This document shows, one piece after another, positions 1-64,000 of a DNA stretch of 64,000 bases. The notes below the pieces were generated by a model. It was not told where the DNA came from. It ran no database searches and worked only from the letters and a program-made list of their open reading frames with translations. The DNA comes from Massalongia carnosa (lineage: Eukaryota), in assembly GCA_965645245.1 (NCBI GenBank), contig OZ287073.1:620001-684000 (forward strand), in the 5' to 3' direction. The position numbers were made by a program, and so were the translations under genes. The first letter of the stretch is position 1. Each line of letters opens with the position of its first letter.

Positions 1-252
1 TTTCTCATAGTATATGGCTTTTGATTTGCATTGTTGCCATTGATTCGTCTATGTGGTTAGCATATTATGATTTATTTGATCTTTTACATAATCAAATGTT
101 ATCGCCGAGGACTCGACTATGATTTGATTATGGCCCGTCTTTACTATTTTGGCTGCAATTTCGTTTTCGGTAATATTTCAATGACTCGGAACCCATTGCA
201 AAATCACCTGATAATTGCTTTCAAATAAACGTTTTGCGAGCTTTCGAATTTG
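1..252 (-). pseudogene. LINE ORF2 fragment (RNase H region)
   Basis: Reverse complement matches the RNase H/C-terminal region of the LINE copy at ~17320-17570. Confidence 0.85.
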
Positions 253-395
253 ATTTATGCTGAAACATTTACGAACTTTACAAAGACAAATTATAAAATT
301 AAAAATTCGATTACTATTGGTTGTTACTAACAAGGAGTAAAAACGGGGCAATATGACAATTCAAAGATTAGTTATAAAGAGTTGATTTATTTGTA
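252..395 (+). mobile_element. LINE 3'UTR fragment, cut before the tail
   Basis: Matches the 3'UTR found after ORF2 in other copies (gatttatgctgaaac...gttactaac...gttgatttatttgta). Confidence 0.85.
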
Positions 396-1302
396 TCATT
401 CCACTTCCCAGCACAGAACAACAAAAAGAAACACAAGTACCGCAACTTTTGATACACTATAACTTTAACAGTCAATTGAGCCTCTATTTCTCAGTCATTT
501 GAGCTCCTCCAGAGCAAAAACGCTCTCAGAATGAGTGTAGGAGAGCTCTAGCAAAGCTCCAGCAGAGTTTTTCTGCTGGTCGCACGCGACCGACGTGATA
601 AAGCGCGCTCTAAAAGTTGGAAAAAACAACAAATACCAACAACCTCACCAAAAATCGCTCTTTTTTCTTGTTTTCTTCTGTTCTGTTGTCGCATGACCTT
701 CAATTATTACTATAAAAATTATCTACAAAAATTATATACTCTCGCGGGATTGTACAACAACTGTCGCGACGTCAAAGTCTTCTAAAGTTCATTCCTCATT
801 TAAGGTTACGGGAACTTCCGCAAGCACAAATTCTCATAGCATATTTCACGTATAATTTTTGCACATTCAATTTTCGGCTTTATAGATCTTCGTTGAACGG
901 CCGGTCAACAGATCACTGAAAAGAAGGGGGAAAACGTCTGGAATAGGATTATACCAAAGGTCCTGTTACAGATTAATCAGAATGGGAAGTCTCCTTATTG
1001 TCTTACATTGCATTAAAATTTATCTTTATTGAAAAAAGCAAAAAAACTTTAATTATTTTCACCTATTGTAGTGTCTGGTAAAGGGTTAAATAAGACTTAC
1101 TGCCTTAGCGAGGAACGGTCTATTTTAACCCGATTAGGATTTATTTCTCGCGTTATAGTCAAATAAATAGGGATAGGAAAGAAAAGAGTCATTTGACCAG
1201 TAAACATACAGGGGTAAATTCTATTCTGACTAGTACGTCCGGGGAAAGTCAGAATAAATTATTTGGTGGCGATAAAAGGGATATTGCAAAGGCAAAAACA
1301 CT

Positions 1303-2474
1303 ATGCTCAATCGAAGATTTAACCCGATAGGTCATAGACCAAATCGATTGATACCAACAACTCCTCCCCCAGTCCCCCCTCCACAACATCTATGGGTCCC
1401 CCTGTGTACTCCCCCGTGCCCCCACCGAACCTACTCCTCCACGCCATCTTCGGTAGCGATAATTGGGAGCAACCCCCTAACCGTAGAATCCACGGAGGCA
1501 ATGGACCAAACGCGAGAATTTTCGTCCGCACCGTCCACACCCACCCCAAAAACGAAACCTTTCGTCGCGCCATCTGGTGAATTCAGTACCTATCTGCCCA
1601 TGCCATCATTGAATTCTGATATTCGACTGAGTCCACCAATTAAACGCAACAAAAGACGAACATTTGACGAACATTCGATTGAAAGTCAAGAAGTCATCAA
1701 TCTATCAAAATCGAATCAACTATTGAATACGGCAAAAAACGCATTATTAGAGTCATTCGTAATAGATCAAAACCCCGAAACGGTAATAGTCATCGATCAC
1801 GTTAATTCTCTACTGGCAAAGAAATCGATCAAGCTAAAAGCAACGTTAGAAATGATTGTTTGGAAATTGAATAGGGTTCTAGAACAAACTAGCCAAATTC
1901 CAGAAACAAAGAGACAATCGGTGCATCCTGTACAGACAAAATCGAAGGGAAATTGGAATGGAAATTCGAATTTGACTAAAAACGTCAACCCAGAAATTCG
2001 GAGCGAAACCGCCGGAGTCCCAGGGCCGCAGGTCAACGATACAGCTAGAACATAGATCCAAATGCTCGGAAAAGCGACTGTCAATTCCGAAAATTAGACT
2101 ACCGTTCCTCGACCAAAAAAAAATAAACAAGAACAACAACAATAATTCGAATGCGAACAAATTCGATAATACTGACGATTTCAAGGCGATCAAATCTCGA
2201 CGATTGATAATCACACCGAAAGCTCAAATCGGCGATATCGATTCACTGTTGCTTCGAAACCAAATCAATTCGCTTTTTAAAGACGCGAAATTGACTATCG
2301 TTGTTAACAGGGTCAAAAAGTCCAAAACGGGTCAAAACATCGTTCTGACTACTAGTCCTGATAACACTGCTGAAGATTTATTGAACAATAAATCAATATG
2401 GGAGCATTTATTCGACCCACGAACAGTTCGAAAGGACGAATCGTGGTTCAAAGTCGTCGCACACGGTGTAAATA
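1303..2474 (+). pseudogene. LINE ORF1, nonsense at 2053 and 3' deletion
   Basis: Near-identical to ORF1 at 12304. TGG>TAG at 2053. Deletion at ~2474 joins ORF1 to the APE domain. Confidence 0.9.
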
Positions 2475-3247
2475 TATACACGATCGATCGACTTTTAATC
2501 CAATTACAACCTAAATCAACTGATCAATTCGTCATCTGTGGAAATTTCAATCCACATCATAACTGGTGGAATTCGAAAATTCAACAAGCAATTCGATCAG
2601 AAAATCTTGTCAAATGGTTGAAATTAAACAGGTGTAGTTTAATAAACACACCTGACTTATGTACATACTACGCCCATTCTGGAAGTTCTTCATCTGTTAT
2701 TGATTTAACTTTTGCAAATTCTAAAATCGAAAATGCAATTACAAATTGGTCAATCGATGAAAACGCAGACACAGGTTCTGATCATGAAGTCATCCGATTT
2801 GAACTAATCGCATCTTTCAAAAACTTGACGTCACATGCAACAGCATTATCGAATAAATACAATTGCAATAAAGCCGATTGGAATAAATTCGCGAAGTATC
2901 TAGACGAAAATTCAACAATCTACGAATCACAAGTTCAAAGTTTATTGAATAATCATCAATTCGATGAATTAGCGATATATTTGCAAAACGTTATCAAAAA
3001 CGCGGCTGAAATGTTTATTCCGAAAACGAAAATTTGTGCAAAATCGAAAAAGTGGTGGTCGCAAGATTTAACTGAACTTCGAAAAACCATGTGCAGACAT
3101 CGTCGAGAATGGAAGAATTATCCGTCCGATTTTATTCATCGGATGTTTAAACATAGTCGTATCGAGTATTTTCATGCAATTAGAAAAGCAAAACAACAAA
3201 CATGGTTGACTTTTCGAGAAAATGCAGCAAATAAAGATGTATTTACC
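2475..3247 (+). pseudogene. LINE ORF2 APE endonuclease fragment
   Basis: GNFNPHH (GDFNAHH), IDLTF and SDH motifs; matches 14354 onward. Confidence 0.9.
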
Positions 3248-3801
3248 TCGGACACGGCTATTTTCGATCTTATTTACAGCGATTGAAAGATTATAATTCG
3301 TCAAAATGCACAAATCGATGCAATCAACGACAAACGCCAGAACACTTGTTATTGAATTGCATTCACCATGTCGATGAAATTCAAAACATGAAACAAAATA
3401 TCGATACTACCATCAACTTGAATATGTTGTTTAATACAAAAATCGGAAATGACATTTTGATTTAATTCATTGTCAATAACAAAATCGCGACAAGAAAATG
3501 GATACTAGGTCAGCTTGATGACGAGAATTTCGAAACTGGAGGTTGGGGAGAGATCGAACAGTAAAATCAGAAACGATTTATGCTGATACATTCACGAACT
3601 TAAAAAGACAAATTTTAAAATCGATATTCTTCGATTACTATAGGTTGTGACTAACACGGAGTAAAAATGGGGAAAAATTGACGATACATAGATGGGTTAT
3701 AAAGGGTTGATTTATTTGTAATATAGAAACATATCCTAAAATAGTTTAGTGTCATAACCTTAGGTTGAATACACTTAATGAATAAATAAAAAAAAATAAA
3801 A
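3248..3801 (+). mobile_element. 5'-truncated LINE inserted into LINE
   Basis: ORF2 C-terminus, 3'UTR and A/TAAA tail, flanked by the 15-bp TSD aaagatgtatttacc (3233-3247, 3802-3816). Confidence 0.92.
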
Positions 3802-4048
3802 AAAGATGTATTTACCGCGTATAAATACACTAAACCGCGCATATTCAAAAAAATACCGCCGATTCTACATGAAACAAGCTAAATTTTCAGTTTGATGACA
3901 AATACGATGCATTTGTGTCAGCAATGTTTACAAAAAACCCATTTATTGACGATAAAGAGGAAGATTTATCAAATCAAGACAGCGAAAATGATGATAATTG
4001 GCCAGATTTGACCGAAAACGAGTTGTAAAATGCGATTAGTTTATTTAA

Positions 4049-4563
4049 TGTAAGAGTCAGACCTGGCGATTAGCAGACACCAGGCCTAGGGATATGTGAC
4101 AATGTGAAGACACTAATGATTTGCTATACTAATATACTAAAAGAAGTATGTAGGTAAAGCGGAAGACTAATCGTTGAAGATTGCATCTCCCTCGAGCAGC
4201 CTCCTTATATACCCGGACCGAAGCCCTTGACCCTCTGGGCCCTTGATACTGTAACTATCTTGACCGCCCATTACTCCTACCGGATAAGCCGGCTAAACAC
4301 TCTGCTGACTGCATCGTGGACACTGTGCTGACTGTATCGTAAACACTGTGCTGACTGTATCGTGGACACTGTGCTGACTGTATCGTACCATCCGCTCACT
4401 AGTCGTAAGAGCATCCTCGTATATCTCGATCGCTCGTACTATACTCTCGGCAGTAGATACCAACCGCGTAACGCAGACCAACTGCTTTCCATATGACTAA
4501 GCCTAGCCGTAGAACTAAGGCCCGCTTAGTTAGCTTAGCCCTTATTCCTTCTATGCCCTGACA
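4049..4563 (-). repeat. 3' LTR of gypsy-1 (contains ~4 x 23-bp tandem acactgtgctgactgtatcgt)
   Basis: Identical to 10109-10623. Confidence 0.97.
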
Positions 4564-5040
4564 ATTGCCTCCTCTCCTATAGTGCTGGTCCTCCAGCACG
4601 TACAGTACTCGAACGCGGAAGGGAGTGTGTAGGGACGTGATAGAAGATGTCGCGTAGATAGCAAGTTTGTTGTGTAGAAAGCGCGAATACCTGGCGCTTG
4701 ACGTAGGTAGATGTAAATATCACTAGCTTCTCGGTAATGCTGGGTCGCCGATGCCGCTCCAAGCGCTAGAAGTAGCGGAGAAGGGGACGATGGCGATTAT
4801 CAGCAGAGATCCGAGCTCGGTAACGCTAGCGTTGGTGGTTTGTTGATTTAGGTGAAGACGGTGAGGAGTACGAGACTGTTGTCTCCGAAAGCTCCTCCAG
4901 CGAGAGCCTCAAGGAAGAAAAGGGTGATGAGGAGTCGGACGAGGAAGTAGAAGATACTGATGGTGATGATGAGGTGCCGGACGAGAAAGCAGAAGGTTCC
5001 GATGGTGATGAGATGGCGAATAAGAAGGGTTTCGCTGGAT

Positions 5041-8000
5041 TCAGCGAGTAACCTGTAGTTTCTTGATTCGCCTGCGCTTTGCTTTCGGCTTTGCATCGAA
5101 ATCCTGCTTTAGTTCTAAGGCTCCATCCAGATCTTTCTCTGGTACCCACTCATCATATTCTTCAGGGTATCCTACCCATTTTACCTTATAGAATATTTCC
5201 CCTTTCTCAGACCTTCTACCTATAATTTCTTCCACTTCCCATTCCTGTTCATCGTTAATAATTTCAGGTGGGGGTAGAAACGGTATATGCTCTTGACCAT
5301 CTCTTCGCTTGTAAGGTTCTAGGTAAGAGACATGAAAGACCGGGTGAATTCTATAAGTCGTAGGAAGAGCAAGACGATACGCCTGCTTGCCGACTGCTTC
5401 TAGAATGCGAAAAGGACCTAAAAACTTATGTGAAAGTTTCTTACTAGGCCTTTTTTGTTTTAGATTCTTGGCAGATAACATTACCAAGTCCCCTTCATTG
5501 AAATCTTTCTCAAGATGTTTCCTGTTGTAGTACTTGGCCTGCGCTTCGGATACGCTTTTCCAGCGTGCCTCTAAAGAATACCTGAACTCGTGTAATTGCT
5601 TTACTCGTTCTTTCGCAGCGGGCACCCTCTCCACAGCGATGTCGTCCCCGACTTCGTAGCGAATCTCCGGGTTATAGCCGTACATACAATAAAAGGGGCT
5701 GCACCCAAGCGTACTTTGATAACTGACTTGGTAGACAAATTGTGCTAGGGGCAATAGTGCCACCCAGTTGGATTGATTGTCAGTGCAGTAAACTCTCAAA
5801 TAGTGTTCAAGGGTCTGGTTTTGTCGTTCGGTTTGGCCATCAGTTTGAGGGTGAAAGGCCGTGCTAAGCCGGCGTTTCGTCTTTAAATGAAAACAAATTT
5901 CTGACCAGTACTCACTGGTAAAGACCGACCCTCTATCCGATACTATGCCCTCAGGAGCGCCGAACTGTAATACTACCGATTCAAACAGAATTTCTGCCAG
6001 GTCCACTGCATTGATTTTTTTCGTAACCGGGATGTATAGCGCCATTTTGGTATATCTATCCACAATTACTAGGCACGAGTCATAAACCCGGCCGAAACGC
6101 TTGCTAGGTGGAAACCCAGTTATGAAATCCATAGTGATTTCTTTCCAAGGACCGGAAGGACGTGGAAGCGATTGCATAACCCCGTAAGGTCGGTGCCTAG
6201 GCGCCTTCGTCCTTTGACAAATGTCGCAGGATTCCGTGTACTTCTTCACAGTCTTGTTAAGTCCTTTCCAATAGTATTTGCGGGTAAGCAACTCAGCTGT
6301 TTTCTCCGCACCAAAATGACCCGCGAGCTTGTCGTCATGATGACGCCGCAACAGCTCCGCACGAATAGATTCTTCATCGGGCACGTAAATTCTGCCACGA
6401 TGATTGAGAAGATCATTGCTATCTATAGTCCAAATTGCTTCGGGGGAGCGACCACCCTTGCGCTTCAAAGACTTAGCAACGGTCTCTCGCCTGCTAGACA
6501 CGAATGCGTCTTTCCCCTGTAGCGCCTTGATGAGTTCAAGCACTGACTTGGAAGCACTTTCCAAAGGCTTTTCTTCATCTGATAAGGCAACAGCTACAGC
6601 CCGGGGAATACATTGCGTCAAGCCGACTTCAAAAGTATCACTCTCTTCGTCAAGAGAAGTAATTGATTTAGAGGTTTCACCCTCTAAATTCTCCAGGGGT
6701 TCAATCCCGGACGAAGCTATCTTTGAGCGAAGATCATACCTAAGTGCGGCAAGCACCGTACGAATTCCCGGCGTATAACCTACGCATAAGGAATCTATTT
6801 TGCTCAGCTTCTTTTGAAGAGTAGGCAACAATCTCGTCACCTCGGTGTTGATGCTCTGATAATCAGGGCGCCTAGACGGTGCATCGGCAGGATTGGTCTT
6901 TCCCGAGCGATGCATGATTACGAAATCATAAGCGGCTAATTTCATAGCCCATCGCGCTTGCCGACCACTCAACACCTTAATATTCATAAAACCCCTCAAA
7001 TTGTTGTGGTCTGTCAGGACCTCAACGGGGTGCAGGCTACCCTCCAGGTAATGCCTCCAGTGTTTAAAACACATCACAATGGCCAGCAACTCTTGATCAT
7101 GGGTTTCATAGTTGCGCTCGGCCGGTATCATCTTCCGCGAGTAGAAAGCGACGGGATGCCATTGCCCATCCTTCTGCAACTGGGAGATAATGCCAGAGAT
7201 TCCGAAATCCGATGCATCGGTCTCTAGGCGAATGAGCAGTTCTGGATCGAAGTGAACCAAGATGGGCGCGCCCTGAAAGGCTTCTTTCAGCTTGCTAAAC
7301 GCTTCCGCTCCTTCGGCCGTAAGATAAAAAGTACCCCTTTTTATCCCAGCCTGCATGCCTTTCAGCATGTCAGTCAATGGCCTAGTGATTTGAGAATAAT
7401 GACGTATGAAACGTCGATAGAAATTGGCGAATCCTAGAAAGACCTGAATGTCTCGAAAGGACTGAAGTGCAGGCCAATCCCGCACGGTTTCAACCCGGCG
7501 TGGATCCATGGAGATACCATCGCTGCTAATGATAAACCCTAGATATTCCACGGCCGGAGCAAAGAACTCGCACTTTTTAAGATTTGCATAGAGATCGTGT
7601 TTCCTTAGACGACGTAACACCTCTTTAACATGCTCCACATGGCTGGTTCTATCTTTGGAAAATACCAATATATCGTCCAGATAGACTACGCAGAAAACAT
7701 CCACGATCCCAGATAAAGCTTTATTGATGTAAGCTTGAAAAGTTGCAGGGGCGTTGGCTAATCCAAAAGGCATAACCATATACTCGTAGTGTCCGTAACG
7801 GGATCGAAATGCCGTCTTCCACTCGTCGCCCTTGCGGATTCGGAGACGATGATAAGCATCTCGCAAATCCATTTTGGTAAAATAGGAACACCCGTTTAAC
7901 TGATCCAGTATCTGCGTGATAAGAGGGAGCGGATGACGATTCTTTTTGGTCACCTTATTCAATCCTCGATAGTCAACGCAGAGGCGCAGAGTACCGTCCT

Positions 8001-8847
8001 TCTTAGGCACAAATAGTATTGGTGCACCTGCAGAACTGGTGGAGTGCCGGATCCAACCCTTCGCCAGGGCGTCGTCAAGATATTCCCGAAGAGTCTTAAG
8101 CTCCGTATTCGATAAGTTGTATAAAGGACCATAAGGTGGATCACCGCCTTCTAAATCGATAGCGTGGTCACAGTCCTTGTGCGTAGCTAATTGATTGGCT
8201 CTGTCCTTAGAAAAAACATCCTGGAATTCAGCAAATTCCACAGGTATCCCCTGCGTTTCGTTGGTGTTCCGGCTGTTGTTCTCATCAACAGCGCCAACAT
8301 TAACAGGTTGTCTTTCGGAAGAAGGTGCAATGGGTTGAGCCACTATAGCATAGAGTGGTGCCCCGGAATCCAGGGTCTTCGCAAACTGTTTAGGCTTGCA
8401 CAACTCGAACATATCAGACTGAAAGCCATAACGCCAGCGCTTCGCTCCATAATCGATTACGATACCCAGCTGTTTGAGACCAGGGAGACCCAACACCAAG
8501 TCAGGGCCCTGTTTGTCAATTGCGTAAAACACGCTGGTAAAGGTGCGCTGTCGTTCCCAAGTATCCTCGAGAGCCATTACTACCTCATAAGCTCCATAGC
8601 AGTAAACCTCCTTACCATCCATGAATTGAGGAGCAGGTAGTTCGCTTTCAATAGGTCTAAGATCTGAAGCGACGACGAATCCCTGATTAATCACATTAAT
8701 CTCGGCTGCTCCATCAAGCAACATTGTCGCCGGGTATTTTTGGCCTCCGCTCGTTATAGTCCCCTCAGGAATTAGGCTTGGCTCGCTTTCTACTGATCGT
8801 TTCCCTCCATCGGCTGGCGAGCTTTCCGTGGAGGTTTGGCTTTTCCC
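5041..8847 (-). CDS. pol: gypsy-1 pol (protease, RT, RNase H, integrase, chromodomain), via -1 frameshift
   Basis: YLDD, TDAS, HHCC, GPF and chromodomain EWEVEEI..KWVGY. Frame open from the slippery site 8841-8847 to the stop at 5041. Confidence 0.95.
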   Translation of the reverse strand, partial: GKSQTSTESSPADGGKRSVESEPSLIPEGTITSGGQKYPATMLLDGAAEINVINQGFVVASDLRPIESELPAPQFMDGKEVYCYGAYEVVMALEDTWERQRTFTSVFYAIDKQGPDLVLGLPGLKQLGIVIDYGAKRWRYGFQSDMFELCKPKQFAKTLDSGAPLYAIVAQPIAPSSERQPVNVGAVDENNSRNTNETQGIPVEFAEFQDVFSKDRANQLATHKDCDHAIDLEGGDPPYGPLYNLSNTELKTLREYLDDALAKGWIRHSTSSAGAPILFVPKKDGTLRLCVDYRGLNKVTKKNRHPLPLITQILDQLNGCSYFTKMDLRDAYHRLRIRKGDEWKTAFRSRYGHYEYMVMPFGLANAPATFQAYINKALSGIVDVFCVVYLDDILVFSKDRTSHVEHVKEVLRRLRKHDLYANLKKCEFFAPAVEYLGFIISSDGISMDPRRVETVRDWPALQSFRDIQVFLGFANFYRRFIRHYSQITRPLTDMLKGMQAGIKRGTFYLTAEGAEAFSKLKEAFQGAPILVHFDPELLIRLETDASDFGISGIISQLQKDGQWHPVAFYSRKMIPAERNYETHDQELLAIVMCFKHWRHYLEGSLHPVEVLTDHNNLRGFMNIKVLSGRQARWAMKLAAYDFVIMHRSGKTNPADAPSRRPDYQSINTEVTRLLPTLQKKLSKIDSLCVGYTPGIRTVLAALRYDLRSKIASSGIEPLENLEGETSKSITSLDEESDTFEVGLTQCIPRAVAVALSDEEKPLESASKSVLELIKALQGKDAFVSSRRETVAKSLKRKGGRSPEAIWTIDSNDLLNHRGRIYVPDEESIRAELLRRHHDDKLAGHFGAEKTAELLTRKYYWKGLNKTVKKYTESCDICQRTKAPRHRPYGVMQSLPRPSGPWKEITMDFITGFPPSKRFGRVYDSCLVIVDRYTKMALYIPVTKKINAVDLAEILFESVVLQFGAPEGIVSDRGSVFTSEYWSEICFHLKTKRRLSTAFHPQTDGQTERQNQTLEHYLRVYCTDNQSNWVALLPLAQFVYQVSYQSTLGCSPFYCMYGYNPEIRYEVGDDIAVERVPAAKERVKQLHEFRYSLEARWKSVSEAQAKYYNRKHLEKDFNEGDLVMLSAKNLKQKRPSKKLSHKFLGPFRILEAVGKQAYRLALPTTYRIHPVFHVSYLEPYKRRDGQEHIPFLPPPEIINDEQEWEVEEIIGRRSEKGEIFYKVKWVGYPEEYDEWVPEKDLDGALELKQDFDAKPKAKRRRIKKLQVTR

Positions 8848-10031
8848 GACTTTGCGACGGCGTTCACACCGTGCTTCGGCTCCTTGTCGTCTTTAGGAGG
8901 GTTGGGACACTTGTTGGCGTAGTGACCCTGTTCTCCGCAGCGATAACATGTCACCTCGTCGGTACTTTCCTTTGTCTCAGCATGCTTTCTTTTCTGACCC
9001 CTTTTACCGTCTTTCGTAGGTTTTGGTTTGTCAGTGTCCTTTATCTCCTCGTTCCTCTTATCTCTATGTGATTTAGTGCGAGGGGGGTGAGAACCATTTG
9101 GACGCTCATGCTTCGACGTCGTTAAGACATCGTTTTCTCTTTTCTGATTGTTTTCCAGCCTACTGGCCAGAGTCACCAGAGCTTCTCTAGTCCTTGGAAT
9201 ATTCTGATAGTTGCCTATAGCTGCTCTAATAGACGGCCGCAACTTAGTAAACAGATGAGTCGCTCTTTGTTCTTCGGTATAGGAGGGCAACTGGTCCTCG
9301 AGGCTACTCAAGTGCGCCTCGAAAGCTCTTACCGTTTGCTTCTCTCCTTGCTTGGCTTCGGCAAATAATTGGGCCATATGCAGACCTCGATTAACTGGGT
9401 CCTCGACAATATTTAACAAGAATTTCAAGTACTCTTCGAAGGTATAATTGTGCATTTCACCGTCTGCCTCATATCGATGCCAAGCTTCCTTAGGCTCCCC
9501 TTCCAGCGATTGCATTGCGAAAGCGATCTTGGATTCATCATCTGGGAAGTCCTCTTTTGCCACGCGAAACGCCACTCTGCAGTTCCGCTCATAATCCAGA
9601 TGTTCCTTGACCGTTTTTCCATGATAGGGACTGACTTTCTCGGGTCTAGCAGCGCGTCTCCTATAAACAACTACAGGTACTGACTGGCTACTCGTCATCT
9701 CTACATCGTCGTCAGAACGAGGGTTAATGGCTCCTCTCATTACCGGTTCCTTGGATGATCCGGTAGGGTTTGGAGGTTTCGAAGGCTTTTGAGTTTGTTC
9801 TTGCAGTTGCTCAATACTGGCTTTCAAATTCCTCAGACGTACTTCCTTCTTAAGTTCGCTACGCCTGCGCTCAGCTTGCGCTATCTGTTCGTCCAACGTC
9901 AGGGGTTGAATGGGTTCGACTACTTTTTCCATTGGGGTCAGGGCTCCTCTTCCAGGGCCCTCAGAATCCGAAAGTTCTTCGATCCGCTCCTCCGGCATCA
10001 TGGTATCAGAGGCAACTTCTTGCGCGGACAT
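8790..10031 (-). CDS. gag: gypsy-1 gag
   Basis: 413 aa, retrotransposon gag-like core and zinc knuckle CYRCGEQGHYANKC. Confidence 0.93.
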   Translation of the reverse strand: MSAQEVASDTMMPEERIEELSDSEGPGRGALTPMEKVVEPIQPLTLDEQIAQAERRRSELKKEVRLRNLKASIEQLQEQTQKPSKPPNPTGSSKEPVMRGAINPRSDDDVEMTSSQSVPVVVYRRRAARPEKVSPYHGKTVKEHLDYERNCRVAFRVAKEDFPDDESKIAFAMQSLEGEPKEAWHRYEADGEMHNYTFEEYLKFLLNIVEDPVNRGLHMAQLFAEAKQGEKQTVRAFEAHLSSLEDQLPSYTEEQRATHLFTKLRPSIRAAIGNYQNIPRTREALVTLASRLENNQKRENDVLTTSKHERPNGSHPPRTKSHRDKRNEEIKDTDKPKPTKDGKRGQKRKHAETKESTDEVTCYRCGEQGHYANKCPNPPKDDKEPKHGVNAVAKSGKAKPPRKARQPMEGNDQ

Positions 10032-10108
10032 GGCGGGACGATAGTGTATAGAAGGTGTATAAATGTGTCAACGGATCGTCACTCCTTGAAGGATAGAACG
10101 ATTAGAAT

Positions 10109-10623
10109 TGTAAGAGTCAGACCTGGCGATTAGCAGACACCAGGCCTAGGGATATGTGACAATGTGAAGACACTAATGATTTGCTATACTAATATACTAA
10201 AAGAAGTATGTAGGTAAAGCGGAAGACTAATCGTTGAAGATTGCATCTCCCTCGAGCAGCCTCCTTATATACCCGGACCGAAGCCCTTGACCCTCTGGGC
10301 CCTTGATACTGTAACTATCTTGACCGCCCATTACTCCTACCGGATAAGCCGGCTAAACACTCTGCTGACTGCATCGTGGACACTGTGCTGACTGTATCGT
10401 AAACACTGTGCTGACTGTATCGTGGACACTGTGCTGACTGTATCGTACCATCCGCTCACTAGTCGTAAGAGCATCCTCGTATATCTCGATCGCTCGTACT
10501 ATACTCTCGGCAGTAGATACCAACCGCGTAACGCAGACCAACTGCTTTCCATATGACTAAGCCTAGCCGTAGAACTAAGGCCCGCTTAGTTAGCTTAGCC
10601 CTTATTCCTTCTATGCCCTGACA
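10109..10623 (-). repeat. 5' LTR of gypsy-1
   Basis: Identical to 4049-4563; TATATAA on the minus strand at 10265-10271. Confidence 0.97.
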
Positions 10624-10628
10624 TTTAA

Positions 10629-11369
10629 TCCGAAGAAAGCATGTGGACCTGATGCAATCAATTTTACAATTGTTCAAAAATCGTTTCAATCGTTGAAAAA
10701 CGTGTTTTTCGTGATTTATTCGAAATTCATTCGAATCGGTTTTCACCCGTTATGCTGGCGGACAGGACTCGGTGCAGTTCTGAAAAAACCTAATAAATCA
10801 GACTACTCGTTTCCAAAATCATATAGAATTATCACATTACTAAATTGTCTTGGAAAAATTGCTGAGAAAATCGTTGCAAATCGACTAGCATACTTCGGCG
10901 AAAATTCGAATTTACTCGATATCGAACAGATGGGCGGACACAAAAATCATTCTGCAATTGACGCAGTAATGAACGTTGTTCATGATATTGAAATTGCAAA
11001 TAGAAATAAAAACGTCTTATCATGTTTATTACTCGATGTCAAAGGCGCATTTGACTTTGTCTCGATTAATCAACTGCTAAATTTTATGAAAAAGATGAAA
11101 TTATCTCGCATAATAATTCAATGGGTCAAGCATTTCATGACAAAACGATCGATCAATTTGATATTTGATGAAAATTTAAGCAAAACATATTATGTCGGAT
11201 CAGGAATTCCACAAGGCTCACCAATCTCGCCTATTCTATTTCTGATTAACATTCGTCACTTGTTTCCGAAAATACGAATGAAATTCAATGCACATTCTCC
11301 CAGTTTTATTGACGATGTTGTAATATATGTCGAAAATGATTGGGCCGCATCGAATAATGTTAAATTTGA
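10629..11369 (+). pseudogene. LINE RT domain remainder of the 428 copy
   Basis: KACGPD, DVKGAFD, GIPQGSPISP and FIDD motifs; continues the sequence cut at 4048. Confidence 0.92.
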
Positions 11370-12303
11370 AGCCGCGTAACGCAAAGGTAGATCATAAAAA
11401 GGACGGATTATTACGCCTGAACAATAAGAAACACAAGTACCGCAACTTTTGATACACTATAACTTTAACAGTCAATTGAGCCTCTATTTCTCAGTCATTT
11501 GCGCTCCTCCAGAGTTAAAACGCTCACAGATTGAGTGTAGGAGAGCTCTAGCAAAGCTCCAGCAGAGTTTTTCTGCTGGTCGCACGCGACCGACGTGATA
11601 AAGCGCGATCTAGAAGTTGGGAAAAACAACAAATACCAACAACCTCACCAAAAATCGCTCTTTTTTCTTGTTTTCTTCTGTTCTGTTGTCGCATGACCTT
11701 CAATTATTACTATAAAAATTATCTACAAAAATTATCTACTCTCGCGGGACTGTACAACAACTGTCGCGACGTCAGAGTCTTCTAAAGTTCATTCCTCATT
11801 TAAGGTTACGGGAACTTCCGCAAGCACAAATTTTCATAGCATATTTCACGTATAATTTTTGCACATTCCATTTTCGGCTTTATAGATCTTCGTTGAACGG
11901 CCGGTCAACAGATCACTGAAAAGAAGGGGAAAAACGTCTGGAATAGGATTATACCAAAGGTCCTGTTTCAGATTAATCAGAATAGGAAGTCTCCTATTGT
12001 CTTACATTGCATTAAAATTTATCTTTATTGATAAAAGCAAAAAAAAAACTTTCATTATTTTCACCTATTGTAGTGTCTGGTAAAGGGTTAAATAAGACTT
12101 ACTGCCTTAGCGAGGAACGGTCTATTTTAACCCGATTAGGATTTATTTGACGCGTTATAGTCAAATAAATAGGGATAGGAAAGAAAGAGTCATTTGACCA
12201 GTAAACAAACAGGTGTAAATTCTATTCTGACTAGTACGTCCGGGGAAAGTCAGAATAAATTATTTGGTGGCGATAAAAGGGATATTGCAAAGGCAAAAAC
12301 ACT

Positions 12304-13962
12304 ATGCTCAATCGAAGATTTAACCCGATAGGTCATAGACCAAATCGATTGATACCAACAACTCCTCCCCCAGGCCCCCCTCCACAACATCTATGGGTCC
12401 CCCCGAGTACTCCCCCGTGCCCCCCCCGAACCGACTCCCCCACGCCATCTTCGGTAGCGATAATTGGGAGCAACCCCCTAACCGTAGAATCCACGGAGGC
12501 CATGGACCAAACGCGAGAATTTTCGTCCGCACCGTCCACACCCACCCCAAAAACGAAACCTTTTGTCGCGCCATCTGGTGAATTCAGTACCAATCTGCCC
12601 ATGCCATCATTGAATTCTGATATTCGACTGAGTCCACCAATTAAACGCAACAAAAGACGAACATTTGACGAACATTCGATTGAGAGTCAAGAAGTTATCA
12701 ATCGATCAAAATCGATTCAACTATTGAATACGGCAAAAAATGCATTATTAGAGTCATTCGTAATAGATCAAAACCCCGAAACGGCTATGGTCATCGATCA
12801 CGTTAATTCTCTACTGGCAAAGAAATCGATCAAGCCAAAAGCAACGTTAGAAATGATTGATTGGAAATTGAATAGGGTGCTAGAACAAACTAGCCAAATT
12901 CCAGAAACAAAGAGAAAATCGGTGCATCCTATACAGACAAAATCGAAGGGAAATTCAAATGGAAATTCGAATTTGACTCAAAACGTCAACCCAGAAATTC
13001 GGAGCGAAACCGCCGGAGTCCCAGGGCCGCAGGTCAACGATACAGCTAGAACATGGAGCCAAATGCTCGGAAAAGCGACTGTCAATTCCGAAAATTGGAC
13101 TACCGTTCCTCGATCCAAAAAAACAAACAAGAACAACAACAATAATTCGAATGCGAACAAATTCGATAATACTGACGATTTCAAGGCGATCAAATCTCGA
13201 CGATTGATAATCATACCGAAAGCTCAAATCGGCGATATCGATTCACTGTTGCTTCGAAACCAAATCAATTCGCTTTTTAAAGACGCGAAATTGACTATCG
13301 TTGTTAACACGGTCGAAAAGTCCAAAACGGGTCAAAACATCGTTCTGACTACTAGTCCTGATAACACTGCTGAAGATTTATTGAACAATAAATCAATATG
13401 GGAGCATTTATTCGACCCACGAACAGTTCGAAAGGACGAATCGTGGTTCAAAGTCGTCGCACACGGTGTAAATATTGCAACATTTGATGAAAACATGCAA
13501 TATTTGCAAGAGGAAATTCAAAAGTTCAATTCGAACATGCAATTATGCGATGTTCCCAGATGGCTAGCACGTGATCGTCATAACAAGATCAAATCATCCG
13601 TTGTTTTGACATTCAATGATCGAAATATGGCCTTGAACGCGTTAAAAGGAGTCAATATCGCGGGCCGACATTGTGACACGGAAATATTTACCTCCGTTCG
13701 TCCAAACACACAATGCATTAATTGTCAAAAATTTGGACACAAGCATTATCAATGCAAAAGTCAAGCGAAATGCAGCATATGTGCGCAAAACCATGAAACA
13801 CGCAATCATGAATGCACAACATGCAAGTCAAAAATTGCTTGTGCACACGCCGTCGTCAAATGCGCGAATTGCAACAAGAATCATCAATCCAATGATGAAA
13901 ATTGTGAAATGGTTATATCGTTAAATGTTCGAAAATCGAATGACGAATTAGCCGCTTTGTAA
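12304..13962 (+). CDS. LINE ORF1 (gag-like nucleic-acid-binding protein), intact
   Basis: 552 aa; C-terminal Cys/His knuckles (CINCQKFGHKHYQC, CSICAQNH..C, CANCNKNH..C). Confidence 0.92.
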   Translation: MLNRRFNPIGHRPNRLIPTTPPPGPPPQHLWVPPSTPPCPPRTDSPTPSSVAIIGSNPLTVESTEAMDQTREFSSAPSTPTPKTKPFVAPSGEFSTNLPMPSLNSDIRLSPPIKRNKRRTFDEHSIESQEVINRSKSIQLLNTAKNALLESFVIDQNPETAMVIDHVNSLLAKKSIKPKATLEMIDWKLNRVLEQTSQIPETKRKSVHPIQTKSKGNSNGNSNLTQNVNPEIRSETAGVPGPQVNDTARTWSQMLGKATVNSENWTTVPRSKKTNKNNNNNSNANKFDNTDDFKAIKSRRLIIIPKAQIGDIDSLLLRNQINSLFKDAKLTIVVNTVEKSKTGQNIVLTTSPDNTAEDLLNNKSIWEHLFDPRTVRKDESWFKVVAHGVNIATFDENMQYLQEEIQKFNSNMQLCDVPRWLARDRHNKIKSSVVLTFNDRNMALNALKGVNIAGRHCDTEIFTSVRPNTQCINCQKFGHKHYQCKSQAKCSICAQNHETRNHECTTCKSKIACAHAVVKCANCNKNHQSNDENCEMVISLNVRKSNDELAAL

Positions 13963-16900
13963 TGGCAGGACAGCATTCGTTGACAAACATCGAAAATACA
14001 CAAAATGTTAAATTTATTCAACATAATTGTGCAAAGTCAACGAATGCAATGATATCGTGTTTGGAATATGCTTTATCAAATCAAATTGATATTGTTTTGT
14101 TTCAGGAACCATGGACACGAGATCAAAAAACAATATCACATCCGTCATTTACATGTATTATGCCAAAAATAGCGACTTATCGCTCGAGAGTAGCTATATT
14201 TGTCACAAATGGCAATTCCAAACTGCAATGCACGCCTAGAACGGATCTTATTGACGATTCCGATATGCAAATTATTGAAATTACAATTGATGAAGTTCGA
14301 AAAGTGCAGATTTTCAATATTTATAACGAAAAAAGTCAAAGTGATCGAGAAACATACACGATCGATCGACTTTTAATCCAATTACAACCAAAATCAACTG
14401 ATCAATTCGTCATCTGTGGAGATTTCAATGCACATCATAACTGGTGGAATTCGAAAATTCAACAAGCAATTCGATCAGAAAATCTTGTCAAATGGTTGAA
14501 ATTAAACAGGTGTAGCTTGATAAACACACCTGACTTATGTACATACTACGCCCATTCTGGAAGTTCTTCATCTGTTATTGATTTAACTTTTGCAAATTCT
14601 AAAATCGAAAATGCAATTACAAATTGGTCAATCGATGAAAACGCAGTCACAGGTTCAGATCATGAAGTCATCCGATTTGAACTAATCGCATCTTTCAAAA
14701 ACTTGACGTCACATGCAACCGCATTATCGAATAAATACAATTGCAATAAAGCTGATTGGAATAAATTCGCGAAGTATCTAGACGAAAATTCAACCATCTA
14801 CGAATCACAAGTTCAAAGTTTATTGAATAATCATCAATTCGACGAATCAGCGATATATTTGCAAAACGTTATCAAAAACGCGGCTGAAATGTTTATTCCG
14901 AAAACGAAAATTTGTGCAAAATCGAAAAATTGGTGGTCGCATGATTTAACTGAACTTCGAAAAACCATGTGCAGACATCGTCGAGAATGGAAGAATTATC
15001 CGTCCGATTTTAGTCATCGGACGTTTAAACATAGTCGAATCGAGTATTTTCATGCAATTCGAAAAGCAAAACAACAAACCTGGTTGACTTTTCTAGAAAA
15101 TGCAGCGAATAAAGACGTGTTTACCGCGTATAAATATACTAAACCGCGCATATTCGAAAAAATACCGCCGATTCTACATGAAAACAAGCTAAATGTTCAG
15201 TTTGATGACAAATGCGATGCATTTGTGTCAGCAATGTATACAAAAAACCCATTTATTGACGATAATGAGGAAGATTTATCAAATCAAGACAGCGTAAATG
15301 ATGATAATTGGCCAGATTTGACCGAAAACGAGTTGAAAAATGCGATTAGTTTATTTAATCCGAAGAAAGCATGTGGACCTGATGCAATCAATTTTACAAT
15401 TGTTCAAAAATCGTTTCAATCGTTGAAAAACATGTTTTTCATGATTTATTCGAAATTCATTCGAATCGGTTATCACCCGTTATGCTGGCGGACAGGACTC
15501 GGTGCAGTTCTGAAAAAACCTAATAAATAGGACCTATTCGTTTCCAAAATCATATCGAATTATCATATTATTAAATTGTCATGGTAAAATTGCTGAGAAA
15601 ATCGTTGCAAATCGACTAGCCTACTTCGGCGAAAATTCGAATTTACTCGATATCGAACAGATGGGCGGACGCAAAAATCATTCTGCAATTGACGCAGTAA
15701 TGAACGTTGTTCATGATATTGAAATTGCAAATAGAAATAAAAACGTCTTATCATGTTTATTACTCGATGTCAAAGGCGCATTTGACTTTGTCTCGATTAA
15801 TCAACTGCTAAATGTTATGAAAAAGCTGAAATTATCTCGCATAATAATTCAATGGGTCAAGCATTTCATGACAAAGCGATCGATCAATTTGATATTTGAT
15901 GAAAATTTAAGCAAAACATATTATGTCGAATCAGGAATTCCACAAGGCTCACCAATCTCGCCTATTCTATTTCTGATTTACATCCTTCACTTGTTTCCGA
16001 AAATACGAATGAAATTCAATGCACATTCTCCCAGTTTTATTGACGATGTTGCAATATATGTCGAAAATAAAACTGCAAAACAGAATTGCAAAGAAATCGA
16101 AATCATAGTCAAAACGGCCTTTGATTGGGCCGCATCGAATAATGTCAAATTTGATGACGATAAATCCGAGCTGATTCACTTCGAAAAGACAAGAAATGTA
16201 TCGAAAGACACATTGGAATTACCAAACGGGACAGTACTAGAACCGAAAAATGTAGTCAAATGGTTGGGCGTCTGGTTAGACCGAAAACTAAATTTCAAAA
16301 AACACGTCGAAACGCGGATCTCTTCTGCGAATCGATCGTTTTTTGCAATTCAGAATTTGATGAAATCCGAATGGGGTCTGAAACCGACCGCATGCAGACA
16401 GCTCTATATGTCATGCATTATTCCTATTTCGGACTACGGCTCAGAAATTTGGTATAATGGTCAAAAGAAATATGAAAAACTATTTCAGAACCTACATAAT
16501 CAAATGATTCGAAAGATTTTAGGAACTTTCAAAACCACACTGTTCAGGCGATGGAAATTGAATAACATGTTTTACCAGTTAAACTTCGATTATTAATGAA
16601 AAATCAAAAATACGCAATTCGATTATTGAAGATTGCCGAAAATAACCCTATTTGTCAAAGAATTCCAAACACATATTCGATAAAATCCGAAAATATCGGT
16701 TTTGACACAAGTTTATAGAACAACAAATATGCCGAATGGAACGAAGACGAAAAACAAACAAATAAACGATATCCTAGTCAGCTTATTCGCGTTCTTTATT
16801 CCGTTTCCGACATAGTTCACAAAACTGATTAATTTGAACAATCAAATCATTTTATTAAACCTTGGAAATCGCCTTGCAAAATCGAATTTCAAATCGAAAA

Positions 16901-17971
16901 TACAAAGGAATCTGCAAAATCAAGTTATTATTCGACCTTATCCAAAATTGAATTAATGAACTCCGATAAATTCCGAGTTTTACTTTATACAGATGGTTCG
17001 AAAATCGAATTTGCGACGTCTGCAGTCACATTTGCGCCAATTATAAGGAATTGGAGTAACATTATCAATAATTTTTATCGATTTATCGAAAAAGATTGTC
17101 TGATTAATTATCATACGATTTCGAAAAGCTGGAAATTAAGCAAAAAGTAAAGCATTAAAAATGCTGAACTGTATGCGATTTTACAAGCAATGAAATGGGT
17201 CTATAAATTGTCGAATACTAATATTTTATCGAACTTAGAAAAAACGATTTGGATTTTTTCTGATAGTATAAACGCGATAAACGAAATTCAGAACTTGACA
17301 AATCATATTTTCGCCAGACAAATTCGAAAGATCGCAAAACTCTTATTTGAAAGCAATTTTCAGGTGATTTTGCAACGGGTTCCGAGTCATTCAAATATTA
17401 CCGAAAACGAAATTGCAGAATAGCAAAGACGGGCCATAATCAAATCCTAGTCGAGTCCTCGGCGATAACATTTGATTATGTAAAAGATCAAATAAATCAT
17501 AATATGCTAACCACAAGGACGAATCAATGGCAACAATGCAAATCAAAAGGCTAATACTACGAGAAATTCGAAATGAAACCTGGCATATCGAGATTTTATT
17601 ATTTATCAAACAACTGTTCCAAATTGATATTTGCTACTATTATGCAATTAAAATTCGGACACGGCTATTTTCTATCATATTTGCAGCAATTGAAAGATTA
17701 TAATTCGTCAAAATGTACAAATCGATGCAATCAACGAAAAACGCCAAAAAACTTGTTATTGAATTGCATTCACTATTTCTATGAAATTCAAAACATGAAA
17801 AAAAATATGGATACAACGATCGATTTGAATATGTTGTTTAATATAAAAATCGGCAATGACATTTTGATTAAATTCATTTTCAATAACAAAATTGCGACTA
17901 GAAAATGGATACTAGGTCAGCTTGATGACGAGATTTTCGAAACTGGAGGTTGGGGAGAGATCGAACAGTAA
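13962..17971 (+). pseudogene. LINE ORF2 (APE-RT-RNase H-CCHC), disrupted
   Basis: Starts in the TAATG overlap; QEP, GDFNAHH, SDH, FIDD and YTDGS motifs; stops/frameshifts at ~15528, ~16540 and further on. Confidence 0.93.
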
Positions 17972-18197
17972 AATCAGAAACGATTTATGCTGAAACATTC
18001 ACGAACTTACAAAGACAAATTTTAAAATCGATATTCTTCGATTACTATAGGTTGTTACTAACACGGAGTAAAAATGGGGAAAAATTGACAATACAGATGG
18101 GTTATAAAGGGTTGATTTATTTGTAATATAGAAACATATCCTAAAATAGTTTAGTGTGATAACCTTAGGTTGAATACACTTAATGAATAAATAAAAA

Positions 18198-21100
18198 TGT
18201 AAAAAAGCCGATTGGGATAAATTCGCGAAGTTTCTAGACGAAAATGCAATAAACTACGAGTCCCAAATACAAAGTCTATTGAACAATTATCAATTTGACG
18301 AATCAGCGTTATATTTGCAAAACGTTATCAAAAACGCGGCTGAAATGTTTATTTCGAAGACAAAAATATGCGCAAAATCGAAAAATTGGTGGTCGAAAGA
18401 TTTAACCGGACTTCGAAAAATCATGTGTAGATATCGTCGAGAATGGAAGAATAATACGTCATATTTTAGTAATCAAACATTTAGACATAATCGAATCGAG
18501 TACTTTCATGCAATTCGAAAAGCGAAACAGCAAATTTGGTTGGCTTTCTTCGAAAACGCAGCGAATAAAGAAGTATTTACAGCTTATAAATACACTAAAC
18601 CGCCCATGTTCGAAAAATACCAACTATTCAATATTAAATCAATTTAAATGTCCAATTCGATCACAAATGCGATGCGTTTGTGTCAGCAATGTACACAAAA
18701 AACCCGTTCACGGACGATAATATTAAAGATTTAACGTATCAAGATAGCGAAAATGACAGCAATTAGCCGAATTAAACCAAAAATGAATTGCAAAATGCGA
18801 TTAGTTTGTTTAATCCAAAGAAATCATGTGGACCTGATGCAATCAATTTCACAATAGTTCAAAAATCGTTCCAACCATTGAAAAACGTGTTTTTTACTAT
18901 TTATTCTAAATTTATACAAATCTGTTATCACCTGTTATGCTGGCGAACAGGACTCGGTGCAGTTTTAAAAAAACCTAATAAACCAGATTACTCGCTGCCA
19001 AAATCATATCGAATTATTACATTACTGAATTGTCTTGGTAAAATTGCGGAGAAAATAGTTTCTAATCCACTAGCATACCTCGGCGAAAATTCGAGCTTGT
19101 TAGATACCGAACAAATGGGCAGAGGCAAAAATCATTCTGCAATTGATGCGGTAATGAACGTCGTTCATGATATCGAAATCGCAAACCCAATCAAAAACGT
19201 TATATCATGTCTATTACTCGATGTCAAAGGAGCATTTGACTTTGTTTCGATTAATCAATTGCTAAATGTCATGAAGAAGCTGCATTTACCTCGCATAGTT
19301 ATTCAATAGGTCAAGCATTTTATGACAAAACGATCGATCAATTTGATATTCGATGAACACAAAAGCAAAACGTACTATATTGAATCTGGAATTCCACAAG
19401 GTTTACCAATTTCGCAAATTCTGTTTCTGATTTATATTCGTTACTTATTTCCGAAAATACTAATGAAATTCAATGCTCATTCACCTAGCTTTATAGACTA
19501 TATTGCAATATATGTCGAAAATAAAACTGCCAAACAGAATTGAAAAGAAATCGAAATTATCGTCAAAACAGCTTTTGATTGGGCCGCAACGAATAATGTC
19601 AAATTTGATGACGACAAATCTGAGTTGATTCACATCGAAAAGTCAAGAAATATATAAAAAGACAAAGTGCAATTACCAAACGGGACAATACTAGAACCGA
19701 AAAATTCTGTCAAATGGTTAGGAGTCTGGTTAGACCGAAAACTAAATTACAAAAAACACGTCGAAACGCGAATTGCTTCTGCAAATCGATCGTTTTTCGC
19801 AATTCAAAATTTGATGAAGTTTGAATGGGGAATAAAGCCAACTGCATGCAGACAGCTCTATTTGTCATGCATCATTCCTATTTCGGACTATGGCTCAGAA
19901 ATCTTGTATAATGGTCAAAAGAAATATGAAAAGCTATTTCAGAATCTGCAAAATCGGATGATTCGAAAGATTTTAGGCACGTTCAAAACCACGCCTGTTC
20001 AGGCGATGGAAATTGAATCGCATATTTTACCAGCCAAGCTACGATTGTTGATGAAAAATCAAAAATACGCAATTCGATTATTGAAGATTGCCGAAAATAA
20101 TCCTATTTGTCAAAGAATTCGCAGTACCTATTCGGTGCAATTCGAAAACATCGGTTTTGACACTAGTTTATGGAACAACAGATATGCTGAATGGAACGAA
20201 GACGAGAAAAAATCGAGTAAACCTCATCCTAGTCAGCTTATCCGTATTCTCCATTCCGTTTCGGATATAGTTCACAAAACTGATGAATTCGAATCAGTAA
20301 ATAAGTTCATCAAACCATGGAAGCCGTCTTGTAAAATCAAATTCCAAATCGAAAGATCCAAAGAAACAGCAAAGTCAAGTTATTATTCGACTTTATCAAA
20401 GATTCAATCAATAAACGCCGATAAATCGCGAATGTTACTCTATACCGATGGATCAAAAACCGAGTTTTAAACTTCCGCTGTCACATTTGCACCAATTATG
20501 CGAAATTGGAACAATTTCACCGATAACTTCAATCGTTTTATCGAAAAAGATTGTCTCCTCAAACATCATACGATTTCGAAAAGCTGGAAATTAAACAAAC
20601 AGTCAAGCGTTAAAAACGCTGAACTGTATGCGATACTACAAGCAATAAATGGGCATACAAATTGACAATCGCGAATATTCTCTCCAATTTTGAAAAAACG
20701 ATTTGGATTTTTTCCGATAGCATAAACGCGATAAACGAAATTCAGAACTTGACAAATCATACTTACGCAAAACAAATTCGAAAATTATCGAAATGCTTAT
20801 TCGGAAACAATTTTCAGGTGGTTCTACAATGGATTCCTAGTCATTCGAAAATCGTCGAAAATGAAATTGCAGATAAAGCAGCAAAAGCGGGACATAGTCG
20901 AATCCTAGTCGGGTCTTCGATAATAACATTTGATTATGTAAAGGGTCAAATAAATCGAAATATGTTAGCCACATGGGCGAATCAATTGCAACAATGCAAG
21001 TCAAAAGGCAAATACTATGAGAAATTCGAAATGCAGCCGGGCAAATCGAGTTTTTATTACCTGTCGAATAATTGTTCGAAATTGATATTTGCGACTATTA

Positions 21101-21667
21101 TGCAAATGAAATTCGGACATGGTTATTTTCGATCATATCTGCACCGATTGAAAGATTATAATTCGTCAAAATGCACAGGGCGCTGCAACGAACGTCAAAC
21201 GCCAGAACACTTATTGATGAATTGCATAAATTATTCCAATGAAATCCTAAATATGAAACAAAATATCGATACCACAATTACTTTAAAAATGTTGTTTAAT
21301 ACTAGGATCGGTAATAATATTTTTATTAAATTTATTGTTGATAATAAAATCGCGACTAAAAAATGGATGCTAGGTCAGCTCGATGACGAAAATATCGAAA
21401 CGGGAGGTTGGGGAGAGATCGAACAGTAAAATTAGAAATGATTTATGCTGGAATATTCACGAGCTTTACAAAAACAAATTGTAAAATCGATATTTCGATT
21501 ACTAAAGGTTGTTACTAACACGGAGTAAAAACGGGGCAATATTGATGATACATAGTTGGGTTATAAATGGTTGATTTATTTGTAAAATAAAAACAGATCT
21601 TAAAATAGTTTAGTGTCATAACCTTAGGTTGAATACACTTAATAAATAAATAAAAAATAAAAAAAAA
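18198..21667 (+). mobile_element. 5'-truncated LINE (subfamily B), ORF2 disrupted
   Basis: Fragmented RT and RNase H ORFs 18279-21429, 3'UTR and TAAA/A tail. Confidence 0.92.
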
Positions 21668-22186
21668 TTGTCAAATGACTCTTTCTTTCTTATCCCTATT
21701 TATTCTGTTGACCGGCCGTTCAACGAAGATCGATAAAGCCGAAAATGGAATGTGCAAAAATTATACGTGAAATATGCTGTGAAAATTTATGCTTGCGGAA
21801 GTTCCCGTAACCTTAAATGAGGAATAAACTTTACAAGACTTTGACGTCGCGACAGTTGTTGTACAGTACCGCGAGGGTAGATTTGTATGTAGATAATTCT
21901 TATAGTAATAATTGAAGGTCATGCGACAACAAACAGAAGAAAACAAGAAAAAGGAGTGATTTTTGGTGATGTTGTTGGTATTTGTTGTTTTTTCCAACTT
22001 CTAGAGCGCGCTTTATCACGTCGGTCGCGTGCGACCAGCAGAAAATCTCTACTGGAGCTTTGTTAGAGCTCACCTACACTCAATCTGAGAGCTTTTTTGC
22101 TCTGGAGGAGCTCAAATGACTGAGAAATAGAGGTTCAATTGACTGATAAAGTTATTGAGTATCAAAAGTTGCGGTACTTGTGTTTC
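21668..22186 (-). mobile_element. LINE (A) 5'UTR fragment with internal deletion
   Basis: Reverse complement of the 5'UTR, ending in gcggtacttgtgtttc (element 5' end). Confidence 0.9.
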
Positions 22187-23063
22187 GATAGGTATTGGCG
22201 GAATTGGAGTAATCGTGTGCTTTGAGTAGTTGAACGATTTTTGCCTCGATCAGTAGGTTTTTAGCCAAGATGTGCTTTAGCTCTGGAGTAGATTTTTGAA
22301 GGCGTTTGCGACCTGCCTTGCCTCGGAGTTTATTAACTATTTTGCTCCACGCGGATGAAATGACCTTCGATCGATCTCTAGCTCGAAGTCGATATCTGGC
22401 CTGCGCCTGTAACGTGTCGAGGTGTAAATTTATGGGTGCTATCTATGTCTCTGCTTCAAGAACTGGAATGGGAGTAGCCTTAAAGGCACCGGCTATAGTT
22501 CGAAGGCAGTTGTTTTGCATAACGGAGAGCTTGCTCGTTGACGTTTTTGACTTTTTGACTTCTTTGGGCATGTGCCATACGGTTGACCCGTATGTCATGA
22601 CCGGACGCACTACGGCGCTGTAAACTTGCCTTGCTTTGGTGAAGGTGGCACCCCAAGTCGATGTGGAGATTTTTGTCCATGTTATAGATTGTTTAACTAT
22701 TTTCTATTGCGTTTTGCGAACGAGCGGTCCCCGTTTCAATTTGGTGTCAGTTTGCAAGCCTAAGACTCTAATTTCCGTTTTTGGTTCAATTTTGGTACTT
22801 GCAATTTTGATAGGTGCAGCTCTATTGAATCTTTTGGGATCTCTAGACAAGTGAATGAGTTCGTACTTCGTAGGAGCGAATAGAGATCCCTGTCGTGAAT
22901 CCCACTTTTCGCTTTGTCTGTGTATTAACTCCAGAGTCTTGCAATTCTATTCGGTGCTTTTTCCATATGCCAAAATATTGGCATCGCCGACAAATCCTAT
23001 TGCACTTCTGTTTATGCCTGGTCGCTCATAGATTTCCAATAGGTCTGCATTATAGAATAGATA
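22187..23063 (-). pseudogene. Divergent Tad-like LINE (C), RT C-terminal half
   Basis: Hand translation: YLFYNADLL..GFVGD..FAPTKYELIHL..IRVLGL..WGA..RQVYSAVVRPVMTYGSTVW..IAGAFKATP. Confidence 0.85.
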
Positions 23064-24885
23064 ACGTAATTTACCCTCATTCGGGTCAGCCCCCCATTCG
23101 GGTCAGCCACCCAATCGGGTCACCCCACCAAAAAAAAACCTTCGCCCTACACCAAAGAAAAATATTACATTGCTTCCACCATCCCTAAAACTAACTAAAA
23201 ACATCACTATCCATCTGCATTTCCTTCCATACGCCCTTCGCGAACTTTACTTTACCATTTAAAGCATGGTACCGTTCCTTTTGTTTGGCCAATGCTTCTT
23301 CCTTCCTCTGTTTTTCCTCCGCAATCGCCTGCCCTTCACCCACAGTCAGCACCCTTTCTTTATCACCCCCCTTTCTGGATGCTTTTTGACGTCTCTAAGC
23401 CTTTTTATCAATCAGTTCTTGATTGGTGTGTCTTAGAATAACCCTATCAGCGACGGCATTCAAAGCAGTTGTTTTAAGCAACTCAACATGCGCGCGAAGA
23501 GATAGAGTTATACAGGATATAAGGGCATCGCTGACTTTCTGGATTCGCTGCTCCGTTTGGGGGGCATCGGTGACAGTGTTTGGATAGGTAGGAGGTGTGA
23601 TAGGCCTAGGCAACTTGCCTAGAACATGCCCAAGATTAAATAGGATAAGGCCTGCCCCCCGCCATGCACTCATGATGTTAGTAGTAGTAATGGCCTGTTT
23701 CCTAGCCACCTGAATAAGGCGCAAAATATCTAGCTTAGAAATAGTCACAGCCCCATAACGTGATTGGCTGGATACGAGTTGTTTATAGGCCTAAGATAAA
23801 GGGCCAAAAACACCGACATCTAGGGGCTGCAATAAATGAGTTGAATGTGGTGGCAAACAAAGGGGTATGATTTTCTCTTGGGCATAAAACTCCATAAAAG
23901 GAATGGATACGTGACTCTCATGGCCATCTACAATTAGCATCCTATACATACCTCGTTCAGGTTTTGTATGCTTATTGAACACCGTTTGCAACCAATGAAG
24001 GCCTATCTCCGCATCCGTCCAACCATTGGGACTGACCCGAACGGTATGGGCCTTCGTCTCCATGGCATCATACTATGCAGGTTGAACTTGGGCACCTTGG
24101 AAAATCATATAAGCCGGAAGAACTGCTCCACGGGATGATATGCACTCAATAAGTGAAACCCAGTCCCTATTTCCCGGATGCACATTGAATGGTGTTGTTG
24201 TTCCTTTGATTATGACCTTCGAACTGTCTGCGGTGCCCATGGCAAAGCCTTTTTCATCCATGTTGTAACTATCTTCATCTGAAATCCCATATTTGACCAA
24301 GGTAGTCGTGTACAATTCGAAACCAATCACGCAAAATTTCGGGACTACCAGCGTCCTTTCTGGATTGATCGAGGTTTCTATTGTATTTGATTTTGAAATC
24401 GGGATGCCTTTTCAGGAACTTTTGATACCAATGTCGACCCAACGGATTTTTGTCCCCTTTGGCGTTCAGGAGACTTCTGGCCATGCCTTCCAAATGTTGG
24501 ATACGAGGCGGCCAACCCAATGAGGTTATCCGCTCTATCCAATCAATCAGAGCCTGTTCTTCGTGGACGGATAGCATTCGGGTGGCTTGATGATAGTTTT
24601 TTGCGGCCCGCCTGCCATTGAGCCGGACCTGTAAAGTCGACTGAGAAACTCCGTAAAGGCGCGCTATTTCCCGCTGCGAAATGCCCGGATTTTTGGCTAA
24701 TTCTTCGATAGCCAACTGTAATCTAGTAGCAGAGTAAATTGTAGGCATATCAATAGATATTTTATCTACAATTAATAGATAAATAAATGGTGGTAGTGGA
24801 TAAACAGGATAGAATTTTTTTCGGTTGCTAGATTTTCATGGGGTGACCTGAATGGTAGGCTGACCCGAATGAGGGTAAATTACGT
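23064..24885 (-). mobile_element. Fot1/pogo-like DNA transposon (1822 bp)
   Basis: TIRs acgtaatttaccctcattcgggtcagcc, TA at both sides (23062-63, 24886-87), subterminal attcgggtca repeats. Confidence 0.95.
23191..24748 (-). pseudogene. pogo/Fot1 transposase (HTH, CENP-B, DDE_1), disrupted
   Basis: YNMDEKGF, LIVDGHESH and HLLQPLDVGVFGPL motifs; several stops/frameshift. Confidence 0.93.
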
Positions 24886-24887
24886 TA

Positions 24888-25301
24888 CTCAACACGCTCA
24901 GCAAAGTAATGTAATCTATCATAGGATCAAAAATAACCTATTTAGCAGAAACACATCGGCTCCTACCCGACACACAGATGGGAGCGAGAAAGGGCAGATC
25001 TACAGAATCAGCTCTGGAGTTGTTAACCGAACAGGTTCACACGATTCGGGGACAAGGAAAAGATAAAGTAGCCACACTTTTAAGCATGGACGTCGCCGGC
25101 GCGTTTGATACAGTTTCATATTAAAGACTAACGCACAATCTACGTAGAAGAGAAATCCCGAAATTGATTACTGATTTGTTAAAAAGCTTTTTAAATGATC
25201 GTAGCACAACTCTAGCTATAAATCGAAAAGCGACCGGACGATTCGCGGTGAGAACTGGCATACTACAGGGCTCCCCTCTCTCATCCATCCTTTATCTATT
25301 C
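24888..25301 (+). pseudogene. LINE C RT N-terminal half (opposite strand to 22187-23063)
   Basis: Hand translation: LNTLSKVM..QMGARKGRST..MDVAGAFDTV..GILQGSPLSSILYLF. Confidence 0.85.
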
Positions 25302-26504
25302 GGCTATGTTTAAACGTTTAATGACTAAAATCTAAGGGATAATTCTTCCATTCTCGACGATGTCTAGACATAATTTTTCGGAGTTCGGTTAAATCTTGCG
25401 ACAACAAATTTTTTGATTTTGCACATATTTTGGTCTTCGGAATAAGCATTTCAGCCGCGTCTCTAATATCTTGCAAATATATCGCTTTTTTTATTATTTA
25501 TTCATTAAGTTTATTCAACCTAAGATTATGACACTAAACTATTTTAAGATATGGTTTTATTTTACAAATAAATCAACCCTTTATAACCCAACTATCTATC
25601 GTCAATATTGCCCCGTTTTTACTCCGTGTTAGTAACAACCTTTAGTAATCGAAATATCGATTTTACAATTTGTTTTTGTAAAGCTCGTAAATATTCCAGC
25701 ATAAATCATTTCTAATTTTACTGGCAAATATATCGTTGAATCGTCGCATTGATAACTATTCAATAAACTTTGAACTTGTGTTTCGTAGTTTATTGAATTT
25801 TCATCTAGAAACTTCGCGAACTTGTCCCAATCGGCTTTATTGCAATTGTATTTGTTTGATAATTCGGTTGCATGTGTCGTCAAATTCTTGAAAGATGCGA
25901 TTAATTCAAATTGAATGACTTCATGATCTGAACTTGTGACTTCGTTTTCATCTATTGACCAATTTGTTATTGCATTTTCGATTTTAGAATTTGCAAATGT
26001 TAAATCAATAACAGATGAAGAACTTCCAGAACTGACGTAAAATGTACATAAATCAGACGTATTAATCAAACCAGACTTTTTTGATTTTGACCATTTCACT
26101 AGATTTTCAGATCGAATTGCATGCTGAATTTTCGAATTCTACCAGTTATGATGTGCATTGAAATCTCAACATATGACGAATTGATCATTGAATTTAGGTT
26201 GATATTTGACTAAAAGTCGGTCGATTGTATATGTTTCCCGATCGTTTTGACTTTTTTCATTGTAAATGTTGATAATATTCACTTTTCGAATATCAGCAAT
26301 TGTAATCTGGATAATTTGCATATCGGTATCGTAAATAAGATCCGTTCTAGGCGTGCATTGTAATTTCGAATTGCATTTAGTGACAAATACAGCTACTCTC
26401 GAGTGATAAGCTGCTATTTTCGGCATAATTCATGTGAATGACGGATGAGAAATAGTTTTTTGATCGCGTGTCTAAGGTTCCTGAAATAAAACAATATCAA
26501 TTTG
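25302..26504 (-). pseudogene. LINE (A2) ORF2 APE fragment
   Basis: Matches ~42700-43660 on the reverse strand; broken ORFs 25629-26099 and 26166-26426. Confidence 0.88.
25486..25723 (-). mobile_element. 3'UTR-only LINE (B) insertion nested in LINE
   Basis: 3'UTR plus tail; TSD gcaaatatatcg (25473-25484, 25724-25735). Confidence 0.88.
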
Positions 26505-26646
26505 TGTAGGTACCAAAAGGGGGATTCCAGAAGGGGATTCTAGGGGGATTCTAGAAAGAAGGAGACTAGCTAGATAAGGCTAGAATGGAATAGATCGGAA
26601 GGGCTAGAACAAGCGGGCACGTGCTTATCACGTGTTCGCCTACTAT
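26505..26646. repeat. Probable LTR fragment
   Basis: Begins TGTAGG exactly where LINE homology stops; short ggggattc repeats; cut by the tail of the next LINE; no partner in window. Confidence 0.45.
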
Positions 26647-26880
26647 ATTTTTTATTTTATTTATTCATTAAGTGTATTCAACCTAAGGTTATGACACTAA
26701 ACTATTTTAAGATATAGTTTTATTTTACAAATAAATCAACCCTTTATAAACCAACTATGTATCGTCAATATTGCCCCGTTTTTACTCCGTGTTAGTAACA
26801 ACCTTTATTAATCGAAATATCGATTTTACAATTTGTTTTTGTAAAGCTCGTAAATATTCCAGCATAAATCATTTCTAATT

Positions 26881-29800
26881 TTACTGTTCGATCTCTCCCC
26901 AACCTCCCGTTTCGGTATTTCCTCATCGAGCTGACCTAGCATCCATTTTCTAGTCGCGATTTTGTTATCAACAATAAATTTAATCAAAATATTATTTCCG
27001 ATCCTAGTATTAAACAACATTTTTAAAGTAATTGTGGTATCGATATTTTATTTCATGTTTAGGATTTCATTTGAATAATGTATGCAATTCATCAATAAGT
27101 GTTCTGGCGTTTGACGTTCGTTGCAGCGCCCTGTGCATTTTGACGAATTATAATCTTTCAATCGGTGCAGATATGATCGGAAATAACCGTGTCCGAATTT
27201 CATTTGCATAATAATCGCAAATATTAATTTCGAACAATTATTCGACAGATAATAAAAACTCGATTTGCCCGGCTGCATTTCGAATTTCTCATAGTATTTG
27301 CCTTTTGACTTGCATTGTTACCATTGATTCGCCCATGTGGCTAACATATTTCGATTTATTTGACCCTTTATATAATCAAATGTTATTATCGAAGACTCGA
27401 CTAGGATTCGACTATGACCCGCTTATGCTGCTTTATCTGCAATTTCATTTTCGACGATTTTCGAATGACTAGGAATCCGTTGTAGAACCACCTGATAATT
27501 GTTTCCGAATAAGCATTTCGAGAATTTTCGAATTTGTTTTGCGTAAGTATGATTTGTCAAGTTCTGAATTTCGTTTATAGCGTTTATGCTATCGGAAAAA
27601 ATCCAAATCGTTTTTTCCAAATTGAAGAGAATATTCGAAATTGTCAATTTGAATGCCCATTTATTGCTTGTAGTATCGGATAAAGTTCAGCGTTTTTAAC
27701 GCTTGACTGTTTGTTTAATTTCCAGCTTTTCGAAATCGTATGATGTTTGAGGAGAAAATCTTTTTCTATAAAACGATTGAAGTTATCGGTGAAATTGTTC
27801 CAATTTCGCATAATTGGTGCAAATGTGACAGCGGAAGTTTAAAACTCGGTTTTTGATCCATCGGTATAGAGTAACATTCGCGATTTATCGGCGTTTATTG
27901 ATTGAGTTTTTGATAAAGTCGAATAATAACTTGACTTTGCTGTTTCTTTGGATCTTTCGATTTGGAATTTGATTTTACAAGACGGCTTCCATGGTTTGAT
28001 GAACTTATTTACTGATTCGAATTCATCAGTTTTGTGAACTATATCCGAAACGGAATGGAGAATACGGATAAGCTGACTAGGATGAGGTTTACTCGATTTT
28101 TTCTCGTCTTCGTTCCATTCAGCATATCTGTTGTTCCATAAACTAGTGTCAAAACCGATGTTTTCGAATTTCACAGAATAGGTACTGGGAATTCTTTGAC
28201 AAATAGGATTATTTTCGGCAATCTTCAATAATCGAATTGCGTATTTTTGATTTTTCATAAACAATCGTAGCTTGGCTGGTAAAATATGCGATTCAATTTC
28301 CATCGCCTGAACAGGCGTGGTTTTGAATGTGCCTAAAATCTTTCGAATCATTCGATTTTGCAGATTCTGAAATAGCTTTTCATATTTCTTTTGACCGTTA
28401 TACCAGATTTCTGAGCCATAATCCGAAATAGGAATAATGCATGACAGATAGAGCTGTCTGCATGCAGTTGGCTTTAGTCCCCATTCAGACTTCATCAAAT
28501 TTTGAATTGCGAAAAACGATCGATTTGCAGAAGCAATTCGCGTTTCGACGTGTTTTTTGTAATTTAGTTTTCGGTCTAACCAGACTCCTAACCATTTGCC
28601 AGAATTTTTCGGTTCTAGTATTGTCCCGTTTGGTAATTGCACTTTGTCTTTAGATGCATTTCTTGACTTTTCGAAGTGAATCAACTCAGATTTGTCGTCT
28701 TCAAATTTGACATTATTCGTTGCGGCCTAATCAAAAGCTGTTTTGACGATAATTTCGATTTCTTTGCAATTCTGTGTGGCAGTTTTATTTTCGACATAAA
28801 TTGTAACATCGTCTATAAAGCTTGGTGAATGAGCATTGAATTTCATTCGTATTTTCGGAAATAAGTAACGAATATAAATCAGAAATAGAATTGGCGAAAT
28901 AGGTGAACCTTTTGGAATTCCAGATTCGATATAGTACGTTTTGCTTTTGTGTTCATCGAATATCAAATTGATCGATCGTTTTGTCATAAAATGCTTGACC
29001 CATTGAATAACTATGCGAGATAAATGCAGCTTTTTCATGACATTTAGCAATTGATTAATCGAAACAAAGTCAAATGCTCCTTTGACATCGAGTAATAGAC
29101 ATGATAAAACGTTTTTGTTTCGGTCTGCGATTTCGATATCATGAACGACGTTCATTACCGCATCGATTGCAGAATGATTTTTCCGTCCACCCATTTGTTC
29201 GGTATCTAACAAGCTCGAATTTTCGCCGAGGTAGGCTAGTCGATTAGCAACTATTTTCTCCGCAATTTTACCAAGACAATTCAGTAAGGTAATAATTCGA
29301 TATGATTTTGGCAGCGAGTAGTCTGGTTTATTAGGTTTTTTTAAAACAGCACCGAGTCCTGTTCGCCAACATAACGGGTGATAAGCGATTTGTATAAACT
29401 TAGAATAAATAGTAAAAAACACGTTTTTCAATGGTTGGAACGATTTTTGAATTATTGTGAAATTGATTGCATCAGGTCCACATGATTTCTTTGGATTAAA
29501 CAAACTAATCGCATTTTGCAATTCATTTTCGGTTAAATTCGGCCAATTGTTGTCATTTTGGCTGTCTTGATTCGTTAAATCTTCACAATATTATCATCCG
29601 TGAACGGGTTTTTTGTGTACATTGCTGACACAAACTCATCGCATTTGTGATCGAATTGAACATATAACTTATTTTCATATTGAATAGGTGGTATTTTTTC
29701 GAACATGCGTGGTTTAGTGTATTTATAAGCTGTAAATACGTCTTTATTCGCTGCGTTTTCGAGGAAAGCCAACCAAGTTTGCTGTTTCGCTTTTCGAATT

Positions 29801-30894
29801 GCATGAAAGTACTCGATTCGACTATGTCTAAATGTTTGATGACTAAAATAGGACGGATTATTCTTCAATTCTCGACGATGTCTACACATGATTTTTCGAA
29901 GTCCGGATAAATCTTGCGACCACCAATTTTTCGATTTTGCGCATATTTTTGTCTTCGGAATAAACATTTCAGCCGCGTTTTTGATAACGTTTTGCAAATA
30001 TAACGCTGATTCATCAAATTGATAATTGTTCAATAGACTTTGTATTTGGGACTCGTAGTTTACTGCATTTTCGTCTAGAAACTTCGCGAATTTATCCCAA
30101 TCGGCTTTATTACAGTTGTATTTATTCGCTAATGCGGTTGCGTGTGACGTCGAGTTCTTTAAAGACGCGATAAGTTCAAATCGAATAACTTCATGATCTG
30201 AACCCGTGACTGCGTTTTCATCGATTGACCAATTTGTAATTGCGTTTTCGATTTTAGAATTTGCAAATGTTAAATCAATAATAGATGAAGAGTTTCCTGA
30301 ATGAGCAAAAAATGTATATAGATCAGGCGTATTTATCAAACTACATTTGTTTAATTTTAACCATTTGACTAGATTTTCTGATCGAATTGCATTTTGAATC
30401 TTCGAATTCCACCAGCTATGATGTGTATTGAAATCTCCACATATGACAAATTGATCAGTTGATATAGTTTGATATTTAACTAAAAGTCGATCGATTGTAT
30501 ATGTTTCTCGATCGTTTAGACTTTTTTCATTGTAAAAGTTAAAGATCTGCACTTTTCGAACTTCATCAATTGTAATTTCAATAATTTGCAGATCAGTATC
30601 GTTTATAAGATCCTTTCTAGGTGTGCATTGTAATTTTGGATTGCATTTTGTAACGAATATAGCTACTCTCGGCCGATAAGTCGCTATTTTCGGCATAATA
30701 CATGTGAATGACGGATAGGAAATTGTTTGTTGATCTCGCGTCCATGGTTCCTGAAATAAAACAATATCAACACGATTTAATACTGTATATTCCAGACACG
30801 AAATCATTGCATTCGTTGACTTTGCACAATTATGTTGAATAAATTTGACATTTTGTGTATTTTCGATATTTGTCAACGAATGTTGTCCCGCCAT
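26881..30894 (-). pseudogene. LINE B ORF2, disrupted
   Basis: APE 29575-30894, RT 28727-29521, thumb/RNase H 27839-28684 and smaller fragments. Confidence 0.92.
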
Positions 30895-32476
30895 TAACCA
30901 AGCATTAATTCATCATTCGATTTTCTAGGATTTAGCGAGATAAAAATTTCGCAACCTATATCGTTCGATTGATGATTTTTGTTGCAATTGACGCATTTCA
31001 GAATTGCATGTGCGCATGCGATTTTAGACTTGCTTGTTGTGCATTCATGATTATGCGTTTCATGACTTTGTGCGCATATATTGCATTTTGCCGGACTTTT
31101 GCATTGATAATGCTTATGTCCAAATTTCTGACAATTAATACATTGCGTGTTTGGACGAACGGAAGCAAATATTTCCGTGTCACAATGTCTACCCGCGATA
31201 TTCACGCCTCTTAACGCGTTTGACGCTTGATTTTTATTATTGAAAGTCAAAACTACCGACGACGTGACTTTGTTCTGACGATCCCGAGCAAGCCATCTTG
31301 GTAAATCGCATAGTTGCATATTCGAATTGTATTTTTCGATTTCGGTTTGCAAATATTGCATGTTATTATCGAATAACGAGATATGTACTCCGTGTGCTAT
31401 GACTTTAAACCAGGATTCGTCTTTTCGAATCTTTGTGATTCGAAAATGTGTTCCCATGAAGATTTATTTTTCAACAATTCTTCGGCATTTTTGTCAGTGC
31501 TAGTGGTGAGAACGATATTCTGACCGGTTTTGGACTTTTCAACAGTATTGACGATGATGTTTAAATTTGCGTTTTTTAATAGCGCGTTAATTTGATCACG
31601 CAACTTCATAGAGTCGATTTGAGCGTCAGGATTTTTCGGTGAAATCACGAGTCGTCTGGCCTTGATTGTATCAAATCGATCGACTTTGTTCGAATTATGA
31701 TTCGAACTTTTCCTTTGAATAGTAGTCCAATTTTCGGAGTTTTCGGTTGCTTTTCCAAGCATTTGACTCCATGTACCGGTTGTGCTAACATTGTTACCAG
31801 AGACCCCGGTGGCTCCTTTGCGAATGGTCTGATTTTCGATAATTGAATTTTCGTTCAATTTAACAACAGGTTTTTGGATTTTTGGACCATTCTGTAGTGG
31901 AGTCGTTTTTTGTTGTGACGTTTTTGAGGAAAGATGACTAGTTTGATCAAGAACTATGCCCATTGTGTAGTTAATCATATCTAAGGATGTTTGTAAATTG
32001 ATTGATTTTTTCGAAATCAACAAATTAACGTTGTCAATTACGATAGCCGTTTGTGGATTTTGGTCGAGTACAAATGATTGCAATAATGCTTTTTTGGCCG
32101 ACTTTAGAAGCTCAATTGAATTTGCCCGATTGATCGCTTCTTGGCTATCTCTCGAATGTTCGTCAAATGTGCGGCTTTTATTTCGTTTAATTGGTGGGCT
32201 TGATCCAATGTTCAAGTTCAATGAAGGCATCGGCAAGATAGTGGAAAATGGACCCGATGGGAATTTCGTTGCCTTTGGTGTCGGTGTTGACGGGGCTGAT
32301 GCATATTCGCGAGTTTGATCCATAGGTTCAAGACGGGGAGAGCTCCCTATCAATGCCACCGGAGATGGTCCGGGGGAGTGTCGGGGGGGGGCCGGGTAAG
32401 GGGTCGATAGGGGGGCGGGACCGGCTGGGGGTGGTGTCCTTGGTATATTCCGGCGGTTCATTACCGCGTTAAACAT
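30894..32476 (-). pseudogene. LINE B ORF1, one frameshift near 31440
   Basis: Two overlapping ORFs (31397-32476, 30894-31457) together give ORF1 with CCHC knuckles. Confidence 0.9.
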
Positions 32477-34071
32477 GGATTTATAAATAAATCGATGTTT
32501 CCTTTGCTATATCCCCTTTATCGCCACCAAATAATTTATTCTGACGTTCCCCGGACGTAATAGTCAGAATAGAGAGTTTTTACGCCGATTTACTGGTCTA
32601 AAGACTCTTGCTTTCCAAACCCTATTTATTTGACAATAACAAGTCAAATAAATCCTAGTCGAGTTAAAATAGACCGTTCCTCGCTTAGGCAATAGATCTT
32701 ATTTAACTCTTTACCTTGACACTACGATATATGGAATATAATAAGAATTTTACGATCGAACAGAAAAATTTTTTTTTTTAAAAAATGTTTTTGATCCAGA
32801 AATAAAAATCAAGTACAATGAGAGAGAGGAGACTTCCTATTCTGGTTAGCCTGAAACAGGGCCTTTGGTTTAACCCTATTTCAGACGTTTTTCCCCTTCG
32901 TTTCAGCAGATTGTTGGTCGGCAGTTCAACGTAAATCAAAAAAACCCAAAATAGAATAGTGTATACGGTACCGGTAACCTTAAATTTCAAATGAAAACCA
33001 AGAAGTTTTGTTATCTCGAGAACAGGTTGTGCAGTTACGCGACAGTGATGATATTTTGTAGATAATTTTTGTGATAATAGATGAGATCTATGCGACAATT
33101 AAACCGAAGAAATATCGAAAATTGAGCGATTTTTGACGTTGTTGTTGGTGTTTTTGTGTTTTGTAGATTTTTTGGACGCGCTTTTTGGTGAAGGGGCGGA
33201 CAGACCGCGAGGAAAACTCTGCAGGAGCAGTAGAAGAGCTCTCCTGTACCCAATTCTGATGGGTTTTAGCTTCTGGTAGGCTCAAATGAATGAGAAGAAT
33301 AAGGAGAATAAGTTGGGAAAGTTTCAGTATATCAAAATATAGGGTACCGATGTTTTCGGGGTTGGCTTTTTGCTGATAGTCGGAATGCATCAATCGAACG
33401 ATATAGGTTGCGAAATGTTTATCTCGCTAAATCCTAGAAAATCGAATGATGAATCAATGCTTGGTTAATGGCGGGACAACATTCGTTGACAAATATCGAA
33501 AATACACAAAATGTCAAATTTATTCAACATAATTGTGCAAAGTCAACGAATGCAATGATTTCGTGTCTGGAATATGCAGTATTAAATCGTGTTGATATTG
33601 TTTTATTTCAGGAACCATGGACGCGAGATCAAAAAATAATTTCCCATCCATCATTCACATGTAAAGAAACCTATAAGAGTCACCTCACCGCAGATCGAAA
33701 CACAAGTACCGCAACTTTTGATAATCTATAACTTTTACAGTCAATTTAGCCTCTATTTCTCAGTCATTTGAGCTCCTCCAGAACAAAACGGACTCACATT
33801 GAGTGTAGGAGAGCTCAGGCAAAGCTTCAGCAGAGATTTTCTGCTGGTCGTACGCGACCGACGTGATAAAGCGCTCTCAAGAAGTTATAAAAAACAACAA
33901 ATACCAACAACATTACCAAAAATCGCTCTTTTTTCTCACTTTCTTCTGTTCTGTTGTCGCATTCTCCTCAATTATTACTACAAGAATTATCTACAAAAAA
34001 TATCTACTGTCGCGGTACTGTACAACAACTGTCGCGACGACAAACTTTTTTGAAGTTCATTTCTCATTTAA

Positions 34072-34305
34072 TGTAAGGTAGCTGTCGTCGATTCTTTTCA
34101 ACCGCTATTAAACTAAAATTTATCTACAAAGAAAGAAAAGAATTATTGTGCGCGACTCGCTAGAAATATCTGCGTCGAGTGTCGCGCTAGCCTCGCGCGA
34201 TCCCGTGATCCCTCTTTCTATCTCGGCTGGCGCTAAGCCTAACCGGTTACCTCGAACACCTCTAAGGTCAACCTTCTATCTCTATGTCAGGCTAGGACCC
34301 TGACA
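34072..34305 (-). repeat. 3' LTR of gypsy-2
   Basis: Identical to 40226-40459. Confidence 0.97.
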
Positions 34306-34364
34306 CTATCCCCCCCTTCTATGGGCGAGGTCTCCGAAGCGCTAAGTGGCAGGCGCCCTGTCAG

Positions 34365-37300
34365 CTAGCCTGTTTCTGTCAGGTCTTCTGGTGGTTTCGG
34401 CTTATGTGGGTGTTCGCGATGATATTGAAGGATTTTATCCTTGGAGTTCTTGAAGTCGGTCCATGATTGCCAGTAAGGGTTCGCATTCCATTCGTCCCAG
34501 TTGCCGACGAAAGTTGCTTTGTACTGCACTCCGAATTTCCTTGTTTCGCGGCAGTCTACTATTTCAAGGACTTCCCACTCTTCGTGAGCCTCCTCTTCGT
34601 CGTTCTCGACAATGGCTATGGGCGGTCCGGGCGGTAAGACTTGACCTGGGAATGGATTGGAAGGTGCTAGATGTAGCTTCCATGGATGAAAGATGGAAGT
34701 AAGATCAACGTTCTTTAACTGATCCGGGATCTCTAGTTCGTAGGCTTTATTGTCGATAATTCTTATTATCTTCCACGGGCCTGCGTTCTTGAAACTTAAC
34801 GATCTGCTGGGTCTTTCGAAAGCGAAATGTTTGGCGTTAACATAAACCATGTCCCCGACCTTGTATTCGGGATGAGGTTGGCGGCCTTTGTTTGCATGCC
34901 TTGTTTGTTCTTCCTGAGCCCAGGCTAATTGATCTCGAAGCCAGGTTCGCATGGCTTTCTGTCGTTCTATGATCTTGTCAGCGTGCAGTATCTCCGCTCT
35001 TCCTTTTCCTTCATATGTGCCTGGTGGTTCGATGCCACAGCGCGGATGAAAGCCATGATCTGCGAAGAATGGGGTCATTCCCGTAGATACATTTACATGA
35101 TTGTTGGCGGCAAACTCTGCGTCCGAGAGATAATCCACCCAGTTGTCTTGTGTGTAACTGACGTACGCTCGGAGGTAGTTCTTCATCACCTTGTTGGCGT
35201 TCTCGGTTTGACCGTCTGTTTCGGGGTGATGTGCGGAAGAGAATTTTATTCTCACCCCGTATCTTTCGCAAACTCTTTTCCATAAGTGAGCGGTTAGTTG
35301 ACTACCGCGATCGTTGACTGTTGATATAGGGAATCCGTAAGAGGAGAATAATCTTCTGGACATCGCGTCCATCAGTTCGTCAGTAGAGAGAGATGTTAGT
35401 GGTTCGTATAATCGTCTTTTCGTTAAACGATCTACTATCACCAATATGTGCTGATAGACTCTGTTCCGTCTTCGGCATTCTGGAAGAAATTCAACGAAGT
35501 CAAATGATACGTCCATCCATTTTCTATTCGGGATGGGGAGAGGATTCAACAGTCCCTGCTTCTTGTCGTTGTATGCTTTTGATCTACGACATACTGAGCA
35601 GTTCACGGCGTATCTCTTGCAGTGCTCCTTCATGTCGAACCAGAAGTAATTTTCTCTCATTATTTGATACATACTTTTGTATCCCGGATGGCCCTGTAAT
35701 GGTGGTTCGTGATGCTTTTGCAGTAAATGCAATTGCAATGACTCGTGATCTGGTACGTATAATCTTCCTTTGACATACAGCTTGTCGTTTTCTAATTTGA
35801 GGTCCCCCATGGCTAGCTTTATCCCTCTTTTTATGAGGTTCAGTGGGAGTTTTCTCAGTTCCTTCTTCTTTGCTGCTATTATGTCTTGAACCGTTTCGTC
35901 CTTTTCGTAAGCCTCTTCTATTAGTTCTTCCAAGGTCTTCGTTATCGAGCTCTCGGTCACGTCGGTCACTGGTGTATGTTCTGCGTTAGGTTCCTCTGAT
36001 TCTGTTGCGTCTTCCTCAGTGGCTACGCTTCGATCATCTTGATCGTTATCGTTATCGTCGTCTATCGTGTTTGCGCAGAACACGACCGCTAACGCTTTTC
36101 GTATATCGTCATCTAGTTGATGCTCCTGCAACAACGTTTGAAATTGATGTTGCTCTCTGATATCTTCGAATCCCTTCGGGAGATCTTGAGAGCGTCGGGT
36201 CAGCGTGTCCGGTTTTTCTCCTTGCTTCCCCGGTCGATACATTATCTTGAAATTAAACTCGGAAAGAAATTCAGCCCATCTGGCTTGTCTTCTGTTTAGC
36301 TGCTTTGTCGTCATAAAATGCTCCAAATTCTTGTGATCGGTGTATACTTTAACGGGTTTGTCAGGAGCAGCACTTGCAACTTCGGGACGCCAGACTTCGA
36401 AGCTCTTTACAATTGCGAGGAGCTCCTTATCGTAAATCATATAGTTACACTCGGCAGGGGTCATCTTTTTGGAGAAATAAGCCACTGGTTTCAGTACTCC
36501 GTCGTGCATTTGAGAGAGTACTCCGGCGCTAACGAAATCTGAAGAGTCAGTCTCGACCCACGTTTCCAGGGCCGGGTCGTAATGTGCTAAAACGGGAGCG
36601 GTGGTGAATGCATTCTTTAAATCTTCGAAGGCTTTCTGACAATCTTCGGACCAAACGAACGAGTTATACTTGGTTCGTTTCTTTCCTGATTTAGTTGTTA
36701 TTTGTTCACCCTTCGTTAACTCTGTTAATGGTCTCGTTCGTTGCGAAAACCTCGATATAAATCGTCGATAAAAATTCGCAAAGCCTAAGAATGCTTGCAC
36801 GTCTTTGACGGATCCTGGGGTCTCCCATTTTAGAATCGCCTCGATTTTCTCCGGGTCCATTTTTATCCCCTCGGTGGTGACTATCAGTCCAAGATACTTT
36901 ACCTTCGTTACGGAGAATTCGCATTTGTCTATATCCACTTGCAGTCCTTTCTCTTTCAATCGAGTTAGGACTATTAACACTTGTTCGGAATGCTCTTCTT
37001 CGTTTTCGCTGTAAATCAAGACATCGTCTAAATACGCCGTGCAGAAAACGTCTAAATATTCTCTGACTGTGTCGTTGATGAAGCTTTGAAAAGTCCCTGG
37101 AGCGTTGCAGAGACCGAATGGCATCACCAGATATTCGAACTGACCATATCTGGTATTGAAAGCTGTGAGCCACTCATGGCCTTCTTTCATTCTCATACGA
37201 TTGAACGCGCTAATCACATCCAGTTTCGTGAACTTCTTGGCTTGCGACAGTTTTCCCAATGTCTCATTTATCAACGGTATTGGATACCTGTTCTTGATGG

Positions 37301-38378
37301 TGATGGAGTTCAAGGCTCTATAATCTACGCAGAATCTTAGGCCACCCCCTGGTTTCCTAACTAGAAGAACGGGGGCTGCTGCGCTTGAAGAGCTAGGACG
37401 GATGAAACCTTTTTCCAGATGTTCATCGATGTATTTTTTAACTGCTTCCAGTTCTTGTTCTGACATGGGCTTGTAGTTCCTCACGTACGGAGCCTCTTTT
37501 CCTGCTTCGAGGATTATCTGGTGATCCTCCTTTCGATGTTCGGGCAGTTCGTCTGCCTTGTGCTTCATGAAGACATCTATTACGCTGTGATAAGCTGCTG
37601 GGACTCTCTTCAACAACTCCTCTCGGGTGTATTCCGGTTTTCCCTTCATGAACTTGTCGTAATCTCCCGATGTCACTGCTCCGGTGATAGTTGCGCATAA
37701 GGCCTTCTTTGTTTCTCGAGGAACCCATAGGTAACCCTCGTGATCCTTCTTTCTGACCATTCGAAAGAAGTGTTTTGCGTTGACTGGGAGAACTTCGATA
37801 TCTTCTTTAGGCTCGGTCCTATTCTTAACCCTGCCTCCCACAGCGAATTCGGTGCAACTTATCCCTCGTGTAAGACATCCCTTTTCGAGGCAATCAGATG
37901 AGTTGAACTTCATCGTTCTCTCTTTCCAATTGATCATTGGGTTGTGCGTTTGCAGCCATCCATCCCCTAGAATGACTGCGTACGCTTCTAGTTTTGCTAA
38001 ATAACATAAGACTTGCTCTTCGTGATCTCCAATTTTCACGTCGATCAAGGCGGCCTTCGAGAGGAGCTGTACTACCTCTCCATTTCCCAAAGTAAGTTTC
38101 ACCTTCTTATCCAGTTTGAAGGTGTTCAATTTGTGTTTACGCACAAAGGATTCGTCAATGAGTTCAGCTTCACTTCCATTATCGATCAGTAAACGGGTTT
38201 TAATTCCAGCTATGCTAGTTTTAAAAACTAAATGCTTGCCCTCGATTTTCTTTTCAGTATCGCGGACAGCACAAGTAGAGACCCTAATCATCTTCATTTC
38301 AGTGTCACTGTTCTCACTAACAACCTCCTTATTTGTACGCCCTTGATCGCGAATTTGATCAAGGACTAGACTTTTCCC
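34365..38378 (-). CDS. pol: gypsy-2 pol (protease, RT, RNase H, integrase, chromo-like), via -1 frameshift
   Basis: YLDD, TDSS, HHCC, GPW and EWEV motifs; frame open from GGGAAAA at 38372-38378. Confidence 0.95.
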   Translation of the reverse strand, partial: GKSLVLDQIRDQGRTNKEVVSENSDTEMKMIRVSTCAVRDTEKKIEGKHLVFKTSIAGIKTRLLIDNGSEAELIDESFVRKHKLNTFKLDKKVKLTLGNGEVVQLLSKAALIDVKIGDHEEQVLCYLAKLEAYAVILGDGWLQTHNPMINWKERTMKFNSSDCLEKGCLTRGISCTEFAVGGRVKNRTEPKEDIEVLPVNAKHFFRMVRKKDHEGYLWVPRETKKALCATITGAVTSGDYDKFMKGKPEYTREELLKRVPAAYHSVIDVFMKHKADELPEHRKEDHQIILEAGKEAPYVRNYKPMSEQELEAVKKYIDEHLEKGFIRPSSSSAAAPVLLVRKPGGGLRFCVDYRALNSITIKNRYPIPLINETLGKLSQAKKFTKLDVISAFNRMRMKEGHEWLTAFNTRYGQFEYLVMPFGLCNAPGTFQSFINDTVREYLDVFCTAYLDDVLIYSENEEEHSEQVLIVLTRLKEKGLQVDIDKCEFSVTKVKYLGLIVTTEGIKMDPEKIEAILKWETPGSVKDVQAFLGFANFYRRFISRFSQRTRPLTELTKGEQITTKSGKKRTKYNSFVWSEDCQKAFEDLKNAFTTAPVLAHYDPALETWVETDSSDFVSAGVLSQMHDGVLKPVAYFSKKMTPAECNYMIYDKELLAIVKSFEVWRPEVASAAPDKPVKVYTDHKNLEHFMTTKQLNRRQARWAEFLSEFNFKIMYRPGKQGEKPDTLTRRSQDLPKGFEDIREQHQFQTLLQEHQLDDDIRKALAVVFCANTIDDDNDNDQDDRSVATEEDATESEEPNAEHTPVTDVTESSITKTLEELIEEAYEKDETVQDIIAAKKKELRKLPLNLIKRGIKLAMGDLKLENDKLYVKGRLYVPDHESLQLHLLQKHHEPPLQGHPGYKSMYQIMRENYFWFDMKEHCKRYAVNCSVCRRSKAYNDKKQGLLNPLPIPNRKWMDVSFDFVEFLPECRRRNRVYQHILVIVDRLTKRRLYEPLTSLSTDELMDAMSRRLFSSYGFPISTVNDRGSQLTAHLWKRVCERYGVRIKFSSAHHPETDGQTENANKVMKNYLRAYVSYTQDNWVDYLSDAEFAANNHVNVSTGMTPFFADHGFHPRCGIEPPGTYEGKGRAEILHADKIIERQKAMRTWLRDQLAWAQEEQTRHANKGRQPHPEYKVGDMVYVNAKHFAFERPSRSLSFKNAGPWKIIRIIDNKAYELEIPDQLKNVDLTSIFHPWKLHLAPSNPFPGQVLPPGPPIAIVENDEEEAHEEWEVLEIVDCRETRKFGVQYKATFVGNWDEWNANPYWQSWTDFKNSKDKILQYHREHPHKPKPPEDLTETG

Positions 38379-40012
38379 GCATCAGATTCCGTTCCTGAAT
38401 CTGTTTCTACAGTTCCCATGGTGCTCAGATTCTTGTCCTTGTATTGAGGACAGATGGTATCGTGTCCTCGATGTCCCGATCCCCTACATGCCCAGCATCG
38501 GCGTTGGCGGGAGAGGGACTCACGATCGTCATCCTTCAGCTTCTTTGGGTTCGGGTCTGGATCGTACCACGTGCCTACCCAACCGGCCGGCTTGACTAAT
38601 GTTGGCGTCAGCTTCGCGTTTGGCCGATCGTCCGATTTTCTGGAGTTGATCTGGTTGGTGGAGGCTGAGACGGACTTTCCACCGGAGGATTGGTTTGAGG
38701 ACTGTCCACCGGAGAAGTTGCTTCGTTGGCCGGAGTTCTTCGTTGCAGCTGGTTTATCGGGGCGGGGAAAGTGATGTGCCACATCTTTGCGGCGGTCTTC
38801 GATTCTTCGTGCTTCGTCAAGTAGAGGGCGGAAATCGGTAAAGACGGAACCCATAAGAGAGCTGGAGATGCTAGGCTTTAACGTCACGAGGAACTTTTCA
38901 ATTCGCTCGTCAACGGGAGTTTTGGCTTTCTGCCATAGCTTGAAGATTCGGTGGTAATACTCGCTGACGCTTTCGCCCCCTTTCATGGTGACGGTGAGGA
39001 GTTCTTTCTTGGCGTCACGGCTCTGGAGGTGGATGCCCATGTAGTGTTCTATCTCTTCGAACAAAGCATCGGCCGATAGTGAGTCTCCCATATCCGCTAC
39101 CCAAGAATGCATAGCCCCGAAGATCGGCGCTTCCATTTGAGACAGCGCGTAACCGACCTTTTCACTCTCGTCGGCGTAGAGGGGTGCGTCTGTCTTCAGT
39201 TTGTTGCGGACGGAGTACGCCCAAGGGCTATACTCCTCCGAGTCTTCACCTTTTAGTGGCTTGCTAGGGTTTATACCACGAGGTCGCCAATTCTGAGGAT
39301 TGTAGTTAGTGCTTGAGGTAGCAACGGTGTCTTCCCGTTGCTGACGTGGTGTTTCCTGTGTTTCCGCAAACTGGCGGATCAAGGAGTCTCTGTCTTTCTG
39401 TAATCTCTCTTTTGCTAGAGTCGTTGTCTCCAATTCGATATCTCTATGCGAGAGTTCTTCTTGCGCGAGAAGGGCCTCTCGTTCGGCATCATCCTTTTCT
39501 GCGATGAGACGTTCATTTACTTGCTTGTAACGTCTGTTGATCTTTTTTGCTTCGGCAAGCTTCTCCTGATCGTTCTGCATAGAGATGTATTTTTCGAATA
39601 GGGTCTTATCGTATTCGAGCGCTCTCGCGAGAAAATCGTACCATCGGGGTCCTTCTTTCTCATCTCGCAAGATGCTCTGCAATTCTTTCAAGTTGTGTGC
39701 CACGACGAGAGACGGATGCTCCGCTGCATCCTGTTCGTAGTATGGGTGGTTGGAGACGTCTATTGTTTGGAAAATTTCCTTTTCTTTTCCGCGCCCTGCT
39801 CTTGAGGTGTTTTCCCACGTCCCCTCCGTGGTTTCTCTCATTTGCTCGTTCTGCAGTAGCTCGGAGTCTTCGAACGTTCCTGGCATACTGCTATCCGAAC
39901 GACACGAATGGCGGGAGGCGGAACGAGCGCGGGTGTTAAATGCTGGACCAGTCTGAGCCTCCGTGGGAGGGGCTCCGACTTTTCTTGCTGTCATGGGCGT
40001 TTTTGAGCTCAT
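38366..40012 (-). CDS. gag: gypsy-2 gag
   Basis: 548 aa; coiled-coil-like region, gag core, knuckle CWACRGSGHRGHDTIC. Confidence 0.9.
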   Translation of the reverse strand: MSSKTPMTARKVGAPPTEAQTGPAFNTRARSASRHSCRSDSSMPGTFEDSELLQNEQMRETTEGTWENTSRAGRGKEKEIFQTIDVSNHPYYEQDAAEHPSLVVAHNLKELQSILRDEKEGPRWYDFLARALEYDKTLFEKYISMQNDQEKLAEAKKINRRYKQVNERLIAEKDDAEREALLAQEELSHRDIELETTTLAKERLQKDRDSLIRQFAETQETPRQQREDTVATSSTNYNPQNWRPRGINPSKPLKGEDSEEYSPWAYSVRNKLKTDAPLYADESEKVGYALSQMEAPIFGAMHSWVADMGDSLSADALFEEIEHYMGIHLQSRDAKKELLTVTMKGGESVSEYYHRIFKLWQKAKTPVDERIEKFLVTLKPSISSSLMGSVFTDFRPLLDEARRIEDRRKDVAHHFPRPDKPAATKNSGQRSNFSGGQSSNQSSGGKSVSASTNQINSRKSDDRPNAKLTPTLVKPAGWVGTWYDPDPNPKKLKDDDRESLSRQRRCWACRGSGHRGHDTICPQYKDKNLSTMGTVETDSGTESDAGKV

Positions 40013-40225
40013 GACTGGATACTGGAAGTGGGAAAGCTTGATTCCCTGGCTCTGAAAATTCTGGAAGTTCTGGAATTTGGATCGGTTTGGATTCGCACAA
40101 ACGATCAGTCTGGAAGGTTACTGGAACGGGTCTTCACCCTAACTGGAAGGAAGTTGCTGGAACGGGACCTCGTCCCTACTGGAAGTTCTGGAAGAAAGAA
40201 TACTGATAGGTAGGTAGATAAATTG

Positions 40226-40459
40226 TGTAAGGTAGCTGTCGTCGATTCTTTTCAACCGCTATTAAACTAAAATTTATCTACAAAGAAAGAAAAGAATTAT
40301 TGTGCGCGACTCGCTAGAAATATCTGCGTCGAGTGTCGCGCTAGCCTCGCGCGATCCCGTGATCCCTCTTTCTATCTCGGCTGGCGCTAAGCCTAACCGG
40401 TTACCTCGAACACCTCTAAGGTCAACCTTCTATCTCTATGTCAGGCTAGGACCCTGACA
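40226..40459 (-). repeat. 5' LTR of gypsy-2
   Basis: Identical to 34072-34305. Confidence 0.97.
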
Positions 40460-40937
40460 TTTAAGGTTACGGGAACTTCCGCTAGGACAAATTTTCACAG
40501 TATATTTCACGTATAATTTCTGCATATACCATTTTAGGCTTTATCGATCTCCATTTAACGGCCGGTCAACAGATCACTGAAAAGAAGGGGAAAAACGTCT
40601 GGAATAGGATTATACCAAAGGTCCTGTTTCAGATTAGTCAGAGAAGTCTCTTATTATCTTACCTTGCCTTAGATCTATTTTTATCAAAAAAAAAAGTTTC
40701 ATTATTTTCAACTATTGTAGTGTCTGGTAAAGGGTTAAATAAGATTTACTGCCTAAGCGAGGAACGGTCTACTTTAACCCGATAAGGATTTATTTGACTT
40801 GTTATTGTCAATTAAATAGGGATAGGAAAGAAAGAGTTATTTGACCAGTAAATCGGTGTAATTTCTATTCTGACTAGTACGTCTGGGGAACGTCAGAATA
40901 AACTATTTGGTGGTGATAAAAGGGATATAGAAAAGGC

Positions 40938-42583
40938 ATGTTCAACCAGGTAATCAACCCGGTAACCAACTCGGCACTTCCTAGAAATAGGCGATTTTTG
41001 GCGAGACCAACCCCCCAAGGCCCCCCACCTAGAAATGTATCGGCCCCCCCGAGTACTCCCCCGGGTCCTCCCCGAAACGACTCTCCCGCGCCATCTTCAG
41101 TAGCCATGATAGGGAGCTCACCTCCATCCGACGAGTTTATAGAAGCTATGGACCAGTCAGGGAAATTTTCGTCCGCCCCCTCCACACCGACCCCTAAAGC
41201 GAAGGCGTTCATTGCTCCATCTGGTGAATTTACTACTAATTTACCTATGCCGTCATTAAATTCGAATATTGGATTAAGCCCGCCAATCAAACGCAATAAA
41301 AGAAGAACATTTGACGAGTATTCGATTCAAAGTCAAGAAGTCATCAATCGAACGAAATCAATTCAACTATTGAATACAGCTAAAAACGCACTATTGGAGT
41401 CATTCGTATTAGATCAAAATCCCGAAACGGCTATTGTCATTGATAACATCAACTCTCTACTGATAAAGAAAACAATCAAGCCTAAAGCAACGCTGGAAAT
41501 GATTGATTGGAAATTGAATAGGGTGCTAGAACAAACTAGCAAAATTCCAGAAACAACGGAACAATCGGTGCGACCTACGCAAGCAAATTCGAATGGAAAT
41601 TCGAATTTGAATAAAAACGTCAAACAAGCCATTCGGAGGGGAACCGCCGAGGTCCCGGGGCCGCAGGTCAACGAGTCAACTAAAACATGGAGTCAAATGC
41701 TCGGAAGAGCAACCTCTAATTCCGAAAATTGGACCACCGTTTCTCGAACGAAAAAATCGAATACTAATTCTAATTCGAACAAATTCGATAATACGGACGA
41801 TTTCAACGCGATTAAATAAAGACAATTAATATTACACCGAAAGCTCAAATCGGCGATATCGATTCATTGTTGCTTCGAAACCAAATCAATTCGCTTTTTA
41901 AAGACGCTAAATTGACTATCGTTGTCAACACGGTCGAAAAGTCCAAAACGGGACAAAACATCGTTCTGACTACTAGTCCAGAGAACACTGCTGAAGATTT
42001 ATTGAACAATAAATCAACATGGGAGCATTTATTTGACCCACGAAAAGTTCGAAAGGATGAATCGTGGTTTAAAGTAATCGCGCATGGCATAAATATTGCA
42101 ACGTTTGATGAAAACATGCAATATTTGCAGGATGAAATTCAAAAGTTCAATTCGAACATGCAATTATGCGATATTCCAAGATGGCTAGCACGTGATCGTC
42201 AAAACAAGATCAAATCGTCTGTTGTTTTGACGTTCAATGATCGAAATATGGCTTTGAACGCGTTGAAAGGAGTAAATATCGCGGGAAGACACTGTGACAC
42301 GGAAATATTTACCTCCGTTCGACCAAATACGCAATGCATCAATTGCCAAAAATTTGGCCACAAGCATTATCAATGCAAAAATCAAGCGAAATGCAATATA
42401 TGTGCACAAAATCATGAAACTCACAATCAAGAATGCACAACTTGCAAATCTAAAATCGCCTGTGCACATTTCGTCGTCAAATGCGTCAATTGCAATCTAA
42501 ATCATCAGTCAAATGATGAACGATGTGAAATGATTGCATCATTAAACGTTCGAAAATCGACTGACGAATTATCCGTGTTGTAA
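40938..42583 (+). pseudogene. LINE A2 ORF1, broken at ~41817
   Basis: ORFs 40938-41819 and 41867-42583 in different frames, homologous to 12304-13962. Confidence 0.9.
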
Positions 42584-45500
42584 TGGCAGGACAACATTCG
42601 TTGACAAACATCGAAAATACACAAAATGTCAAATTTATTCAACACAATTGTGCAAAGTCAACGAATGCAATGATTTCGTGTCTGGAATACGCAGTATTAA
42701 ATCAAATTGATATTGTTTTATTTCAGGAACCTTGGACACGCGATCAAAAAACTATTTCTCATCCGTCATTCACATGCATTATGCCGAAAATAGCAGCTTA
42801 TCGCTCGAGAGTAGCTTTATTTGTCACTAAATGCAATTCGAAACTACAATGCACGCCTAGACCGGATCTTATTGACGATCCCGATATGCAAATTATCCAG
42901 ATTACAATTGATGATATTCGAAAAGTACAGATTATCAACATTTACAATGAAAAAAGTCAAAACGATCGAGAAACATATACAATCGACCGACTAATAGTCA
43001 AATATCAACCTACATTCAATGATCAATTCGTAATATGTGGAGATTTCAATGCACATCATAACTGGTGGAATTCGAAAACTCAGCATGCAATTCGATCTGA
43101 AAATCTAGTGAAATGGTTAAAATCAAAAAAGTGTAGTTTGATTAATACGTCTGATTTATGTACATTTTACGCCCATTCTGGAAGTTCTTCATCTGTTATT
43201 GATTTAACATTTGCAAATTCTAAAATCGAAAATGCAATAACAAATTGGTCAATCGATGAAAACGCAGTCACAGGTTCAGATCATGAAGTCATTCGATTTG
43301 AATTAATCGCATCTTTCAAGAATTTGACGACAAATGCAACCGCATTATCAAACAAATACAATTGCAATAAAGCCGATTGGGACAAGTTCGCGAAGTTTCT
43401 AGATGAAAATTCAATAAACTACGAAACACAGGTTCAAAGTTTATTGAATAATCATCAATTCGACGAATCAGCGATCTATTTGCAAGATATTATTAAAGAC
43501 GCAGCTGAAATGTTTATTCCGAAGACCAAAATATGTGCAAAATCAAAAAATTGGTGGTCGCAAGATTTAACTGAACTCCGAAAAATTATGTCTAGACATC
43601 GTTGAGAATGGAAGAATTATCCCTCCGATTTTAGTCATAGAACCTTTAAACATAGCCGAATCGAATATTTTCATGCAATTCGAAAAGCAAAACAACAAAC
43701 TTGGTTGACTTTTCTAGAAAATGCAGCGAATAAAGACGTATTTACAGCGTATAAATACACTAAACCGCGCATATTCGAAAAAATACCACCAATTCAATAT
43801 GAAAATAAATTAAATGTTCAATTCGATGACAAATGCGATGCATTTGTTGCAGCAATGTACACAAAAAACCTATTTATAGACGATAATGTCGAAGACTTAT
43901 CGAATCAAGACAACGAAGATGACACAATAATTGGCCGGATTTGACCGAAAACGAGTTGCAAAATGCGATTAGTTTGTTTAATCCGAAAGAAGCATGTGGC
44001 CCTGATGCAATCAACTTTACAATTGTTCAAAAATCGTTTCAATCGTTGAAAAACGTGTTTTTTATGATTTATTCAAAATTCATTCAAACCGGTTATCATC
44101 CGTTATGCTGGCGGACAGGACTCGGTGCAGTTTTGAAAAAACCTAATAAATCAGATTATTCGCTGCCAAAATCATATCGGATTATCACTTTACTAAACTG
44201 TCTTGGTAAAATTGCTGAGAAAATCGTTGCAAATCGCCTTGCCTACTTCGGCGAAAATTCGAATTTATTAGACATCGAACAGATGGGCGGACGCAAAAAT
44301 CACTCTGCAATTGACGCAGTAATGACCGTCGTTCATGATATCGAAATAGCGAACCGAAAAAAGAACGTTTTATCATGTTTATTACTCGACATCAAAGGCG
44401 CATTTGACTTTGTATCGATTAATCAGCTGTTAAATGTCATGAAAAATCTGAAATTATCTCGCATAGTTATTCAATGGGTCAAAAATTTTATGACAAAACG
44501 ATCGGTCAATCTAATATTCGATGAAAATAAAAGCAAAACCTATTATGTCGAATCAGGAATTCCACAAGGCTCACCTATTTCGCCGATATTATTTTCGATC
44601 TACATTCGTCACTTATTTCCGAAAGTACCAATGAAATTCAATGCACATTCTCCTAGTTTTATAGACGATGTTGCAATATATGTCGAAAATAAAACTGCAA
44701 AACAGAATTGCAAAGAAATCGAAATCATAGTAAAAACTGCATTTGATTGGGCCGCATCGAATAATGTCAAATTTGACGACGAAAAATCCGAACTGATTCA
44801 CTTCGAAAAGACAAGAAATGCATCGAAAGACACACTGCAATTACCAAACGGAACTATACTGGAACCGAAAAATGTAGTCAAATGGTTGGGAATCTGGCTA
44901 GATCGAAAACTGAATTACAAAAAACACGTCGAAACTCGAATTTCTTCTGCAAATCGGTCATTCTTTGGGATTCAAAATTTGATGAAATCAGAGTGGGGTC
45001 TTAAACCGACTGCATGTAGACAGCTTTATTTGTCATGCATCGTTCCTATTTCGGATTATGGTTCAGAAATTTGGTACAATGGTCAACAGAAATATGAGAA
45101 ACTATTTCAGAATTTGCAAAATCGTATTATTCGAAAGATTTTAGGAACATTCAAAACCACACCTGTTCAAGCGATGGAAATTGAATCACATATTCTACCA
45201 GTCAAACTACGATTATTGATGAAAAATCAAAAATATGCTATTCGATTGTTGAAGATTGCCGAAAATAATCCTATTTGTCAAAGAATTCCAAACACATATT
45301 CGATGAAATTCGAAAACATCGGTTTTGATACTAGCTTATGGAACAACAAATATGCCGAATGGAACGAAGACGAAAAACAAACAAATAAACGACATCCTAG
45401 TCAGCTTATTCGTGTTTTGCACTCCGTTTCGGACATAGTTCACAAAACTGATGAATTCGAACAATCAAATAACTTCATAAAACTATGGAAGTCGTCGTGT

Positions 45501-46598
45501 AAAATCGAATTTCAAATCGAAAAGTCAAAAGAAACAGCAAAATCAAGTTATTATTCGACTTTATCCAAAATTCAATCTATGAATTCCGAAATATCACGAA
45601 TATTACTTTATACGGATGGATCAAAAGTAGAATTTGCAACTTCTGCGGTCACATTCGCACCAATTATGCGAAAATGGAACAATTTTATCGATGATTTCGA
45701 TCACTTTATCGAAAAAGATTGCCTTATCCAACATCATACAATTTCGAAAAGCTGGAAATTGAGCAAACAGTCAAGCATTAAAAATGCTGAACTTCATGCG
45801 ATTTTACAAGCAGTCAAATGGGTATACAAGTTAACGAACGAGAATATATTATCGAATTTAGAAAAAACAATATGGATTTTTTCCGATAGTTTGAACGCGA
45901 TAAACGAAATTCAACATTTAACAAATCATATTTATGCGAAGCAAATTCGAAAAATTGCAAAATGTTTATACGAAAACAACTATCAGATAATTCTGCAATG
46001 GATCCCTAGTCATTCGAAAATTATCGAAAATGAAATTGCAGACAAAACGGCGAAAGCAGGACACAGTCAAATCATAGCGGAGTCCTCGGCGATCACATTT
46101 GACTACTTGAAAAGTCAAATTCATCAAAATACGCTTAACACATGGACGAATCAATGGCAACGATGCAGGTCAAAAGGCAAACATTACGAGAAATTTGATA
46201 TGCAACCTGGCAAATCGAGCTTTTATCATTTGTCAAACAATTGTTCGAAAATGATATTTGCTACCATTATGCAGCTGAAATTCGGACACGGTTATTTTCG
46301 TTCATATCTATATCGATTGAAAGATTACAATTCGTCAAAATGCACGAATAGATGCAACGAACGTCAAACGCCAGAACATCTATTGTTGAACTGCAATCAC
46401 TATTTTGAAGAAATTCAAATAATGAAACAAAGTATCGATACTACAATCAATTTGAACATTTTATTCAATACCAAAATTGGAAATGACATTTTGATAAAGT
46501 TTATTGCCAAAAACAAAATCGCTACTAGAAAATTGATACTAGGTCAGCTAGAAGAAGAAATTGTCGAAACGGGAGGTTGGGGAGAGATCGAACAGTAA
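42583..46598 (+). pseudogene. LINE A2 ORF2 (APE-RT-RNase H-CCHC), one stop and one frameshift
   Basis: APE 42583-43605; an 885-aa RT/RNase H/CCHC ORF at 43941-46598. Confidence 0.93.
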
Positions 46599-49358
46599 AA
46601 TCAGAATTGATTTTATGCTGAAACACTTACGAACTTTACAAAGACAAATTGTAAAATCGAAAATTCGATTACTATAGGTTGTTACTAACACGGAGTAAAA
46701 ACGGGGAAAAATTGAAGATTCATAGATGGGTTATAAAGGGTTGATTTATTTGTATTATAGAAATATATCTTAAAATAGTTTAGTGTCATAACCTTAGGTT
46801 GAATACACTCAATGAATAAATAAATAAAAAACATTCACATGTATTATGCCGAAAATAGCGACTTATCGGCCGAGAGTAGTTATATTCGTTACAAAATGCA
46901 ATTCAAAATTACAATGCACGCCTAGAACGGATCTTATTAACGATACTGATCTGCAAATTATCGAAATTACAATTGATGAAGTTCGAAAAGTGCAGATCTT
47001 TAACCTTTACGATGAAAAAAGTCTAAACGATCGAGAAACATATACAATCGATCGACTTTTAGTTAAATATCAAACTATATCAACTGATCAATTTATCATA
47101 TGTGGAGATTTCAATGCACATCATAGCTGGTGGAATTCGAAGATTCAAAATGCAATTCGATCAGAAAATCTAGTCAAATGGTTAAAATTAAACAAATGTA
47201 GTTTGATAAATACGCCTGATCTATATACATTTTTTGCTCATTCAGGAAACTCTTCATCTATTATTGATATAACATTTGCAAATTCTAAAATCGAAAACGC
47301 AGTTACAAATTGGTCAATCGATGAAAACGCAGTCACGGGTTAAGATCATGAAGTTATTCGATTTAAACTTATCGCATCTTTCAAGAACTTGACGTCACAC
47401 GCAACCGCATTATCGAATAAATACAACTGCAATAAAGCCGATTGGGATAAATTCGCGAAGTTTCTAGACGAAAATGCAATAAACTACGAGTCTCAAATAC
47501 AAAGTCTATTGAACAATTAACAATTTGACGAATCAGCGTTATATTTGCAAAACATTATCAAAAACGCGGCTGAAATGTTTATTCCGAAGACAAAAATATG
47601 CACAAAATCGAAAAATTGGTGGTCGCAAGATTTAACCGGACTTCGAAAAATCATGTGTAGACATCGTCGAGAATGGAAGAATAATCCGTCCTATTTTAGT
47701 CATCAAACATTTAGACATAGTCGAATCGAGTACTTTCTTGCAATTCGAAAAGCGAAACAGAACACTTGGTTGGCTTTCCTCAAAAACGCAGCGAATAAAG
47801 AAGTATTTACAGCTTATAAATACACTAAACCGCGCATGTTCGAAAAAATACCACCTATTCAATATGAAAATAAGTTAAATGTTCAATTCGATCAGAAATG
47901 CGATGCGTTTGTGTCAGCAATGTACACAAAAAACCCGTTCACGGATGATAATATTGAAGATTTAACGAATCAAGACATCGAAAATGACAACAATTGGCCT
48001 AATTTAACCGAAAATGAATTGCAAAATGCGCTTAGTTTGTTTAATCCAAAGAAATCATGTGGACCTGATGCAATCAATTTCACAATAATTCAAAAATCGT
48101 TTCAACCATTGAAAAACGTGTTTTTTACTATTTATTCTAAGTTTATACAAATCGGTTATCACCCGTTATGTTGGCGAACAGGACTCGGTGCTGTTTTAAA
48201 AAAACCTAATAAACCAGACTACTCGCTGCCAAAATCATATCGAATTATTACCTTACTGAATTGTCTTGGTAAAATTGCGGAGAAAATAGTAACTAATCGA
48301 CTAGCCTACCTCGGCGAAAATTCGAGCTTGTTAGATACCCAACAAATTGGCGGACGCAAAAATTATTCTGCAATCGATGCGGTAATGAACGTCGTTCAGG
48401 ATATCGAAATCGCAAACCGAAACAAAAACGTTTTATCATGTCTATTACCCGATGTCAAAGGAGCATTTAACTTTGTTTCGATTAATCAATTGCTAAATGT
48501 CATGAAAAAGCTGCATTTATCTCGCATAGTTATTCAATGGGTCAAGTATTTTATGACAAAACGATCGATCAATTTGATATTCGATGAACACAAAAGCAAA
48601 ACGTACTATATCGAATCTGGAATTCCAAAAGGTTCACCTATTTCGCCAATTCTATTTCTGATTTATATTCGTTACTTATTTCCGAAAATACGAATGAAAT
48701 TCAATGCTCATTCACCTAGCTTTTGAGACGATGTTGCAATACATGTCGAAAATAAAACTGCCAAACAGAATTGCAATGAAATCGAAATTCACGTCAAAAC
48801 AGCTTTTGATTGGGCCGCAACGAATAATGTCAAATTTGATGACGACAAATCTGAGTTGATTCACTTCGAAAAGTCAAGAAATGCATCAAAAGACAAAGTG
48901 CAATTACCAAACGGGACAATACTAGAACCGAAAAATTCTGTCAAATGGTTAGGAGTCTGGTTAGACCGAAAACTAAATTACAAAAAACACGTCGAAACGC
49001 GAATTGCTTCTGCAAATCGATCGTTTTTCGCAATTCAAAATTTGATGAAGTCTGAATGGGGACTAAAGCCAACTGCATGCAGACAGCTCTATTTGTCATG
49101 CATTATTCCTATTTCAGACTATGGCTCAGAAATCTGGTATAACGGTCAAAAGAAATATGAAAAGCTATTTCAGAATCTGCAAAATCGAATGATTCGAAAG
49201 ATTTTAGGCACATTCAAAACCACGCCTGTTCAGGCGATTGAAATTGAATCGCATATTTTACCAGCCAAGCTACGATTGTTGATGAAAAATCAAAAATACG
49301 CAATTCGATTATTGAAGATTGCCGAAATTAATCTTATTTGTCAAAGAATTCGCAGTAC

Positions 49359-49720
49359 AAAAATCGGAAATGACATTTTGATTAAATTCATTGTCAATAA
49401 CAAAATCGCGACTAGAAAATGGATACTAGGTCAGCTTGATGACGATATTTTCGAAACTGGAGGTTGTGGAGAGATCGAACAGTAAAATCAGAAACGATTT
49501 ATGCTGAAACAGTTACGAACTTACAAAGATAAATTGTAAAATCGATAATTTTCGATTACTATAGGTTGTTACTAACACGGAGTAAAAATGGGGAAAAATT
49601 GACGATACATAGATGGGTTATAAAGGGTTGATTTATTTGTAATATAGTCACATATCCTAAAATAGTTTAGTGTCATAACCTTAGGTTGAATACACTTAAT
49701 GAATAAATAAAAAATAAAAA
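49359..49720 (+). mobile_element. 5'-truncated LINE (A1) nested in LINE B
   Basis: 16-bp TSD aaagaattcgcagtac (49343-49358, 49721-49736). Confidence 0.92.
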
Positions 49721-51270
49721 AAAGAATTCGCAGTACCTATTCGGTGCAATTCGAAAACATCGGTTTTGACACTAGTTTATGGAACAACAGATATGCTGAA
49801 TGGAACGAAGACGAGAAAAAATCGAGTAAACCTCATCCTAGTCAGCCTATCCGTATTCTTCATTCCGTTTCGGATATAGTTCACAAAACTGATGAATTCG
49901 AATCAGTAAATAATTTCATCAAACCATGGAAGCCGTCTTGTAAAATCAAGTTCCAAATCGAAAGATCGAAAGAAACAGCAAAGTCAAGTTATTATTCGAC
50001 TTTATCAAAAATTCAATCAATAAACGCCGATAAATTACGAGTGTTACTCTATACCGATGGATCAAAAACCGAGTTTTCAACTTCCGCTGTCACATTTGCA
50101 CCAATTATGCGAAATTGGAACAATTTCACCGATAACTTCAATCGTTTTATCGAAAAAGATTGTCTCCTCAAACATCATACGATTTCGAAAAGCTGGAAAT
50201 TAAACAAACAGTCAAGCGTTAAAAACGCTGAACTGTATGCGATACTACAAGCAATAAAATGGGCATACAAATTGACAATTGCGAATATTCTCTCCAATTT
50301 GGAAAAAACGATTTGGATTTTTTTCGATAGCATAAACGAGATAAACGAAATTCAGAACTTGCCAAATCAAACTTACGCAAAACAAATTCGAAAATTCACG
50401 AAATGCTTATTCGGAAACAATTATCAGGTGGTTCTACAATGGATTCCTAGTCATTCGAAAATCGTCGAAAATGAAATTGCAGATAAAGCAGCAAAAGCGG
50501 GACATAGTCGAATCCTAGTCTAGTCTTCGATAATAACATTTGATTATGTAAAGGGTCAAATAAATCGAAATATGCTAGCCACATGGGCGAATCAATGGCA
50601 ACAATGCAAGTCAAAAGGCAAATACTATAAGAAATTCGAAATGCAGCCGGGCAAATCGAGTTTTTATTATCTGTCGAATAATTGTTCGAAATTGATATTT
50701 GCGACTATTATGCAAATGAAATTCGGACACGGTTATTTTCGATCATATCTGCACCGATTGAAAGATTATAATTCGTCAAAATGCAAAGGGCGCTGCAACG
50801 AACGTCAAACGCCAGAACACTTATTGATGAATTGCATACATTATTCAAATGAAATCCTAAACATGAAACAAAATATCGATACCACAATTACTTTAAAAAT
50901 GTTGTTTAATACTAGGATCGGAAATAATATTTTGATTAAATTTATTGTTGATAATAAAATCGCGACTAGAAAATGGATGCTAGGTAAGCTCGATGACGAA
51001 AATATCGAAACGGGAGGTTGGTGAGATATCGAACAGTAAAATTAGAAATGATTTATGCTGCAATATTCACGAGCTTTACAAAAATAAATTGTAAAATCGA
51101 TATTTCGATTACTAAAGGTTGTTACTAACACGTAGCAAAAATGGGGCAATATTGACGATACATAGTTGGGTTATAAAGGGTTGATTTATTTGTAAAATAA
51201 AAACATATCTTAAAATAGATTAGTGTCATTACCTTAGGTTGAATACACTTAATGAATAAATAAAAAAAAA

Positions 51271-53014
51271 TGAGCGTCAGGATTTTTCGGTGAAATCACG
51301 AGTCGTCTGGCCTTGATTGCATCAAATCGATCGACTTTGTTCGAATTATAATTCGAACTTTTCCTTTGAATAGTAGTCCAATTTTCGGAGTTTTCGGTTG
51401 CTTTTCCAAGCATTTGACTCCATGTACCGGTTGCGCTAACATTCTTACCAGAGACCCCGGTTGCTCTTTTGCGAATGGTCTGATTTTCAATAATTGAATT
51501 TTCATTCAATTTAACAACAGGTTTTTGAATTTTTTGGACCGTTCTGTAGTGTAGTCGTTTGTTTTTGTGACGTTTTTGAGAAAAGATGACTAGTTTGATC
51601 AAGTACTATGCCAATTTTGTAGTTAATCATATCTAATGATGTTTTTATACTGATTGATTTTTTCGAAATCAACGAATTAATGTTGTCAATTACGATAGCC
51701 GTTTGTGGATTTTGGTCGAGTACAAATGATTGCAATAGTGCTTTTTTGGCCGACTTTAGAAGCTCAATTGAATTTGCCCGATTGATCGCTTCTTGGCTAT
51801 CTCTCGAATATTCGTCAAATGTTCGTCTTTTATTTCGTTTGATTGGTGGGCTTGATCAAATGTTTAAATTCAATGAAGGCATCGGCAAGAGAGTGGAAAA
51901 TGGACCCGATAGGAATTCCGTTGCCTTTGGTGTCGGTGTTGACGGGGCTGATGCATATTCGCGAGTTTGATCCATAGGTTCAAGACGGGGAGAGCTACCT
52001 ATCAACGCCACCGGAGATGGTCCGGGGGATTGTCAGGGGGGGGCCGGGTAGGGGGTCGATAGGGGGGCGGGACCGGCTGGGGGTGGTGTCCTTAGTATGT
52101 TCCGGCTGTTCATTACCGCGTTAAATATGATTTAATAAATAAATCGATATTGCCTTTGCTATATCCCCTTTATCGCCAACAAATAGTTTATTCTGACGTT
52201 CCCCGGACGTAATAGTCAGAATAGAGAGGTTTTACGCCGATTTACTAGTCTAAAGACTCTTGCTTTCCAAACCCTATTTATTTGACAATAACAAGTCAAA
52301 TATATCCTAGTCGAGTTAAAATAGACCGTTCCTCGCTTAGGCAATAGATCTTATTTAACTCTTTACCTTGACACTACGATATTTGGAATATAATAAGAAT
52401 TTTACGATCGAACATAAAAATTTTTTTTAAAAAATGTTTTTGATCCAGAAATAAAAATCAAGTACAATAAGAGAGTAGGAGACTTCCTATTCTGGTTAGC
52501 CTGAAACAGGGCCTTTGGTTTAACCCTATTTCAGACGTTTTTCCCCTTCGTTTCAGCAGATTGTTGGTCGGCAGTTCAACGTAAATCAAAAAAACCCAAA
52601 ATAGAATAGTGTATACGATACCCGTAACCTTAAATTTCAAATGAAAACCATGAAGTTTTGTTGTCTCGAGAACAGGTTGTGCAGTTACGCGACACTGATG
52701 ATATTTTGTAGATAATTTTTGTGATAATAGATGAGATCTATGCGACAATTAAACAGAAGAAATATCGAAAATCGAGCGATTTTTGACGTTGTTGTTGGTG
52801 TTTTTGTGTTTTGTAGATTTTTTGGACGCGCTTTTTGGTGAAGGGGCGGACAGACCGCGAGGATAACTCTGCAGGAGCCGTGGAAAAGCTCTCCTGTACC
52901 CAATTCTGATGGGTTTTAGCTTCTGGTAAGCTCAAATGAATGAGAAGACTGAAGAGAATAAGTTGGGAAAGTTTCAGTATATCAAAGTATAGGGTACCGA
53001 TGTTTTGGGGGTTG
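51271..53014 (-). mobile_element. LINE B 5' part (5'UTR and ORF1 N-half, decayed)
   Basis: Direct repeat of 31620-33364. Confidence 0.92.
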
Positions 53015-53035
53015 CATAGATGGTTTGTTGTTGTT

Positions 53036-53470
53036 GAACATTTAACGATGCAACCATTTCAAATCTGTCATCATTTGACTGATGATTTTGATTGCAATTG
53101 ACGCATTTTACTACGACATGTGCACAGGCGATCTTTGATTTGCAAGTTGTGCATTCACGACTGTGAGTTTCATGATTTTTGGCACATATATTGCATTTCT
53201 CTTGATTTTTGCATTGATAATGCTTGTGTCCAAAATTTTGGCAATTGATGCATTGCGTATTCGGACGAACGGAGGTAAATATTTCCCTGTCACAGTGTCT
53301 TCCCGCGATATTTACACCTTTCAACGCGTTCAAAGCTATATTTCGATCATTAAACGTTAAAACAACCGATGATTCGATCTTTTTTTGACGATAACGTACT
53401 AGCCATTTTGGAATATCGCATAATTGCATTTTTGAATTGAACTTTTGAATTACCTCCTGCAAATATTGTA
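53036..53470 (-). pseudogene. LINE A2 ORF1 C-terminal (zinc knuckle) fragment
   Basis: CINCQNFGHKHYQC etc., closest to 41867-42583. Confidence 0.88.
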
Positions 53471-53650
53471 TGTTGAATAGGGGTAGTCGTGGGTGGTGCA
53501 TACGTGATAACCGCAAGGAGAGAAGACCGGCAGAAAGCAAACAAGGAACACACGTGAAAACAACAAACAGAACGTTAGCGGTGACGACTCGGCCACTCTG
53601 ACACTGTCACTTAGACACGAATACTGACTCTGAAGGAAAGAAAAATGTTG
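53471..53650. repeat. Possible copia-type LTR fragment
   Basis: Starts TGTTGAA where LINE homology stops; no second terminus found. Confidence 0.3.
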
Positions 53651-53949
53651 ATTGCCAGTCTGTCTAGAGGGTGAAACTTCCCCTATCTATAGAAAAATGG
53701 GCGCCTCAGCCCCGGAAAAACCTTCCCTCCGCTCCGTCCACACCAATCCCCCCCCCCTCCCCTCAGCACCTGCCCTTGTCCCTATTCACCCTATCACACC
53801 ATGTGCTCATGAAATCCAGGAAAGTTGATAAACTGAAGGAAATAGCCCTGAAAACGTACTAATTATATTGCAATTAGGTTCGAATTCCTGGCCCGGCCCC
53901 CAATGTGCTTTAGCGCGACGACATTCATATCAAATAGTAGTTTTAGTGC

Positions 53950-54160
53950 CCCCTTGATCGGGCTTATTATCGCCACGAATCACTACCTCCAAATGTCATC
54001 GATCCTTTGCGATTGTTGCGCGACCCCGTGGTAGTAGCCCGACCCCGAGGGCGTCCGTCAATCGCGATGCGTTTACAATCGGATAGAACTCAACGGGAGG
54101 CTGATAACTCTACCCAACGGGAGTTATCAGGGTTTGAACATGTCGAGGAGGTGTTGTGTC
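53950..54160 (+). pseudogene. Mutator-like transposase C-terminal relic
   Basis: IDP..DPVVVARPRGRP...STQRELSGFEHVE resembles the C-termini of fungal MULE transposases (recalled motif, not searched). Confidence 0.5.
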
Positions 54161-56551
54161 ACGGAATCGCTTCGCACCCTCCCGCTTGTCCTGATCGGGT
54201 TAGTATTTAACAGGGCCCATTGCTGTCATCCATCGTGCTCAGGCGTTCTTCTGCCGCCCTCAGCGCACTATCAATCTCCTACAATCCGTATCCAATCTCA
54301 ACGTCTCCACTATCCAGGCTTATGACTGAGAGTGCTTCAGCACAGATAAAGGCGGGATAGGTCAAAGCAATCATGTTAAGGAAATTAGTACAGGAACAGA
54401 GACGGGGCAAGTCGAGAATAGGAGAGTTGAAAGCCATAGCTATAAAGTCTATGTGGTTTCCCAGGTGTTTAGAGCTCTTCATCGGACGTCTTCTGTATTA
54501 TTCTCAACTTCTAGTTTTAGCATATCTAGATATCCGTTCTGCAAGATAGAGTCTTGTATCTCTCCAGCCCTCCCCTGACAGCAGACTGGAAAATAAATCT
54601 CATGGATAATCATATCAGTCATTGTACTCCTGAGTTCATAGCTCTTGCTAACATAAATCATATTCGTCCTTATCCACTTATACCGCATCTTATACACTAT
54701 ATGCAGCGCTTGATGTTGGAGTATTTCAACTTTATAAATACTGGTGTCACGGTTTTACTCGACACTACTTTCGGTACTAGACTATCGACCTAGCTACTTC
54801 GGATCTAACTCTCGAGCTCGAGTTTAGGCTGACATAAGCGGAACAAGCCACGGTTGAGTCGGTTGAGGACTACTGGCCGCTGAACTATATAGAGGCGAGA
54901 TTTATCGTTCGATTGTTCTTTTCTTCTTCATCTTGATTGTTTTCGTTTCCAGTGTCCCTATAGACTAGTTCTAGGTAGACTATAACAACTGGTATGATAT
55001 AGCAATTCAAGATGCTCTAATAGAATTTAATGTTGAGTATACATTACAGCGATGTCTTGCGGATCTTACTAATATACGTGATAATACTTTCAAGAAATGT
55101 ACTATTCGAATGTAATACGGATGGCGCTAGAGGGATACGTGATCGCCTATGACGGTTGCGGGATTAACTAGCGTGGACCATGCCGTAGTACGAAGTCGCA
55201 TAAGCCGTCGAGGCTTACATACTGCCATCTTGCCCCGAAACTTCGGAGTTATTGTTATCACGTTCTTGACTACTTACAGATCAAACACCTGTCGAGGCCG
55301 TGGTGGTAGATTGCCATAGAGTGTAAGGCGGACTCCTGTGGAGACGCCAAGGAACTCTATATGGGATCTACTGGCCTACTCGGAGCTACTGGATCTCTTG
55401 ATGGATCAAGAGAGGTAGCAGGAGGCACGGCTCGCTGGACGCAGCTTGAGCTAGGCTCCCCGGTGTAAACTTCAGCTTCAACTTTTATTACTACGTTGGT
55501 AGTGATGTCGGCTGAATGAACCTACATGACCTCGTTGTCTAGACCTTGTGTCTAGAGGCAGATCCGCAGTGTAGCGAGGTATTCAGTCGGGGGTAACCTT
55601 CTATTACTAGGTAGTGGTGACGGCGAAATAAAGCTACATAGCCTGAGGCATGTAGTGAGGGATCTAGCCGGGGGTAGAATTTTCCTACCTTGCAAGGGAA
55701 GATCTAGAAGGCTGCTCGAGGCTGACTAGATGATCCAGCGAACGCCGAGTTCGTGGATGGATCCTGAGGGATGGTTGGATGTAGTGCGATAAAGTCGGAT
55801 ATGGATTGCAAGGCTGTAATGCTCGCAAGACTCCCAAGGCTTGCAAGGCTCCTAAGGTTCCAAGGCTCCCAAGGCTATAGGCTTGGGGTGAGTAGGATAA
55901 ATATCAGAACGAATCTTGTAGTATTCGTTAGCAATTAGTCTTTATTCTATGAACAACCTACGTTTGGGTCTCGGACGAGATCTCTTGGTCCAAGTACTTC
56001 CACATCTATTAGTTCTTTGGATCACATATACTCTCGGAGACTAGCACGTAGTAGCTATCTTCCTCCTCTCACGCTGAGCATTTCCCCTTTCGAGATCAGT
56101 ATCGCTCGTGATAAGCTTACTGGTCTCGTAGCCCATTACATCGAAGTGCTTTTGAGAAATCAGGAATATGGCCTATTAATGCTAAAAACTGCATCTCACT
56201 GCTAAAAACTTTCAAGTCGCCTGATGCTCAAGAAAAGCTACACAATAAAGAAAAAGAGCCTACTCTTCCAATCTTGTATTATATTCAGCCAACATCCTCA
56301 ATGGATATTGAAATAGGACTTCAAACATGGCAGAAGAATAAATCAACAGGTAATTTTATGGAGTGATCCGGCTTGCTCAGAGAAATTTGAGTCGTTTGTT
56401 AATAATACAAAAACCGTTATACACAAGCTATGTTTAATGATATTCAATTATCTCTATATCAGAAAATAAGAGAAGATGACTTTAGACTTAAATCTACCTC
56501 TCGTAAATGATTACGAACCTTAGGTTCAGGATTAGGGATTACTAAAGAGAA

Positions 56552-56565
56552 TTTTTTTAATTTTT

Positions 56566-56632
<67 letters not shown>

Positions 56633-56753
56633 TTAAGTGTATTCAACCTAAGGTTATGACACTAAACTATTTTAGGATATGTTTCTATAATACCCCTTTA
56701 TAACCGATCTATGTATCGACAATTTTTCCACGTTTTTACTCCGTGTTAGTAAC
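56552..56753 (-). mobile_element. LINE 3' end with expanded (TAAA)n tail (~17 units)
   Basis: 3'UTR homology; (ttta)n at ~56565-56634; cut by the copia LTR at 56754. Confidence 0.9.
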
Positions 56754-57528
56754 TGTTGAAATAGGTATATGACTATGGCTATATGGCTATATAATAATAA
56801 AGGTATGTATGACCGTGATGTTAAGGATGAAGAGTTGCTAGGCAGCAATCTTTTCTTATTACTGGTCACCCCCTTCTAAGTATAAGAGGGACAGTAGACA
56901 CTAGTCCTTATGGGTTATAATGCTCAGTGTGACTGCTAATAGATTGGTAGGTGCTAAAGCTAAAAGCTGATTCCCTGAAGATGGGAATCGAGCTTTCTAT
57001 ATACCCCTTGGGGTCCTATTTACTAACTACTTGTCTGGTTACCTGTCTGCCTTGTTGCCTTCAGCTGAGTTCTAGTAGATAGCCTTGCTGCCTTCAGCTG
57101 AGGTCTAGCAGATAACCTTGTTGCCTTCAGCTGAGCTCTAGCAGATAGCCTTGTTGCCTTCAGCTGAGGTCTCCTAGGCGTCCCAGGCCTCCCATGAGAT
57201 CGAGGCTTATCTGAATAGCTTCAGTTGCTGCCTAACAAACTGGTAAGGCTGATTGCTGATGGCTTAGTATTGCTATCCGCCTTATCATGACTAAGCATCC
57301 GGATTATCAGTCACCCGGTCTTCTTGGGTGAGTCATCCCAGGAGCTAGCGCAGCCCTGTATTGCCGCGCTATTACACTAAGCGAGGTGATCTTATCTTGT
57401 CTTGGGACTAAGCCTAATGCGGCATCTACGGTTTCCGTAGATGATCTGTCTATCTAGGACAGCCGTAGGTGCTATATTCATCGTATTGATAGGTGTTCAT
57501 TGTGCTGGTAGGAATTGGATATTCAACA
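56754..57528 (-). repeat. copia 3' LTR (775 bp) with ~4 x 33-bp tandem repeat at ~57049-57172
   Basis: tgttgaa...ttcaaca termini next to the PPT. Confidence 0.88.
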
Positions 57529-57599
57529 CCCCCCCTCAAGTCCTACCAGTACTTGTTTCAATCGTGGATTCAACCGTGGTTGAACTTCTTTACCTCTCA

Positions 57600-58988
57600 T
57601 GTCTGTTTGTCCATGTTGAGCTGTCTGATAAATGAGAAGAACTTGACGTGCATGAGGGTTTTTGTCAGTCCATCTGCATCATGTCTTCGGTCGGAACATA
57701 GATGAGGTCGATTCTTCCCTCTAGCACCTCGTTTCGTATGAAGTAGTATTGAATGTCGATATGCTTGGTCCTAGAGTGTAATACGGGGTTATTGGCCAGT
57801 GCTATAGCGCTTTGATTGTCGTCTTTCAATGCAATTGTGCCTTCTCCTCTTAACACGTTTATTGTCGGGGATCCGTCATCAGAAGTCATCAATCCGAGTT
57901 CGGTCATCAGTAAACGTAGCCATGTTGCCTCCTTTGCTGCTTAGGTGAGTGTCATATACTCTGCTTCGGTTGATGACAATATGACGGTTATTTGTCTTTT
58001 GGAATACCAGCTTATTGGTCTATTGTTCAGCATGAACACATAACCCCAGTTGAATTTTCGCTGCTATTTGTCGAAGGTGATGTCTCTATTCTTGGTACCG
58101 CTAAGGTATCTGAGAATGTGTTTGGCCGCTTCCATATGTGTTTTGCCTGGATTCTTTGCATTTCGACTGATTACGGACGTTGCGAAAGCTATGTCTGGCC
58201 TGGGTTCTATCATTGCAAACGTGATGGATCCGACCATGGTTTGATATTGCTTTATGTCCATGTCGGAGTCCTGAAATTCATTGATGAAGAGACAGCCTTC
58301 TCGCATAGGAGTGCTTTATGGTTTTGTTGACTCGATCTCGTTCGACTTTAAGGCCTAGATAGTAGCTGATTGGTCCCATGTCTACCATCTTGAAAGCTAG
58401 CTTTGAGCTGTTTTTTGACTTCGGTGATCATCGGGGAACCCTTTGGGCCTATGATGTTCAAATCGTCAACGAAAGAGGTAACAATGTGTCCTTTTATCAC
58501 TTGAGGTGTGACGAAAATGTTATGATCTGCGTGGACTTTCTCCAATCCTAATTTGCTCAATAGAAAAGCTGACAGTCGTTCATACCAGGGACGCGGAGAC
58601 TGTTCAAACCGTACAGGGCTTTGTTCAACCTACATACCATGCCAGCTGTGTCATCTCCTTTCGGCATGTGGACATAGATGAGTTGATAATGAGACCGTTC
58701 AGAAAAGCTGTCACTATATCCAGTCGCTCGATGTGCAGATAATGATGAGCAGCTAACGCGAGTAGCAAGCGAAAAGCTATTGTTTGGCCATTGATGCAAA
58801 GGTTTGATCGAAATCTACTCAGTATTGTTGGAGATATCCTTGAAAACCCATCTGGCTTTAAAGTGAACGATCTTTTCATTTACGTCCCGTTTCAGCTTGA
58901 ATATTCATTTGCCACTTAAGACTATATGTTCGGGTTCCATGGACTCGGTAGGTAATGTATCCCTGGTTTTATTCTCCAGCAGACTTAT
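57600..58988 (-). pseudogene. pol: copia RT and RNase H remnants
   Basis: LDIVTAFLNG, LNKALYGL, FVDDL, RPDIAFA, SSTEAEY, DNQSAI, RTKHIDI; many frameshifts. Confidence 0.92.
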
Positions 58989-59161
58989 TGTCAGGGTCCT
59001 GAGGTCACCTGACATCAGACTAGCATCGATTAGCTAATATGCCGAGGAACCGACTTTTCAGGGGTTATATAGAACTCCGCCCGAGTAAAGCTTTTAGACT
59101 TCGTCTGAGGATTTTGGTGTAGAACTAGGCTATTGAAATTGAACTCGTTTTATCCCTCACA
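58989..59161 (+). repeat. 5' LTR of gypsy-3 (3' boundary approximate)
   Basis: TG start shared with the gypsy-2 LTR; TATATAG at 59066; ends ..ctcaca before the PBS. Confidence 0.75.
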
Positions 59162-59206
59162 CAATCTTCAGACCTACAATCAGAATCATTAGGCTAATCA
59201 GAAAAC

Positions 59207-60798
59207 ATGAACTCATTAGAATCATCCAGCAGAGATGTCGCTCCCTCGGGGCCGGCCTTCAACACTAGAGCTCGCTCCATGTCGCGACAATCGAAACAGA
59301 GCATACCAGGCGAATATGAACCCGCCGACGAAGAGGTGGGAAATGACACTGTTTTGCCGACAAACAAAGACAAAGGCAGGGAACCGAAGATCGAGGCCCC
59401 GACCTCAGAACCGAAAATCGACATAAGCAATTATGCCATTTATCGAAGTCTGACGGAAAGCAATCCGTCGAAATCAGCTATGATCATCAAGGTGGCCAAT
59501 CGAGAAGAGTTGAGAAGGGCCCTCGTCCTAAAGGGAGACGGCGACATATGGTACACTGTTCTAGCCGGCACGCTCCTACAACATGAGGTCTTGATCGAGA
59601 AATATCAGGACTTGAAAAAATGAAACAAAGATCTAAAAGGTCTACAGGCAGAATGGACCCGTATGATAAAGAGCTGGGATCACGAGAGACTAGTATTTGA
59701 GGAGGATATCGCGGCTGAAAAATTGGAGACTCAGAAGGTCAAAGCGGAAAACTCGGACCTCATTCGTGAAATATCAGAGATGAAACGTCTAGCTCGCGAA
59801 GCTACTCAGACGTCGACCTCATCGACTGGTCAAACTGAAGATCAATCCGCCGTCGCTGCCCCCTTAAGCAATTATCGACCCAAAGGCACCAACCCGAAGG
59901 AGGCCCTCGACGGTTCCAACTCAGACGCCTATAGTGCATAGGCGTTTACGGTGGAAAGAAAAATCAGAACCGACTCCCCAATGTACACTAGTGAGGAGTT
60001 GAAAATCGACTACGCCTTATCGCAGATGAAGGATCCCATTTTCGACGCCATACACACCTGGGTAGTGGATGCCGGTCCCACTCTCTCTTTGAATACGTTC
60101 TTCAAGGAAATTGAGAGCTACCTCGGGATAGCATATTTGACAAAGGACGCGAAGAAGGAATGGAAGAAATAAGCATGAACAAAGATGAAACGGTGACTGA
60201 ATACTATCATCGAATGTTCAAACTCTGGCAACGTGCAATAACCCCCGCGGATGAGAGAATTGAGACGTTCAAGGACACCCTGCGGCCGAACATCGCGCTG
60301 TCTCTATTGGGACGGGACTTCATCAGTCTAGAAACCCTCTTGCATGAAGCCAGGAAAATCGAACAGGGAAGAAAGGAGATGAATCAGAAGTACGCGAAGT
60401 CGGAATCTCAGAAGCCCGCGAAAACGACGACTTCTCCTTCTTCTTCCGTCGGTCGTGGTTTAAACAAAACCACGACCGCCACCTCCAGTACCTCGATCAC
60501 AGTCAAACCAAAAGCGACTACGACCAACTCCGCCATCTCCGCCAACCCGAACTCGAAATTCGGACAGGTCTCGACCAAACCGGAAGGATGGGTAGGAGCT
60601 TGGTACGAGGGGACGCTTCACCCGCCCAAGTTGGAGGACGGGGAACGAGAGACTCTGTCACGACAGGGCCGATGTTGGTCGTGCAGAGGATCAGGGCATA
60701 GGGGCCGAGACCCCTGTTGCATTAGGCAAGCAGTGAATCTCAGTAGAGTCGCCATTCGAGAAGACTCATCCGAGTCCTCGGACTCGGAAAAAGAATGA
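59207..60798 (+). pseudogene. gag: gypsy-3 gag (stops and a frameshift)
   Basis: GPAFNTRARS, KPEGWVGAWY and CWSCRGSGH shared with gypsy-2 gag. Confidence 0.9.
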
Positions 60799-63771
60799 TT
60801 CCTGATGATAGTCGCCATCAGGAATGTCGAGAAGTTTTATTAATGGTTGTTAGAGCATCTGTTCTTTCTATCGATCATCTCGTTCCGGGCAAGCATCTTT
60901 TATTTAGATGTAGTATAGCCTCTAATGAAAATCAGTTGATGATCGATAACGGAAGTGAAGCTCAATTTCTTCATGAATCCTTTGCGCGCAAAAGAAAACT
61001 AGAGACCATTAGACTAAAAAAAAGAGACAGGGTCAGACTGGAACTTGGGGATGGAAAAGTCCATCAAATCATTGATAAGGCCGTTATCGTTCCCGTCAGA
61101 ATCGGAGATCATGAGGAAAAGTTATTCTGCTATCTGGCCGACATAGGTAATCATACCTTAATCATCGGTGATGGATGGCTGCAGGAGCATAACCCTCACA
61201 TTGATTGGGTTGAACGCACCATGACGTTCTCCAATCGGTGCGTCAGTAAGGGATGCGCACCTCGATCTCATTCAGTCTCAAAATTTGAATCCACAATCTT
61301 GGAGAAGGAAACGACTGCCTCAGCAAAGAACGAGGCCTTTGAAAATTTTGATATTCAGTCCCTCACCCCGAAGCGATTTATGAAACTTCTTCGAAGATCG
61401 GGTCATCAGACTTACTGTTTCTATCCGAGGGAAAAGCTCAACAAGAAGTTAGATAGGTACGAGAAGAAGCTTCTGACTGCTTCAAGTATCAACGCAGTCA
61501 CCAGCGACGATCATGAGAAGTTCATGAAAGACAAAGTCGAATATACTCTGGAAGAATTTAAAAAACGAGTACCCGAGGCCTATCATGGCGAGATTGAAGT
61601 CTTCATGAGGGCTAAGGCAGACGAGTTGGCACCTCATCGAAAAGAGGATCACGAAATCAATTTGATGCCCGGGATCGAGCCCCCGTTCATCAAGAATTAT
61701 CGGCCCATGTCCGAACAGGAATTGACCGCGGTAAGAAAATATCTAGATGAGCACTTAGCAAAAGGGTTTATTCGTCCGAGCTCGTCAAAGGCGGCCGCGC
61801 CGGTACTAATGGTCAGGAAACCAGGCGGGGGTCTTCGCTTTTGTGTAGATTATCGAGATCTGAATAATATCACGGAGAAAAGTCGATACCCCATTCCATT
61901 GATCAGCGAGACATTGGCGAAACTCGCCAAAGCAAAGTGGTTTACTAAATTGGACGTCATTCATGCATTCAATAGGATGAGGATTAAAGAGGGACAAGAG
62001 TGGCTCACGGCGTTCAATACTCGATACGGTCAATTTAAATATCTTGTGATGCCTTCGGACTATGCAACGCTCCATCAACATTTCAGAGCTATATCAATAA
62101 CTCCCTGCGAGAATACTTAGATTATTTCGTCACCGCCTATCTGGACGACGTACTGGTGTTCAGTGAAACAGAAACGGAGCACATCGAGCAGGTACTGAAG
62201 GTACTTCGTCGTCTGAAAGAAAGAGGACTTCAACTGGACATAGACAAGTGTGAATTCTCTGTCTCCGAAGTCAAGTACCTCGGAATGTTCGTGGGGGTAA
62301 ATGGCGTTAGAATGGACCCAGAAAAGGTGACGGCCATACTAGAATGGAAGACGCCCGCGTCAGTAAAAGAGGTGCAGTCCTTTCTTGGATTCGCTAACTT
62401 CTATCGTCGCTTCATTGAGCGATTCTCCGAAAAGGTGAAGTGTCTGACCGAGCTAACCCGCGGAGAGCAATATGTCACGAAAGGCGGAAAGAGACGCACC
62501 AAGTATCAAGACTTCGTGTGGACCACTGAATGTCAGCAAGCTTTCGAAGACATGAAGATTTCTTTTACCTCTGCGCCGATTCTTGCTCATTACGACCCAA
62601 GGCTAGAGACCTGGGTGGAGACAGACGCATCTGACTTCGTAGTATCGGGGATACTCTCTCAGATGCATGAAGGCGTTCTGAAACCCGTGGCTTATTTCTC
62701 GAAGAAGATGAGCCCCGCCGAATGCAATTATGAGATCTACGATAAAGAACTCCTAGCCATCGTAGAAAGTTTCGTCATCTGGAGACCGGAGCTAGCGGGA
62801 GTGGAGCAATCAACAAAGGTCTACTCAGATCATAAGAATCTGGAGACCTTCATGACTTTGAAACAACTAAATCGCCGTCAAGTGCGTTGGGCTGAGATGC
62901 TGGCGGAATATAATTTTCGCATTATGTATAGACCAGGCAAGCAAGGGGGCAAACCGGACGCCCTCACCAGAAAAGAGCAAGATCTGCCGATGGACGCGGA
63001 GGATGATCGCACCAGATATCAATATCAGGTGCTGCTAAAAGAAAATCAGCTGGACGATGAAGTGAAACAGGACCTGAAGCTGTACGTGACAACCAGATCC
63101 ATGGCCAATCGAGAACGGGTTGAAGACAACATTACTACTGACTCATCCGATCAAATCAGGGATGAGGAAGTAGAGGACTTGACGGTAGAGGAGTTCACAA
63201 TCAATTCGAATGATGATTCGGATGCAGAAAAGCCTGATGAATTATTAGAAAATCTTTTAGCGGAGGCATATCAAGAAGACGCAATGATTCAGGAAGTCAT
63301 GAAGGCTAAGTTGGAAAATCTGAAGAAATTGCCCGATAAAATTCTAAGCAACGGGCTGAGACTGGCGATGGGTGACTTGGAAGTCCGTCACGAAAGACTA
63401 TACTACAAAACACGCCTCTTCATTCCGAATTTCGACAAGCTGAAGCTGCGTCTTTTATCGGATCATCATAATCCCCCGATGCAAGGACACCCCGGGTATC
63501 GAGGCATGTATACCAAAATGCTGGAGAACTATTTCTGGATGTCCATGAAGGATGATTGTCGAAGATACGCTACTAACTGCTCTACATGCCGAAGGTCCAA
63601 GGCGTACAACGATCAGAAACAGGGACTATTAGCCCCACTACCCATACCTCAAAGAAAATGGACAGACGTATCTCTGGACTTTGTAGTCAAACTGCCCAAA
63701 TGTCACAGACGGGGCCGGACGTACGAAAATATCTTGGTTATCGTGGACAGATTGACCAAACGTAGGTTGTA
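60781..63771 (+). pseudogene. pol: gypsy-3 pol, one frameshift at ~62055
   Basis: IDNGSE; RT; YLDD at 62138 in the second frame; TDAS; HHCC; ends at KRRLY. Confidence 0.92.
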
Positions 63772-64000
63772 CAAATCGGGTCTAGGAAGTCAGCAAACAC
63801 TTCGCTTAATTTCCCCTCATATAAATTCCCCTCTTACTTCACCCTCCCCTTTCTCCATCAATTTTCATCTGATCAACGAAATGCCTTCCAAACCCAAGAC
63901 GGCCAGACGTGAACATTCGTCTGAAACCATTGCTATCGTTGTAGCTCTTCATGAAGTCCACTATTCCTATGCTGAAATAGCCCGTCAAGTTCGGCTGGCC
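63772..64000 (+). mobile_element. Start of a Tc1/mariner-like DNA transposon
   Basis: Begins after TA (63770-71); ORF from 63881 MPSKPKTARREHSSETIAIVVALHEVHYSYAEIARQV (HTH-like) runs off the window. Confidence 0.65.

What the first reader, a model, noticed from the sequence alone, without database searches (positions are those of the whole stretch)
11428..12303. ~880-nt LINE 5'UTR looks like a large conserved structured RNA with compensatory changes
The A and B 5'UTRs (B: 32477-33364, minus strand) are diverged, yet helices persist with covariation. (i) tctggaatagga/tcctgtttcaga (11937-48/11961-72) is tctgaaataggg/ccctgtttcagg in B. (ii) gggttaaa/tttaaccc (12085-92/12126-33) is gagttaaa/tttaactc in B and encloses a near-invariant gcct(t/a)agcgaggaacggtct core. 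(iii) gatct..gttga/tcaac..agatc (11885-11914) is gatt..gttg/caac..aatc. (iv) The 11-bp stem atttatttgac/gtcaaataaat (12141-70) keeps its pairing with a variable loop. (v) tattctgac/gtcagaata around acgtccggggaa (12223-57) lies ~45 nt before the ORF1 AUG. (vi) A 5' domain acgctc/gagtgt vs accca/tgggt. The inference is an IRES-like, packaging or ribozyme/riboregulatory RNA. I recognise no known family and found no clear hammerhead or HDV core.
Basis: partly seen in the sequence, partly recalled or inferred. Interest (0 to 1): 0.72.

Follow-up and report, generated by a model that had tools for sequence, protein, structure and literature searches.

The report
Conserved hairpins in a LINE leader
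The long untranslated leader of a fungal-type LINE retrotransposon is not one big folded RNA, but it is almost free of AUG codons and carries a few short hairpins just before the first gene that seem to be kept by selection.

Summary
The six helices are at the stated coordinates, but the claim of an ~880-nt conserved fold with covariation does not hold.

**What fails.** In a fold of copy A alone, 85 pairs changed in subfamily B/D. Of these, 54 are broken (26 of 35 in the 5' half).

**What survives.** Four local hairpins in the last ~370 nt:
- i: 11936-11973
- ii: 12085-12133
- iv: 12141-12170
- v: 12223-12257

Of their 51 pairs, 40 never vary, 5 change on one side through G-U, and 2 change on both sides, one event each.

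**Best evidence.** Hairpin i is stable only on the sense strand (z -5.8 and -5.5, against -0.2 and -0.6 antisense). Among the most stable local hairpins of the whole element picked from A alone, changed pairs stay paired 4 of 4 times in the leader and 4 of 24 elsewhere (p=0.003).

**New observation.** ATG is the most depleted trinucleotide in the leader: 0-1 seen, 8-9 expected. This points to cap-dependent scanning and against an IRES.

**Other checks.** No Rfam family or ribozyme matches. Only about three lineages could be compared, so covariation stays underpowered.

**Likely role.** Protein-binding cis elements of the LINE RNA. This is an inference.

The parts
11428..12303 (+). 5' leader (UTR) of LINE copy A, 876 nt, with one ATG
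   Evidence: Shared 5' boundary in copies A, A2, E5p and C5p. Contig loose ends at 11428 in run X1. ORF1 ATG at 12304. ATG count 1 against 8.7-15.7 expected.
11936..11973 (+). Hairpin i: 15-bp stem with 5 G-U pairs and an 8-nt loop
   Evidence: Sense -18.9 kcal/mol, z -5.8; antisense -6.9, z -0.2. 4 changed pairs in B/D, all kept, one of them a double change.
11885..11914 (+).
   Evidence: Present in A. In B it is 4+4 bp and needs a 1-nt register shift. It competes with the long-range pairing 11901-09/12265-72 predicted.
12085..12133 (+). Hairpin ii: 8-bp outer stem, 5-bp inner stem, 3-bp tip around an invariant core
   Evidence: -18.1 kcal/mol, z -3.4. One double and two one-sided changes, all paired. 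The core 14-mer is exact in 5 of 5 copies.
12141..12170 (+). Hairpin iv: 11-bp perfect A/U-rich stem with a variable 8-nt loop
   Evidence: z -6.4. A vs B: stem 0 of 22 nt changed, loop 3 of 8 changed, p=0.014. Private mutations in A2, C and D break it.
12223..12257 (+). Hairpin v: 9-bp stem around a 17-nt loop holding the near-invariant TACGTCCGGGGAA
   Evidence: z -3.2. Stem invariant in 5 of 5 copies. Loop motif found in 5 of 5 copies with 0-1 mismatch.
12258..12295 (+). Conserved unpaired tail between hairpin v and the ORF1 start region
   Evidence: Alignments. The distance from hairpin v to the AUG differs among subfamilies: 37, 46 and 60 nt (counted by eye).
12304..13962 (+). ORF1 (552 aa) with C-terminal CCHC-type zinc knuckles
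   Evidence: CX2CX4HX4C is read directly from the alignment. No Pfam hit at E<=0.001.
32477..33355 (-). Leader of diverged subfamily copy B, with no ATG
   Evidence: Hairpins i (32849-32886), ii (32661-32709), iv (32624-32653) and v (32537-32571) fold the same way.
428..1302 (+). Leader of copy A2 (97% to A)
   Evidence: Its private mutations break stems i and iv and add 2 ATGs.
33697..34074 (+). 5' part of the leader of copy C, cut off by an LTR-element insertion
   Evidence: A Ty3/gypsy pol and gag lie between the two parts.
40458..40937 (+). 3' part of the leader of copy C (88% to A)
52150..52946 (-). Leader of copy D (B-type, 5'-truncated)
21704..22186 (-). Fragment E5p: the first 485 nt of the leader (93% to A)

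Best explanation
This is the 876-nt 5' leader of a non-LTR retrotransposon with an I/Tad1-like layout: ORF1 with CCHC knuckles, then ORF2 with endonuclease, RT and RNase H. The host is a TE-dense genome, probably an ascomycete.

**Shown.**
- The leader is transcribed from a fixed start at about 11428.
- It is kept almost free of AUG on the sense strand.

**Inferred from that.** The small ribosomal subunit scans it from the cap to the ORF1 AUG.

**Structure.** It is not one large conserved fold. The 5' ~450 nt evolves fast and keeps no consistent structure. The last ~370 nt carry four local hairpins (i, ii, iv, v) shared by subfamilies whose neighbouring sequence has diverged by 30-50%.
- For hairpins i and ii, changes fixed between subfamilies keep pairing through G-U intermediates and one double change each. 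Private mutations of dead copies break stems. I read this as selection on sense-strand RNA pairing in the active lineage (about 0.75 for i, 0.6 for ii, 0.5 for iv and v).

**Inferred, not shown.** The hairpins have modest stability (-11 to -23 kcal/mol) and would not stop scanning. With their invariant loop cores they probably act as sequence-specific protein-binding sites on the LINE RNA, just upstream of the ORF1 start. The most likely partner is the element's own zinc-knuckle ORF1 protein or ORF2 protein. The role would be to nucleate the RNP and/or shift the RNA from translation to packaging.
For: **Element and 5' end.**
- Domain content of the ORFs.
- Copies and the shared 5' boundary: and loose ends.

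**AUG depletion.**
- ATG counts are 1, 0 and 1 in lineages A, B and C. Expected: 8.7, 9.1 and 8.3 under a first-order Markov model, and 14.5-15.7 from shuffles for the full-length leaders A and B.
- ATG is the most depleted of 64 trinucleotides in all three lineages.
- CAT, its reverse complement, is normal at 12, 12 and 10. Poisson P is 1e-4 to 2e-3.
- Decayed copies A2 and D each gained 2 ATGs.
- A review states that such selection is expected for cap-dependent ORF1 translation (PMC3894237, section 4, passage read). The human L1 5'UTR is scanned cap-dependently (PMC6769788, passage read).

**Conservation island.** A vs B identity per 100 nt is 61-73% in the first five bins (11428-11927) and 77-82% in the last four (11928-12327). 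It falls to 58-77% through ORF1 to about 13430.

**Hairpins.**
- The same hairpins appear in separate folds of A and B.
- Hairpin i is strand-specific.
- 51 pairs are 98% paired over 5 copies, against 30-49% when the partner is slid.
- The 7 pairs changed in two or more copies are all kept. The 5 pairs changed in a single copy are all broken (1/792 by hand).
- A vs B within the hairpin block: stems 9 of 102 nt changed, non-stem 27 of 109, p=0.003. The young pairs A/A2 and B/D show no such difference.
- Non-stem divergence (25%) matches ORF2 four-fold sites (26%).
- A-priori control: among windows with z<=-4 picked from A alone, changed pairs are kept 4 of 4 in the leader and 4 of 24 elsewhere, p=0.0034.
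Against: **Little covariation.**
- Only about three lineages (A/A2/E, C, B/D) could be compared.
- Only 2 of the 51 pairs show a double change, each one event. The count of such pairs is not above shuffles (253 of 500 reach it).
- Hairpins iv and v show conservation only. As perfect palindromes they would fold equally on the antisense strand or as DNA.

**Ascertainment.** The stem vs non-stem contrast and the all-transition pattern in stems (9:0) are partly built in, because the helices were defined as pairing in both subfamilies.

**Consensus-fold z-scores do not single out the leader.**
- The 3' domain scores -4.85. Its 185-column windows score +0.68 to -4.10.
- 8 of the 44 windows lying wholly past the ORF1 start reach -2.97 or lower, down to -5.25. 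One of five 448-column ORF2 segments scores -5.13.

**Other points.**
- Very stable local hairpins are not clearly enriched in the leader: 2 of 37 windows against 7 of 585, p=0.095.
- Copy C gives no support: 1 changed pair kept and 3 broken in the four hairpins.
- Run X1 contigs carry G>A at 12249, which breaks the closing pair of hairpin v, at about 23% of summed depth.
- No expression, TSS, probing or binding data were available. The protein-binding role is inference only.
Confidence: 0.5

Rival explanations
1. The conserved block acts at the DNA level. The palindromes are binding sites for dimeric transcription factors, or parts of a downstream or antisense promoter in the LINE 5' region. 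The RNA hairpins are a by-product.
For: - Hairpins iv, v and the outer stem of ii are perfect Watson-Crick palindromes with variable spacers. They fold nearly as well on the antisense strand (ii: -15.1 against -18.1 kcal/mol).
- The whole-leader fold z is similar on both strands (-2.57 against -2.35).
- LINE 5'UTRs are known to hold internal promoters (general knowledge, recalled).
Against: - Hairpin i has 5 G-U pairs and is stable only on the sense strand in both subfamilies.
- All 5 one-sided changes in stems pass through G-U and never through A-C. Ascertainment partly explains this.
- The block lies 500-870 nt downstream of the start site, which is far for a core promoter.
Confidence: 0.2
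2. There is no selected structure. The 3' block is more alike between subfamilies because it was exchanged by recombination or template switching more recently than its flanks. The hairpins are chance inverted repeats carried along.
For: - The element is mosaic. ORF1 third codon positions are 50% identical between A and B, against 76% in ORF2. Modules therefore have different histories.
- Non-stem positions of the block diverge at the ORF2 four-fold rate.
- Equally stable hairpins occur in coding sequence.
- Stems of 8 bp or more in A are only mildly above shuffles (17 against 10.6, sd 3.3).
Against: - Within the block, stems are about 3 times better conserved than loops and linkers between subfamilies, but not between young copies.
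- Changed pairs are kept in leader hairpins and broken in coding hairpins of equal stability (p=0.003).
- P(all pairs kept, given the substitutions seen) is 0.006-0.03 for hairpin i and 0.014-0.04 for ii.
Confidence: 0.15
3. The structured 3' domain is an IRES that places ribosomes on the ORF1 AUG without scanning.
For: A cluster of hairpins lies directly upstream of the AUG. The leader is long (876 nt).
Against: - Strong strand-specific ATG depletion along the whole leader in three lineages. This is expected only if ribosomes scan it. Leaders that use an IRES hold multiple AUGs (PMC3894237, section 5, passage read).
- The spacing between hairpin v and the AUG is not kept (37, 46 and 60 nt).
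- No IRES family in Rfam matched.
Confidence: 0.05
4. The domain holds a self-cleaving ribozyme (HDV-like, hammerhead or other), as at the 5' ends of some LINEs.
For: Precedents exist in other non-LTR elements (recalled: R2, L1Tc). Hammerheads occur in Penelope-like elements (PMC4209133, search listing only).
Against: - No ribozyme family appears even at E<=10 in 11300-12400.
- The block is internal to the leader, and the 650 nt upstream are still copied into new insertions with a fixed 5' end. Cleavage there would remove them.
Confidence: 0.03

Closest known systems
Human LINE-1 5'UTR (about 900 nt; internal promoter; cap-dependent scanning)
   Same: A long leader of similar size in a two-ORF LINE, starting at a fixed 5' end. 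The AUG avoidance seen here fits the cap-dependent scanning reported for L1 (PMC6769788 passage; PMC3894237 section 4).
   Different: No sequence relation was tested or expected. The element here has an RNase H domain and CCHC-type ORF1 (by eye). The hairpin cluster next to the AUG has no described L1 counterpart that I know of (recalled).
Packaging and dimerisation (Psi-type) stem-loops in leaders of retroviruses and LTR retrotransposons
   Same: Several short stem-loops with conserved loops lie just upstream of the gag-like ORF, in an element whose first ORF encodes zinc knuckles. This is an analogy only.
   Different: This is a non-LTR element. No binding, dimerisation or packaging data exist. 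The short palindromes in the loop of hairpin v are no more than chance would give (about 0.9 expected in 17 nt, by hand).
Structured 5' RNA of R2 and HDV-like ribozymes at LINE 5' ends (R2, L1Tc Pr77)
   Same: A conserved RNA structure in the 5' untranslated part of a non-LTR retrotransposon.
   Different: Those sit at the very 5' end and self-cleave. Here there is no ribozyme match, and the conserved part is 500-870 nt inside the leader.
Rfam RT-14 RNA (RF02921)
   Same: A weak full-length match at 12125-12261: 26.6 bits, E=0.3.
   Different: Far below the gathering score of 48.1, and not found again when 12050-12320 was scanned alone. I treat it as chance.

Membership tests
LINE (non-LTR retrotransposon) 5' leader | Lies directly upstream of ORF1/ORF2, with APE endonuclease and reverse transcriptase | tested here: met
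   Pfam: Exo_endo_phos_2, RVT_1 and RNase_H in the downstream ORFs of copies A, B and C.
LINE (non-LTR retrotransposon) 5' leader | Common 5' terminus in independent full-length copies with unrelated upstream flanks | tested here: met
   A, A2, E5p and C5p start to align at the same base. Loose ends at 11428 in X1 contigs.
LINE (non-LTR retrotransposon) 5' leader | Non-coding | tested here: met
   Stops in all three frames within the conserved block in A, B and C.
Any Rfam family (4227 models) | Score at or above the family's gathering threshold | tested here: not met
   0 matches in the whole window. The best sub-threshold hit is RT-14, 26.6 against 48.1 bits.
HDV-like, hammerhead or other self-cleaving ribozymes | Match to the ribozyme covariance model | tested here: not met
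   None listed at E<=10 in 11300-12400.
HDV-like ribozymes of LINEs | Position at the 5' terminus of the element | tested here: not met
   The conserved block spans about 11936-12295, which is 500-870 nt from the 5' end.
IRES | Internal, cap-independent initiation | not testable with these tools
   Indirect evidence against: ATG 0-1 against 8-9 expected on the sense strand only.
Evolutionarily conserved structured RNA (covariation standard) | Statistically significant covariation in a deep alignment | tested here: inconclusive
   5 copies, about 3 lineages. 2 double changes in 51 pairs. Covariation score 0.102 against 0.078 in shuffles (5 of 500 reach it), but pairs with double changes are not above shuffles (253 of 500). 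No further homologues could be fetched.
Psi-like packaging signal | Specific binding by the element's nucleic-acid-binding protein and a requirement for RNP formation | not testable with these tools
   Positional analogy only, plus CCHC knuckles in ORF1 (by eye).

The most novel reading that the evidence does not exclude
The hairpin cluster (i, ii, iv, v) with its invariant loop cores is a Psi-like recognition module of a LINE. In this reading it is a high-affinity site for the element's own zinc-knuckle ORF1 protein, placed just before the ORF1 AUG. It would nucleate the RNP in cis and shut off scanning-dependent translation, giving a translation-to-packaging switch. The mutually exclusive pairing of 12087-96 with 12142-51 might serve as a conformational toggle.
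Probability: 0.15. Interest if true: 0.65.

Novelty: new member of a known kind. Interest (0 to 1): 0.33.

Why it matters
How LINE RNAs are chosen in cis by their own proteins, and how translation and packaging are balanced, is still poorly understood outside a few animal elements.

This family is very abundant: 3500 contig pieces were laid in one run. It has several diverged subfamilies, so it would allow a properly powered covariation test. It would also give simple mutational tests of a leader element next to the ORF1 start.

The near-absence of AUG in an ~880-nt leader is a clean, checkable signature of scanning in a fungal-type LINE.

In itself, though, a LINE leader with a few conserved hairpins is not surprising.

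Tried and rejected
**RNA family searches.**
- Rfam at gathering thresholds over the whole window: nothing.
- Rfam at E<=10 over 11300-12400: only chance-level hits. The RT-14 hit did not recur in a narrower scan.

**More homologues.**
- No whole genome is held for this window.
- A 20-nt core pattern found nothing in metagenome contigs, viral contigs or prokaryote genome contigs.
- An ORF1 protein search of metagenome contigs gave 63 pattern matches but no relative by tblastn. The alignment-based query was not accepted.
- A protein search found 19 ORF1 relatives, mostly from one unnamed assembly, with no DNA retrievable.
- Earlier findings of this scan: nothing by place, sequence or words.

**Sequencing runs.**
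- No RNA holder is listed, so nothing can be said about expression or the transcription start.
- Laid contigs gave unlinked variants with 37 rows hidden. They were not usable for a stem versus loop test. Depth differences are not interpreted.

**Consensus-fold z-scores against column shuffles.** Rejected as a discriminator, because coding windows score as low.

**Enrichment of very stable hairpins in the leader.** Not significant.

**Other readings tested.**
- The block as coding sequence or an N-terminal extension of ORF1: rejected because of stops in all frames.
- Palindromic tetranucleotides in the loop of hairpin v as a dimerisation site: no more than chance.

**Literature.** Searches for a described structure of a fungal LINE leader listed nothing relevant. 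That covers only the held library.

Full report
**Setting.**
The window is a dense nest of retroelements. Three or more copies of one LINE family carry an ORF1 and an ORF2 with Exo_endo_phos_2, RVT_1 and RNase_H domains. Two Ty3/gypsy elements with chromodomain integrases lie among them. The nearest protein-atlas cluster of the RT-RNase H part is commonest in Ascomycota. No whole genome is held for the window.

BLAST of the reported stretch against the window finds these copies:
- A2 at 428-1302 (97%).
- A 485-nt 5' fragment at 22186-21704 (93%).
- C, split by a gypsy insertion into 33697-34074 and 40458-40938 (88%).
- B at 33355-32498 (71%).
- D at 52946-52150 (71%, close to B).

A, A2, the fragment and C begin to align at the same base, after unrelated flanks. 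Contigs of one sequencing run also lose homology at 11428. The conserved block has stops in all frames.

**Observation.**
Their evolutionary support differs.
- Helix i extends to 15 bp with 5 G-U pairs. Between A-type and B-type it has one double change and three one-sided changes, all still paired.
- Helix ii has one double change in the outer stem and two one-sided changes in the inner stem.
- Helices iv and v are identical between subfamilies.
- Helix iii needs a one-base shift. It competes with a long-range pairing (11901-09 with 12265-72) that fits the same substitutions.
- Helix vi pairs in another register in B.

Over the 51 pairs of hairpins i, ii, iv and v:
- 40 never vary, 5 vary on one side, and 2 vary on both sides. 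In 4 pairs a single copy has lost pairing.
- The number of pairs with double changes is no higher than in shuffles (253 of 500 shuffles reach it).
- The covariation score (0.102 against 0.078) is reached by 5 of 500 shuffles, and the share of paired cells by 6 of 500.
- With about three lineages this cannot meet a covariation standard.

**Not a large conserved fold.**
I folded A alone and asked what B/D did to its pairs.
- Of 85 pairs with a B/D-shared change, 54 are broken.
- Among local pairs in the 5' part, 26 of 35 are broken.
- Among local pairs in the 3' part, 15 of 26 are broken. The kept ones are concentrated in hairpins i and ii.
- Whole-leader fold z-scores are modest and similar on both strands: -2.57 and -2.79 sense for A and B, -2.35 antisense.
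- Consensus-fold z-scores against column-shuffled alignments are -4.85 for the 3' domain and -2.09 for the 5' domain.
- The same test gives -5.13 for one of five ORF2 segments. In a sliding scan it gives -2.97 or lower in 8 of the 44 windows lying wholly past the ORF1 start, against +0.68 to -4.10 in the leader windows. I therefore do not count this test as evidence.

**What does stand.**
1. *Conservation island.* A vs B identity per 100 nt is 61-73% in the first five bins (11428-11927) and 77-82% in the last four (11928-12327). It drops to 58-77% through ORF1 to about 13430. ORF2 is 75-91%. ORF1 third positions are only 50% identical, and ORF2 four-fold sites 74%.
2. *Stems against the rest.* Within the hairpin block, stems differ at 9 of 102 nt and the rest at 27 of 109 (p=0.003). 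The young pairs A/A2 and B/D show no such contrast. Part of this, and the 9:0 transition pattern, is built in by choosing helices that pair in both subfamilies.
3. *Shared against private changes.* Changes shared by two or more copies keep pairing in 7 of 7 pairs. Changes private to one decayed copy break it in 5 of 5 (1/792 by hand). The same caveat applies.
4. *Strand specificity.* Hairpin i gives -18.9 and -22.9 kcal/mol on the sense strand (z -5.8, -5.5). On the antisense strand it gives -6.9 and -11.1 (z -0.2, -0.6). A DNA palindrome would not behave so.
5. *A-priori control.* I scanned all 673 50-nt windows of element A for fold z. Nine windows reach z <= -4. Two are in the leader (hairpins iv and i) and seven elsewhere.
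   - In B, hairpin iv is unchanged.
   - Hairpin i has 4 changed pairs, all kept.
   - The other hairpins have 24 changed pairs, of which 4 are kept. Fisher p=0.0034.
   - Adding hairpins ii and v and three further coding hairpins gives 7 of 9 against 7 of 39 (p=0.0012). That set was not chosen symmetrically.
6. *Substitution simulation.* Given the number of substitutions seen, the chance that all pairs stay paired is 0.006-0.03 for hairpin i, 0.014-0.04 for ii, 0.07-0.14 for iv and 0.34-0.43 for v.

**Against.**
- Copy C adds nothing: 1 changed pair kept and 3 broken.
- Contigs of run X1 carry G>A at 12249 at about a quarter of summed depth. This opens the closing pair of hairpin v.
- A loose-end consensus in the same run suggests a variant whose 5' arm ends in T instead of C. 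That would restore the pair, but the two changes cannot be linked from that output.

- The leader has 1 ATG in A, 0 in B and 1 in C, the one in C being a private change. A2 and D each carry 2 extra private ATGs.
- The expectation is 14.5-15.7 from shuffles (A, B) and 8.3-9.1 from a first-order Markov model.
- ATG is the most depleted of all 64 trinucleotides in each lineage. CAT is normal at 10-12.
- This strand-specific avoidance means the whole leader is part of the mRNA and is scanned.
- A review of non-LTR translation argues for exactly this pressure (PMC3894237, section 4, passage). The 913-nt human L1 leader is reported to be translated cap-dependently (PMC6769788, passage, citing Dmitriev 2007, which I did not read).
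- It speaks against the IRES reading. So does the variable spacing between hairpin v and the AUG (37, 46 and 60 nt).

**Known families.**
- Rfam has no match at gathering scores in the window.
- At E<=10 there are only chance-level hits and no ribozyme. The RT-14 hit (26.6 against 48.1 bits) vanished in a narrower scan.
- A ribozyme inside the leader would also remove the upstream 650 nt, which are nevertheless copied.

**Mechanism.**
- *Shown:* a fixed 5' end, AUG avoidance, and a conserved hairpin cluster with pair-preserving fixed changes in hairpins i and ii.
- *Inferred:* RNA-level selection on the sense transcript. The hairpins, at -11 to -23 kcal/mol, are weak enough to be scanned through. 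Their invariant loop cores suggest sequence-specific recognition, most simply by the element's own ORF1 protein or ORF2 protein, for RNP nucleation or a switch from translation to packaging. A CX2CX4HX4C knuckle is visible in the ORF1 alignment.
- I give about 0.5 to the overall reading. Within it, I give perhaps a third to that specific role.
- Rivals: DNA-level regulatory palindromes (0.2), no selected structure with modular recombination (0.15), IRES (0.05), ribozyme (0.03).

**Limits.**
- No further homologues could be fetched.
- ORF1 has only 19 detectable relatives, mostly from one unnamed assembly.
- No RNA run is listed.
- Literature searches listed no description of such a leader in fungal LINEs, within the held library only.

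**Verdict.**
The reading is real but much smaller than claimed. This is an ordinary LINE leader with a strong scanning signature. It carries a short, probably functional hairpin cluster of unknown role.

Noticed in passing
13960-14047 (copy A); also 42581-42668 (C) and about 30809-30896 minus strand (B): The ORF1 stop and the ORF2 start overlap as TAATG in all three copies. Nine bases downstream lies a conserved 11-12 bp perfect inverted repeat (13973-13984 with 14036-14047, 51-nt spacer). This resembles the UAAUG termination-reinitiation with a downstream structure described for SART1 (PMC3894237, section 5, passage). This segment also gave the lowest consensus-fold z among the ORF2 controls (-5.13).
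   Followed up: partly
34075-40457: A Ty3/gypsy element (gag 38366-40012, pol 34365-38297, minus strand) has inserted into the leader of LINE copy C, splitting it at leader position about 375.
   Followed up: partly
14729-21664 and 21704-22186: The body of copy A is followed by a second, 84%-identical copy of its last ~3.5 kb (14729-18206 against 18185-21664). After that comes an inverted fragment of the 5' leader. This suggests tandem or nested LINE insertions.
   Followed up: no
11428-13400 versus 13962-18200 (A compared with B): The element looks mosaic. The first half of the leader and ORF1 are far more diverged between subfamilies than ORF2. Third codon positions are 50% identical in ORF1 and 76% in ORF2. 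That fits module exchange or fast evolution at the 5' end.
   Followed up: partly
12087-12096 with 12142-12151: A 10-bp alternative pairing joins the 5' arm of hairpin ii to the 5' arm of hairpin iv. It is mutually exclusive with both hairpins and is unchanged in B and C. It may be a conformational alternative or just A/T-rich repetition.
   Followed up: no
12205-12249 (contigs of run X1): A third variant of the 5' arm of hairpin v appears as a loose-end consensus. G>A at 12249 is seen at about 23% of summed depth. Together these could be a compensatory change of the closing pair, but the output does not link them.
   Followed up: no
11400-12600 in run X1: 3500 contig pieces were laid at 80% likeness or more: 1350 at 99% or more, 1334 at 95-99%, 656 at 90-95%, and 160 below 90%. 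The family is very abundant and has many variants in that run. Low-depth pieces occur in runs labelled as several other organisms and in a lichen metagenome.
   Followed up: no
16028-16157 and 16288-16347: Very stable local hairpins lie inside ORF2 of copy A (z -4.4 to -5.6). Their changed pairs are mostly broken in B and C, so they are not conserved structures.
   Followed up: yes
11428-12303 and the homologous leaders: CTG is about twice as frequent as expected in all three lineages (12-15 against about 7.3). TG as a dinucleotide is low, at 34-35 against 49-58 for CA.
   Followed up: no
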